Below are positions 1 through 64,000 of a stretch of DNA of 64,000 nt, in pieces; position 1 is the first letter of the stretch; each line of letters begins with the position of its first letter. Location: positions 40,300,001-40,364,000 of the forward strand of contig NC_083237.1 in the NCBI RefSeq assembly GCF_032191835.1, in the 5' to 3' direction. Below the pieces are notes generated by a model. That model was given only the letters and a program-made list of their open reading frames with translations. It did no database searches and was not told the DNA's origin. A program made the position numbers and the translations under genes. The DNA comes from Heteronotia binoei. Taxonomy: Eukaryota.

Positions 1-7
1 AGAAATC

Positions 8-108
8 CTGGAATTCCTTGGTGATCTCCCATTCAAATACTAAACAGGACTAACCTTGCTTAGCTTCCAAGATCTAATGAGTTTGGGCTAGCCTGGGTCA
101 TTCAAGTC
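8..108 (-). mobile_element. 5S rRNA-derived SINE head (degenerate)
   Basis: Reverse complement resembles the 5S rRNA internal region (ctcccattcaaatactaa...ccttgcttagcttccaagatct) with many substitutions. Confidence 0.7.
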
Positions 109-961
109 ACTGCCCGGATTTTTAGGAACATTTTTTTCTGCCTCCAGAGGCAGCAGGAGCAGGGAGAAAGAGAGGGGAAGAGAGGAAGTTGGCCCTGGCA
201 AATAACCATTAGTTGACACCTTTATCTTTTTCAATTTTAATTTTTAAGGCATCAGAAGCCTTCTCTAACTGCTGGTCATCAACTCATGGTGAACCGTTTT
301 CAAGCAGGTATAGACAATTAAAGCAAAGCAGAGTACATGAGTGTGTGGCAGTTTCCATAGCCCTACTCCTATTAATTGAACACCAATAGGGATGGTAATG
401 AACCACAAAACTGTGGTTTGGTTCATGGGGAGCAGAGGGCAGAAAGCATGGGTTACCTTGGTGTGCTAAATCTCAGAGCAGATGCTATCAATCAGTTTTG
501 GCTGTAATTGCCACAACTAGTCAATGCATTAGAAGTGCTTTCTCATGATGCACATTTTGATCATTATGAGTACATGCAGGCAAAAAATATACTTGCCCAT
601 CATTGTAACCAATGAGGGTCCTCAAGACAGTTTTAAAAAGATAGTACAAAATTATTTTAAAAACAGTACAGATGTATAAAACCAACAGTTTGAGATTTGG
701 ACTGTAGTATTTGCTGGAGGATTCAGTTGGTTGTATCAAGATATAACTTTTGTTTTAAAAACACCTGAGCGATGTATTTCTCAGTATTAAAAATAAGATT
801 TATTTGCTTATATTAGCTAAATGTGATTCAATTTATTCTTTGATCCAGAGTTGAGTGATTGATTTAATTTCCCTTCACTCTGTCTGATAGTTCCAATCCC
901 CCCCCCCCCCCCCAGTATGTTGGGATTATTCCGTTATTTTGGTTGGATGTAGATTGGCCTT

Positions 962-1063
962 TTGAGCAGACTTTGGAGGATGGTGGAAGACAGGAGGGCC
1001 TGGTGTGACTTTGTCCATGGAGTCGCAAAGAGTCAGACTTGACTGTGCAACTGAACAACAACA
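962..1063 (+). mobile_element. RTE/BovB-type LINE 3' end fragment
   Basis: gacaggagggcctggtgtg...gtccatggagtcgcaaagagtcagac...ctgaacaacaaca matches the BovB/Bov-A 3' terminus with a (CAA)n tail. Confidence 0.75.
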
Positions 1064-1084
1064 GATTGGCCTTCTCACTCTCAT

Positions 1085-1201
1085 TGAATAGAGTGATTCA
1101 GGTGGGTAGCCATGCTGGTCTGAAGCAAAAGAACAAAGTTTTAAGACCAACAAAGTTGGGCATAAGCTTTTGTGTGCATGCAAACTTCTTCAGGTACAGT
1201 A
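1085..1201 (-). mobile_element. Penelope-like element terminal fragment with decayed minimal hammerhead (left arm of a palindrome)
   Basis: ggtagccatgctggtctgaagc...taagaccaacaaag...gtgtgcatgcaaacttcttcaggtac. The minus strand reads CTGAAGA-stem II-AAAA-GCTT. Confidence 0.65.
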
Positions 1202-3946
1202 AACATTTGAACATAAGAGAAGCCATGTTGGATCAGGCCAATAGCCCATCTAGTCCAACACTGTGTGTCACACAGTGGCCAAAAAAGTGTCATCAGGAGG
1301 TTCACAAGTGGGGCTAGAAGCCCATTCACTTCACCCCACCACCACCACCACCAAGAATACAGAGCATCACTGTCCCAGACAGTTCCAATAATATGCTGTG
1401 GCTAATAGCAACTGAGGGACCTCTGCTCCATATTTTTATCGAATCCCCTCTTGAAGCTGGCTATGCTTGTAGCCACCACCACCTCCTGTGGCAGTGAATT
1501 CCACATGTTAATCACCCTTTGGGTGAAGTACTTCCTTTTATCCGTTCTAACCCGACTGCTCAGCAATTTAATTGAATGCCCACGAGTTCTTGTATTGTGA
1601 GAAAGGGAGAAAAGTACTTCTTTCTCTACTTTCTCCATCCCATGCATAATCTTGTAAAACTCTATTATGTCACCCCGCAGTCGACGTTTCTCCAAGCTAA
1701 AGAGCCCCAAGCGTTTTAATTTTTCTTCATAGGGAAAGTGTTCCAAACCTTTAATTATTCTAGTTGCCCTTTTCAGGACGTTTTCCAATGCTATAATATA
1801 CTTTCTGAGAACAGAATTGTACACAGTATTCCAAATGAGACTGCACCATCAATTTATACAGGGACATTATGATACTGGCTGATTTGTTTTCAATTCCCTT
1901 CCTAATAATTCCCAGCATGGTGTTGGCCTTTTTTATTGCAATCGCACACTGTCTTGACATTTTCAGTGAGTTATCCACCACGACCCCAAGATCTCTCTCT
2001 TGGTCAGTCTCTGCCAGTTCACACCCCATCAACTTGTATTTGTAGCTGGGATTTTTGGCCCCAATATACATTACTTTGCACTTGGCCACACTGAACCTCA
2101 TCTGCCACGTTGACGCCCACTCACCCAGTCTCAACAGATCCCTTTGGAGTGCCTCAAAATCCTCTCTGGTTCTCACCACCCTGAACAATTTAGTGTCATC
2201 TGCAAACTTAGCCACTTCACTGATTACTCCCAACTCCAAATCATTAATGAACAAGTTAAAGAACATGGGACCCAGTACTGAGCCCTGCGGCACTCCACTG
2301 CTTACCGTCCTCCCCTGCGAAGATTGTCCATTTATACTCACTCTCTGTTTCCTATTAATTAGCCAGTTTTTGATCCACAAGAGGGCCTGTCCTTTTACTC
2401 CATGACTCTCAAGCTTACTAAGGAGCCTTTGATGAGGAACTTCATCAAAACCTTTCTGGAAGTCAAGGTAAACAACATCTATTGGGTCTCTTTGTCCACA
2501 TGCTTGTTCACCCCCTCAAAGAAATGTAACAGGTTAGTGAGGCAAGATCTTCCCTTACAGAACCCATGCTGAGTCTTCCTCAATAACTTGTGTTCATCAA
2601 TGTGCCTACTGATTCTGTCCTTGATAATGGTTTCTACCAACTTTCCCGGTATTGAAGTCAGACTTACTGGCCTGTAATTTCCTGGATCTCCTCTGGAACC
2701 TTTTTTAAAGATGGAGGTGACATTTGCTACCTTCCAGTCCTCAGGAACAGAGGCAGATTTCAATGAACGTTTACATATTTTTGTCAAGAGATTCACAAGT
2801 TACCTTTGAGTTCTTTCAGAACTCTTGGACCTGGTGACTTATTAGTTTTTAATTTCTCTATCAGCTGTAGGACCTCTTCTCTCGTCACCTCAATCTGACT
2901 CAGGTCTTTCAACACCCCTTCCAAAATTAGCGGTTTTGGAGAGGGCAAACAGTTCTCATCTTCCACAGTGAAGACGAAGGCAAAAAATGCATTCAGCTTC
3001 TCAGCCATTTCCCTATCCTCCTTCAGTAATCCTTTTACCCCTTGGTCATCCAAAGGCCCCACTGCCTCCCTGGCTGGTTTCCTGCTTCTAATATAATTAA
3101 TTAATATAAAAAGAAATTTTTATTGTTGGTCTTTATGTTTTTTGCAATATGCTCCTCATAGTCCCTTTTTGCCTGCCTGATCACAGTCTTGCATTTGATT
3201 TGCCACAGCCTGTGCTCTTTTATTACTCTCACTTGGACTAGCTTTCCACCGCTTAAAGGAATCCTATTTACCTTTTACAGCTTCCATAACTTTTTTTGTT
3301 AACCAGGTAAGCCTTTTCTTATACCTGTTTGTGCCTTTCCTAACTTGTGGTATATATTTTATCTGAGCTTCTAGGATTGTCATTTTAAATAGCCTCCAAA
3401 CTTCCCCAAGGATTTTGACTGTATTTACCTTTCCTTTCAGTTTCCTCTTCACATGCCTCCTCATCTCAGAGAATTTACCCCTTTTAAAGTTAAAAGTGGT
3501 TATGCTGGTCTTTTGGGGCAACTCCCTGTTTATACAAATGGTGAAATCAATAATGTTATGGTCACTGCTCCCAAGCGGTGCAATCATTTTTACATCTCTC
3601 ACCAGGTCTTGGGCATTACTTAGGACCAAATCCAGGATCGCCCCACCCTGGTAGGTTCTGTGGCCATCTGCTCCATAACACAGTCATTGAGTACGTCTAG
3701 AAACTAAGTCTCTTTCTCTCGACCAGAACGCATATTGACCCAATCAATCTGCAGATAGTTAAAATCCTCTATTATGACACAGTTTTTACATTTAGCCAGT
3801 ATCTTTAATCCTTCCATCATATTATAATCATCCTCTATCTTTTGATTTGGTGGGAGATAACAAACTCCCATAGTTAAATTTCCTTTGGGCCCTCTATTTC
3901 GACCCAAAGCATTTCTAGAAGGGAATCTAATTCTCTGACCCGTCTT

Positions 3947-4308
3947 TTTAGAGGGGCACCAAAGAAGAGGTACAAGGACTCCTTGAAGAAATCCCTTGGC
4001 ACCTGTCGCATCAACCAACACCAGTGGTCTGACCTAGCCTCAGATCGCAAAGCATGGAGGCACACCATCCACCAGGCTGTCTCTTCTTTTGAGAATGCAT
4101 GCATAGCTGGTCTTGAGGACAAAAGGAGATTGAGGAAGAATCGCACTGCTACAGCACCAACCCTAAATCAGACTTTTCCCTGCAGCCACTGTGGCCGGAC
4201 CTGCCTGTCCCGCATTGGTCTTGTCAGCCACCAGCGAGCCTGCAGCAGACGTGGACTATTGCACCCTTCTTAAATCTTCGTTCGCGAAGCCAAGCTGAGA
4301 GAGAGAGA
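3947..4308 (+). mobile_element. 5'-truncated RTE-clade LINE 3' end nested in CR1 ORF2
   Basis: Encodes RGAPKKRYKDSLKKSL...CSHCGRTCLSRIGLVSHQRAC (RTE C-terminal zinc finger) and ends in an (AG)n tail. It splits the CR1 endonuclease region. Confidence 0.88.
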
Positions 4309-4654
4309 CCCACTCTGACATACAGAGTCACCCCACCTCCAACCCTTCCCTCCCTATTCTTCCGATATAATTTATATCCAGGAATCACCATGTCCCACTG
4401 ATTCTCCTAATTCCACCAAGTTTCTGAATTTCCTACAATTTCTATGTTTTTCCCCAACACTAAACATTCCAACTCCCCAATTTTACTTCGAACAGTTCTA
4501 GCATTTGTATACAGACATCTATAATTTCCCAGGCAAGTTAGGCCCACAACCTTCCTCCTGCTGCCTCGAGACTTTGGCAGACAGTCCATACTGCTTGTCA
4601 CCATCTCAGTGGACAACTCTGATCCATTACCCAGTAGAAAAGTAACAGCTAACC

Positions 4655-5110
4655 TGTCAAGCATGCGGGTTCAATGATGAGTCGAAGTTGATACAAAGAC
4701 TACGTTTATTGATAGACCGATATTTTGGCCGGAGCCATTTCTTGAGAAGAATTAAACTGTTACATAGATGCAATACTTTTAAGGACTACTTCAAAAGAAT
4801 CCCAAGGGAGGGGGACGGGATAAGAGCGTTCACACAGACAGTGTCAAACTATTCACATTCCTAGGGCGTTATCGGGCTCTGACCTTGCCAGGCACAGATG
4901 GCCAGTACTCCCTTTTAGAAGTTCCCTGGGAAGGCACTGATTACTTGGTTCCCTTCTCACTACATCTAAGTAATGGTTATACAGCTAGGTAATAAACAGG
5001 AAAGAATAACAAACTATCGGGCTTAGGTCCCCCCCTGACATTCTCCAGACCCAGCTTTGGGCAAGGCCATAAACCCATTGATTATAGATCAGAATTAGAC
5101 ATGCTTGACA
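4655..5110 (-). mobile_element. Solo LTR (Gypsy-type) nested in CR1
   Basis: TGTCAAGCATG...CATGCTTGACA 11-bp terminal inverted repeat, 5-bp TSD taacc/taatc, minus-strand AATAAA at 4705-4710. Confidence 0.85.
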
Positions 5111-5880
5111 TAATCCTTCATCTCTTTGAGATGAGTCCTCTGAACCAGAGACATATCATCTCCTGTCGGCTTTCCCCCCAAGATTTAGTTTAAAACTGCT
5201 CTGCCACCTTTTTGATTTTAAGCACTAGCAGTTCCTTCTGGGGACAAGTGGAGACCATCTCTTTTGTATAGCTCCTGCTTGTTCCAGAAAGCATCCCAGT
5301 GCCTAACAAACTTAAACCTTCCTCCCTACACCATCATCTCATTCACACATTGAGACTTCTAATTTGTGCCTGTCTCTCCAGCCCTGCACGTGAAACAGAT
5401 AGTACTTCTGAGAAGGTTACTTTGGAGGTCCTGGCCTTAAGTCTCCTGCCTAACAGCCTAATTTTTTCCTTCAGGACCTCATGACTGCATTTCTCCACAT
5501 CATTGCTGCCAACATGCACCATGACCACTGGCTCCTCCCCGGCATTGCCTATCAGCCTATCTACAACACACGTAATGTCCACTATCTTCGCACCAGGCAG
5601 GCAAGTCACCATACGGTCAGTATATGGTTTTGCCACCCAGCTGTCTACTTGCCTAAGGATCGAATCACCAGCTACCAAGAACCCCACCCTCCCCTGCCCA
5701 GGGATGGTTCCTTGGCTTGAAAGGATACCCACTCAGCAACTGAAGAAGAGGTCCCTTCTGAGGGCACATTCCCCTTGTCCTTAGCATGGTGCCCTGACCC
5801 TCATGCTCCCTGGCAGCAACAGGGCTGCCATGTTCAGAGTGGGGCTCATCTAGCACGTCCCCGAGAGTCTTCTCCGAGTG

Positions 5881-5955
5881 TACTGTATTTGAAGGAGTGA
5901 GCATGCACATGAAACTTACACTCAGATTTAAACTTTGGTTTTCTTAAAAATGGTG
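5881..5955 (+). mobile_element. Penelope-like terminal fragment with decayed minimal hammerhead (right arm of a palindrome)
   Basis: tactgtatttgaaggagtgagcatgcacatgaaactt is an inverted copy of the end of the 1085-1201 fragment. Confidence 0.6.
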
Positions 5956-7344
5956 TAACTTTCTACATACCTTGAGTCTGGCTCATAATTTGGAGTAAGT
6001 TTTTTCTGGACTGTATGACAATGTAAAGCCAGGCAGAACAATTTGGGACTACTTGCCTGATTTTCAGAATTAGTTATTAGGAACTGTAGCTCATGAAGTC
6101 CATAATGCTGTTCCCTGAGGCATGGTAGGCCAATGGTGAATACTGTCACGTTCATGACAAATACAAAGCTCTTCAGCTAATTCCCTTTGTAAGTCATGTG
6201 GAATGTCCACATGGACTGACACTCTGGTGACACTATTTTTCCTTGTAGAAAATAAAACACCTCACATCAATACACTAGAAAACATTTTTGCTTTCCCCAG
6301 GTATCAATCTGTCATGATATTGAGACACATACTTGATTATCATCTCAATGAATGCAGTAAGTATATGAACAAAAATATATGCAATCCATAGCAATTAAGA
6401 TACTATTTCATGCAAAATTTCTTGACAGTCATGTTGTTAAGATGATTTCTTTAGCTAGTTGGATTAGTAGAATAATTTAAGGTGATAGATCTGTGTATTC
6501 ACCACACATTGTCTAGTGTTTCTTCTTTAGCTTAAAAAGCAAAGGAAATACATGTTTTTTTTTAAAGTTATTATCAGTATGATAGAGATGACAATGGTAA
6601 GATTGAACAATTACGCTTGGTTGAAATCCCTTTTCAGTTATAGATTTAAATAAATCATTTGTGGGTGAGGATAGTAACTAGACCATTTTATGAAACACTG
6701 TCATATAAAACAGATATCAATGCTCAGGTCAGCCCAGGTGATGCTTTGCACTACAACCAGAGAAAACTTCATTGCTTAGTGATAGCATTAAGTACAGATT
6801 TATACTGGTCTGGGTACAAACATTGAAATCACCAACACCTTTCTCAAACCAATGCCGTAACTTTCAAACCAGATTGCCAATTAGGATTTTTTTTAATTGA
6901 GGCTTTATTTTTTTATTTTTCGTAAAACAGGCATTTTTGAACTACTACCATTTGACAAATTTCGTTCATTCATATATTTCTGGTGGCAGTAACTATTACA
7001 CTTGCCCCTGCAACAGGGAGTACTTTTGCTAAATATGCTGTAGCTCTTTTTTATTATTATTATTGCCTTCAAGCCACAACTGATTTATGATAGTTTGGCA
7101 AGGTTTTCAAGTCAATAAAAATTCTGAGGTTGTTTGCCATTGCCTGCCTCCATACCAACCCTGTTATTTCTTGGTATCCTCCCATCCAGGCCTCGAATTC
7201 AGCAGGAGCTTACCGGAGCACAGCTCCTGAACTTTTCTGAGGGTTCCCTCTCCCCCCCCCCCACCTTGTCAATTGAATAGTAGGTGCAGCTGCATAACAA
7301 TCCTTGGGTGAGCTTCACCACCTATTTTCCTACAAAGCGACCCC

Positions 7345-7430
7345 TGCTCCCATCCAAACCCTAATTGGGGTCCACCCTGCTTAGCTTCTGAGATTTGAAG
7401 AAACTGGGCTAGCTTGGGCTATCTAGGCCA
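7345..7430 (-). mobile_element. 5S rRNA-derived SINE head fragment
   Basis: ctcccatccaaaccctaattggggtccaccctgcttagcttctgagat is the reverse complement of the 5S internal region. Confidence 0.65.
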
Positions 7431-8127
7431 GGAAATAGGTCATTTGTGTAGTCCTAAAATTTCCAAAATACTCCATCTTAGTGTTGTAGACTGAGGACAG
7501 GGTGCTATAGTTGAGGGAGCCATTGTAGGGGAGTGTTGTAATACTGTGTGAGCCATCCTGAACCCTGAAGATGAACTTGAATGAAAATCTTCTAGTTGTG
7601 AAAGCTTTAAAATTAGCAAACAATCATTGGTTACATGCAAAGAACTTCCATCAGACATTGTCACACAATATGCTGTCCTTAATACAACTGCATATACATA
7701 AAACATTTAGTCACTGTATAGACAACAGTCCACTGTGATAATCGATGCCAACACCAGTCATCTATATGGAAGAACATGGAGTCTAAACACAGATTCCTGG
7801 TTACTCTCCTACTTTTAAATAGTGATGTGGTCACTGTTGATAATGTAGGATGCAGTAAGATGGGGGTAATTATTCCATTTGCACTGCTCAATTTTATACA
7901 CACACAATTCTTCATCCAGATAGAAATCTTCTCCCATGACTATATGCTTCTAGTTGCAATGATACAGCACTGATACAGCAAAGTAGGAAGCCAAAAAAAA
8001 AAAAAATACCAGAAGGAAAAGAAGAGACAATGTAGGGATACTGACAATCACTCAAACAATGTCTATTGCAATGAAGTTGCTATCCAGTAACTATTGTGTT
8101 ACACACTGACACCACCACCACACTATT

Positions 8128-8368
8128 GAGATCCAGTTTGGTATAGTGGTTAAGAGCAGTGGATTGGACTATAATCTGGAGAACCAGGTTTGATTCCCTA
8201 TTCCTACTTGGATCAGTTCTCTCAGAGCTGTTCTCTCAAGAACAGTTCTCTCACAGTTCTCTCAGCCCCACCTACCTCACAAGGTGTCTATTGTGGGGAG
8301 AAGAAGGGAAGGAGATTGTGAGCCACTCTGAGACTCCAAATGTGGCATAAATCCAGCTCCTCCTCCTC
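8128..8368 (+). mobile_element. tRNA-derived SINE (Squam3-like)
   Basis: A box tggtatagtggtt, B box ggtttgattcc, body cccacctacctcacaaggtgtctattgtgggga, (CTC)n tail. Confidence 0.8.
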
Positions 8369-8815
8369 ATATACAAAAAGCATAGTGATGACCAACCATC
8401 TCCACTAACTGGTAGGCACAGCCTACACATCTCCTCCTCCTCAAAAGCTGCCATCTTTCCATAGGAGTCCCATTTGTCTACAGAGAGGAATGCAACAAAG
8501 GTTTTGTATAGCCACAGTCTCTAGCTTTCTTTCTGATAAGCATTTACATGTCCAGCGAGCTCACAAGGCAGCACATCATTCTTTTACCAGGCAAACAAAT
8601 ATAGCCAAAGAGTTAAAAAATAACTAATCTTAGCAATGGAAGAACAGTTCCTTGTTTGACTCAAAACTGCTTGTGGGCCTGTAAAGATTACAGTTAAACA
8701 CTGGAATGTTCAGCAGCCATTTTTTTAAAAGGCTGAAAAGCTATTAGGTTTGCACAACAGACCCATCTTTGACAGCACATTATATAATTATGCTTTCATT
8801 GCTGTTTTTTTCTAG

Positions 8816-9763
8816 GTAAAACCCTTGATAAACCAAACAGTCATCACAGAACTCATCCTCCTGGGATTTGGGGATCATCCTGAACTGCAGATTTTTTTCT
8901 TCCTGCTATTTCTAGTAATTTACATCATTACCATGATGGGGAATCTTCTTATTGTTGTGCTAGTTGTGACTGACAGGCATCTTCACATTCCCATGTACTT
9001 CTTCCTGGGGAACTTGTCCTGCTTAGAGATTTGTTACACTTCAACCATCCTGCCCAGAATGCTAGTGAGTTTCCTGACAGGGAATAGAACCATTTCCATC
9101 CCAGGTTGTTTTGTACAGTTATATTGTTTTGGCTTTCTAGTGACTGCAGAAACTTGTCTCTTATCTGTAATGTCTTATGATCGGTATTTAGCGATTTGCA
9201 AACCATTCCAATATCAGTTCCTTATGAGTAACAAGGTATGTATCATTTTAGCTGCTGGTTCATGGATTAGTGGCTGTTTTTCAGTCTCAGTAGTAGTTGT
9301 ATGGCTTTCACAGTTAACGTACTGTGGCATCAATGTAATTGACCATTTCTTCTGTGATTTTGTACCACTGAGCAAGTTGGCCTGTAGTGACATAACTCTG
9401 GTAATGGAGGTAGCCTTAATGCTGTGTTCTGTATTCACCTTACCTCCATTTCTATTGACCATAACATCTTACATTTGCATCATATCAGTTATCCTAAGAA
9501 TCCCCTCAACCACTGGGAGACAAAAGACATTTTCCACCTGCTCCTCCCACCTTCTTGTAGTTACCATTTTCTATGGCACTTTAATGATTGTGTATCTCCT
9601 TCCAGAAGGCCCCTTACTGAAGGGTTCATCAAAAGTGTTCTCCTTTTTCTATGCTGTCATGACACCAATGATCAATCCCCTAATATATAGTTTGAGGAAT
9701 AAGGAAGTGAAGGAAGCCTTGAGGAGGTGTACTTCAAAATTCTGGTCATCTCTCAGATTTTAG
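8816..9763 (+). CDS. Olfactory receptor, class II (family 11/6-like). The frame is open but there is no in-frame ATG before TM1.
   Basis: 7TM OR motifs: NQT glycosylation site, LHIPMYFFLGNLS, MSYDRYLAICKP, KTFSTCSSHL, PMINPLIYSLRNKEVK. The ORF track starts at TTG 8825, and a splice acceptor tttttttctag ends at 8815. Confidence 0.85.
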   Translation, partial: VKPLINQTVITELILLGFGDHPELQIFFFLLFLVIYIITMMGNLLIVVLVVTDRHLHIPMYFFLGNLSCLEICYTSTILPRMLVSFLTGNRTISIPGCFVQLYCFGFLVTAETCLLSVMSYDRYLAICKPFQYQFLMSNKVCIILAAGSWISGCFSVSVVVVWLSQLTYCGINVIDHFFCDFVPLSKLACSDITLVMEVALMLCSVFTLPPFLLTITSYICIISVILRIPSTTGRQKTFSTCSSHLLVVTIFYGTLMIVYLLPEGPLLKGSSKVFSFFYAVMTPMINPLIYSLRNKEVKEALRRCTSKFWSSLRF

Positions 9764-10619
9764 AAAATGTTCCTAGTAACTTCAGATGTTTTACAAACTG
9801 GCACAGTTGTGTGTATTTTGTTTTAATGGAATAGGGATATTAAATAGAAATAAAATTATATTCTTACTGTGATACTATTTAAGAAATAACACTTCTCATC
9901 ATTTGTTGTTGTTGTTTTAAAAAAACCTGCTGAGCCAGTATGCCTGTCTAGTTCCTATACTCTGGTTGTCCAGTGCAAAGCACAATGTGTCAGGTTCACT
10001 CTGCCAGTTATAGCCTAGGAAATCCTAGATGCAAGATGAAATGGAAAGTTCAAAAAGAGTACATCTTTTTTATGCCTCCACTCTTGACTCCATGTCCTGA
10101 ACTGAATAGTCTTGACATCTGCTTCTATAGGATATGACATCTGACAACTCATGTCCTGAAATAATATGTCTAGAAGATGACAAAAACCTCATGGATGTAG
10201 GAAGGACTGCAAAAAGTTTCAGGAAAGCCTAGGTTAATAAGAATTAAGAGCCCCCCCCCACCTCCTTTGCTACTTCTCTGACCCAGAGAAGAACATAGAT
10301 CTATTTTCGCCAAGGTCAAGTTAGCCACTGCCTGTAGAATGTGGGGAAAGGAAAATTCACACAGATATTTTAATGCCTTTCATTAAATATTTTCTGTTTA
10401 ATAAAATACATCTGTAAGAAAAGAATTTCACCATTTCCACAAACCTTTCTTGTAATAAAAAAACAATTTAATTAGTCCTGCCCTTTCATACTTACATACC
10501 AATGTAAGTATTGGTAATATTCATATTGGTAATGATATGGTAATAAACATACACTAATAACTTGACAACTTGTGTGCCATCAAATTGCAACTGACTCATG
10601 GTGACCCCAGCACCTAGAG

Positions 10620-11195
10620 CAGGGATGTTGAACTCATTTGTTATGAGGGCCAGATCTGACATAAATTAGACCTCATCAGGCCAGGCCAGTTATCAGAGAT
10701 ATAAACTTAATAAAGGACACAGACAAACACAATTAAATATTTTTTTAAAAAAAAAACTTAAAATGTGCTTAAAACATCACTCATTGGTCTTAAAGGTGCT
10801 TTCTTTGTTTCTCTCCCATGGAATCCAGGGAGCTGAACAAAGGAAGCTCTGGGTCTTTCCTTCCTTCCCCAGGGGACCAGGAGGGGGAGAAATCTCAGCC
10901 AATAAAATGAAGAGAGGCCTGGTTCAGTAGCTCTGCTGTGCGATTGAGAGAACCTGCCAAAGCAAACCATTCCTCCCCCCTTCCTCCCCAATGGAGGCGC
11001 CTCAGCCAATGGAGAAAATAGAGCCTTTGCACTGTAGCTCCTATGTGATTGAGCAAGTCTGGCAAAGCAAGCTGTGATGCAGAAAAAAAGCAAGAGAGAG
11101 GGAGAAGGAAGCAGATGACAGAGAGTTGCTTGGGGTCTGATAGGAGCCCTCCTGGGGCCTGGTTAAGTCCCTGGGCCACATGTTTGACACCCCTG
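10620..11195. mobile_element. Non-autonomous hAT element (MITE)
   Basis: TIRs cagggatgttgaac / gtttgacacccctg with a perfect 8-bp TSD ACCTAGAG (10612-10619, 11196-11203). Confidence 0.85.
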
Positions 11196-12732
11196 ACCTA
11201 GAGATTTTGAGGCAAGACATGCTCAGATGGTGGTTCGCTATTGCCTTCCTCTGCATAGCTGTGCCAGTATTTCCTTGATGTATTCCCATCCAAGTACTAA
11301 CTATGGCTGATCCTATTCATCTTCCAAACTCTGTCAAGATCAGGGTAGTGTGAATGAGAGACCCCTAATTTCAGTTATATACGAACATCATAATCACCCG
11401 TCTGGTTGCCAGGGTGCCTGGAGTTTCAACTCACACACATCTGCTGTGAAATGTGGGTTTTACCTACCATTTTATAATAGACTAATGTGAATACTAACAG
11501 CCTCAGCATTACAACAGCACTCTATATCTCTGGAAGAGTGCTACCCAGAAGTACAGATGGGTTCCCAGCCGCTCTGTGCATGCACCATCTCAGCCGTTGC
11601 AGTGGAAGAAGTCGCGCCACCAGGAACTGTCCAGGCAAATGGTTTCCAGCCTTGTCCATGAAAGCCATGTTAGTAGGCTAACATCATCAGCAACCATTTT
11701 CCTGCACTGCCAGACTCTATGAAAGAGAAGTGAGAGGCTCACGTACTCAACAGCTGTTTCAAACATCTACATAAGGCAATCACGCTTAACTAGGCGTGGA
11801 TCCTGCTGGACCGCCCAAGTCTTTGTCAAATGGAACTTTAGATAAAGGATGGTGCCAGCCAGAAGAGCAAGAAGAGGAAGACCATCTTCACCCAGAGCCA
11901 GAGTTCTTTGTGTAGATTGGGTGTCGCCTTAGGTACCAATTTGGCCCTCTATTGTCACTTTTAGATAAGCTTGTATGACTTGTTTTAATCACCTCCGTCC
12001 ACCCATACCTGGCCCAAACTGTCATTCTGGAGCCTTCTCTTTTCTGAGGTAATGTACCATGTGGTACCGCATCATGTCCAATCTGACCCAGTGTCATAAT
12101 CCCCTGGACCTCCTACTCCCTAAGGGTTCAAGGTAGTCCTTATAACCTCTGACCCAACTCCCCACACATGCGTATCTGGCAGTACCCTCACCCTGCTGTT
12201 TAGATACACCTCCGATACCTGATCAGTTGAGGGTCATCTCCCCCACTCCCTTTTTTGTTGCCATTGGAGCCTTTCTCGAAGACTATGATAGGTAATTACT
12301 ACCCTGTTTGTCTACCCGTGTGTATACCCCTGTCTATTTCAAACCTATTTTCATTTGGACTATATGTGTGTTGTGTGATTTTATACCCTTGTATGTTTGC
12401 CTTTATTCTATAATACGCCCCCCCCCCATTATTAGACCAAATCTCCTCGTCATTGGGTGATTTCCAAAGCAGACACCTTCTGTATATACAGATTCTCAAG
12501 ATCTCGCTAAAGCCTGATTGCCCAGCACAGTAAATTCCCCAGAACCCTATTTTTAGGGCAATTCAGGTAACAGTAGGCTGAGCTAGCTGTCTGCTACCTA
12601 TACAACAAGCTGAAATTAGTTGTATATCACTCTGACACTGTTTTTGCCAAAGGATTCTGGGAGCAGTAGCTGGGTAAAGGTGATTAAAATAGTGTTGGAC
12701 TTTCTCTCTTGCCTGTATAATGCCACTTTTTT

Positions 12733-13704
12733 CTACCAGCAAACCATGATTACAGTTCCAATGTTCTTCACAAACACCTGCTTCCTGATCACCAACTTCT
12801 TCAGAGCTTCCTTAACCTCCTTGTTTCTTAGGGTATAAATTATTGGATTCAGAAGTGGGGTGACTACTGCATAAAAGACTGATGCCACTTTGTCCAGTTC
12901 AGAAGCAGTAGGGGAGATCGGCCGTACATATATAAAGATGACTGTGGCATAGTAAATGACCACCACAGTGAGGTGAGAGCCACAAGTTGAAAATGCCTTC
13001 TGCCTCCCACTGGCTGAAGGGATATGGAGAATGGTGGAGATGATGAAGGTGTAGGACACCATAGTGAGCAAACAGGTGCTGAGGATGACCATGGAGGCCA
13101 GCACTGTCACAAGTGTTGAGCTGAGAAAGGCAGCACCACATGATCGCCTCAGCAGGGGCCCAGCATCACAGAAGAAATGGTGGATTTCCTTAGGCCCACA
13201 GAATGAAAGCTGAGAAATAAGGACAATAGGAACCAAGGGGGCAAGAAATCCAGCCACCCAGGCTGCTGTCACCATCCAGGTACTTATTTGCAGAGTCATA
13301 AGTGTTGGATAATGCAGAGGACGGCAGATAGCCAAGTAGCGGTCATAGGCCATAGTTGCTAACAAGAAACATTCAGTGGAGCCCAAGGCAAAGAAAAGGT
13401 AAAGCTGGGAGATGCAGCCTGCCACAGAGATAGTACTCTCACCAACCAGGAAACTTTCTAGCATCTTGGGCACAGTGGACGTTGTGTACCAAATCTCCAT
13501 GAAGGAGAAATTACCCAGGAAGTAATACATGGGACGCTGAAGTTTATGATTTGTCTTAATGACTGAGATGATGATTACATTGGCAGTTACTGTGAGAATA
13601 TAGGTGACCAAGACTAGCATGAAGGACAGAATGCGGATCTGTGGAGAAGCAGAAAAGCCCAGGATGATAAAACCCTTTACCACAGTTCTGTTGGCCGATT
13701 CCAT
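12733..13704 (-). CDS. Olfactory receptor, class II (family 6/11-like), intact 323 aa
   Basis: ATG start, NRT site, [53 protein letters not shown] polypyrimidine tract and CAG acceptor lie at about 13718-13780. Confidence 0.95.
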   Translation of the reverse strand: MESANRTVVKGFIILGFSASPQIRILSFMLVLVTYILTVTANVIIISVIKTNHKLQRPMYYFLGNFSFMEIWYTTSTVPKMLESFLVGESTISVAGCISQLYLFFALGSTECFLLATMAYDRYLAICRPLHYPTLMTLQISTWMVTAAWVAGFLAPLVPIVLISQLSFCGPKEIHHFFCDAGPLLRRSCGAAFLSSTLVTVLASMVILSTCLLTMVSYTFIISTILHIPSASGRQKAFSTCGSHLTVVVIYYATVIFIYVRPISPTASELDKVASVFYAVVTPLLNPIIYTLRNKEVKEALKKLVIRKQVFVKNIGTVIMVCW

Positions 13705-14103
13705 ACCAACATCTTCTCTGGCCAGTGAAATTGTGAAGAAGGAGGAAAAGAAAAGGGAAGGAAAACAACATTAATATTGTCAAGCTAGTGATTAATTGGC
13801 ATGCTGTATGTCTTGTATTTGTTATAGGGACTATCTGATGGTTGATCATTAGGTGCTATTTTTGTCTGATAGATACACACTGTGAATATTCCCATCTCTC
13901 TTCTGTGTTATTGTTATCACTTTGTTCATCAAACATGTTCACAATAATGTGCTTACATCTTCACCATTTCATTTAAAACCCACAATGCTAAATTAGGCTG
14001 AAGCAGAGTGACAGACCCAAGGTTGTCCATTGAGTTTCATGGTTGAGCCGAAGTTTGAGCCCAGGTGACCCCAGACTTACAGCAATTCTGGTAACCCCTA
14101 TAC

Positions 14104-14242
14104 CAGGGGTGGCCAACGGTAGCTCTCCAGATGTTTTTTGCCTACAACTCCCATCAGCCCCAGCCATCAGCCATGCTGGCTGGGGCTGATGGGAGTTGTA
14201 GGCAGGCAAAAACATCTGGAGAGCTACCGTTGGCCACCCCTG
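14104..14242. mobile_element. Palindromic hAT MITE inserted in an older SINE fragment
   Basis: caggggtggccaacggtagctctccagatg...catctggagagctaccgttggccacccctg is an almost complete hairpin, with a perfect 8-bp TSD CCCTATAC. Confidence 0.9.
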
Positions 14243-14344
14243 CCCTATACCACGCTGGTTACCATTGGTAAGACATCCATAGGTGTGTGTGATTGGAATA
14301 ATGACCGCCAATATTTACTAGAGCGAGTCTGATTTTTTTGCAAT

Positions 14345-14430
14345 CATGAGTCTTGCAGCATATTAAAGACATACTTTAAACAATTCTAGCATGAACTTTG
14401 GTGGAAAAGAGCTCACTTCATCAGATGCAT
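14345..14430 (-). mobile_element. Penelope-like terminal fragment with decayed minimal hammerhead
   Basis: The minus strand reads GCAT-CTGATGA-agtgagctcttttccac-CAAA-GTTC-ATGC. Confidence 0.6.
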
Positions 14431-14518
14431 TTCATTTTAGGAATTTCATGTGAATGAAAAACAGAGAGGGAGAAAGAGGGAGAGAGAGAGAGAAACATTT
14501 GAAAAATGGGGAAATTTT

Positions 14519-14802
14519 AAAGGTAAATGTAGTCCCCTGTGCAAACACCAGTCGTTTCCAACTCTGGGGTGACATTGCATCATGACGTTTTCATGGCAGA
14601 CTTTTTTACGGGGTGGTTTGTCATTGCCTTCCCCAGTCATCTACACTTCCCCCACAGCAAGCTGGGTATTCATTTTACTGACCTCGGAAAGATGGAGGGC
14701 TGAGTCAACCTACCTGAACCCAGCTTCTGCCAGGATCAAACTCAGGTCGTGAACAGAGAGCTCAGACTGCAGTACTGCAGCTTCACCACTCTGCGCCACA
14801 GG
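14519..14802 (-). mobile_element. Sauria SINE (Squam1-like)
   Basis: ggtaaatgtagtcccctgtgcaaacaccagtcg...gctgggtattcattttactgacctcggaaagatgg...ctgcgccacagg. Confidence 0.85.
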
Positions 14803-15388
14803 AAAAATTTACAAAACAGCAAAATAAGACTGAACAGACAAGAAATATAACAATATGTTTTCAAATTAGGGATTGGAGCAATGCAAGTAGACAACAAAGA
14901 ACAAATGTATGCTTTATCTAAAAGATTTCATGCTTTATGCAGCAGTTGTGCCTGCTATAGATGTTCAAAGTCACTCAAGTATTCCCCATATAAAATATTT
15001 AATGTGAAAGGGGTGGATGCATTTTCCAAAAACACTTGAGCAGACACCCTAAGGAATCTACTGTCTTTTTTTTTTTCTTGATGTGCACTGTGAATGTGCA
15101 TTGGGGCTGTTAGATCACAACTAATCCACAAATGTTTTCTCAGATTTCAGCCTTTTAATACACAAATCAAATATAAAGTATGAACTTGGAAGAAAAAAAA
15201 GGCTTTTTAAAGGCTTTTTGAATTAAATGTATCCTGTCTATCTTATATATTGCAGAGTATTAAGATTTTTTTGTACCTTCATACCATCTCTGTCTCCTAG
15301 TACAGCTGTGTTTTCACAACCACTTTAAAGAATAAGTTAGAGTAAAGGGAAGGTCCATTATGATATCTTATGAAAATAATATAATATG

Positions 15389-15560
15389 CAGTGTTCCCTC
15401 TAAGCTGAGTTAGCATGAGGTAGCTCACAGATTTTTGTCTTAGCTCAGGAAAGATGACCCCAGAGCACAATAATTGATGCAGTAGCTCACAATTTTAATG
15501 CCAGCAGCTCACAAAGTAGAATTTTTGCTCACAAGACTCTTCATCTTAGAGGGAACATTG
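15389..15560. mobile_element. hAT MITE
   Basis: TIRs CAGTGTTCCCTCTAAG / CTTAGAGGGAACATTG, 8-bp TSD ataatatg/atcatatg. Confidence 0.85.
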
Positions 15561-15889
15561 ATCATATGTGCAGCTTTGTGGGAAAAACTGCTTGAAAGCA
15601 TATAAAGTAAGCCCTTGTAGAGCAACTGATTGACTCATGCAGTTGCTTCTATGACTTTTCATTATAATGAGGGAGGAAGAGAGGAAGGGGCATATCTATC
15701 AACAGAGCCTTGCTTTTTATTTTACTTTGAATAATAGGATACATCCTCTTTCACTTACTATACTAAAAAAAAAAATCCACCCCCCCCCTTGTGCTTTAGA
15801 AGTTATTTTTTAATGTGCATGCAAATGAAAGAAGATGGTTGAACACTGAAGAGCTATGCTGTATCAGGCAACCAAAGAGTTTTCCAGAT

Positions 15890-16065
15890 AGATCCAGGTG
15901 GGCAACCATGTTGGTCTGAAGCAGTGGGACAAAGCAGAAGTCAAGTAGCACCTTTAAGACCAACAAACTTTTATTCAGAATGTAATGCATGCACATGAAA
16001 ACTTACATTCTGAATAAAAGTTTGTGGATCTTAAAGGTGCTACTTGACTTTTTGCTTTGTTCTAA
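15890..16065. repeat. Inverted pair of Penelope-like termini forming a hairpin
   Basis: Arms 15931-15985 and 16003-16058 are near-perfect reverse complements with a 17-nt loop. The sequence belongs to the same family as 1085-1201. Confidence 0.75.
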
Positions 16066-16134
16066 AGATCTGTCCAGTTCAGCATCCAGTTTCTTACAGA
16101 CGCCAGCCAAATGCTTCAGTTTATGATACAGGGC

Positions 16135-16352
16135 ATTTATTTATTTGCTTCCTTTATACCCTGCCTTTCTCCACCCAAAGGGACTTATATCATTATCCTC
16201 CTCTCCATTTTATCCTTACAACAACTCTGTGGGATACCTTAGACTGAGAATATGTAGCTAGCCAAGGTCACCAGCAAGCTTCCATGGCAGTGTGGGGAAC
16301 TGAACCTGGGTCGCCCAGATCTTCATCTGACATTTTAACCACTATATCACTC
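16135..16352 (-). mobile_element. Older tRNA-derived SINE (MIR/Squam3-like)
   Basis: Reverse-complement A/B boxes (ttaaccactat, tgaacctggg), core ccttacaacaactctgtg and an AT-rich tail. Confidence 0.6.
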
Positions 16353-16956
16353 TTTACTCATCACTATGTTCAGCTATTCAGAGCTACATGGCTATTGAAC
16401 ACACATGTTCCATTTAGCTCTAATAACTAATGGATCTATTTTTCATGATTTTTTTTCAAACGCCATTTTAAAGGCATTTACATTATGGCCCATCATATCT
16501 CATGGTAGTGAATTTCATAAGACAGTGGTATATTGGGTAAACATTTTATCTCTTTTTAATCTATATAAATTGCAGGTTTTTTAAGTATACCATTCATCCT
16601 AGTCGATTTGTTTTGTTTTTTTAATTAAAAAATAGTTCTCAAACTCTTAGCCTTTTCTTTGTAAAGGAAGTGTTCCAGCACCTTGATCCATGAGAGCCAA
16701 ACCAATTTCCCACTAGCCTTATGCTGCTTTCACTCTGCTCTTCTCAGCGGGGATTCTGTCAGATTTCACACTGTCTTCCCCAGAGCTGCAACTTCCTCCA
16801 CCTTTAGATCCTCTAAAAACTAGTTTCTGTTTGCTGCATGAAAAAGGAGAAGCTAGTTGCAGCCCTGGGTCAGATAGTGTGAAATCCAACAGAAGACCTG
16901 CTGAGAAGAGGAGTGTGAAAGCATGCATAAGGCTAGTGAGAAACTGGTCACATTAG

Positions 16957-17178
16957 CGCTTAAGAGCAGTGGACACTAATCTGGAGAACTAGGTTTTATT
17001 CTTCACTCCTTCACATGAAGCCTGCAGGAGACCTTGGGCCAGTCACAGTTCTCTAAGATTTCTTTCATTCCCACCTGCCTCACAAGGTGTCTGTTGTGGG
17101 GAGAGGAAGGAAAAGTGATTGTAAGCCACTTAAAAAGTAGAGAAAAGTGGAGTATTGAAACCAACTCTTCTTATTCTT
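16957..17178 (+). mobile_element. tRNA-derived SINE (Squam3-like)
   Basis: taagagcagtggacactaatctggagaactaggttt...cacaaggtgtctgttgtggggagagg, with a (TTC)-like tail. Confidence 0.75.
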
Positions 17179-18454
17179 CATTCTTGTAGTTGCCCTTTTC
17201 TAACACTGCTCAACTCTGAACATTCATTTGTATGTGTTATGTTTATTTAAATAATAAAACAGTATATATAATGAAACTTGATATTGAAGATTAATGTGTT
17301 ATCATTAAATACACACTCTCACACACAAACATACATACATAGTCACCTTCAGAAGAGAGTAAACATCCTTGGGATGCAAAAATAATGCAATCCAGGTGCC
17401 AATCACTAGATTAGTATTATGATTTCAACAGCAAAATCCTTAAAGAAATAGTCTGATATAGCTTGCTGTTGAAGTTCTAATTTCCAAATGCTTCATAAAA
17501 TCATTACATTTTTGGCAAACAATTCCAAAGGTGGTCTACCTGTTTGCCCACTTACTCTTATCTCTTTTTATTGCCTTCTTTTCTTAAACCTAAAATTTCT
17601 CAGCATGATGCTGATTTCTTACAATCCAAGCCATAGAAAATGTGCAGCATTATTTGCTGCTGCTATTTCAACTGAATCTTTCTGCACACGGGAGACCTAA
17701 CCCATATTCCAGAGCAAAAACCTGTGGGATATGTTCACTAACAATCAATTATTTAAACACACCTTGTGCATCTGTGGGAGTTTTCTATCCTCAAGTCATA
17801 AATCTGCTTTATCTAGCTTGAAGAGATGTGACTCAAATACTCAAAACAGCAGACAGGAACAATGCTGAAGTCATTAATTCCTCTTGGGATCTTGTCTTCT
17901 CCCAGATATGATCCTTGGACTGATTTTCAGTGTTCATGTTTTTAAAAGTTAATCTCTGTTACTTTTATTTATAACTCTCTAAGGGAAAGCATATGGACAG
18001 TATTCTATTCAATTGTTCACTGAAATTGGACAAATATAATGTTGAGGACTGGATACCCTGTTCTACATCCTCTTATGTACCAGGGCTTAAATGCTCCAAA
18101 GCAGTGGGCCTTTTTGTTTGAGAAAATGGTGTAAGAGCATAAAGCATATGCCCTTCATGATTCAATTGTTCCATTTCATGTTTTGCCCCTCAGCTGATTT
18201 TTGCTACTAATTTATTTACCGGAGGTTCTACTCATTCATCCCCAACATCCTGTGTAGTTTTCCTCTGGGAGGCAAATCTGCAAAGCTTCTTTCCAAATGG
18301 GTGAATGGCTTAAGATATATCTGAGAAGCTCTACACTCAAATTATAAATTGTAAAATTATATATTAGCTATATCTGGTAGATCAGACATACCAAGTTGCC
18401 TTAGGTTCTGGGTGTTCTCCATTCCAAGAAACATGAAGGGACTTTAGTATTTTT

Positions 18455-18669
18455 GCAAGCCTCCAGGTAGGACCTGGAGATCTTCCACTTTTACAACTTA
18501 TCTCCAGCTGGCAGAGAACAGCTCCCCTGGAGAAAATGGCATCTTTGAAAGGTGAACTCTATGGCATTGTACCATGCTGAGGCCCCTCCCTTCCTCAAAC
18601 CCTACCGTCTCCTGGATCCACCACCCAAAGTCTCCAGGTATTTAACAACACAGACTTGGCAACTCTAGA
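18455..18669. mobile_element. hAT MITE fragment (TAGGGTTGCC-type TIR family)
   Basis: ccaggtaggacctggagatc...cccctggagaaaatggc...ttggcaactcta. Paralogous to 24100-24300, 31050-31250 and 57603-58205. Confidence 0.65.
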
Positions 18670-18783
18670 TTTTAGATTCAAGAGTGGCATGAAGTGGGGG
18701 ATTTTGGTGATATCTTTTTCCCTCCTATGATTGAGATGGAGAAATTGTTGCTGATATTTCAACACAGGTAAGGGAAATAAGAT

Positions 18784-19532
18784 GGATGTAAGACCAAGAA
18801 AATTTGGCCCCGCCCCAGCCGCAAAAGCGGCTGTGCGCCCTGGGGTTGCTTTTTGCAGCCCCGGCAGGATGCAGAGGCCTCGTTCCCGGGCATCTGGGTG
18901 TTCTTGTTGGGCGGGGCTGGGGCTATAAATAGCCTCACCCCGCCTCTCCCTGTGCAATTCCAGGGAGCTTTTGGCCCACCCACCCACCCTGCAGTAGTAC
19001 AGGTTTCCACTGGTCACCTTATTAGGGGCCAGGTAGGAATTTTTTCACTCTCACCTAATTGGCCACTGGTGGGGTGTTTTTCGCCTACCTTGTACTGCAA
19101 GTAGTGGTGTGGCAGTTAGGGAGGTAGGTAATTTGGTCACTTGGCGGAATGAGCAAGGGGTTTAGACCTTACCGGTGAGCACCCAGGCCTAGCACCTGTG
19201 TTGTGCAGGCAATCCATAGGAAAGGCAGATGGGTTTTACGGCTCAATGTCATGGAATACGGATTGGATTTCATGCCTCCCCTTGGTCGCCTCCTTCTGGT
19301 GATAGCGGCAGGGGTAAGGGGAGGGCATGTGTGGTCTGCCGGCCTGGTTCTAGCCACATTAGTATGGCTAGGCTGGGGGCAGGGTGGCTCGCCCTTTCAT
19401 AGGACTTGGCGGGGTCAGGAGAAGATCTCAGGGCTCGTCCTATTGCTGTTACCTTGCCATGTTGAGTTGTAGTTAATAAAGTGGCCTGTTTTTCCCAACA
19501 TTCTTGTCTGCCTCTTTATTCCAATGGGGATG
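18784..19532 (+). mobile_element. Solo terminal-repeat-like element (probable DIRS/Ngaro or LTR remnant)
   Basis: About 750 bp GC-rich block with GC boxes, TATAAAT (18924-18930) and AATAAA (19475-19480), bounded by GGATG direct repeats. No ORF of known type. Confidence 0.55.
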
Positions 19533-20529
19533 CAATTAATAGCGCAATCCTAACCCTTCTAACCCCATTGAAGTAAATTGATTTAGCATGATGTAATTTT
19601 GTTTTGGATTGCACTGTAAATCCATCATGTGTTTCTTTGTACAGATGCATATTACTTAAAAATGTATACCATACTTATTTTGTGTGTTTGTAGATATGTA
19701 CATCCAGGCCTCATTTTGGGCAGGAGCGATGCTCTGGAACCTCTAAATTTATTTTGCTCTTTCTCCCCACCCCCCCACCCCTAAAAAAATGCTTCTGGGC
19801 TCCATTGTTCAAACCCCGCTCAGAAAATTTTGCTGAACTGTAAGATTTGACAAAGTTTCTAGTATTTCCCCCACCCACACACACACACACAAAATATGTG
19901 AAAATAACCAATATATATATAAAGCAGACATATGGTAATTTTCATCATGCCACCAAGGCCACATAGGAGAAATTAATTTAAAAAGTATGATGAGAGTAAG
20001 GTTTTATTATGACAATTATAATTCAAGAAGTATTTTAAGGTAGATGCTGAGCTGATATAATTTAGTACATCTTCCAGTGTTGTCAGGGGTGTATGGCATA
20101 TGCAAATGAACTCATAACTATGCAAATAAGTTGTGCTGATGTGCCCCTGCATCCCTTTTTCTATGGAATGACCCCTGTGTACATCTAAATACATATATTT
20201 ACGTGCTAAACATGGTAGGCAAGTGGTACTGGGTTACTGGTGGAGGTTTTTTTTTTTTTAAAGCCCCAAGAGAGAGTAGTTTGGAGCATAGAATCAGAGG
20301 AGAAGAGGCACTTAAATCTTCCCTTCTCACTATTTTCCTGCTCCTCAGCTGGATTTCTCCCATCAATTGGTTTAGAATTTCTATCACATCTCAAAAACAT
20401 TCCTTCCATATCTCCTGCAAGAACAAATGCACATTTTAAACAATGGGAAGAAGACTGCTAATGGAAGACATCAAATTATGAAAAACTTGGCTCTAGTTCA
20501 AGAATATGAGATTTTGTTTTTTACTACAC

Positions 20530-20720
20530 TTTTTGTAGAAAAAGCCCAGCTGGAACTCATTTGCATTTTAGGCCACACACCCTGATGTCACAGTTGTTTT
20601 TCACAGGGCTTTTTTGTAGAAAAAGCCCAGCAGGAACTCATTTGCATATTCATTCACACACTCTGATGCCAAGTCAAACAGAACTGCATTTCTGTGCTTT
20701 CCTGCTCAAAAAGCCCCCCG
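20530..20720. mobile_element. hAT MITE remnants with a tandemly duplicated left end
   Basis: ctttttgtagaaaaagcccagc(t/a)ggaactcatttgcat occurs twice. TIR type CAGGGCTTTTT...AAAAAGCCC. Confidence 0.55.
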
Positions 20721-20740
20721 GTGCTGCAATGCTAGAAAAT

Positions 20741-21053
20741 AGGAAAGGAAAGGAAAGGAAAGTTCCCCTGTGCAAGCATCAGTTGTTTTTGACTCTGGGG
20801 TGACGTTGCTTTCACAATGTTTTCACGGCAGACTTTTTACGGGGTGGTTTGCCATTGCCGTCCCCAGTCTTTTACACTTTCCCCCCAGCAAGCTGGGTAC
20901 TCATTTTACCAACCTCGGAAGGATGGAAGGCTGAGTCAACCTTGGGCCGGCTACCTGAACCAGCTTTCACTTTGATAGAACTCAGGTCGTAAGCAGAGAG
21001 TTCAGATCACAGTACTGCAGTACTGCTGCTTTACCACTCTGTGCCACAGGGCG
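20741..21053 (-). mobile_element. Sauria SINE (Squam1-like) with (TTTCC)n tail
   Basis: Same family as 14519-14802. (GGAAA)n at 20741-20760 is the tail on the minus strand. Confidence 0.85.
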
Positions 21054-21875
21054 CTATGCTGGGAAATAAGGACCTACCAAATTGCTGTGGTCAAACCAAA
21101 TAGCTGTGTTGTTGAGCCACACCAAATTGCTGTGGTCAAACATACAGTATGACTCACAAAGTAAATATCGATTGTAGATCGCCATTTCATATAGGGAAAA
21201 TGGTCCATGAAAAGGCTGATCTCCCTCCCCCCTATATTTTTCTAATGATTTCATACGCTTGGTATGAAAGAAGCTTGGGAGCTTTCGGTCATGGAACTCC
21301 CAGAGTCACATGCACTTGGGCCCTTTCTCCGCTTTTCAAAAGCATCACTTTTTTAATACTTTCCACATACTATTGCTTAAATACAACTCTAGGTGGGATC
21401 ACAAAGTGGCCTCTTACATTCAGATTTCAAAATATTGCTATTTTCAGATTTAAAAATAAAACTGTAGACCATTTGCAGTGCTTCTAGTAACATGAATACC
21501 AGAGGGAAGGGAAAGTAAATTGGCTACAGTACCATATCTATGGCTCAATCAAGGAAATGAACACAATTCAATTGATAACACCCATCTCTAAATACATGTA
21601 AGCTATGTTGTCCACAGGAAGGAAAAGCATTTTATACAGAGCACAAGTAAGCAGTTTGTAGTATTTTCAAACAGCCTGAGAAATTTGGATATGCATAATA
21701 CTACCATGCAATTGTTCTTCTTCAATTCACAGCTGATCTATGGTGACCCCAAAGGGTTTTCAAGCCAAGATATGTTCAGAGGTAGTTTCCCATTGCCTGT
21801 CACTGCAAATTTCCCCACAATCCTGAAAACATAGCACCTTATCTGTTGCACAGATGTGATAAAGGTCATACAACA

Positions 21876-22820
21876 TTAGTCTATTTGTCTTGAAGAAGGC
21901 CCATTAATGGTTTTTCGAAGGGCATCCTTGAACTCCTGATTCCTCATGCAATATATGACTGGGTTAAGAAGTGGTGTTAGAACTGTATAGAGAACAGAAA
22001 CAAGCTTGTTGGCGTTAACGTTAGTAAGAGCCCTTGGTCGAACATAGATGAAAACGGTGGCAGCAAAGAAAATGGTGACTACCAAAAGATGTGAGGCACA
22101 GGTGGAAAAGGCCTTTCGCTTCCCTTTGGCTGAAGGAATATGCAAGACAGTAGAGATAATGCAGGTATAAGAGGTGATTGTTACAATGAGTGGACCAATG
22201 ATAATAAGCAAGGCCAGCAGGAAGTCAATGAGTTCAGCCAATGACAAGTCAGTGCAGGCTAGATTGAGAAGTGGGGAGACATCACAGAAGAAGTGGTTGA
22301 CAACGTTGGGTCCACAGTAGCTCAAGCGTGAGATGAAGAAGGTCTTTCCTGTTGCTACAAAAAATCCACTTAACCATGAACCGATTGCTAAACGGATACA
22401 GAAATCTTGACTCATTATGGCAGGATAACGCAAAGGGCTACAGATGGCAACATAGCGGTCATAAGCCATAACTGTTAGGAGGGCACACTCTGTGCATGCC
22501 AGAACCAGAAAGAAGAAGAGCTGGGCCATGCAGCCTGTAAAGGAAATATCCATCTTCTGTGTAACAAAGCCTGAAAGCATCTTGGGGACAGTGACTGAGA
22601 CATACCAGATCTCCAGGAAAGAAAAATTTCCCAGGAATATATACATAGGTTTATGAAGCTTGATGTTCACCCAGATTAGTACAATGATGATCAAATTCTC
22701 CAACACTGTTAGGGTGTAGGAAACCAGAAAAAGTGTGAATAAAAAGTGCTGCAGTTTTAAACTTCCTGGAAACCCCACCAAAATGAAAACTGTCACATGT
22801 GACTGGTTTGCCAGGTGCAT
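21876..22820 (-). CDS. Olfactory receptor OR-A, family 6 (OR6B-like), intact 314 aa
   Basis: NQS site, [60 protein letters not shown]. Acceptor cttttcag at about 22848. Confidence 0.95.
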   Translation of the reverse strand: MHLANQSHVTVFILVGFPGSLKLQHFLFTLFLVSYTLTVLENLIIIVLIWVNIKLHKPMYIFLGNFSFLEIWYVSVTVPKMLSGFVTQKMDISFTGCMAQLFFFLVLACTECALLTVMAYDRYVAICSPLRYPAIMSQDFCIRLAIGSWLSGFFVATGKTFFISRLSYCGPNVVNHFFCDVSPLLNLACTDLSLAELIDFLLALLIIIGPLIVTITSYTCIISTVLHIPSAKGKRKAFSTCASHLLVVTIFFAATVFIYVRPRALTNVNANKLVSVLYTVLTPLLNPVIYCMRNQEFKDALRKTINGPSSRQID

Positions 22821-23143
22821 CTTGGATAACTTACTGATGTTGCAGAACTGAAAAGAATATTCAAAGGGAAGATATTATAACCCTATCCATATTGAATGTT
22901 CAAAATCAAACAACATTCTAAATCAAATGCTATATAAAATTATAGCCAATTGTATGTTTATTAAGAAGCCCAGTTTTTGTAACATCTCATTTTTAAAAAA
23001 ATTAGGCCTACATTGAAAGGTGAAAAGCTGTGTAAGTATGTCAACCAGAACAATATAAATAGGATTCAGAATTTTCTTCATCCAAATTCCTCTGCAGATT
23101 TGGAATTCCTAATTGCTCCAATTGTTTCTGAAGTGAAAAACTT

Positions 23144-23285
23144 TAGGAATTCCAATTGTTCTGCTTTTGTATGGAGAATTTTGCAGTTTCTGCTGAAGAG
23201 GGGCGTCGCTGCCGATTAAGGTCAGTGCGAAAACGCCCTAGGAATTCCAATTGTTCTGCTTTTGTACAGAGAATTTTGCAGTTTC
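23144..23285. mobile_element. Remnant of a PIF/Harbinger MITE (right arm only) between duplicated 47-bp flanks
   Basis: 23192-23238 equals the right end of the MITE at 29184-29469. 23144-23190 and 23239-23285 are direct copies of the flank. Confidence 0.8.
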
Positions 23286-23306
23286 CTTTTATGATCCACA
23301 TATTTT

Positions 23307-23348
23307 CCCATCCATCCATCCAACCATCCGTCCATCCATTCATCCATC
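23307..23348 (+). repeat. (CCAT)n microsatellite, paralogous copy at about 29540-29580
   Basis: ccatccatccatccaaccatccgtccatccattcatccatcc. Confidence 0.85.
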
Positions 23349-24549
23349 CACCCACTCATCTGTCCCCCTCTTTCTTTCTATAAAAGAGTAATTGATATTT
23401 TCTGTGCATTTTCTATTTTCTGTGAATAAAAAGTGCTGTGTTTAGGAGAAATTTGGGGGGTGGGGAGGTCACTCTTTACCATTAGTACATAGATATGCGA
23501 CGCTGAAACTATGCTTCTGACCTGGCACTGGGTTGGGGAGGAGAATATTATTACAATTCAAAATTCCTGGTAGTTTGGCCTCTTTTCCCATACTCATGAG
23601 ACAGCATGAGCTGCTGTTATTTTGCAAATAGCACAATCAGGAGGCCCCCTTTGTTTCTAAAATGTGAAGTGTACAGCCATATAATTCTGTCATATTGCCT
23701 CTGACTGCTTCTTGGATGTTCCATGGAAACTTTATATAGCAGGGTGGCAGATTCTTTGACCATCCTGTGACCCCAGCTGATGCCCATATTTGTCATGGAT
23801 ATACTGATCTGAAGTCCAATAACTGAGACTCTAAGAGGAAAATATAATGACAATATTATATAAAATAGATACTAGTACATATGGAATAATAAAGGGGGGG
23901 GAGGAAGCAAGAGCAAAATGGTTAAAAGGGTTACAGAGAAACTATACACTGAGGGGTGGGGGAGGGAGAGAACAAGAAAAGGAATAACACAAGACAGTAA
24001 ACAGAAATCACAGGGAAGATGGCCAAGTTTGGGAAGAAGCAATTGTTTAGAGTTAGAAAAGAAATTACAGGAGCTAAAGGAGAATGAATGATATCAACTT
24101 GGGATGCCAGCCTTTAGGTGGGACCTGGGGATCCCCTGGAATTACAGCTTATCTCCAGACTGCCAAGATCAGTTTCCATGGAGAAAATGGCTGCTTTGAA
24201 GGATGGATTCTATGGCATTATAACCCCACTGAGGTTTCTGGCCTCTCCAGATTCCATCCATAAATTTCTAGGAGCTTCCCAACCTGGATCTAGCAACCCT
24301 ACATCCCCCTTCCCCTGCCAGTGGCCAGGGGGAACCTTGCAACCCTGTCAACTCAATCTGGTGTCATGACTAGGGGGGATTTCACTTCAGCCATGAAGTT
24401 CACTGAAAGACCTTGGGCCAGTCAGTCACCATCTCTCAGTATCATTTTCCCCCAAGGTTTTTTGTGAGGATAAAATAGAGGAGAATTTTAAAAAGACAGA
24501 TAAATGTGAGTACAGAAATATAATTTTTGGGGTGTGTGTGTGTTAACAG

Positions 24550-26300
24550 CCATGCTTGTGTTGCAGAAAAGAAGCTCCTAAGTGTTTAGGAAACACTTGG
24601 CATAAACTCCATGAAAGAAAATAACAATGGCGTAAAATTAAGCATAATCACATACTGTCCCCAAAAGGTAACAATATATAAATGCCACCCCAATGACTGA
24701 AAAGTAAACAAAACAACCCAGCATTCAGATTCAGTTAGCTGGTAGAATTATTAGATAGATCCATCAAGACTGACCTAAAAGTGCATATAAATTTGGATGG
24801 GAGTTCATTAATGCTTGTGACATTGATTTAAAAGACAGTTTTAAAAGATACGATATAAGACAGAGACAAAAAAACCTCTACTATATGGTATAAGAAGAGA
24901 TCACTGTTAAAAAAATTGATTAAAATTAGGCAACAGGAATCTTTCTGTAAAGCTTAAGCAAAGTTATTTCTGTACCCCACAGAGAACAAAGGCAGCTGTG
25001 GGCAGTGGCCTCCTGTCAAATTCACTGAAAAAAGGCAGAAGGCCTTAATAACAGTATAAAAATGGGGAAGCTACAAAATGGAAGACAGGAAGTTGTTTCC
25101 AAAACAGACTGAGGGGGAAATTAAATAGCATGTTCTACAAAAGCAGGAAAAAAGGTCTTTGAGACAGTTAACTGGAAACTAGATCTTTTTTAAAAAGTAA
25201 GAGGGTGCCAAATAACCATACTTGAGTGAAATGAAATAGTGTAAGCATTATGAAATTAAATTAGATTGGAATATTAAAGAGAATTTTAAACTATGAATAG
25301 GTGTATGTTTATTGAGCCAAAACTACGTATAAGGTAGAAAATAATCATATGACAGTTTGTTGAGAGTGTTGCTAGAGCACATAATTACTCCAACATGTTA
25401 AAATACCCAGATACCCACAGAGTGTCAGGCATATAGTCCATTTTGATGTCAATAATTTGGTGCATGTGTATCAGCGATAATGATCACCTGAAAATGCCAG
25501 GGGTGTAAAAGTGTTGCTCATTATGGAAACACCATATTCCAAGATTTTTAAAACATCTCTCAGCTGAGGAATCATTTCTTTCACTGAGTTCTTTCTGAGT
25601 TCATTTCTTTCACTGAGTTCATTGCAGAATGCTCACCAGGAAAAAGCACACATTCTTTTGTAGGAGTAAATTTAAAAATTCTACCAAAATATACATTGTT
25701 TTCAGATTCCAGAAATAAATAGGGTAACATAATATATATATAGTGAAAAATAGTTGATGCAATACTAAAATTAATATAGAATTCTATTTAATATATATAG
25801 GAAAAAGGGGGAGGATATAATAGAAATAGTAAAATGGGAATAATCTTGTCATTAAGGTTTTGTAAGTATTGATATACATTTGCTGTATCTAGCTATAAAA
25901 GTAATTCGTTGCCTATCACAAAATCAGATCATTCACATATTCTTCCCCAGATATGCAGATTAATCTGACCAAAAGAAAATTAGACCTCTATCCTACACAC
26001 CCCAAATTTCCTGTGAGCATTAAATCTATTCTAAATTGACTAAAACAAAATGGGACACCTGCATCCAATATATTAAATTCCTTACAAGGACTGGATATAT
26101 TCTAGGAGGCATGGAGTTGAGAGTTGTTGAGTTAACAGGGAAATGATGGAATGTTCTGAAGAATATATTTATTCAACTCATCCCTCCATTTTTTTAAAAT
26201 GTAAGTAAAAGGAATAGGATTATAAGGAATAAAATAGGCATTGCTTTAAAGCAGAGGTTCTTACCAAGGACCATAATCCAATAGTACCAAATAATAGTGT
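24550..26300. mobile_element. Old, highly decayed LINE (L1-like) remnants, paralogous copy at about 31510-33335
   Basis: A-rich, strand-biased sequence with no open frame. Family assignment is tentative and rests on composition and faint ORF2-like wording. Confidence 0.35.
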
Positions 26301-26549
26301 AGGAGGAAGATATGCCTGACACTCTGTGGGTTTCTGGGTATTTTAACATGTTGGCGTAATTATATGCTCTAGCAGCACTCTCAACAAACTGTCATATGAT
26401 TATTTTCTACCTTATATGTAGTTTTGGCTCAATAAACATACACCTATTCATAGTTTAAAATTCTCTTTTATATACTAATCTAATTTAATTTCATAATGCT
26501 TACACTATTTCATTCCACTCAAGTATATTATATGGTTATTTGGCACCCT
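25202..26549. repeat. About 235-bp inverted duplication (25202-25434 / 26310-26549), paralogous at 32226-32458 / 33344-33584
   Basis: agggtgccaaataaccata...gtgtcaggcatat is the reverse complement of atatgcctgacac...tatggttatttggcaccct, with few mismatches. Confidence 0.9.
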
Positions 26550-27891
26550 GGTAGGAGGAAGGGTGAAAGAATTAGAGAACCAGTGATGCAGTAGAATGGG
26601 CACAGTGAAAAGGGGGACTAAGTAGATCATCTATGATCATCTATGCTACAAATCTTTAGTGAAAGAAAGGTTTCAGTTTACTTACATGGATGATGAAACC
26701 ACAGAAAGTTGATTATTTCCAAAAGTTTGACCCAGAAACAGAGAAGTATAGACAGAAAAGCAAAGACAAAAAGGAGAAATGATTTATACCAAATGAAGTA
26801 TAGAATAAAGGAATAAAAGAATGATTACAAAAAAAGGATGTATGCCATAGATGAAGAATAACACCTCTACACTGGATGAAGAACATGTTGAAGGTGGATG
26901 GTTGTGTATAAGAACATGAGAGACTGATATATATGGTTGTGAATCACACCACTGCTTTTGGAGATGTGCCAGTTATGAAACGACAATAAACATTTTAATG
27001 AACTGTTCTTGGCCTTAACTTATTTTCTCCCTCCTTCTTTTGTCTTACATCGGCTGGAGCAAACTTATACCTCTACAGCACACATTGAGAATCATCCTGT
27101 CAAAATGAGACATATATATTATAGACATATATATTAGACATATTATTGACCTATTGCTCTGTGTCTGTGTCCACATAGCAAATGTGTAAAGGGTAGTACA
27201 GAAAGAAGGAGGGGCAAATGTCACAAATGACACACACATGCACACCAAAGCACAGTGAAAAGCAACCAAGAACAAGGGGTCTCAAGTTGGGAATCCTAGC
27301 CATCAGATTCATAGTATAATTCCATACAGTATTAGTTCAGTGTAAAACAATTAAAATGAGTTGCATTAGGCTGCAGAAATTCTGAATAGCATTACATACT
27401 GACTGACTGACTGACTGACATACTCTCTAGGCCCTTGTGATGGTTCACTCAAAGAAAACTGGTGTCTTCCACATCTAGTGCCATATAATAAAGCTGTTAA
27501 AAGGTTTCTCTTAGTTGCCAGAGGTTGCAGTTAGTTACCAGATCCACAATATAGTCCTATGCAGAATTATTCCAGTATAAACAAATTAAAATAAATTTGC
27601 ATGATGTGAAGTGTCCCTGAATAGGACTGTACCACTAGTCATTTAACTCTCTAAACTCTGGTGATGGCTCATCCAAAGAGATGTGTTTAGCAATCTAAAA
27701 TGCAGATAGTCAGAAAGGATTCTAATGCATTCTCTCAAGAGTTATACAGCTTTGAATATTATGTTACATGGAGCACAAGTAATCAGTGTTGTAGTAATTT
27801 TTTTAACTGTCTAACAAATCTACATATGTGTAACACTGGAATACAAATTTCTATGGTATCTGAGAATGTAGCATCTTTTCTGTATTGTTGC

Positions 27892-28857
27892 CTAAATAGA
27901 GCTCTTAGAACAATAGCCTATTTGTCTTAAAGAAGATCCATTAATGGTTTTTCTGAGGGCATCCTTGAATTCTTGATTCCTCATACAATAAATAACTGGG
28001 TTAAGAAGTGGTGTTAGAACTGTATAGACAACAGACACAATTTTGTGGGCATTAACAGAGGTGAGAGCCCTTGGTCGGGCATAGATGAAAATGGTGGCAG
28101 CAAAGAAAACGGTGACTACCAAAAGATGTGAGGCACAGGTGGAAAAGGCCTTTCGCTTCCCTTTGGCTGAAGGAATGTGCAAGACAGTAGAGATAATACA
28201 GCTATAAGAAGTGATTGTTACAATGAGTGGTCCAATGAGAATGAGCAAGGCCAGCAGGAAGTCAATGAGTTCAACGAATGACAAATCAGTGCAGGCTAGA
28301 TTGAGAATTGGGGAGACATCACAGAAGAAATGGTTGATGATGTTGGGTCCACAGTAGCTCAAGCGTGAGATGAAGAAGGTCTTTCCTGTTGCTACAAAAA
28401 ATCCACTTAACCATGAACCGATTGCTAAACGGATACAGAAATCTTGACTCATTATGGCAGGATAACGCAAAGGGCTACAGATGGCAATATAGCGGTCATA
28501 AGCCATAACTGTTAGGAGGGCACACTCTGTGCATGCCAGAACCAGAAAGAAGAAGAGCTGGGCCATGCAGCCTGTAAAGGAAATATCCATCTTCTGTGTA
28601 GCAAAGCCTGAAAGCATCTTGGGGACAGTGACTGAGACATACCAGATCTCCAGGAAAGAAAAATTTCCCAGGAATATATACATAGGTTTATGAAGCTTGA
28701 TGTTCACCCAGATTAGTACAATGATGATCAAATTCTCCAACACTGTTAGGGTGTAGGAAACCAGAAAAACTGTGAATAAAAAGTGCTGCAGTTTTAAACT
28801 TCCTGGAAACCCCACCAGAATGAAAACTGTCACATGTGACTGGTTTGCCAGTTGCAT
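27892..28857 (-). CDS. Olfactory receptor OR-B, family 6 (OR6B-like), intact 321 aa, chimeric
   Basis: Full OR motif set. The N-terminal half is nearly identical to OR-A and the C-terminal half nearly identical to OR-C. Confidence 0.95.
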   Translation of the reverse strand: MQLANQSHVTVFILVGFPGSLKLQHFLFTVFLVSYTLTVLENLIIIVLIWVNIKLHKPMYIFLGNFSFLEIWYVSVTVPKMLSGFATQKMDISFTGCMAQLFFFLVLACTECALLTVMAYDRYIAICSPLRYPAIMSQDFCIRLAIGSWLSGFFVATGKTFFISRLSYCGPNIINHFFCDVSPILNLACTDLSFVELIDFLLALLILIGPLIVTITSYSCIISTVLHIPSAKGKRKAFSTCASHLLVVTVFFAATIFIYARPRALTSVNAHKIVSVVYTVLTPLLNPVIYCMRNQEFKDALRKTINGSSLRQIGYCSKSSI

Positions 28858-29183
28858 CTTAGATAACTTACTGATGTTGCAGAACTGAAAAAAATATTCA
28901 AAGGGAAGATATTATAACCCTATCCATATTGAATGTTCAAAATCAAACAACATTCTAAATCAAATGCTATATAAAATTATAGCCAATTGTATGTTTATTA
29001 AGAAGCCCAGTTTTTGTAACATCTCATTTTTAAAAAAATTAGGCCTACATTGAAAGGTGAAAAGCTGTGTAAGTATGTCAACCAGAACAATATAAATAGG
29101 ATTCAGAATTTTCTTCATCCAAATTCCTCTGCAGACTTGGAATTCCTAATTGCTCCAATTGTTTCTGAAGTGAAAAACTTTAG

Positions 29184-29469
29184 GGGCATTTTCGCACTGA
29201 CCTTAATCGGTAGCGACGCCACTCTTCAGCGCACAGGATCTGCCCGGATTTCGCACCAATTGCCGCGGAGCATCCGGAAGAGCCAGAAAGTCCTGCGGCT
29301 TTTGCGGCGCAAATGGAAACTGGTTTTTGGCGGTTTCCATTTGCGCCTCAAAAGCCGCGGGACTTTCCAGCTCTTCTGGGTGCTCCACGGCAATTGGTGC
29401 GAAATCCGGGCAGATCCTGCGCGCTGAAGAGGGGCGTCGCTGCCGATTAAGGTCAGTGCGAAAACGCCC
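29184..29469. mobile_element. PIF/Harbinger-type MITE, 286-bp near-perfect palindrome
   Basis: GGGCATTTTCGCACT...AGTGCGAAAACGCCC termini, 3-bp TSD TAG (29181-29183, 29470-29472). The arms pair almost to the centre. Confidence 0.85.
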
Positions 29470-31560
29470 TAGGAATTCCAATTGTTCTGCTTTTGTACAG
29501 AGAATTTTGCAGTTTCCTTTTATGATCCACATATTTTCCCATCCATCCATCCAACCATCCATCCAGCCATTCATCCATCCACCCACTCATCTGTCCCCCT
29601 CTTTCTTTCTATAAAAGAGTAATTGATATTTTCTGTTCTTTGGCATTTCATGAATGCACATGTACATATCGGTGAACTAATAAACGCAAAAGCAATGTTC
29701 ATGCTATTGCATTGACAATTGTTACTGATACTGTCTTTACATGGAGCTTTACAAATGTGTACAAGCACATATACATATCTGTAAAATGAAAACCACCTTG
29801 ATGTAGTCATACATATGATGGCATGTTTTACCTTGTGCAAGGTTTTATTATTCAAAGACTTTCCATTCTAGTACAGAGAGTGCATGTGTCATAATCCTTA
29901 CGTTCTAACATCACCTTCCTGGCATGGTATGTTTTCTTCACATGCCTTTTAAGAATAATCTATGGAAACAAGAGGGGCCTCACAAGACTCATAGTGGGGA
30001 AGCCCATATACCTCCCATTGTTGAGCCTGATGAGGCTCCAGGTCCCACTACCTAGCATTAAGCCTTGCTGCCAGCATCTTCCTTTGCTACTGGACTGCCA
30101 GCATCCTCTGCTGTGCCCAGGATTGGAATGCCTAGGCCCAGAAGAGCAGCCAGCATCCTCTCCTATGGCTGGGCTCACAGCCACTGCTGCCATATTCTTC
30201 CACTTGAATTGGCTGCTGAACTGGAGGAGCTTCCTAAGTGCATTTCAATGTGCAGGAAAAGACAACTGTATTTAGGAGAAATTTAACCCCCCTATAGCTT
30301 TTATTTTCAGTTTAATTTTTTTTTTCCTGCAAACTGGAGGAGTTCCACAAGTTGGCAGGAAAATCTGTTTATCACTGATTCACATATTTAGGTATCACCA
30401 ATTCGGGGGGTGGGGAGGTCACTCTTTACCATTAGTACATAGATATGCGACTCTGAAACTATGCTTCTGACCTGGCACTGGGTTGGGGAGGAGAATATTA
30501 TTACAATTCAAAATTCCTGGTAGTTTGGCCTCTTTTCCCATACTCATGAGACAGCATGAGCTGCTGTTATTTTGCAAACAGCACAATCAGGAGGCCCCCT
30601 TTGTTTCTAAAATGTGAAGTGTACAGCCATATAATTCTGTCATATTGCCTCTGACTGCTTCTTGGATATTCCATGGAAATTGAATATAGCAGGGTGGCAG
30701 ATTCTTTGACCATCCTGTGACCCCAGCTGATGCCCATATTTGTCATGGATATACTGATCTGAAGTCCAATAACTGAGACTCTAAAAGGAAAATATAATGA
30801 CAATATTATATAAAATAGATACTAGTACATATGGAATAATAAAGGGGGGGGGGGAGGAAGCAAGAGCAAAATGGTTAAAAGGGTTACAGAGAAAATATAC
30901 ACTGAGGGGTGGGGGAGGGAGAGAACAAGAAAATGAATAACACAAGACAATAACAGAAATCACAGGGAAGATGGCCAAGTTTGGGAAGAAGCAATTGTTT
31001 AGAGATAGAAAAGAAATTACAGGAGCTAAAGGAGAATGAATGATATCAACTTGGGATGCCAGCCTTTAGGTGGGACCTAGGGATCCCCTGGAATTACAGC
31101 TTATCTCCAGACTGCCAAGATCAGTTTCCATGGAGAAAATGGCTGCTTTGAAGGATGGATTCTATGGCATTATAACCCCACTGAGGTTTCTGGCCTCTCC
31201 AGATTCCATCCATAAATTTCTAGGAGCTTCCCAACCTGGATCTAGCAACCCTACATCCCCCTTCCCCTGCCAGTGGCCAGGGGGAACCTTGCAACCCTGT
31301 CAACTCAATCTTGTGTCATGACTAGGGGGGATTTCACTTCAGCCATGAAGTTCACTGAAAGACCTTGGGCCAGTCAGTCACCATCTCTCAGTATCATTTT
31401 CCCCCAAGGTTTTTTGTGAGGATAAAATAGAGGAGAATTTAAAAAAAGACAGATAAATGTGAGTACAGAAATATAATTTTTTTGGGGTGTGTGTGTTAAC
31501 AGCCATGCTTGTGTTGCAGAAAAGAAGCTCCTAAGTGTTTAGGAAACACTTGGCATAAAC

Positions 31561-31626
31561 ACCTGAGCCTGCTCCGGCGGGGGAGGGCGGGATATAAATA
31601 AAATTTTACATTACATTACATTTTAC
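31561..31626 (+). mobile_element. Short 5'-truncated LINE (L2-like) 3' end, present only in duplication unit 2
   Basis: cctgagcctgctccggcgggggagggcgggatataaataaaa plus an (ACATT)n tail, flanked by AAAC. Absent at the paralogous site near 24605. Confidence 0.65.
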
Positions 31627-34600
31627 AAACTCCGTGAAAGAAAATAACAATGGCATAAAAAATAAGCATATTCACATACTGTCCTCAAAAGGTAACAATA
31701 TATAAATGCCACCCCAATGACTGAAAAGTAAACAAAACAACCCAGCATTCAGATTCAGTTAGCTGGTAGAATTATTAGATAGATCCATCAAGACTGACCT
31801 GAAAGTGCAAATAAACTTGGATGGGAGTTCATTAATGCTTGTGACACTGATTTAAAAGACAGTTTTAAAAGATACGATAGAAGACACAGAGACAAAAAAC
31901 CCTCTACTATATGGTATAATAAGAGATCACTGTTAAAAAAATTGATTAAAATAGGCAACAGGAATCTTTCTGTAAAGCTTAAGCAAAGTTATTTCTGTAC
32001 CCCACGGAGAACAAAGGCAGCTGTGGGCAGTGGCCTCCTGTCAAATTCACTGAAAAAGGCAGAAGGCCTTAATAACAGTATAAAAATGGGGAAGCTACAA
32101 AATGAAAGACAGGAAGTTGTTTCCAAAACAGACTGAGGGGGAAATTAAATAGCATGTTCTACAAAAGCAGGAAAAAAGGTCTTTGAGACAGTTAACTGGA
32201 AACTAGATCTTTTTTAAAAAGTAAGAGGGTGCCAAATAACCATACTTGAGTGAAATGAAATAGTGTAAGCATTATGAAATTAAATTAGATTGGAATATTA
32301 AAGAGAATTTTAAACTATGAATAGGTGTATGTTTATTGAGCCAAAACTACGTATAAGGTAGAAAATAATCATATGACAGTTTGTTGAGAGTGTTGCTAGA
32401 GCACATAATTACTCCAACATGTTAAAATACCCAGATACCCACAGAGTGTCAGGCATATAGTCCATTTTGATGTCAATAATTTGGTGCATGTGTATCAGCG
32501 ATAATGATCACCTGAAAATGCCAGGGGTGTAAAAGTGTTGCTCATTATGGAAACACCATATTCCAAGATTTTTAAAACATCTCTCAGCTGAGGAATCATT
32601 TCTTTCACTGAGTTCTTTCTGAGTTCTTTCTGAGTTCATTTCTTTCACTGAGTTCATTGCAGAATGCTCACCAGGAAAAAGCACACATTCTTTTGTAGGA
32701 GTAAATTTAAAAATTCTACCAAAATATACATTGTTTTCAGATTCCAGAAATAAATAGGGTAACATAATATATATATAGTGAAAAATAGTTGATGCAATAC
32801 TAAAATTAATATAGAATTCTATTTAATATATATAGGAAAAAGGGGGAGGATATAATAGAAATAGTAAAATGGGAATAATCTTGTCATTAAGGTTTTGTAA
32901 GTATTGATATACATTTGCTGTATCTAGCTATAAAAGTAATTCGTTGCCTATCACAAAATCAGATCATTCACATATTCTTCCCCAGATATGCAGATTAATC
33001 TGACCAAAAGAAAATTAGACCTCTATCCTACACACCCCAAATTTCCTGTGAGCATTAAATCTATTCTAAATTGACTAAAACAAAATGGGACACCTGCATC
33101 CAATACATTAAATTCCTTACAAGGACTGGATATATTCTAGGAGGCATGGAGTTGAGAGTTGTTGAGTTAACAAGGAAATGATGGAATGTTCTGAAGAATA
33201 TATTTATTCAACTCATCCCTCCATTTTTTTAAAATGTAAGTAAAAGGAATAGGATTGTAAGGAATAAAATAGGCATTGCTTTAAAGCAGAGGTTCTTACC
33301 AAGGACCATAATCCAATAGTACCAAATAATAGTGTAGGCGGAAGATATGCCTGACACTCTGTGGGTTTCTGGGTATTTTAACATGTTGGCGTAATTATAT
33401 GCTCTAGCAACACTCTCAACAAACTGTCATATGATTATTTTCTACCTTATATGTAGTTTTGGCTCAATAAACATACACCTATTCATAGTTTAAAATTCTC
33501 TTTTATATACTAATCTAATTTAATTTCATAATGCTTACACTATTTCATTCCACTCAAGTATATTATATGGTTATTTGGCACCCTGGTAGGAGGAAGGGTG
33601 AAAGAATTAGAGAACCAGTGATGCAGTAGAATGGGCACAGTGAAAAGGGGGACTAAGTAGATCATCTATGATCATCTATGCTACAAATCTTTAGTGAAAG
33701 AAAGGTTTCAGTTTACTTACATGGATGATGAAACCACAGAAAGTTGATTATTTCCAAAAGTTTGACCCAGAAACAGAGAAGTATAGACAGAAAAGCAAAG
33801 ACAAAAAGGAGAAATGATGTATACCAAATGAAGTATAGAATAAAGGAATAAAAGAATGATTACAAAAAAAGGATGTATGCCATAGATGAAGAATAACACC
33901 TTTACACTGGAAGAAGAACATGTTGAAGGTGGATGGTTGTGTATAAGAACATGAGAGACTGATATATATGGTTGTGAATCACACCACTGCTTTTGGAGAT
34001 GTGCCAGTTATGAAACGACAATAAACATTTTAATGAACTGTTCTTGGCCTTAACTTATTTTCTCCTTCCTTCTTTTGTCTTACCATCGGCTGGAGCAAAC
34101 TTATACCTCTACAGCACACATTGAGAATCATCCTGTCAAAATGAGACATATATATTATAGACATATATATTAGACATATTATTGACCTATTGCTCTGTGT
34201 CTGTGTGCACATAGCAAATGTGTAAAGGGTAGTACAGAAAGAAGGAGGGGCAAATGTCACAAATGACACACACATGCACACCAAAGCACAGTGAAAAGCC
34301 ACCAAGAACAAGGGGTCTCAAGTTGGGAATCCTAGCCATCAGATTCATAGTATAATTCCATACAGTATTAGTTCAGTGTAAAACAATTAAAATGAGTTGC
34401 ATTAGGCTGGAGAAATTCTGAATAGTATTACATACTCTCTAGGCCCTTGTGATGGTTCACTCAAAGAAAACTGGTGTCTTCCACATCTAGTGCCATATAA
34501 TAAAGCTGTTAAAAGGTTTCTCTTAGTTGCCAGAGGTTGCAGTTAGTTACCAGATCCACAATATGGTCCTATGCAGAATTATTCCAGTATAAACAAATTA

Positions 34601-34924
34601 AAATAAATTTGCATGATGTGGAGTGTCCCTGAATAGGACTGTACCACTAGTCATTTAACTCTCTAAACTCTGGTGATGGCTCATCCAAAGAGATGTGTTT
34701 AGCAATCTAAAATGCAGATAGTCAGAAAGGATTCTAATGCATTCTCTCAAGAGTTATACAGCTTTGAATATTATGTTACATGGAGCACAAGTAATCAGTG
34801 TTGTAGTAATTTTTTTAACTGTCTAACTAATCTACATATGTGTAACACTGGAATACAAATTTCTATGGTATCTGAGAATGTAGCATCTTTTCTATATTGT
34901 TGCCTAAATAGAGCTCTTAGAACA

Positions 34925-35598
34925 TTAGCCTATTTGTCTTAAAGAAGATCCATTAATGGTTTTTCTGAGGGCATCCTTGAATTCTTGATTCCTCATACAA
35001 TAAATAACTGGGTTAAGAAGTGGTGTTAGAACTGTATAGACAACAGACACAACTTTGTGGGCATTAACAGAGGTGAGAGCCCTTGGTCGGGCATAGATGA
35101 AAATGGTGGCAGCAAAGAAAACGGTGACTACCAAAAGATGTGAGGCACAGGTGGAAAAGGCCTTTCCCTTCCCTTTGGCTGAAGGAATGTGCAAGACAGT
35201 AGAGATAATACAGCTATAAGAAGTTATTGTTACAGCGAGTGGTCCAATGAGAATGAGCAAGGCCAGCAGGAAGTCAATGAGTTCAATGAATGACAAATCA
35301 CTGCAGGCTAGATTGAGAATTGGGGAGACATCACAGAAGAAGTGGTTGATGATGTTGGGTCCACAGTAGCTCAAGCATGAGATGAAGAAGGTCTTTCCTG
35401 TGGCTATGATAAAACCACTCAGCCATGAACTGGCTTCTAAAAGGATACAAAAATCTTGGCTTATTATGACAGGATAACGCAAAGGGCTACAGATGGCAAC
35501 ATAGCGGTCATAGGCCATAACTGTTAGGAGGGCACACTCTGTGCATGCCAGAACCAAAAGAATAAGAGCTGGGCCATGCAGCCTGTGAAGGAAATTCA
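34925..35598 (-). pseudogene. OR-C: 5'-truncated, frameshifted family 6 OR pseudogene (TM3-TM7 only)
   Basis: Homology to OR-A/B stops at about 35598 (ggaaat|tcagct). There is a 1-bp deletion at about 35556-35559 relative to OR-A/B and an earlier TAA at the C-terminus. The 5' part was not found elsewhere in the window. Confidence 0.9.
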
Positions 35599-36658
35599 GC
35601 TCATGCCTTGCCACGCCACAACAGCGGCCGTAGATGGGGGGGGGCACATTTGCCTCTCTGCCGGAGGAGGAGACGACGCGTTTCCTGGCCATCCGGGGTT
35701 TCCTGGAGGGTGGAGCGCCAGGACTATAAGAGTCCTGGCCCCTCCCTGAGCCACGCGCTTGCTTTGTGGCTCTCGGCTGGGCAGTTCCTTTCATGGTGCT
35801 GTGAGTGTGCCGGGAGCCAAGAGCCTCATGTCGGCGAGTGTCGGGCTGCTGAGAGCCTCCTGTCTGCAACCTGGGGAGCGGAAAAGGCCTGTCAGGAGCA
35901 ACGGGCGGCCAGCGGCTCATTGCCTTGCGTCAGAGTCAGTCCCTTACTTGGGATTGCAGGCTTGTCGGGGCTTGGGAGTTTAACGGAGGGTGGTAACAGG
36001 CTTTTGGTTGTTCCACACACTTTGCCAGCGGAGGGAGTGTTGGGGCTTGCAGCCCAGTTGTGAGAAGGTTGCTTTGCAGCTTCTTGTTTTCTACTCCCAC
36101 CCATCCCCTTCCTTGTGTTTTTGGTAGGGGTTTATTCAGTGGAGAAGGGTGCCCTCTCAGTGCTTTTGCTTCCCCCCCTCCACCCCCCTTTTTCAACTGA
36201 CATGGGGCCAAAGAAGGGGCAGGGTAAGTCCAAGGGGAAGCAGCCTGCCAATGCACCTGGGAAGAGGGGGCAGAAAACTGCCCCTGATGATGGTGCTGAG
36301 GAAGCGAATCGCTTGCGGCTGGCTATCATTGATAAGCTGGGGGCCTTAAAACGGCAAAGGGGCACTGCTGGGGAGACATCAGGATGGACTGGGTGCTCTA
36401 GGGTCACTGGACGGTCTGGCACTACGATGTTTGAATGGGAGGTACTTGCACGGCTCTCTGCATTGCAAGACAGTGGAGGCAGCGGGGAGGAGTCTGGAGT
36501 GCAACCTTTGGAGAAGGAACCTGATGTTGAGGAGGAAGACGAAGGTGGTGTGGAAGTACTGGAACTTATGGTCAAGCCAGAGCGGCCGGAGCAGTTGGCA
36601 CCAGTGGCTGTTGTGGTGGCGCCACCTGTCAGCATAGGGTTCATGGACGCTCCAACAA

Positions 36659-37141
36659 TGGATAGACTCTTTTCATTTGAAAATAAGTTTCATTTATTGG
36701 ATACATACATGTTACTGCTATGAGAGTTCTTTGAAAGTGATAAGGTACACACACACTAGCTGGCCTTTATGGCCCAGGATCAAAGCTAGGGGGTTTAAAT
36801 CATTCTCACAATACAGTTGCATTCTACTTCTAAAAGGTGCGAGGTTCACACACTGATATCTTGCATAGCTAGCCGCGTCCGTTCTCTCTCCCCCACAGGC
36901 AGCCTTGCAGCGGCTGAAAGCCGGTCACATAGTTTGCACTTCAAACACCTTTACAGCTCTTGGCGCCAAGCTCCTCTCCCCCCCCCCACTCCCCCTGCTC
37001 TCACAGCTGAATTATAGCTACAGTTCACAGGGTTAGTAAGCAATACAACAATTTAGGCATTCTGGTTAGTATCAATTTGAACACAAGCTGACACCACCCA
37101 GGGTTGAGGGTAAGTATTGGCAGCTACAACAAGTGAAACAT
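36659..37141 (-). mobile_element. Solo-LTR-like insertion inside the Ngaro gag-like ORF
   Basis: TG...CA ends and minus-strand AATAAA at 36693-36698. Removing it restores ccaacaATGGccttggg. Confidence 0.6.
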
Positions 37142-38819
37142 GGAGGACTTCCGGTTTATGGCGTGGTGCGGCTGAGCCTTTCCCGAGCTCCGGGAACTGC
37201 ATTGTTTTGCTGGGCATTTGGGGGGACTTTCCGAAGGGAAGTGCCCCCTAAAGAAAAGTCAGAAGACGTATCGCAGTTTGGGGAGCTTCTTGGGATTGGG
37301 GAGGGGGGGAGCGGAGGCTCCTCTTTCAATCCCAGCCTGTCCCCGCAGCCGATGCCTAGCAACACTTTAGTGACCAACCGGGCCACCGGAGAAGGGAACG
37401 AACAGAGACAATATCTTCTATCCATTACAAGGAACGACTAAAAGAATAGAAACACGAAGTTTTGTTCTCACCTATTTTCAACGGCGGCGGAGACCCAGCG
37501 GCCGAGCTAGTGCCGAGCTCGGTCGGGAGGCGCAGACTGAGAGCAGAGAGCGGAGAGCAGAAAGAAGCGGATGAATGGCGAACGAGATTGTTGGCAAGAA
37601 ATACAGCAGGTACGAGACTATTTTGGGCTAAGGCGGAGTTAGGGACGGTGCATTTGTGCTGGAGGAAGATAGAAGACTAAAAGATAAAATTTAGTCGCTT
37701 TAGCCAGGTGGAGACGGGGAAGGTGGAACCGAATTGGAAAGACAGGGAAGCTGACGACGAACAGCGGTCGTAATGGCGGAGGTTGTATGATGAAGCGAAG
37801 GGGCTGTCAGTCTGAGTGAGTTATTGGAGCCGGAGAAACGGATAGAAAGGTTTAAGGTGAACAATATAATATAATACAACAGTAGAGGAAGAAAAAGGAA
37901 GAAGATATAAGAAAGGAAGAACAGAAGGGAAAGGAGAAATTGACTGGATAAATCGTCGGACTTTGACATGTGGAGAGTAGATTAATGGCGGCGTTGCTGT
38001 GATTTAAGTGAAAGTACGAGACGGAAAGAGAGAGGCGTTTGAACATATATAGGATTTTTGAAAACTATTTAATGGTCTAGAATGGTGTAAAAAGAAAGAA
38101 AGAAATTTAAGCACAGTACTTGGGAGATATAACTTGGCAAAGGGTGGGGAGAGGGTTTTTAGCAGCGGTTGCGCTGCGGCTGTCTCCCCACTGAAGATGG
38201 GCTTTTGACTGTTTGGAAGTTGTTGGAACAATTTGTGTGGTCAAGGATAACAAAGACAAAGACAATAACTGCAGAAAGAAAGGAAACACGAAAGAAGGTA
38301 TCTTATTGTGGAAGAAGAAGAGCAGGAGAAGGAGAAGGAGAAAGAGGAAGACGCAAGAAAACATGAACTTAATAATTAATATGTTGTAGAAAGGAAAGTT
38401 AAACTGAAAGGTAGAGAACTGGTTAATGTTGTGTATATAATTGTTGAATGTTTAACTGCTCCATATATAATTGCTGTATAGTGGTAAGGAAAGTATTATA
38501 TATTTGATGTAATAACTGATATAATAGAAAAAATAGTTAATTCTGTAAGGGTAAATTAAGATATTAGGGTAACTGTAATTAATTAATGTACTAGGAGATC
38601 AAGGTAACTGTGTCACTTAAGGAATAGAAATTAATGTAATGAATTGAATAGTTGTTGATTATATAAGGATTTGGGATTTGGGAAATTAACTGGATTAATT
38701 GATTAGTTAATTAATTAATTAATTAAGCATACTCCCTGAGTAAGGAGACGGAGGAGGTAAATATAGGAAGTAAGAGAATTCTGTTAATAATTGTTTCAGA
38801 AAGTATCTAAGAAACAGAA

Positions 38820-39830
38820 ATGGGTCCTAAAAAGTTTGGGCAAGGTACCCCCTCACCAACTCCTGGGGGAGGGGGGAAACCAATACCAGAAACAACAAAT
38901 CAAGATGCTATTGAGAAACTGCAAAATATAGTGACGGCTGGTTTTAGGCAAAACCAAGAAGCGTTAGAGGCGATGAAAGTAGACTTAATGGGTCAGATAA
39001 TAAAAACAAACAGACAAGTTGAGGAATTCCAAAAACAGCTATTAGCGAATACTCAACAAGTTCACAGTTTGGCTGCTAAAGTGGATAAAATAGTCGAAAG
39101 TGAGAAGGAGGTGGCCAATATAACCAGAGAAAATAAAGCAACTGTGACCAAATTGGAGGAAAGAGTAATAAAGTTAGAGATGGAAAAAGCAGCGTATATA
39201 TTACGCTTCCAAAATATACCAGAGGAAAAGGACGAAAATATAATAGAGAAAATTTTGGAACTGCTGACCTTTGAAGATGATCAATGGCTGGAGGAGGGAA
39301 GGAGAGATATTGAGTGGGCCAAAAGAATTTCCTCCAGCTATACGAGGAAACATAATTTGGCAAGAGAGGTACAAGTTAAATTTACCCATCTCACGACATG
39401 TGAAAAAATCTTGAAAAAAGTTAAAGAGCAGGGATTGAAGTGGAAGGATGCTAACATAAAAGTGCTGAAAGATGTGCCCTGGGAGGTCCGCCAACGTAGA
39501 ACTAAATATCGTAGACTAACAACCTGGTTGATGAGACATTCAGTGCAATTTAGATGGTTAATTCCGGAAGGGATTTTCTTCATATATCAAACTAGAAGAC
39601 ATAACATAACATCGTTGGAAAAATTAGAGGAATTCTGGGATCAATATGTGGATCTAAGTAGCCATGAATCTGAGACGGGAGATGAACAAGAAGAACAAGA
39701 AGAACAAGACTGTCGGAGTAAATCAGAACAGGGTGCTGTGCAGAAGTTGTGGAAAGGAGGAATAAAGACAAGGACCCAAACTAAAAAAGTTCAGAAAGTA
39801 GTATCTGATAGTATAGACTTGTTAAAATGA
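38820..39830 (+). CDS. L1 ORF1p (coiled coil, RRM, CTD), intact 336 aa
   Basis: Heptad-rich N-terminal half, LRFQNIPEE, REVQVKF, IKVLKDVP, FRWLIPEG. The stop overlaps the ORF2 start (ATGA at 39827-39830). Confidence 0.9.
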   Translation: MGPKKFGQGTPSPTPGGGGKPIPETTNQDAIEKLQNIVTAGFRQNQEALEAMKVDLMGQIIKTNRQVEEFQKQLLANTQQVHSLAAKVDKIVESEKEVANITRENKATVTKLEERVIKLEMEKAAYILRFQNIPEEKDENIIEKILELLTFEDDQWLEEGRRDIEWAKRISSSYTRKHNLAREVQVKFTHLTTCEKILKKVKEQGLKWKDANIKVLKDVPWEVRQRRTKYRRLTTWLMRHSVQFRWLIPEGIFFIYQTRRHNITSLEKLEEFWDQYVDLSSHESETGDEQEEQEEQDCRSKSEQGAVQKLWKGGIKTRTQTKKVQKVVSDSIDLLK

Positions 39831-42800
39831 ATACCAGGACTGAAATGCAAATTATATCAGTTAACGTTAACGGCCTAAATGACCCAGGAAAAAGAAGAAG
39901 GATATTCCAACAACTTAAAAAAACATCTTCTTCAATAATTTGTCTACAGGAGACGCATATTCAAGAAAAAGATACAAAATATCTGCGAAATGAGAAATTA
40001 GGTATGCTCTACCATTCATCTGATCCAGAAAGAAAAAAGAAAGGGGTAGCTATATATGTATCCAAGTCTATCCAATCTAGTTGTTTATATACGGATAATA
40101 AGGGAAGAATAGTGATGGTAGAGATAGAGTATTGCGGAAATAAATTGATACTAGTTAACATTTATGCCCCTAATGAAAACCTCGCAAAATTTTACAAAAC
40201 CCTGCATAAAAAATTGATGGAATTCGAACCTAAGAATTGTTGCATTATAGGCGATTATAACGCAGTCTTCGACACAGAAAAAGATAAAAAATTTGAAGAA
40301 CAAAAAAAAAGGAAGCTGCGAAGTAGTTTGCCAAAAGATTTCTTAAAATTAGCTGATGAATTTAATTTATTAGATGCGTGGAGAACTAAGAATCCATCAA
40401 CCAAGGATTATACTTACTATTCATCTGCCCACAAGTGCTGGTCGAGAATCGATATGTGTTGGCTGTCGGCCGACTTAATGTTATCAGTTCGACAAGCGGA
40501 TATCCTACCTAGTACGTACGCTGATCACAATCCAATCCAGATCAATTTATTAGGAACTTTGAAGAACTCACGGTGGACTCTTAATTTGCAAATTCTTAAA
40601 GAAACAAAATTTCTGGAGGCAACAAAGAAAGAAATAAAGGAATTCTTCCGGCACAACTTAACCAAGGATACCAGCATGCACATCATTTGGGATACATTTA
40701 AGGCCTTCTTTCGTGGGATTGCAATAAAATATACAGCAGGAAGGAAAAGAGAACGTTTGAAGACCTATAAGGAACTGGTTCAAAAATTAAGTGAACAAGA
40801 GAAGCAGCTAAAGATAAAGAATATAGAAGAAATAAGATTAAAGATTTCGGCTATTCAACACCAAATTAACTTAATATTAATGGAAGAAGTAGAAAAGAAG
40901 ATGAAATGGATGAGACAAACTCACTTTGAAAGTGCAAATAAAGCCAGCCGATGGCTAGCATACAAGCTAAAAAAGGAAAGAAGTAAAAAAAATCATAAAA
41001 TTACTTAAAGATGAAGAAGGGAAAGAGACAACACAAATCAATCAGATGAAAACAATAATTCAAAAGTTTTACCAAAAATTATATAAAGGTCAAGAAATCC
41101 CTAACCAGTTACAAGAAGAATATATAGCAAAGACTAAATTAAAACAGCTGACACAAGAACAAAAAGAAAAATTAGAAGCACCAATAACCATGCATGAGAT
41201 TGGGGAAGCGATTAACCAACAAAAGTCGAATAAAGCACCAGGACCGGATGGCCTCCCCATTGAATTTTATAAAGTGTTTGAAGAAGAACTGCTTATCCCG
41301 TACAAAAACGTAATTGAAGACACACAAAAAAATTATGGAATACCAGCATCTTGGAAGGAAGCACTTATTACCTTGATACACAAAGAAGGTACAGATCCAG
41401 CGGAAGTAAAGAACTATAGACCTATTTCCCTGCTAAACAGTGATTATAAAGTTTTTGCTACTGTGCTGGCAAACAGACTTTAAAAAGTCATAAATGCGGT
41501 TGTCCATGAAGACCAAACAGGCTTCGTGCCAGGTAGACAAATGAAACAGAATGTAAGATTTCTAATGAATGTTATTGAATACTATAAGGAACATCCTGAG
41601 AAGCAGGTGGCACTAATATTTGTGGACGCAGAAAAAGCCTTCGACAATGTTAATTGGAATTTTATATTGAAATCGTTGGAGGCAGTAGGTTGCGGAGGAA
41701 ACTTTCGTAGACTGGTGGAAACTATATACACAGAACAAAACGCAAGGATCAGCTTTAACAATACCAAAACAGACTTGATTGCGATAGCGCAGGGTACAAG
41801 ACAAGGTTGTCCCCTATCGCCACTATTATTTATACTAACGTTAGAGCTTTTAATGCAAAGAATAAGGAACGAAGATAGAATAAGAGGTACTAAAATTAGG
41901 GGAGAGGAGCTGAAGATTCAAGCCTTTGCAGATGATCTGTTGTGTACTTTAGAAGACCCAAACTCATCTATTGAACAATTGAAAGAAACATTTAAACAAT
42001 ATGGATATGTATCGGGACTCAAGATTAATGTACAGAAAACGAAATTTTTCACAAAAAATATGAATAAAGAACAAATTAATCAATTTGAAACCCAGTCAGA
42101 ATTTGCATATGGGAAAAAAAGTGAGATATTTAGGAATTCAAATGACTAATGACCTTAAAGACTTGTATCGGGACAATTATGAGAAATTAATAAAAGAAAT
42201 TCAAGAGGACTTAAGCAGATGGGAAGATTTGCATATTTCACTTCTGGGCAGGATTGCAACTATTAAAATGAATGTGTTGCCAAGAGTATTGTTCCTTTTC
42301 CAGATGATTCCTATTATGCTCCCGAAGAAATTTTCCCAACAGATGAATAAAATAATTCTATCATTTATTTGGCAGAACAAAAAGCCCAGAATTAGATTGA
42401 AAGTACTGCAAGACAGTAAACTGAGAGGTGGGTTGGCCTTACCAGAATGGAACTTGTATCATAAGGCTAGTCGTATAGTTTGGCTAATAGAGTGGATTAC
42501 ATTGAGAAATAAAAGAATGTTGACCATGGAGGGGGCAGGTTTGGGGAGAGGATGGCACGGATATCTTTGGTACCAAAACCCTCCACCAAACAGTTTGTTT
42601 TGGAGGCATGAAATAAGAAAATCCCTCTATAGGGCTTGGATGGATATTAGAAAGTTCTATTCCTACACTCCATTATGGATATCACCAGTGGAGGCTCATA
42701 CCCACCCCAATCTTTATGACTGGAATAATTTAAGTGACTACCAAAACTTATTAGACAAACAGAACAACTTGCGAACGGGAGAAATGGCCCAATTAGACTG

Positions 42801-43557
42801 GTGGCTGAAATGTCAAGTACAAGCAAGCTATCAAAATGATAAAGAAAGAGGGTTTCCTAAGAAATTAAACGACCTTGACCAAATTATCCTGATAGATCAG
42901 AAATTAATTTCTAAAATCTATGAATGGTTACTACGAGAGAAAATGCAGGGGGAGGTAGTTAAAGAATCTTGGATAAAATGGTTAGGAGATTTTGGGTTTA
43001 ATATTAGTTTGGATGACTGGGAGAAAATATGGAAACGAAATGTAAAATTAACTACGTCGGCTTTGTTCAAGGAAAATCTATACAAAATGATCTACCGTTG
43101 GTACTTAACACCAGACCGCCTAGCGAAAATATATCCCAACTACTCCAACAAATGTTGGAAATGTAAAAAGACCAAAGGATCATTATTCCATGTCTGGTGG
43201 AAATGTGAGTTTGCTAAAAAATATTGGGTGTCAATTAATATTTGGACCCAAAATTTTTTAAAAATTAAGTTACACCATTCTCCAGAACTATTTCTTCTGA
43301 ATATCTGTAGAGAGAATTTCCCACCTAAAATGATTAAGGTACTAATGTATATTGTTACTGTTGCAAGAATATTATTTGCTAAATACTGGAAGACGCCTCA
43401 AATTCCTTCTAGGGAAGAATTTATTGTTAAACTTATGGAAGCTGCGGAGTCGGATTTAATGACTACAAGATTACGTGAAGGCAACTTACAAAAATGTAAA
43501 GAGAGCTGGGAACCAATATATTGTCGGGTAAAAAGTAAAGGACTAATACTGGAATAA
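39827..43557 (+). pseudogene. L1 ORF2 (APE endonuclease, RT, CCHC) with three lesions
   Basis: SVNVNGL, GDYN, SRID, ADHNP, YRPISLLNSDYK, QGCPLSP, FADD, CWKC-x8-H-x4-C. Lesions: +1 in an A8 run near 40985-40992, in-frame TAA at 41481-41483, +1 in an A7 run at 42114-42120. Confidence 0.92.
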
Positions 43558-43790
43558 TAGAAACATTATAAATAAATCTCTGTTCGTACCCGGGATGTTT
43601 GGGAGTATGTTTGTGGGGTGGAGGGAGTTTGGATTTAGCTGGAGGATGTATGGAATGTGTTTGTATATGTATTGTATGTATTTGTAAGTATTTGTGTTCC
43701 TACTTGTTGTATTTGTTTTTGCACTTGGGTGTAATAAACATGGTTTAAAATGTAAAAAACAACAACAACAACAACAACAACAAGTGAAAC

Positions 43791-44869
43791 ATGGCCTTGG
43801 GCCCCCCCTACAACACCTCAAGGGGGGCTATGTCAGCGGGGTTTCCCCCCCAGTAGGGCAGGGGGCGCTGTGGTCGTATCCCAAGCAACCTGGTCCATCT
43901 TGGGCCGTGCCCGGGCCTTCTCAGCAGAGCATGGGTCAAGTGGGCCTAAGCGGGTGTCCCCTGCCTCGGGGGGGGGGGCGTTTACGGCACCTGCAGTTTC
44001 ACAGGGTGTGTTAGGTCAGTCGGCTACTGGGGTCCTTTCATGGGGTGGACAGATGATGCCTCATCAGACAGGGGGATGGCCCAGTGATCAGTGGACCACC
44101 TGGGGCTATTTCCCCAATCCTTATGGGTCAGTCCCGTTTCAGGCCATTCCCTTTGGTGATACTGCAATGCCTTTGGGGGACCATTTGACCCCTGCTACAC
44201 GTGAAAAAATTTTAAGAGGGGAATATGTGGATATATTTAGTTTATTATTTAGGGAGCTTGAGAAGAAGGAAAAGGATGATCTCAATGAGAAAGAGAAAGA
44301 AAAGCTGAAGCGCAGGAAGGTGGACAGGACCTGAGCCAACTGGTTTCCTGATTTATGCTGGGGTTATTGTGCTGGCACAGCCGTTTAGGGCAGCACCCCT
44401 ATTTTAGTACTGCAATATCATTTATCGGGCCTACACTGACTTTGTGGGGGCCGCGTGGTTGCAGTACGACGAAGCCTTTCGTATGAGGGCGGCAATTAAC
44501 CTGACTCTTCCATGGAACCAAATTAACCAACAGTTGTGGCTCCAGCTGATGTCCCCCGCAAAACCCAATGCGGGCGATCGGGCAGACAGCGGTCACATTG
44601 TACAGAAATTGCAGAGCACACCAGTAGCCCGCAATGTGGTGGGCCAGTCGGTTGAACCCCGGCTGTTATGTTGGGAGTTTACGTCCCAAGGGATTTGTTC
44701 GAGGAAAGCGTGTAAGTTCAAGCATGAGTGCCCGTTGTGCGGGGGGTCACACACATTTTCATCCTGCACAAAAGCCAAAACCAGAAGCGGTGCCAAGCGA
44801 ACTGGGGGTGGGGGTAACTTTTCACAACCTGGTAAAGGGTCCCAGCCCCACTCGGGTGAAAGTACTTAG
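43791..44869 (+). pseudogene. Ngaro gag-like ORF, 3' part (disrupted)
   Basis: KILRGEYVDIFSLL, AWLQYDEAFRMRAA, and a Cys/His cluster CWEF...CSRKACKFKHECPLCGGSH. Confidence 0.75.
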
Positions 44870-46394
44870 GGAGTTATTGAAGGGGTATCCTTTAGTGGCG
44901 GACAGTACCTTTTTGTTGGAGGGTTTTACCCATGGGTTCCAGAACCCATTTCAGGGTACTAGGGCACCGAGTATGGCATCCAATCTTTGTTCTGTTAAGG
45001 GAATGGAGGAGGTTGTCCGGGAAAAAATTGCTAAGGAATGCAGGGAAGGTCGGGTGATTGGCCCCTTCGATTCACCTCTGGTGCCTAACCTGATGGTGTC
45101 CCCTCTAGGGGTGGTGCTGAAAAAGGCACCCGGGGAGTATCGCCTTATTCATCACTTGTCATACCTTAAAGGTGAATCGGTGAATGATGCCATCCCTGAC
45201 CAACTTTGTTCAGTGCGATACACTTCCTTTGACCAGGTGGTTAAAGTGGTGCGTGGGTGTGGTCCGGGTGCTGAAATGGCAAAATGCGACATTAAGTCGG
45301 CATTTCACTTGTTACCTGTCCACCCTAGGGATTTTGAGTTGTTGGGGTTTATGTTCGACGGTAAATATTTTATAGACCGGGCCTTGCCGATGGGTTGTTC
45401 AATTTCTTGCACCACATTTGAGCGTTTCAGTTCCTTTTTGGAATGGGCACTCCAGGTTAAGGCGGGGCTGACCGAGACGGTTCATTACCTTGACGACTTT
45501 CTTTTCGTGGGCCCAGTGGACTCTGGTCAATGCACCAGATTAATGGAGGCATTCGTTCAGCTGGCAGCTGAGCTTGGGGTTCCACTGGTGCACGAAAAGA
45601 CTGAAGGCCTGTCATCAGTTTTAACATTTTTGGGCATCAACACCTGTAGGCAAACGTCACGGCTTCCGGAAGACAAGGTCCAGAATTTGCGGGCACGAAT
45701 TGCAGCATTTAGGGGGCAGAAGAAGGTGTCTTTGCTCGAGCTATAGTAGCTTGTTGGGCATTTTGCATGTAGGGTGGTCGCCCCGGGGAGGGCGTTCCTT
45801 AGGCGACTATGCGATGCAATGGGTTCCCTCCACTTACCTCATCACAAAATGAGGATAACCACAGGAATGCGCAGGGACCTTGAGGTCTGGGATAGGTTTT
45901 TGGAATCGTTCAATGTGGTTTCCTTTTGGAGGGAGGACATGCGTATTGAAGCTGACCTCCAGATAAATTCTGATGCTGCTGGCTCCATTGGCATTGGTGT
46001 GCCGAAAGGTGGCCCAGGGAATGGTTGGCTGGACAGCTCTGCAGAGACTTAACATTTTTGGAATTTTTTCCTATTGTGGTAGCAATTAGCCAACCATATG
46101 GTGAATTTTTGGTGTGACAATTTGGCAGTGGTTCAGGTGATTAACTCATTGTCCTCCAGATCTGCCCCAGTAATGAGCCTGGTCCAAGCCTTCACACTGT
46201 GCTGCCTTCAATTGAATTTGCTGTTTATGGCCAGGCACGTTCCGGGTGTTAGTAATAGTGTGGCGGACGCTCTGTCTCGCCAACAGATGGAGAGTTTTTG
46301 CCAGCTGGAGCCAGAAGCTGACCCATTGCCGGTCAGGATGCCTCAAGACCTGTGGCAGCTTGGAGGGTCGAAGCTGGTAGGGCAATCAGTTTAG
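44830..46394 (+). pseudogene. Ngaro reverse transcriptase / RNase H (disrupted)
   Basis: KKAPGEYRLIHHLS, KCDIKSAF, ALPMGCSIS, HYLDDF, then SDAAGSIG, FWCDNLAVV, HVPGVSNSVADALSR. Confidence 0.9.
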
Positions 46395-47272
46395 CCTTGG
46401 CGCCAAGTACCCGAAGGGCATATGAGTGAGCCATACAGCAATTCCAAGGGTTTAGAACCAAAGCAGGACTACAGGACAGTTGGCCGGTGTCGGTGCCCCA
46501 CTTGATGCAGTTCCTAGTATATCAAAAAGAGAGGGGCTTGGCAGTTAAGTCTATAAGAGGGCAGCTGGTGGCAATTGCATTTGTTAGTAAGGCCCGTGGA
46601 ATTATGGAAAACACCGGTGACTTCAGAGTCAAGAAGATGCTGGAGGGTTGGTCCAGGGAAAAAGGGTCTAGGGCTGACCAGCGTCAGCCTATTTCACCTG
46701 CCATGCTTAAGGGGTTGGGTCAGATTTGGCCAAAGGTTTGTGTCTCCCCCTTTGAAGTTGCCTTGTTTCATGCAGCAGCACTAACAGCCTTTTTCGGGGC
46801 TTTGAGAGTTAGTGAGCTGGTGGCTCAGTCCCGTAAGGATCAGTCTAACTGTGCCTTGAGGACCAGTGACATCACTTTTAAAGGGGAGTAGGTGGTGTTA
46901 ATGGTCAGGCAGTCCAAGATGGACCAAGGGGGCAAGGGTGCAGCTGTTATACTCGGACCGTGTAGTGAGTCCGAATTGTGCCCGGTTAGTGCGTTGCAGA
47001 AGTATGTTTCGATAAGGGGGGAGGCAGAGGGTCCGTTATTTTGTCATCATGATGGGTCTCCACTTACCAAATTCCAATTTTGGGCGGTAACTGCTCGGGT
47101 GTTGGATAAGCTGGGGCTAAAGGGGGTCAAATTTAGAACCCATTTGTTTAGAATCGGGGCGGCCTCCACTGTGGCAGCGATGGGGTACCCAGGCCCTGAA
47201 ATACAGAGGGTCAGTAGGTGGCGTTCTGCGGCCTACTGCTCATATGTGCACCCTTTGCTCCCTCCAGTTTAG
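46380..47272 (+). pseudogene. Ngaro tyrosine recombinase (disrupted by stops)
   Basis: LAPSTRRAY-like start, AFFGALRVSELV, QSKMDQ, CPVSAL, HLFRIGAAS, RWRSAAYCSYV (R-K-H-x-x-R-W-Y catalytic set). Confidence 0.88.
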
Positions 47273-47349
47273 GCTCGGCTAACCTTTTCTTAACAAGGTT
47301 TGGCCGTGACAGGCATGTTTGGTTCTTGGTTGACTGTTTTTTCCTTCCA

Positions 47350-47590
47350 GGTTCGCCAGGAGAGGCTGCGTATCCTCATCTACAGGCACAGTTTTGTTTT
47401 CTGGGCAGCCCACTTTGCTTGGAGGTCTTCAGTTGGTTTGCAATTGGGCCTCAGTGAGGGGGCCACAGTTGTGTGGCAGGGTCACTGTGGGCTTCATTGG
47501 CCCGGCCTGCTGCCTCTCTTATTTCATGGGAGGCATGGTTCGCCCCCTGATATTTTGGACATACACCTGGGGGGGGGAATGACCTTGGGT
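47350..47590 (+). pseudogene. Ngaro SGNH hydrolase-like ORF, 5' part
   Basis: ILIYRHSFVFWA...WQGHCGLHW...PPDILDIHLGG followed by (frameshifted) GNDLG, resembling SGNH blocks I-III. Confidence 0.7.
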
Positions 47591-48068
47591 GGACAGATGA
47601 ATGCACAAATAGAAATCATTGGAGAGGGCTGAGAACCATATTTGTTACAAAGAAATGGAGCACCCAACTATTTAGAAGTTACTTAGCATGAACTCCATGA
47701 AAGAAAATAATACTTAGGGTATTAAAAAGAAATAAGAATATGCACATACTGACCTCAAAGTAATATTTAATGCCACACTACTGACTGGAAAAGAAAACAA
47801 CAACAACACAGCATAAACTTTAAATTCAGTACTTGGCCTTCCTATGAGATAGATCAAAACTGATATGAAAGTGCAAAAAACGTTTGTAAAACAGATTAAG
47901 AATGCATTTGAAAATATATGCCCTTTTTAAAAAGAGAAAAAAACTGAAACAACGGGGTATAAGAAAGCACTCTAAAATTTTGATTAAAAACAGACAGAGG
48001 AAATATGTATGTAAAATGTAACTAAAATTGTTTCAGAAACAGAGAACAAGGACAGTTGTGGATGGAAC

Positions 48069-48530
48069 TGTCAGACAATGGAACTTCAAATCAACCAGAC
48101 TTCGATTTGATACAAAGTATAGGCTTTATTAGAGAATCCATAGCATCTGAACGAAGAAAGATTGGAACTGATAGTGTTGCATATGAGCACATATCTTAAA
48201 TAATTCTACATCAAAGCTTGCTATGCAAAAAACCCACACATCTAAACATTGCTAGGTCGGGGTGCTAGGTTTCACACGGGTACTTCCCCTTATCTCTTCG
48301 TTATTGCTGCTTCACAGAGATGGCCAAATTGCCAGCCCTGAGGCACTTATCTTCAAAGGAAAGTATCTTTTGTTAGTTTGCAGGGAAAGGAATGTTCACA
48401 TCAACTGTTAGTAACATTCTGTGACCTCTACTTTGATATGCAGCAAGCTTTCTCATGGTTAGTATCAATGCTAAGAAAATGGAGTCAGTGATGCTAAGCA
48501 TTTACTGTAGTTATATTCCAGTGTTTGACA
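48069..48530 (-). repeat. 3' LTR of the chromovirus (462 bp)
   Basis: Direct repeat of 53388-54174 once the SINE is removed. AATAAA on the minus strand at 48125-48130. Confidence 0.95.
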
Positions 48531-48544
48531 TATTGCCCCCCGCC

Positions 48545-51500
48545 CCAAGCTCTTGCTCGGGGTTTGTCTGGATGCAGTAGGTAAAATTTCTTGAGAAGCA
48601 TAGGAGCACGGAGGTTGGATGACTTGACCCACTTATTGCAGCTGGGAGGAAAATATTTCCAGCGCACCAAGTAGTGCAATACCCCCCCCCCTTTTTATTT
48701 TGGCGTCTAACAATTCCTGCACCTCATGGTGACTCTGGCCCTTCACTTGAATAGGTGGAGGCTCTGGAGGGCAGGGGTGCCACAACGAGCCGCCAGGGTC
48801 TCGACGAAGAAGGCTGCAATGAAACACAGGGTGAACTTTACTAAACATTTTAGGTAGCTCCAATTCAACAGTCACTTTATTGATCACCCGTTTGATCTTG
48901 AAGAGCCCCAGATATTTGTAGGCCAGCTTCCGACAGGTCTGCGGCAAAGGCAGGTTCTTGGTAGATAGGAACACCGTCTCCCCTACTTTAAAGTCCCATT
49001 CTGGGGAATGCTTTTTGTCAAAATGAGCTTTATAGCCTCTTTTGGCTGTCTCTAGATTTTCTTGGATGACTGCCCACCCCTTTTTTATTTCTCCCCACCA
49101 TTGTTGGCAAGAGGTAGGTGGCGCTGTTTCCTTTTGGCTGGGCAGCAGCGGGAACGGTTTCCCTTCGTAGCCATGGACTATCTGGAAAGGTGTTGCTTTG
49201 GTTGAACTGTGCAAGCTATTATTGTACCCATATTCGGCAAAAGGCAGTAGTTTGACCCAATTAGTTTGTTGATAGCTTACGTAGCACCTTAGGTACTGCT
49301 CCAGAAGGGCGTTCACGCGTTCCGTCTGTCCGTCCGTCTGCGGGTGGTACGCAGAACTCAAACCCTGTTCTATGACCACCAGCTTGCAAAACTCCCGCCA
49401 GTAGTTGGCAATGAACTGTGGCCCGTGGTCACTGATGACCTTGTCCGGAAATGAGTGTAATCTAACAACGTGTTGGAAAAATAATTAGGCTAGCTTTTTG
49501 GAAGTGGGGAGTTGCTTGCAAGGAATGAAATGCGCCTGTTTAGAAAAAGTGTCCACCACTACCAAGATCACAGTTTTGCCCTGAGATACTGGGAGTTCTA
49601 CTATAAAGTCCATGGACACCACCAACCACGGTCTCGCGGCTGTGGGGGTCAGCTGGAGGAGGCCAGCTGTTTTACCTCCTCTCTTTTTTGCCATGATACA
49701 AATCGGGCAGGAATTCACAAACTCAGAAAGGTCTTTCTTCATCTTTGGCCACCAGAACTGCCGATTTACCAAATGCAGCGTCTTCACATACCCAAAATGC
49801 CCTGCTATTTTGCTGCAGTGGCAATGTTGCAGGACCTCGGAGCGGAGGGTTTGGGGCACATACAGTTTTTCCTCGTGATACCAACCCCCCCCTTCACCCT
49901 TTACAATCCCATCTGGTCTTTGTTCGCCCTCTTTCTCTATCTCCTCGATTAGTCTATTGCCCCCCCCCCCGGCTCTGGAGTCTTTAGGTTTCTCCTGGAG
50001 CGAGTAGTCACCGCCCCGGGGGAATCAGAGAGTCTATGACCTCCTCCTTCTGACTTTCGTGCTGGGGAAGCCGGGATAGTGCATCGGCCAGAAAGTTCTT
50101 TGCCCCCGGGATGTGTCTTAAGATGAAATCAAATCTGGCAAAGAAGCCAGCCCATCGGATATGCTTAGCGGTTAACTTCTGCCAGCCGGTCAGGGCCTCT
50201 AGGTTTTTATGGTGAGTCCATATCTCAAACGGGATTCTCGCCCCCTCCAACCACAACCACCAAGTCTTTAGGGCAAACATTACTGCAAACGCCTCTTTGT
50301 CCCACACCGACCAGTTCCATTGTTCTGGGGAGAATTTCCAGGAGATATAGGCGCACGGTCTTAACCGCCCCTCCTCGTCTTTCTGCATTAATATTGCTCT
50401 GACGGCTATATCGGAAGCACGAAGGGCTTAAGTTCATTTGGGTGGGCCAAGATGGGCTCACTCATGAATAGTCTCTTAAGTTCCTCAAATGCCCTCTGGC
50501 ACTCCGGCGACCATCAGAGTTTTGCCCCGGGTTTCTTAGCCTCCGGCCCCCTTCCCTTAGTCTTAAGTAGGTCAGTCAGGGGCAGCAACACCTGGGTGAA
50601 CCCTTGGATGAACCCCCTATAGAAATTTGCGAAGCCGAGGAAAGATTGTAGCTGTCTACGTGTCCTCGGGGGTTCCCAGTCCAGCACGGCTTGTATTTTG
50701 GCTGGGTCCATAGCCAATCCCTTCCCCGACACCCGGAACCCCAGGCAATCCAGCTCCGTCTGATGGAATTCACATTTTGACAACTTTGCGCACAGTTTGT
50801 GCTCATACAGTGTGGAGAGCACTTTTCTAACCAGCTGCACATGGGATGGCAGATCTTTGGAATAGATAATGATGTCATCCAGGTACACCACCACCCCCTT
50901 GTACAGGTATTCTCTGAGCACTTCGTTAATACAGTTCATAAACACCCCTGGGGCCCCTTGAAGGCCAAATGGCATCACTAAGTATTCAAACTGCCCCATC
51001 GATGTGTTGAACGCCGTCTTCCACTTGTCCCCCTTTTTAATCCTTACTCTGAAGAAGGCATCCCTTAGGTCCAGTTTAGTGAAAATGGACCCCTCTGACA
51101 CTGTACTTAGCAAGTCTTTAATTAACGGGATGGGGTAGGCATTTGACATTGAGATCCCATTTATCCCGCGAAAGTCCGTGCAAAGTCTAAGACTCCCGTC
51201 CTTCTTCTTCTGGAAGAGGACTGGGGCAGCGTGAGGGGCTGTGGCGGGTCTAATGAATCCTCTTTTGAGGTTTTTGTCAATAAACTTTCTCAGTTCTGCC
51301 TTGTCTGCCCACCTCATGGAGTACAGTTTTGCTTTTGCGAGTTCCTGCCCCGGGATCAGTTCAATTGCGCAGTCGGTATGGCGGTGGGGTGGCAGCTCGT
51401 TGGCTTCCTCCTTGCTAAACACCCTCAGCAGGTCCCGATACTCTTTAGGTATCGACCTGATCTCCTCTACTGACACACACATAGTCTCATTCTTAGGGGG

Positions 51501-51972
51501 TGGGGCGGGCCCCCACTTTCCCAGCCAGTGGTGGTGCACACACTGTCGATCCGTGAAGTCTATAGCTTGCACCCCCCACTGTATATCCGGCTGCTGCCTC
51601 GCCAGCCAGCCCACCCCCAACACCATGTTGAAAGAGGACGATGGGGCGATGACGAATACTTCTACCTCCCAATGTTCCTCGATCCCCACCGGTAGCCCCT
51701 GGATCTCCTCCATGCATGGCTCTCCCCTCATGGCCGACCCATCCATTTGTTCAAATTGGATCGGGTGGGGGAGGGTGTTCCATGCCAATCCCAGGGCATC
51801 CGCCAACCATCGGGTTATGATCTCTCGGGTGCACTCTGAATCGACCAAGGCCCAGGCCTGCATGAATCTCTTGTCTCGGATTTAATAGAGTCAGGGGAAC
51901 GAAAAGTAGGGACCCAGTTATTCTCACCTGTAATGGTGCCGTTAGTTCCGCGACCTGCCACCTGGCACCCAT
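48545..51972 (-). pseudogene. pol: Chromovirus pol (protease, RT, RNase H, integrase, chromodomain), several frameshifts
   Basis: ALVDS, RLCTDFR, KLDLRDAF, VMPFGL, YLDD, FLGFANFYR, H-x4-GH...CPIC, SMDFI, YHPQTDGQTER, HPVFHCSLL, YLVRWK. Confidence 0.93.
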
Positions 51973-53330
51973 CAGTGCAGGTCGTTCTCGTTTTTCACCG
52001 GCTCGTTGCTCAGATCCTCAGTAATTATACTATCCTCGTCAATCGCCATCAACATGGCGGCGTTGCCCCGACTGGGTTCCTTGGGCTTTCCTGGTGTCTT
52101 CTTTGGGCCGGCCGCCGTCGGCTTTGGGTTCAGGGGGAGGGGCTCGAGGCTTTTCCGGGCAATTTACGGCCAGGTGCCCCGGGTCTCCACAGCAGTAATA
52201 CTTTCGGCCCCCTGGTGGTTTGGGGATCCCTCCCAGGGTTTGGGTCTTCTTTACCTCTGGCTTTGCTCCCAGCTGAGTCTCTCTTCCCCCCTTCGCCCCT
52301 TTCTGCTATTGGCGTTGCAGGGCTATGTGCTTCATATTGGTTTCCACTTCCCCGGCTAGCTGCATCCACCCCACCAGCGTGGTCGGGCGGGCTTGGTGAA
52401 AGGCTTGGTCCAGCAGGCTTGCGTTGAGGCCTCTCTGGTGGGCTTTGATCTTCATCGATTCGCTCCAGCCTCTGACCCTCGTGCAGTGGGCCCTGAAATC
52501 TGCAGTGTACTCTCTCACAATTTTTGACCCTTGTTGCATTTCGTGCAGTGCGGCCAGGGCTCGGGTTTCTTGGAGAGGGTCTTGGTACTGGCGTAGCATC
52601 ACTTGCAGGAACCCTCCTACACTGGTCAGCTCAGGGGCCCGACTCTCGTACAGGCTCACGTACCATCTCCGAGCTGCCCCTTTCAGTTTCGAGGCAAGAT
52701 AGTCCACCCTGCTGGGTTCGTCAGGGAAAGTATTCTCCCAGTAGTGCATGTAGCTATTGCCCTGGATCGTAAAGAATTCAACTTCTTCGGGGTCTTTGTC
52801 AAAAGTGACATCCATCCCTCTGCCTCTTCCCCCGTCCCAGGGCCCGGGCCCAACGGTTCGTGGGGTGGACGGCCCCACTGGCTGCCTTGCTGGTCAAGCC
52901 GCCATTGCACCTCTCTAGCAATGTGCACTGTGTTGGCCTGGATTTCGTTCTGGAGGTCTTTGGCCCAGCCTCTCATCTCCTTTCGTATCTGCTCAAGGAT
53001 TTCCTCTCCTTTTGGGGGGTTCCCATCCTTTCCATCCGACTTGACCCCCCGGCCTCAACCCTCCTCCGTCGCCCCTCGTTTCGGGTTATTGTCACCTCCC
53101 AGGTTCTCACCCTGGTCTGGCCACGCAAGTAGCTTCTCGTATCGACTCGGCACCTCATCCATTAAGGTGGTCGAGGTGCGGGGCTTCCACTGCTTTGGAG
53201 TGAGGAAGATCATCTGGAAATGCAGCGGGGATCCCCCTGTGTCCCTAGTCCCAGTAACGTGTGTGTGGGGGGTCTTCGGCTCCTCCGCTGCTTCAGTAGG
53301 TTCTCTGTTATCTGGAAATTTTGCAGCCAT
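51972..53330 (-). pseudogene. gag: Chromovirus gag (PEG10/RTL-related capsid), frameshifted
   Basis: SRVDYLASKLKGAARRWY, EMQQGSKIVREYTADFR, and a degenerate CCHC knuckle near 52150-52200. Confidence 0.85.
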
Positions 53331-53387
53331 CTGGCTTAAAAGTAGCTGGCACAGATAAACTCTTCAAAACGTGGATCAGTTCCAAAA

Positions 53388-54174
53388 TGTCAGACAATGG
53401 AACTTCAAATCAACCAGACTTCGATTTGATACAAAGTATAGGCTTTATTAGAGAATCCATAGCATCTGAACGAAGAAAGATTGGAACTGATACAGTGTTG
53501 CATATAAGCACATATCTTAAAGAATTCTACATCAAAGTTTGCTATGCAAAAAACCCACACATCTAAACATTGCTAGGTCAGGGTGCTAGGTTTCACATGT
53601 GTACTTCCCTTTATCTCTTTGTTATTGCCAGTTTGGTGTAGTGGTTAAGTGTGCGGACTCTTATCTGGGAGAACCGGGTTTGATTCCCCACTCCTCCACT
53701 TGCACCTGCTAGCATGGCCTTGGGTCAGCCATAGCTCTGGCAAAGGTTGTCCTTGAAAGGGCAGCTGCTGTGAGAGCCCTCTGCAGCCCCACCCACCTCA
53801 CAGGGTGTCTGTTGTGGGGGAGGAAGGTAAAGGAGATTGTGAGCCGCTCTGAGGCTCTTCGAAGTGGAGGGCGGGATATAAATCCAATTTCTTCTTCTTC
53901 TTCTTCTTCTTCTTCTTCTTCTTCTTCTTCTTCTTCTTCTTCTTCTTCTTCTTCTTCACAGAGATGGCCAAATTGCCAGCCCTGAGGCACTTATCTTCAA
54001 AGGAAAGTATCTTTGGTTCGTTTGTAGGGAAAGGAATGTTCACATCTACTGTTAGTAACATTCTGATACCTCTACTTTGATATGCAGCAAGCTTTCTCAT
54101 GGTTAGTATCAATGCTAAGAAAATGGAGTCAGTGATGCTAAGCATTTACTGTAGTTATATTCCAGTGTCTGACA
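53388..54174 (-). repeat. 5' LTR of the chromovirus, interrupted by a SINE
   Basis: Matches 48069-48530 with about 15 substitutions and a 2-bp indel, counted by eye. Confidence 0.95.
53628..53956 (+). mobile_element. Young tRNA-derived SINE (Squam3-like) with long (TTC)n tail
   Basis: Intact A box tggtgtagtggtt and B box gggtttgattcc, CpGs retained, pure (TTC)n at about 53889-53956. Absent from the other LTR. Confidence 0.9.
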
Positions 54175-54206
54175 GGAACACCAATTCATCAAGGAAGACA
54201 CAAGAC

Positions 54207-54972
54207 TAGAGATGTAAAATTTCTGGAAATTTTGAAGCTCGGAAAAAAACCCAGTTTTTTTCCATTTTTTTTTAAAAAAACAGAAATTTTCTGAAAATTT
54301 GAAAAAAAAAAGCTACATTAGCACTTATTTTTTTTCTTTTCCAGATGAAAAGTCATTCTGTTACTTTAGGAACATAAAATATGACAATTTTACTTGGTGT
54401 GAAATTATCGCAGCTAGCATATTAACAATATAGTGCATCCAAACAATTACTACAAACAGAATTTACTTTTAAAATAATATTTATTTGCAATTATAACAAA
54501 TGGAGCAACAATCTCCTGAACTGTTTACTAGTTTATGTGGAACAGAAAAAAAAACCTCCACAAAACAATTTTTAAAAATCCAGAAGTAACAATTATTCAT
54601 ATTTCCTCTCCACTATTAAATAAAAATTAAAATCTCATTCTCATAGAGAGGGGAAGTGTATAGAAGGGAGTGTAGGACTGAGTTTCAATGAATGGCCATC
54701 ACCTAGAACTTGCTTGTCCGCAGTGCACAGACATTAGAATTATCTGATACCATACATATTTTTTTAGAAATGATTTGGAAAACATATGAACACCTTGTCT
54801 TAAAATATTTTATTCATCATGTTAAAATAAAACATTCCATAATCAATTTCTTTTCTTTTTTTTCCATTTTTCCAATTTTTCGAGGAAAAAACAAAACAAA
54901 AAAGGCTTCAGGAAAAAAAAAACTGGTTATTTCCCAAATGTTTCAATTTTTTTCCGGGCCCTCACATCTCTA
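54207..54972. mobile_element. Non-autonomous hAT element
   Basis: TIRs TAGAGATGT / ACATCTCTA, 8-bp TSD cacaagac/tacaagac, AT-rich interior with subterminal TTTTTCC-type repeats. Confidence 0.8.
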
Positions 54973-56326
54973 TACAAGACACAATGCTATAACAAAAATA
55001 TGTAAAAAATATAAAATGGAAGGGATGGAAACTCTCTTGAAAATTGACTGATGAAGTGGCATTTCCTAGAGAAGTAAAGACAGAAAGTTTAACAGTATTT
55101 GAGGCTGTTAATTAGAAGCAAGATTTTTTTTAAAGGTGGGAAAGTATCAAAAGCGAAGAAACAAAGGATTCTCAAGCTACACTTCATTGGAATGGAATAG
55201 TAGAAGCTTTGTAAAAGAAACCAGAGTGACATTAAAATGTGGATTTTAAAACATGAGTAAGTAGACATTTATTGAGCCAAAATAGAAATTTAAAAAAATA
55301 GGAAAGAATCATATGGCAGTTTATTGAGTATTAGGGAACATAAATAAATTCTAACATGTTATAATATTGAGATTCTTTCAGAGTGTCTACTATATAACCA
55401 ATTTTGATGTCTGATTAGATACATGATATTTCAATATTGCTTATCTAAAAATGTCAGGGGTGTAAAAGTGGTGATCATATTGAAAAGACTATTGTCTGAA
55501 ATATTTACAAAATCTATTATCTGGGAACCGTCTTCTCTCACTGTATTTACTGCAAAATGCTCACCACACACAAAAGAGAAACACACTTTCTTTCGCAGGG
55601 GTCAATTTAAAAATTCTACCTACATTTGGAGTAAATAATTTTTATATTCTGGGAACAGAGTATCATAATATTCCAGTCATATATTCTGAAAATTATGGTT
55701 GCCCATCACATAATTGCCAATCACATAACTGGTTGCCAATCAGGGGGCAGGAAGGGAAAAAAATAATGGAACCAGTGGTATAGTAAGTTGGGTACAATGA
55801 GAACAGGAACTAAGTAAATAATCCATAATTATCTGTGCTATAAACCTTTCGTGATACAAAGATTGCAGTTTACTTACCTAGGTGATGAAACCATAAAAGA
55901 TCGCTCATTTTCAAAACTTGACTCAGAAGGAGAAAGGTGACAAAGTATGGACAGAAAAACAAAGACAAAAAGAGAGAAATTATATATGCCACAGATGGAG
56001 AATAACATCTTTACTTGGGATGAGGATTGTTGTTGAAGTTGTATGGGTGTATGGTTGAACAGCAGAAATGGATATATATGGCTATGCATCACATCCTTGC
56101 TTTCAAAGAGATGTTAATTACACAAGGGTAGGAATGTTTTTTCATGAACTTTTCTTGGCCTCTACTTCTTTTCTCCCACTTCTTTTGGCTTACATCCACT
56201 GAATCAAGTTTCTACTACAACCAGAACTTGTACTGAAAATTATTCTGCAATCTTAGCCAACTATATATTTAAATGAATAGGAATTGTTCCCCTACTGCTC
56301 TCAATAGGGGAACAATTCATATTGCG

Positions 56327-56537
56327 GAGGGACAGCGGCTCAGTGGTAGAGCATCTGCTTGGGAAGCAGAAGGTCCCAGGTTCAATCCCTGGCCTCTCCA
56401 AAAAAGGGTCCAGGCAAATAGGTGTGGAAAAACCTCAGCTTGAGACCCTAGAGAGCTGCTGCCAGTCTAAGACTACTGACTTTGAGGGACCAAAGGTCTG
56501 ATTCAGTATAAGGCAGCTTCATATGTTCATATGTTCA
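56327..56537 (+). mobile_element. tRNA-derived SINE with CR1-like 3' end (Squam2-like)
   Basis: gctcagtggtagagcatctgcttgggaagcagaaggtcccaggttcaatccc head and ggtctgattcagtataaggcagcttcatatgttcatatgttc tail. Confidence 0.85.
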
Positions 56538-56819
56538 ATATATGTGTTTACTGCTAATTCATATAGAAAGAAGGGGGATCAATGTGACATACACACCCAT
56601 AGCAAACAAAATGAGCAACAACCAGAAGCAAGGAGTCTCAAACTGGGAATCCTGTCCACCAGATCCACAGCATAATCCTGTGCAGATTTACTTCAGTCTA
56701 AATCAATTTAAATCAATTTATTTGGACTGGACTACCTTTGGATAAGATTGCACAGCCCCTGTGTTGGCTCACCCAAAGGGATATGATGCCTACCACATTT
56801 TGCACTCCATAATACAGAT

Positions 56820-57139
56820 CAGGAGTGGCCAAACTGTGGCTCAGAAGCCACGTGTGGCTCTTTCATACATATTGTGAGGCTCTCAAAGCCCCTACTGCCC
56901 TGTCGGCCAGCTTGGAGAAGGTATTTCTCTCTTTAATAAGCGACTAGGAGAATGCATTTAAAGTTAAAGTTGCTTTGTTTCCACCTCCACCTTCCTCCCC
57001 TCCCCCATCTATTTCCTTCCTTCCTGCCTGCCTTCCTTCCTGCCTTGCCGCTCACAAACATCTGGCATTCATATCTTGTGGCTCTCAAACATCTGACATT
57101 TATTCTTTGTGGCTCTCATGTTAAGCAAATTTGGCCACA
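56820..57139. mobile_element. hAT MITE
   Basis: caggagtggccaaactgtggctc...aaatttggccac degenerate TIRs and repeated tgtggctct subterminal motifs. Confidence 0.6.
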
Positions 57140-57633
57140 AGTGGTCAGAAAAAAGTGTCCTAGTGCATTTACTCAGCAATTATTTAATGAGGTTTCACTT
57201 GGCCATGTAACCCTACTTTGACCAGTCTCAGCTTGAACCATTTGTCTACTAAATAAAGACCACATTTTTCTTACGCTGACCTGCAAGTCACAGCAGTCCA
57301 TTAGTATATCTTCTCTATTTCAGGCTAGCTTCACTTCATACATCTCTTATAATGACAAACCTTGTATCTACCTGACTCAGACACAGCTGTGCTCTGTAGG
57401 ATAGCCAGCTCTGACAACATCTAAGTGCCCCATGAACATATAAGCCTATTATCATGTGTCCACACTATTTTGTGAGTCAGAAATGTAGTCTGTACAATCG
57501 TTAAAAATGCTTCTGTGGCTGCTGAAAAAGGTCAAGTGAGGTCATGACTTCTCAAAAAGCCCAGTTCTCACTGAAGTTGTTAACTCACATCTGTAACAAC
57601 TTTAGGGTTACCAACCACCAGGTGGGACCTGGA

Positions 57634-58138
57634 TAGGGTTGCCAAGTCCAATTCAAGAAATATCTGGGGACTTTGGGGGTGGAGCCAGGAGACATTGGAG
57701 GTGGAGCAAGGAGCAAGGGTGTGACAAACATAATTGAACTCCAAGGGAGTTCTGGCCATCACATTTAAAAGGACCACACACCTTTTTAAATGCCTTCCTT
57801 CCATAGGAAATAATGAAGGATAGAGGCACCTTCTTTGGGGGCTTATAGAATTGGACCCCCTGCTCCAATATTTTTGAAACTTGGGGGGTATTTTGGGGAG
57901 AGGCACTGGGTGCTATACTGAAAATTTGGTGCCTCTACCTCAAAAAATAGCCCTCTCAGAGCCCCAGATACCCACGGATCAATTCTCCATTATTTCCTAT
58001 GGGAAGGTCTCCATAGGGAATAATACAGTTCCTGCAGACGTTTCCTTCCCCTCCCCTCTCTTTCTGATGACCCTGAAGTGGGGGGAGGGCCTCCAAGCCG
58101 GGGGATCCCCTGCCCCCACCTGGGGATTGGCAACCCTA
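57634..58138. mobile_element. hAT MITE nested inside an older MITE with the same TIR type (outer element about 57603-58205)
   Basis: TAGGGTTGCCAA...TTGGCAACCCTA with a perfect 8-bp TSD GACCTGGA (57626-57633, 58139-58146). Confidence 0.9.
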
Positions 58139-58710
58139 GACCTGGAGATCTCCTAGAATTACAACTGATCTCCAGTTTCTTTGAAGAAAAATGGAGGGTT
58201 TGGAGTGCAGAGAAATATATAGGCCTCAATCCAAGCTACCGAGCCACACCGAAATAGAAAGTATTTTCATGAATTAAATGTAGAACTCACACCAGAACCT
58301 GTTTTTTCATTCCACATTCACAAGAACACCAGTGTTAACTGTTCCTACCCTTATCCACTGTTATCCTGCAGGCCAGTTGCAAAGCCTGGGTGAGTATGTC
58401 AAGAGCAGAAACCTTCAGGGGAACTGGGACATCTCTAGATTTCTTGTGAATTGCCCCTCTCTGAATTCCTTATTGCATCCTTGTATCTCTAGGTGGAACT
58501 GTTTTAAAAATGGACAAGCAAACAATAGAACCAAAAGCTTAATTTCTAAGAAGAGAGATCAGTTCCTAGGTCTAGACTTGTTGCACCTTATTAACATGAT
58601 TCCCTTCCTCCTGAATCCCTCCATCCTGATTCTAGTGGAGAAGTGACATTGAGGTGCTTCTAGCTCCAGGTGTATAAGGTTAAATCTTAACCCAGGCACA
58701 CAGCATGCGT

Positions 58711-59650
58711 TAGGGTTGCCAATTCGCAGTTGGGGGCAGGGGATCCATGTAGGCTTCCCACCCCCCCCACTCTGGCGGGGGACCCCCGAATTTGCAGCCT
58801 CTTCCCCCACTCTCCAAAAATCCAGAAGCGGGAGGGGAACGGTGCTTCCCCCTCACAGTGCCCGGCCGCCGCCACAGCAACACCAGCACCACCACCACCA
58901 GCGCCGCCGGCCTGGGCACAGGCAGCAGCCACTGCCCGCCCCTGCCACCCACTGCCGCCATCGCCGCTGCTGCAGCCCGAGCTACAGGCTGCCTGAGGAG
59001 GGCGGCAGAGGGTCTCCTCTCCCTCCGTCCCACCAGGCCCCGGCGAAGGAAGAGGCCGGCCACCGCCGGCCGAGGCCCACCAGCCCCAACCCACAGCGGC
59101 GGGAGCAGTGCGGAGCCTCGTCCCCCCCCCTTCCCACACTTGGAAGCCCACCACCGAGCGGCCAGGTGGGAGGAGGCGGCGGCGCCGATGCGCAAGGAGA
59201 GGAGAGGAGAAGAGAAGCGAAGCAAAGTGGAAAGGGGAGAGGAGGGGGCGCTGGCCAGACGCCTGCCTGGACTGCCTGGCCTTTGTTTCCTGGCGCCTCC
59301 AGGAGCCTCTCCTCTCTCAGCAGTGCAGCCTCCTCTGACCTTCCCTCTCCCTTGGAGGGTGCCGGGGAGGGAGGGAGCAGGGAAGGCCCCCACCAGAGAT
59401 CTGGAGGGGGACTGGGGGGAACATGGAGTCCTGCAGTGGCGCCTCTCTGCTTCCTCTTTTTCCCGGGCTGGAAGAAGAATTTGGCTTGTTCACCTTTGCA
59501 GCAGCAGGAGAACAGGTGAGCTCAGGAATTCTTCAAATCGGTTTGTGGGAAGAGGCGAGGGGACATTTGCACGGGAGTGGAAGAGGAAGAGGTGGCCGGA
59601 GGAAGCATCCAGAGAGACCCTCCCTCTCCCCGGACTTTTTGGATGGGCAT
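58711..59650. other. CpG-rich block beginning with two stacked hAT-like termini, possibly a captured first exon
   Basis: Abrupt GC/CpG-rich island in AT-rich DNA. TAGGGTTGCCA at 58711 and TAGGCTTCCCA at 58750. Minus-strand Kozak ATG at 58961 followed by a signal-peptide-like segment. Confidence 0.5.
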
Positions 59651-60772
59651 GTGAGTAAAGTAGCTGCAGAGTGTGGAGTCTTCATAGGAAACCATCCCAA
59701 TTGCTTAGCTGCATAAAGGCTAAGAGATACTATAAACTAGCAATCCAGGGTCTAGGATAAAAAGCAAGCGTTTATTCGAGCAAATTGTGATTTTAGCGCT
59801 TGCTAGGGTTGTCAATCCCCAGGTGCATCAGAAGTATAATAATCTTCTCCCAGGATTTGCTGCCCATAACCCAAAAGTAGAACAAAGCTGAAACTTTTCT
59901 TTGAGGGTGAGCTTGGTTCAGTTTTACTGTCGTTGGACAATTGAGGTGTTCTTTCCTGCTGAGGGTTGTGCCTCTCTCCAACAACTTGTGAAATGAGAAT
60001 AACTGGATATCCCCCATCAGCATTCCCCCTTTTCTTTGCTGTTCACACATTTATTAATAATAAATCACTTGAGTTTAGACTCAAACAAAGTTAGACCTAG
60101 CACTTCAGAAGACAGGATAAGATGAACTGCTCAAGGTAACTAAGATCACCCACTTTCAAACAAAAACTAAATATGAGGTTATATGTTATCGAAGGCTTTC
60201 ACAGTGTACATTAGTTGTTGTTTTCTAGGCTGTAATAAATATGAGGTTACTAAGAAATATCAAATAGGAGAGAAGAGGAACAAAAACAGGTAAGACTAAG
60301 CTACAACAGTAAACAATCCCTTCATAGAGCAACTATTTATTTATTTTATTTTATTTATATCCCACCCTCCCCACCGAAGGCGGGCTTAGAGCAGCTCACA
60401 GGTTAGGGTCAAAAAATGACCAAACAACTGGAAGTCCTAAATGAGTACAAACTATAGGTGTCCTGTGTCATCAGCTCTTTATTTTTTCAAGATGTATTTT
60501 TTCAAGGTTATGTAGAGAGAGGCTGCATTTATTTTATGCAAAAGACTATGAGAGAGGTAGATGTGCACAGTTATCCTGCCCCATCCACAGATTACTTGTT
60601 CCACTTTTGTACACTTAGTTAGCACTGTGAATTTGTGAAAGAACACTGCTTTCACTTTTGAGGTATTTCATCAGTATAGCGATTTTTGAAGCAGATTCTC
60701 ACATGCAGAGACATTTTTTTCTTTTAATACACCACCATTGCATTAAATCATTTATTGATAAGCCTTTAACCC

Positions 60773-61711
60773 TTAGTGCTCAGAAGAGAGTCTATGAGCT
60801 GCCTTTTTGAGAGCCTCCTTGAACTCCTGGTTCCTTAAGCAGTAGATGATGGGATTCAGCAGTGGTGTTAAGACTGTGTAGACAACAGACACTAGCTTGT
60901 TGCAATCAAATGCTGTGAGGGCCTTTGGCCGGGCATAAATGAATAGGGAGGCAGCATAGAAAATGGTGACTACTAGAAGGTGTGAGGTACAGGTGGAAAA
61001 AGCTTTTTGCTTCCCTTTGGCTGAAGGGATGCGAAGAATTGTGGATATGATGCAGAAGTAGGATGCAATTGTCACAGAGAGTGGAGCAAGGAGGATGAGC
61101 AAGGCCAGCAAGAAGTCAATAAGTTCGGCCAATGACATGTCAGTGCAGGCCAAGTTGAGAAGTGGGGAGACATCGCAGAAGAAGTGGTTGACAGTGTTGG
61201 GTCCACAGTAGCTCAAGCGGGAGATGAAGAAGACTTTCCCCATAGCTATGAAAAAACCACTCAGCCATGAACCAGCTGCCAAGCGGATACAGAGCTCTTG
61301 ACTCATTATAGCTGGATAACGCAGTGGGTTACATATAGCAACATAGCGGTCATAGGCCATAACGGCTAGGAGTACACATTCTGTACATGCGAGACCCAGG
61401 AAGAAGTAGAGCTGGGCCATGCAACCAGGGAAAGAAATAGCCTTCTTCTCTGACACAAACCCTATAAGCATCTTAGGAACAGTGACAGAGACATACCAGA
61501 TCTCCAGAAAAGAAAGATTACTCAGGAAAAGGTACATAGGTTTATGAAGGCTGACATTCACCCGGATTAGTGTTATTATTACCACATTTTCTATAACTGT
61601 CAATGCATACACAATCATGAAGATGGTAAATAGTGTTAACTGTAGTCGAAGGCTTCCAGGGAAACCTATTAGGATAAATACAGTTACTTGTGTCTTGTTT
61701 GTCCATTGCAT
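60773..61711 (-). CDS. Olfactory receptor OR-D, family 6 (OR6B-like), intact 312 aa
   Basis: NKT site, [60 protein letters not shown]. Acceptor ttttttccag at about 61734. Confidence 0.95.
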
Positions 61712-61856
61712 CCTGGATTATATTGTTGTAGAGCTGGAAAAAAAAATTCAGAATAAAGCTCTATGTCATGCTTTCTTGCACATGAATTCTTTACAGTCAT
61801 ATTACATCAAGCACAGAATAATATTTGAAGTAGTTATATTGATAACTTTTCACACT

Positions 61857-63225
61857 GGTCGTTTTCGCACTAGCGTTTACTCCGGGGTGGCATCCCATTT
61901 ACCTCCGGATCTTTTCCTGGATTTCGCACATGTTGCTCCGCGGCTGCGGTTTGCTCCGGGGCTTCAGGGGTTTCACCCCGGAGTATCTTGATCCACATGC
62001 TTCCGGAGTTTCCGAAAACCTGCGGATCCACACCGGATCCACTCCGCGGAGTTTGCTGTGGGAAATCCATCCACCCCGCATCGACTGCTTTGTGGGCGGC
62101 ACCCTCTGCCTTTCTGTCCTCCCACTCCATCCACATCCTTGGCCAATCATCAGCCGTTCACGGCATTCCCAAAAGTGCCCGCACGGCCATTTTTTTTAAA
62201 AAAACTTCATATTTCTTGCGTAATAGCGATATTTTGAAATAAACAAATAATAATAATAAAAAACCTGGAATAGCCTCAATTGCCACTTCACTGTTCCTGT
62301 AGTTTTATGCTGTTCCTGTAGTTTTACAGGGTCGCGCAGCTCGAGGCGGACCCTGGCCCCCTGCTCGCTCGCCTGGGCTCCGCTGCCGCTCCTGCTGCAC
62401 AGCTCCTAATCGCTAATCGCTGGCTTACAGCACACACTGCCTCTCTCTACTCCTCTGCCTTGAAATTTTATACCTCCCTCCCATGACGACTCTGAGACCG
62501 GGACGGGGAAAGGGGGAGCCAAAGAGGGTTCTCCAAGCCCAACCTTCGCATGTGTTCAACAGACGCGTCTTGTGGAAAGGCTGGGAGGGAGCGAGGCTGG
62601 GAAGGGAAGAAGCTGCCACACACACAAACACCCTCTCTCTCTCTCGATTACCCCTCGATTTCTCTCTCTCTCTTCAGGCTGTCAGCGTTATTGCGATATT
62701 TCACAACTTCGGAATTTGGTCATACGGAACTATGAAATCAGGGTCGATCCCTGCGGACATAAGTGTTGGGGGGGGGGAAATCTAGTGCTGGGAGGCTTCT
62801 CATGGAAGTGAGACTCCTTGCATATGCATTAATCAGTTGGCATCCGACGTACAGACACAAAAGCAAAACCTCCACTCTGGAATAAAGACATGCCATAGTC
62901 TCGTTATCCAGATTCTCCACTGTGAATGCTTCTGTCAATACATAAAGGGCTGTGGAGGATGCTACAGCTGCAGCCAATCCATAAGCAGAAGCAGCACACG
63001 TGATGTGGTTTGCCCACGAAAAGAAGGGGAAGGAACCGCTGTGACCGCTCATTGTTACGTTGTTACGTAGTAACGCAACCAGACTTGCGCTTAAAAAAAA
63101 ATGATTGACAGGGCATCGAACTCAAGTCGATGCGCAAAAGAGGCAATGTGCGAAAACGAGGAAAATGATCCGGACATATTTCCTCCGCGAAATACCGGTA
63201 GCAAACGCTAAGTGCGAAAACGCCC
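61857..63225. mobile_element. Non-autonomous PIF/Harbinger-type DNA transposon (1369 bp)
   Basis: TIRs ggtcgttttcgcactagcgttt / aaacgctaagtgcgaaaacgccc (same type as 29184-29469), 3-bp TSD ACT, CpG-rich subterminal regions. Confidence 0.82.
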
Positions 63226-63661
63226 ACTGATTTTCTTAAGCAGAGCCAAAACCCAACGGTTTAAAGCTTTTCCAATTCGATACACAAACCAATGAAATTG
63301 TTATGCAGCCCAGCCGTGATCCATAGCAGCTTGATCTCAAATTGTAACAGAGAAGACATTTTATGCTACCTGTGATAATGGATTTTCATGAACATTCCAA
63401 CTTCTGAAGGACACTGTCAACAATGGAAGAGAGTCTGAAATACGAGTATGAAATATTAGTTTAGCTGGGCAAATCCAAAACAGGCCAGAGCGATAAGAAG
63501 ATAGGATGGAGACATTGCCAGTGATAATTTGTCCTGATAAGGGAGTATGGTTTTAAAGTCAGGGTACCATAGACACTGGGCTGCAAAACAAGACCTAATG
63601 CCTGATCTCAGCTGAAGCTTTCAGTGGAATCAGATAAATAACATCACCTAACAGACAACTT

Positions 63662-63866
63662 GCCCTGAACTGGATAGCCCAGTCTAGCCTTCTGTCTCCA
63701 GATCTTGGAAGCTAAGCAGGTGCAACCTTGCGTTAGTATTTGGATGGAAGACCACCAGGAAAATACCAGGATCATTACACAAAGGCAGGCAATGGCAAAC
63801 CTCCTTTGAACTTCTGTTGCCTTGATACCTTTATGGTGTTGCCATAAGTCAGTTGTGGCTTTATGG
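63662..63866 (+). mobile_element. 5S rRNA-derived SINE with Sauria/RTE-like tail
   Basis: gatcttggaagctaagcagg...gttagtatttggatggaagaccaccaggaaatacc (5S-like), then gcaggcaatggcaaacc...gccataagtcagttgtg. Confidence 0.7.
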
Positions 63867-64000
63867 GGAAAAAAGAGAGAGGGAAAGAAGATAAGCTTCT
63901 ACTAAAGGGAAGGAACTTTTTTTTTCCTTAGGAAGTTGGCTACCTTGATGGGGTGGATTTTCTACTTAGGATATGAGATGTGATTTCTGTTAAAATCTTA

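Follow-up and report, generated by a model that had tools for sequence, protein, structure and literature searches.

Genes of the locus

The window (the whole stretch of Heteronotia binoei DNA that was analysed, 64 kb in length) contains six open reading frames for olfactory receptors (ORs), of which four belong to a single OR6B1-like subfamily and lie on the minus strand. No run of N and no scaffold gap was found in it. In a profile search, OR-A, OR-B, the OR-C remnant and OR-D all match Pfam 7tm_4. The main features, in window coordinates, are the following.

21876–22820, minus strand: OR-A, intact, 314 residues, OR6B1-like; the A-type parent
22305–28341, no strand assigned: duplication unit 1, 6037 bp, consisting of the A 5' part, the A–B spacer and the B 3' part (self-BLAST and global alignment)
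27892–28857, minus strand: OR-B, an intact hybrid olfactory receptor of 321 residues; Pfam 7tm_4, 177.5 bits over residues 33–304, the cut-off being 27
27892–28341, minus strand: C-type 3' part of OR-B, beginning at ECL2 and running to the C-terminus; identity 441/450 with C, about 90% with A
27913–27915, minus strand: OR-B codon homologous to the ancestral stop; read as Tyr because of a B-private change at 27913, so that the protein is seven residues longer
28342–28389, minus strand: switch interval, codons 157–172, from the end of TM4 to the start of ECL2 (strict interval 28342–28364)
28390–28857, minus strand: A-type 5' part of OR-B; only five nucleotides differ from A over nt 1–493
28858–29184, minus strand: proximal upstream flank of OR-B; 324/327 identical to the A upstream flank, 22821–23147
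28342–35353, no strand assigned: duplication unit 2, 7012 bp, consisting of the B 5' part, the B–C spacer and the C 3' part
29185–30404, no strand assigned: segment present in unit 2 only, about 1 kb; palindrome and replacement block
34925–35595, minus strand: OR-C remnant, codons 92–314 of the C-type parent, the 5' third gone; pseudogene
35556–35557, minus strand: 1-bp deletion in OR-C, at codon ~105 in TM3, shifting the frame relative to A and B
60773–61711, minus strand: OR-D, the intact next-closest paralog, used as outgroup; its ortholog is Paroedura L003:3577

OR-B is an uninterrupted single-exon reading frame with the attributes of a seven-helix olfactory receptor of family 6 (OR6B1/OR6A2-like), taken here as a length of about 310–320 residues, seven helices and the motifs PMY-FLGN, MAYDRY, KAFSTC and NP-IY. 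It keeps every invariant column of a 31-sequence alignment, amongst them P58-M59-Y60, D121-R122, K236-C241 and N286-Y290. Helices are predicted at residues 21–51, 58–87, 94–127, 138–165, 194–225, 231–259 and 270–293; the structure model from which they come has low confidence (pLDDT 55) and was used for the helix boundaries alone, which are the usual GPCR ones. The nearest named proteins, 83–89% identical, are the ‘olfactory receptor 6B1-like’ proteins of Gekko, Paroedura and Eublepharis. The peptides that an earlier, sequence-only reading of this DNA had quoted from OR-A, OR-B and OR-C are all found as stated in the three reading frames. Changes private to OR-B are known at five positions.

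28488: V124I
28330: synonymous
28223: T212I, to an A-like state
28041: V273I
27913: loss of the ancestral stop, with seven additional residues

OR-B is probably a working receptor, since it is intact and retains all residues that are invariant in 31 relatives. The description of OR-B as an intact hybrid holds for its frame, its 7tm_4 match and its invariant residues, although intactness is only weak evidence of function. The long-term dN/dS is 0.25–0.45 in both lineages. For the time since the duplication, the two informative comparisons each give a value of about 1, with no more than 5 and 8 changes to count, too few to speak for purifying selection on OR-B.

OR-C had been called dead, and two lesions confirm this. 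Its homology to A and B begins abruptly at 35595, beside unrelated GC-rich sequence (the cut being at 35595/35596), and the 1-bp deletion at 35556/35557 disrupts what follows. Codons 1–91 have no match anywhere in the window by BLASTN or TBLASTN; the idea that a transposon inserted within the window and simply displaced the 5' third was therefore rejected, as the missing part is not found there. In OR-C, residues are also replaced at columns that are invariant or near-invariant elsewhere (M136I and R165C). The remnant is embedded in a 331-residue open frame (34925–35920, minus strand) whose first ~108 codons, with the ATG, come from the GC-rich replacement sequence, and an existing gene call at this place gives a 197-residue product (L001:1340-1933) without TM1, TM2 and part of TM3. 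With OR-B intact and OR-C truncated and frameshifted, the locus would again have two working genes of this type.

A change of parentage inside OR-B

The sequence-only reading held that OR-B is of the OR-A type from the N-terminus to TM4 and of the OR-C type from ECL2 onwards. This agrees with a nucleotide comparison of all three genes over the part of the coding sequence in which they are homologous. On the 5' side of the switch there are 20 diagnostic sites at which A and B agree and none at which B and C agree, so that all 20 of 20 are A-type; on the 3' side, B and C agree at 39 sites and A and B at six (39/45 C-type). The maximum chi-square is 43.3 (Fisher p = 8e-12), a value reached in 0 of 5000 permutations (p <= 2e-4). 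The best breakpoint falls between 28365 and 28341, which by site pattern gives a strict interval of 28342–28364, or codons 165–172. At 28365, however, the base in C is private, and the A/B base is present in every outgroup. The change in C may be later than the exchange, so that 28342–28389 (codons 157–172), the interval originally proposed, is the correct conservative one. In the structure model of OR-B the switch is located where TM4 ends and ECL2 starts. One site in the C-type half departs from the pattern: codon 212 (position 28223) encodes Ile in OR-B and in A but Thr in the C-type genes of both Gekko and Paroedura, which points to a parallel change or to a later conversion from A over a very short tract.

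The flanks were also said to change hands, the upstream one being that of A and the downstream one that of C, and they do. The upstream flank agrees with that of A at 324/327 positions and the downstream flank (27438–27891) with that of OR-C at 450/454, each an identity of 99.1%; the downstream flank of OR-A could not be aligned to that of OR-B or OR-C.

Separate maximum-likelihood trees of the two parts are discordant; a single topology for both would have contradicted a hybrid origin. For the 5' part, A and B are joined with 100% bootstrap, with C outside. For the 3' part, B and C are joined, again with 100% bootstrap, and group with Gekko P0004 and Paroedura 10001, while OR-A groups with Gekko P0003 and Paroedura 17406, to which its 3' half is orthologous (the latter gene being L003:17406). 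A single in-register switch together with discordant trees is what is expected of a duplication product of NAHR.

The orthologous loci of two other geckos carry no hybrid copy. Gekko japonicus has two tandem genes, P0004 followed by P0003, 10.2 kb apart (L005:10001-10942 and L002:10001-10945). In Paroedura picta the order is the D-ortholog, the C-type gene and the A-type gene (the last two at L003:10001-10942 and 17406-18347), in the same order and orientation as in Gekko japonicus. Between the two genes at the Gekko and Paroedura sites there is neither a third OR nor an assembly gap. The split between A and C is older than the gekkonid genera concerned and, as the orthologous sites have two genes each, the ancestral state is two genes and OR-B is the extra copy.

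Tandem duplication and the origin of OR-B

By self-BLAST, 21859–28584 is colinear with 27896–35595, with an offset that rises from 6037 to 7023 bp. OR-A with its upstream sequence is paired with OR-B and its upstream sequence, the A–B spacer with the B–C spacer, and the 3' part of B with that of C. The two units thus paired, 22305–28341 and 28342–35353, stand head-to-tail and have 5909 of 6010 aligned bases in common in a global alignment, an identity by substitutions of about 98–99%. The units meet in frame within OR-B, at a junction that is seamless and in register and has neither inserted nor templated bases. The parental paralogs are in tandem and in the same orientation on either side of the hybrid, with the spacer doubled colinearly between them.

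Divergence between the units is much the same in five segments (0.88–2.0%), which indicates a similar age throughout: 0.97% (5/516) for the 5' coding parts of A and B, 0.92% for the upstream flank, 1.88% for the spacer (a value inflated near indels), 0.88% for the downstream flank and 2.0% (9/450) for the 3' coding parts of B and C. The contrast between 5/516 and 9/450 in the coding parts is small, concerns few counts and was judged without a formal test. Along the unit, differences per window are somewhat uneven, from 0/489 to 12/428.

The best explanation, to which we give a probability of about 0.82, is that non-allelic recombination, that is, an unequal crossover, between the older paralogs A and C made the hybrid OR-B. 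The sequence-only reading had proposed the same, and all five of the predictions that follow from it are seen: colinear duplication of the spacer, an in-frame switch, discordant trees, units of similar age and relatives with two genes. It is supposed that the ancestral gecko locus consisted of two tandem OR6B1-like genes on the same strand, the C-type gene being followed by a spacer of ~5–6 kb and then by the A-type gene. Within the Heteronotia lineage, pairing would have been between the A gene on one chromatid and the C gene on the other, and a crossover would have taken place inside the short stretch of near-identity at codons 157–172. The duplication product would then have had the order C, spacer, B, spacer, A, with B being a hybrid of the ‘anti-Lepore’ type. 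From A would have come the promoter-proximal flank of OR-B and codons 1 to ~165; from C, codons ~172 to the end and the 3' flank. Homology-driven unequal exchange is recognised by a tandem-duplication junction of this kind, placed in frame at corresponding positions of two paralogs, and the exact process was presumably a meiotic crossover. It counts against the crossover reading that the identical stretch at the switch, 23–48 bp, is short for classical NAHR. Both lesions of OR-C lie 5' of the proposed crossover point, so that its death before the event and its death after it are indistinguishable. The dS between copies is 0.009–0.019, compared with 0.12–0.20 to the Gekko orthologs; together with a substitution divergence of ~1–2%, this suggests that the event was recent, perhaps a few million years ago at assumed rates.

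It could be argued instead that a three-gene array is older and has been homogenised by one or more long gene-conversion tracts with the copy number unchanged, the A 5' part, spacer and B 3' part having been written onto the B 5' part, spacer and C 3' part, or the reverse. Conversion is clearly active in this gene pair (over the 5' ~390 nt, in three genera), and the unevenness of unit divergence noted above would also suit such an origin. However, the tract would have to be 6–7 kb long and mostly non-coding, and its ends would have to coincide exactly with homologous in-frame points in two genes, whereas the tracts in Gekko and Paroedura are confined to coding sequence between old flanks of 65–80% identity, and both of these outgroup genera carry two genes rather than three. 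We consider this origin improbable. In the same way, OR-B does not have the attributes of an ordinary gene-conversion mosaic (copy number unchanged, tract limited to the gene, flanks older), because one gene more is present than in the outgroups and the duplication covers 6–7 kb, the whole spacer included.

Little probability attaches also to a tandem duplication by homology-guided replicative template switching (break-induced or microhomology-mediated replication). The shortness of the identity at the junction, 23–48 bp, would be natural for it, as would the palindrome and the replaced segment in the upstream part of unit 2, complexity of this type being met with replicative mechanisms. On the other hand, the junction is seamless and in register without inserted or templated bases, and the complexity is some 330–1550 bp from the OR-B start codon, away from the junction, and may be later. 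Crossover and template switching give an identical product, and the two are inseparable from sequence alone.

The slightest chance is that the assembly is at fault, the true locus being A and C only and two haplotypes having been placed in tandem through a false C-to-A join. The units differ by only about 1–2% plus indels, as alleles of a highly heterozygous lizard could too. The exact OR-B protein is on record in the reference assembly GCA_032191835.1 only (CM063339.1, in 40,319,892–40,336,857, reversed), and public sequence is uninformative at the junction: no RNA run contains this stretch, two contig-level runs of one sample hold 5–6% of the sampled words, the run pieces listed at 97% likeness all fall on a repeat at 31057–31174, and the depth of the 28201–28400 bin is not assignable to A, B or C. 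Internal evidence nevertheless makes an artefact unlikely, in that a false overlap would span sequences only ~90% identical outside the 23–48 bp, the window has no Ns or scaffold gaps, changes private to OR-B, the loss of the stop codon among them, lie on either side of the junction, and unit 2 contains about 1 kb of extra, structurally complex sequence. Finally, OR-C is not a recent partial copy of OR-B, since its ICL2–TM4 block differs from A/B at 17/93 nt and, at nt 460 and 463, has the C-type states that are also found in the C-type genes of the two outgroup genera, Gekko and Paroedura.

The region upstream of OR-B is structurally unlike that of OR-A from 330 bp before the ATG, as seen in the unit alignment, a rearrangement that could affect expression. 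A near-perfect palindrome of 286 bp (29184–29469, 88.8% self-complementary) is present in unit 2 only, and 29637–30399 of that unit (763 bp) stands in place of 44 bp (23406–23449) of unit 1. The window has no second copy of the extra ~1 kb, nor was a clean target-site duplication apparent; tandem-repeat expansion was rejected as its source, the only array being a small CCAT one that occurs in both units. In each spacer copy (25202–26549 and 32226–33584) two inverted repeats of ~240 bp, 93% identical to each other, are separated by about 870 bp, an arrangement that looks like a foldback or terminal-inverted-repeat element predating the duplication.

What the hybrid combines, and comparable systems

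According to the sequence-only reading, the hybrid joins A-type TM3 and TM4 to a C-type TM5–TM7. The C-type half and the A-type ICL2/TM4 stand; TM3 does not, its DNA being identical in A, B and C apart from the lesions of OR-C. OR-A and OR-B differ at five nucleotides (four residues) over codons 1–168, and at 17 residues over codons 173 to 314. In Gekko, Paroedura and Heteronotia alike, the A-type and C-type genes of a species are near-identical over CDS nt ~22–390, identity over the 5' ~390 nt being 96–100% within species as against ~90% between species. The Gekko pair has no difference at all over nt ~22–390; the probability of all 48 differences falling downstream of it by chance is 2e-11. 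The 3' boundary of the homogenised tract is common to the three genera, at nt ~391–401, where ICL2 and TM4 start; correspondingly, the OR-C remnant differs from A at three positions over nt 274–400 and then at 17 over nt 401–493.

This pattern is best read as concerted evolution of the 5' ~390 nt by short-tract gene conversion, given that the flanks in Gekko and Paroedura are only 65–80% identical; for the same reason, NAHR followed by loss of a parent was rejected as a source of the homogenised 5' halves in these two genera. The ancestral C gene was probably A-like up to codon ~133. It follows from the homogenisation within species that OR-B would differ from ancestral C essentially by the A-type ICL2–TM4 block, about nine residues (positions 134, 136, 143, 145–147, 154, 155 and 165, some of them private to C). 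With the 5' ~390 nt homogenised within each genus, the hybrid is less of a new combination than had been claimed for it.

A broader and more tentative view, which we hold to be doubtful, is that an unequal-crossover hybrid is displacing a parent here, OR-B keeping or rescuing the C-type ECL2 and TM5–TM7, at a locus with a conserved exchange boundary at nt ~391–401. If this were true, two things could maintain the boundary: selection favouring binding halves that differ, or a barrier to heteroduplex formed by the divergent TM4 block. OR-B would then be the sole copy in which the barrier block has been swapped.

There is a human precedent for a hybrid of this kind. NAHR between the tandem genes OR8U8 and OR8U9 has given the fusion OR8U1; such events have been proposed as a route to rapid OR diversification, and a hybrid OR may gain new odorant-binding properties (Hasin et al. 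2008, PMC2570968). As with OR8U1, recombination within the coding sequence of two tandem OR paralogs of the same orientation gave an in-frame hybrid. Unlike OR8U1, a deletion product in which the fusion replaces both parents, the gecko OR-B is the reciprocal duplication product, lying between both parents; the spacer has been duplicated and one parent, OR-C, has decayed. Haemoglobin anti-Lepore and the red/green opsin hybrids have the same arrangement of parent, hybrid and parent, formed from misaligned tandem paralogs with one switch point. These, however, are human polymorphisms or disease alleles, whereas OR-B is in the reference genome of a gecko and its units have diverged by ~1–2%. Short-tract gene conversion in ORs likewise makes mosaic genes, and has been active on this same pair over CDS nt ~22–390, but leaves copy number and spacer unchanged, whereas 6–7 kb has been duplicated at the OR-B locus.

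The mechanism proposed for OR-B is thus a textbook one, known from human ORs, and the current understanding of OR evolution is unchanged by it. The interest of OR-B is as a clean natural case, resolved to the base, of a repertoire gaining a gene that was already a new combination at birth. The locus has the further advantages that intact outgroup loci are available for comparison and that one parent is visibly decaying. The halves of A, B and C-type differ in defined blocks, namely at about nine residues of ICL2/TM4 and at 17 others between ECL2 and the tail, so that ligand tuning could be compared directly. Both sexual and parthenogenetic lineages belong to the H. binoei species complex, in which the presence or absence of OR-B could act as a structural marker.

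Some features of the surrounding DNA may be added. The short interspersed repeat mentioned above occurs once per spacer copy (31057–31174 and 24105–24222), with a further copy of 77% identity downstream of OR-A (18454–18571); in the two public runs, the word depth of the copy at 31057–31174 is very high, with sums of up to ~30,000. The interval from D to C is about 5.5 kb in Paroedura as against about 25 kb in Heteronotia. Between OR-C and OR-D there is a nest of retroelements (35596–53400), in which three elements can be named.

38820–43557, plus strand: L1-like element, with ORF1, endonuclease and RT zinc-binding domains
44634–45746, plus strand: RVT_1 (reverse transcriptase) open reading frame
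48633–51863, minus strand: LTR-type element, with protease, RT and a Tf2-type SH3 domain
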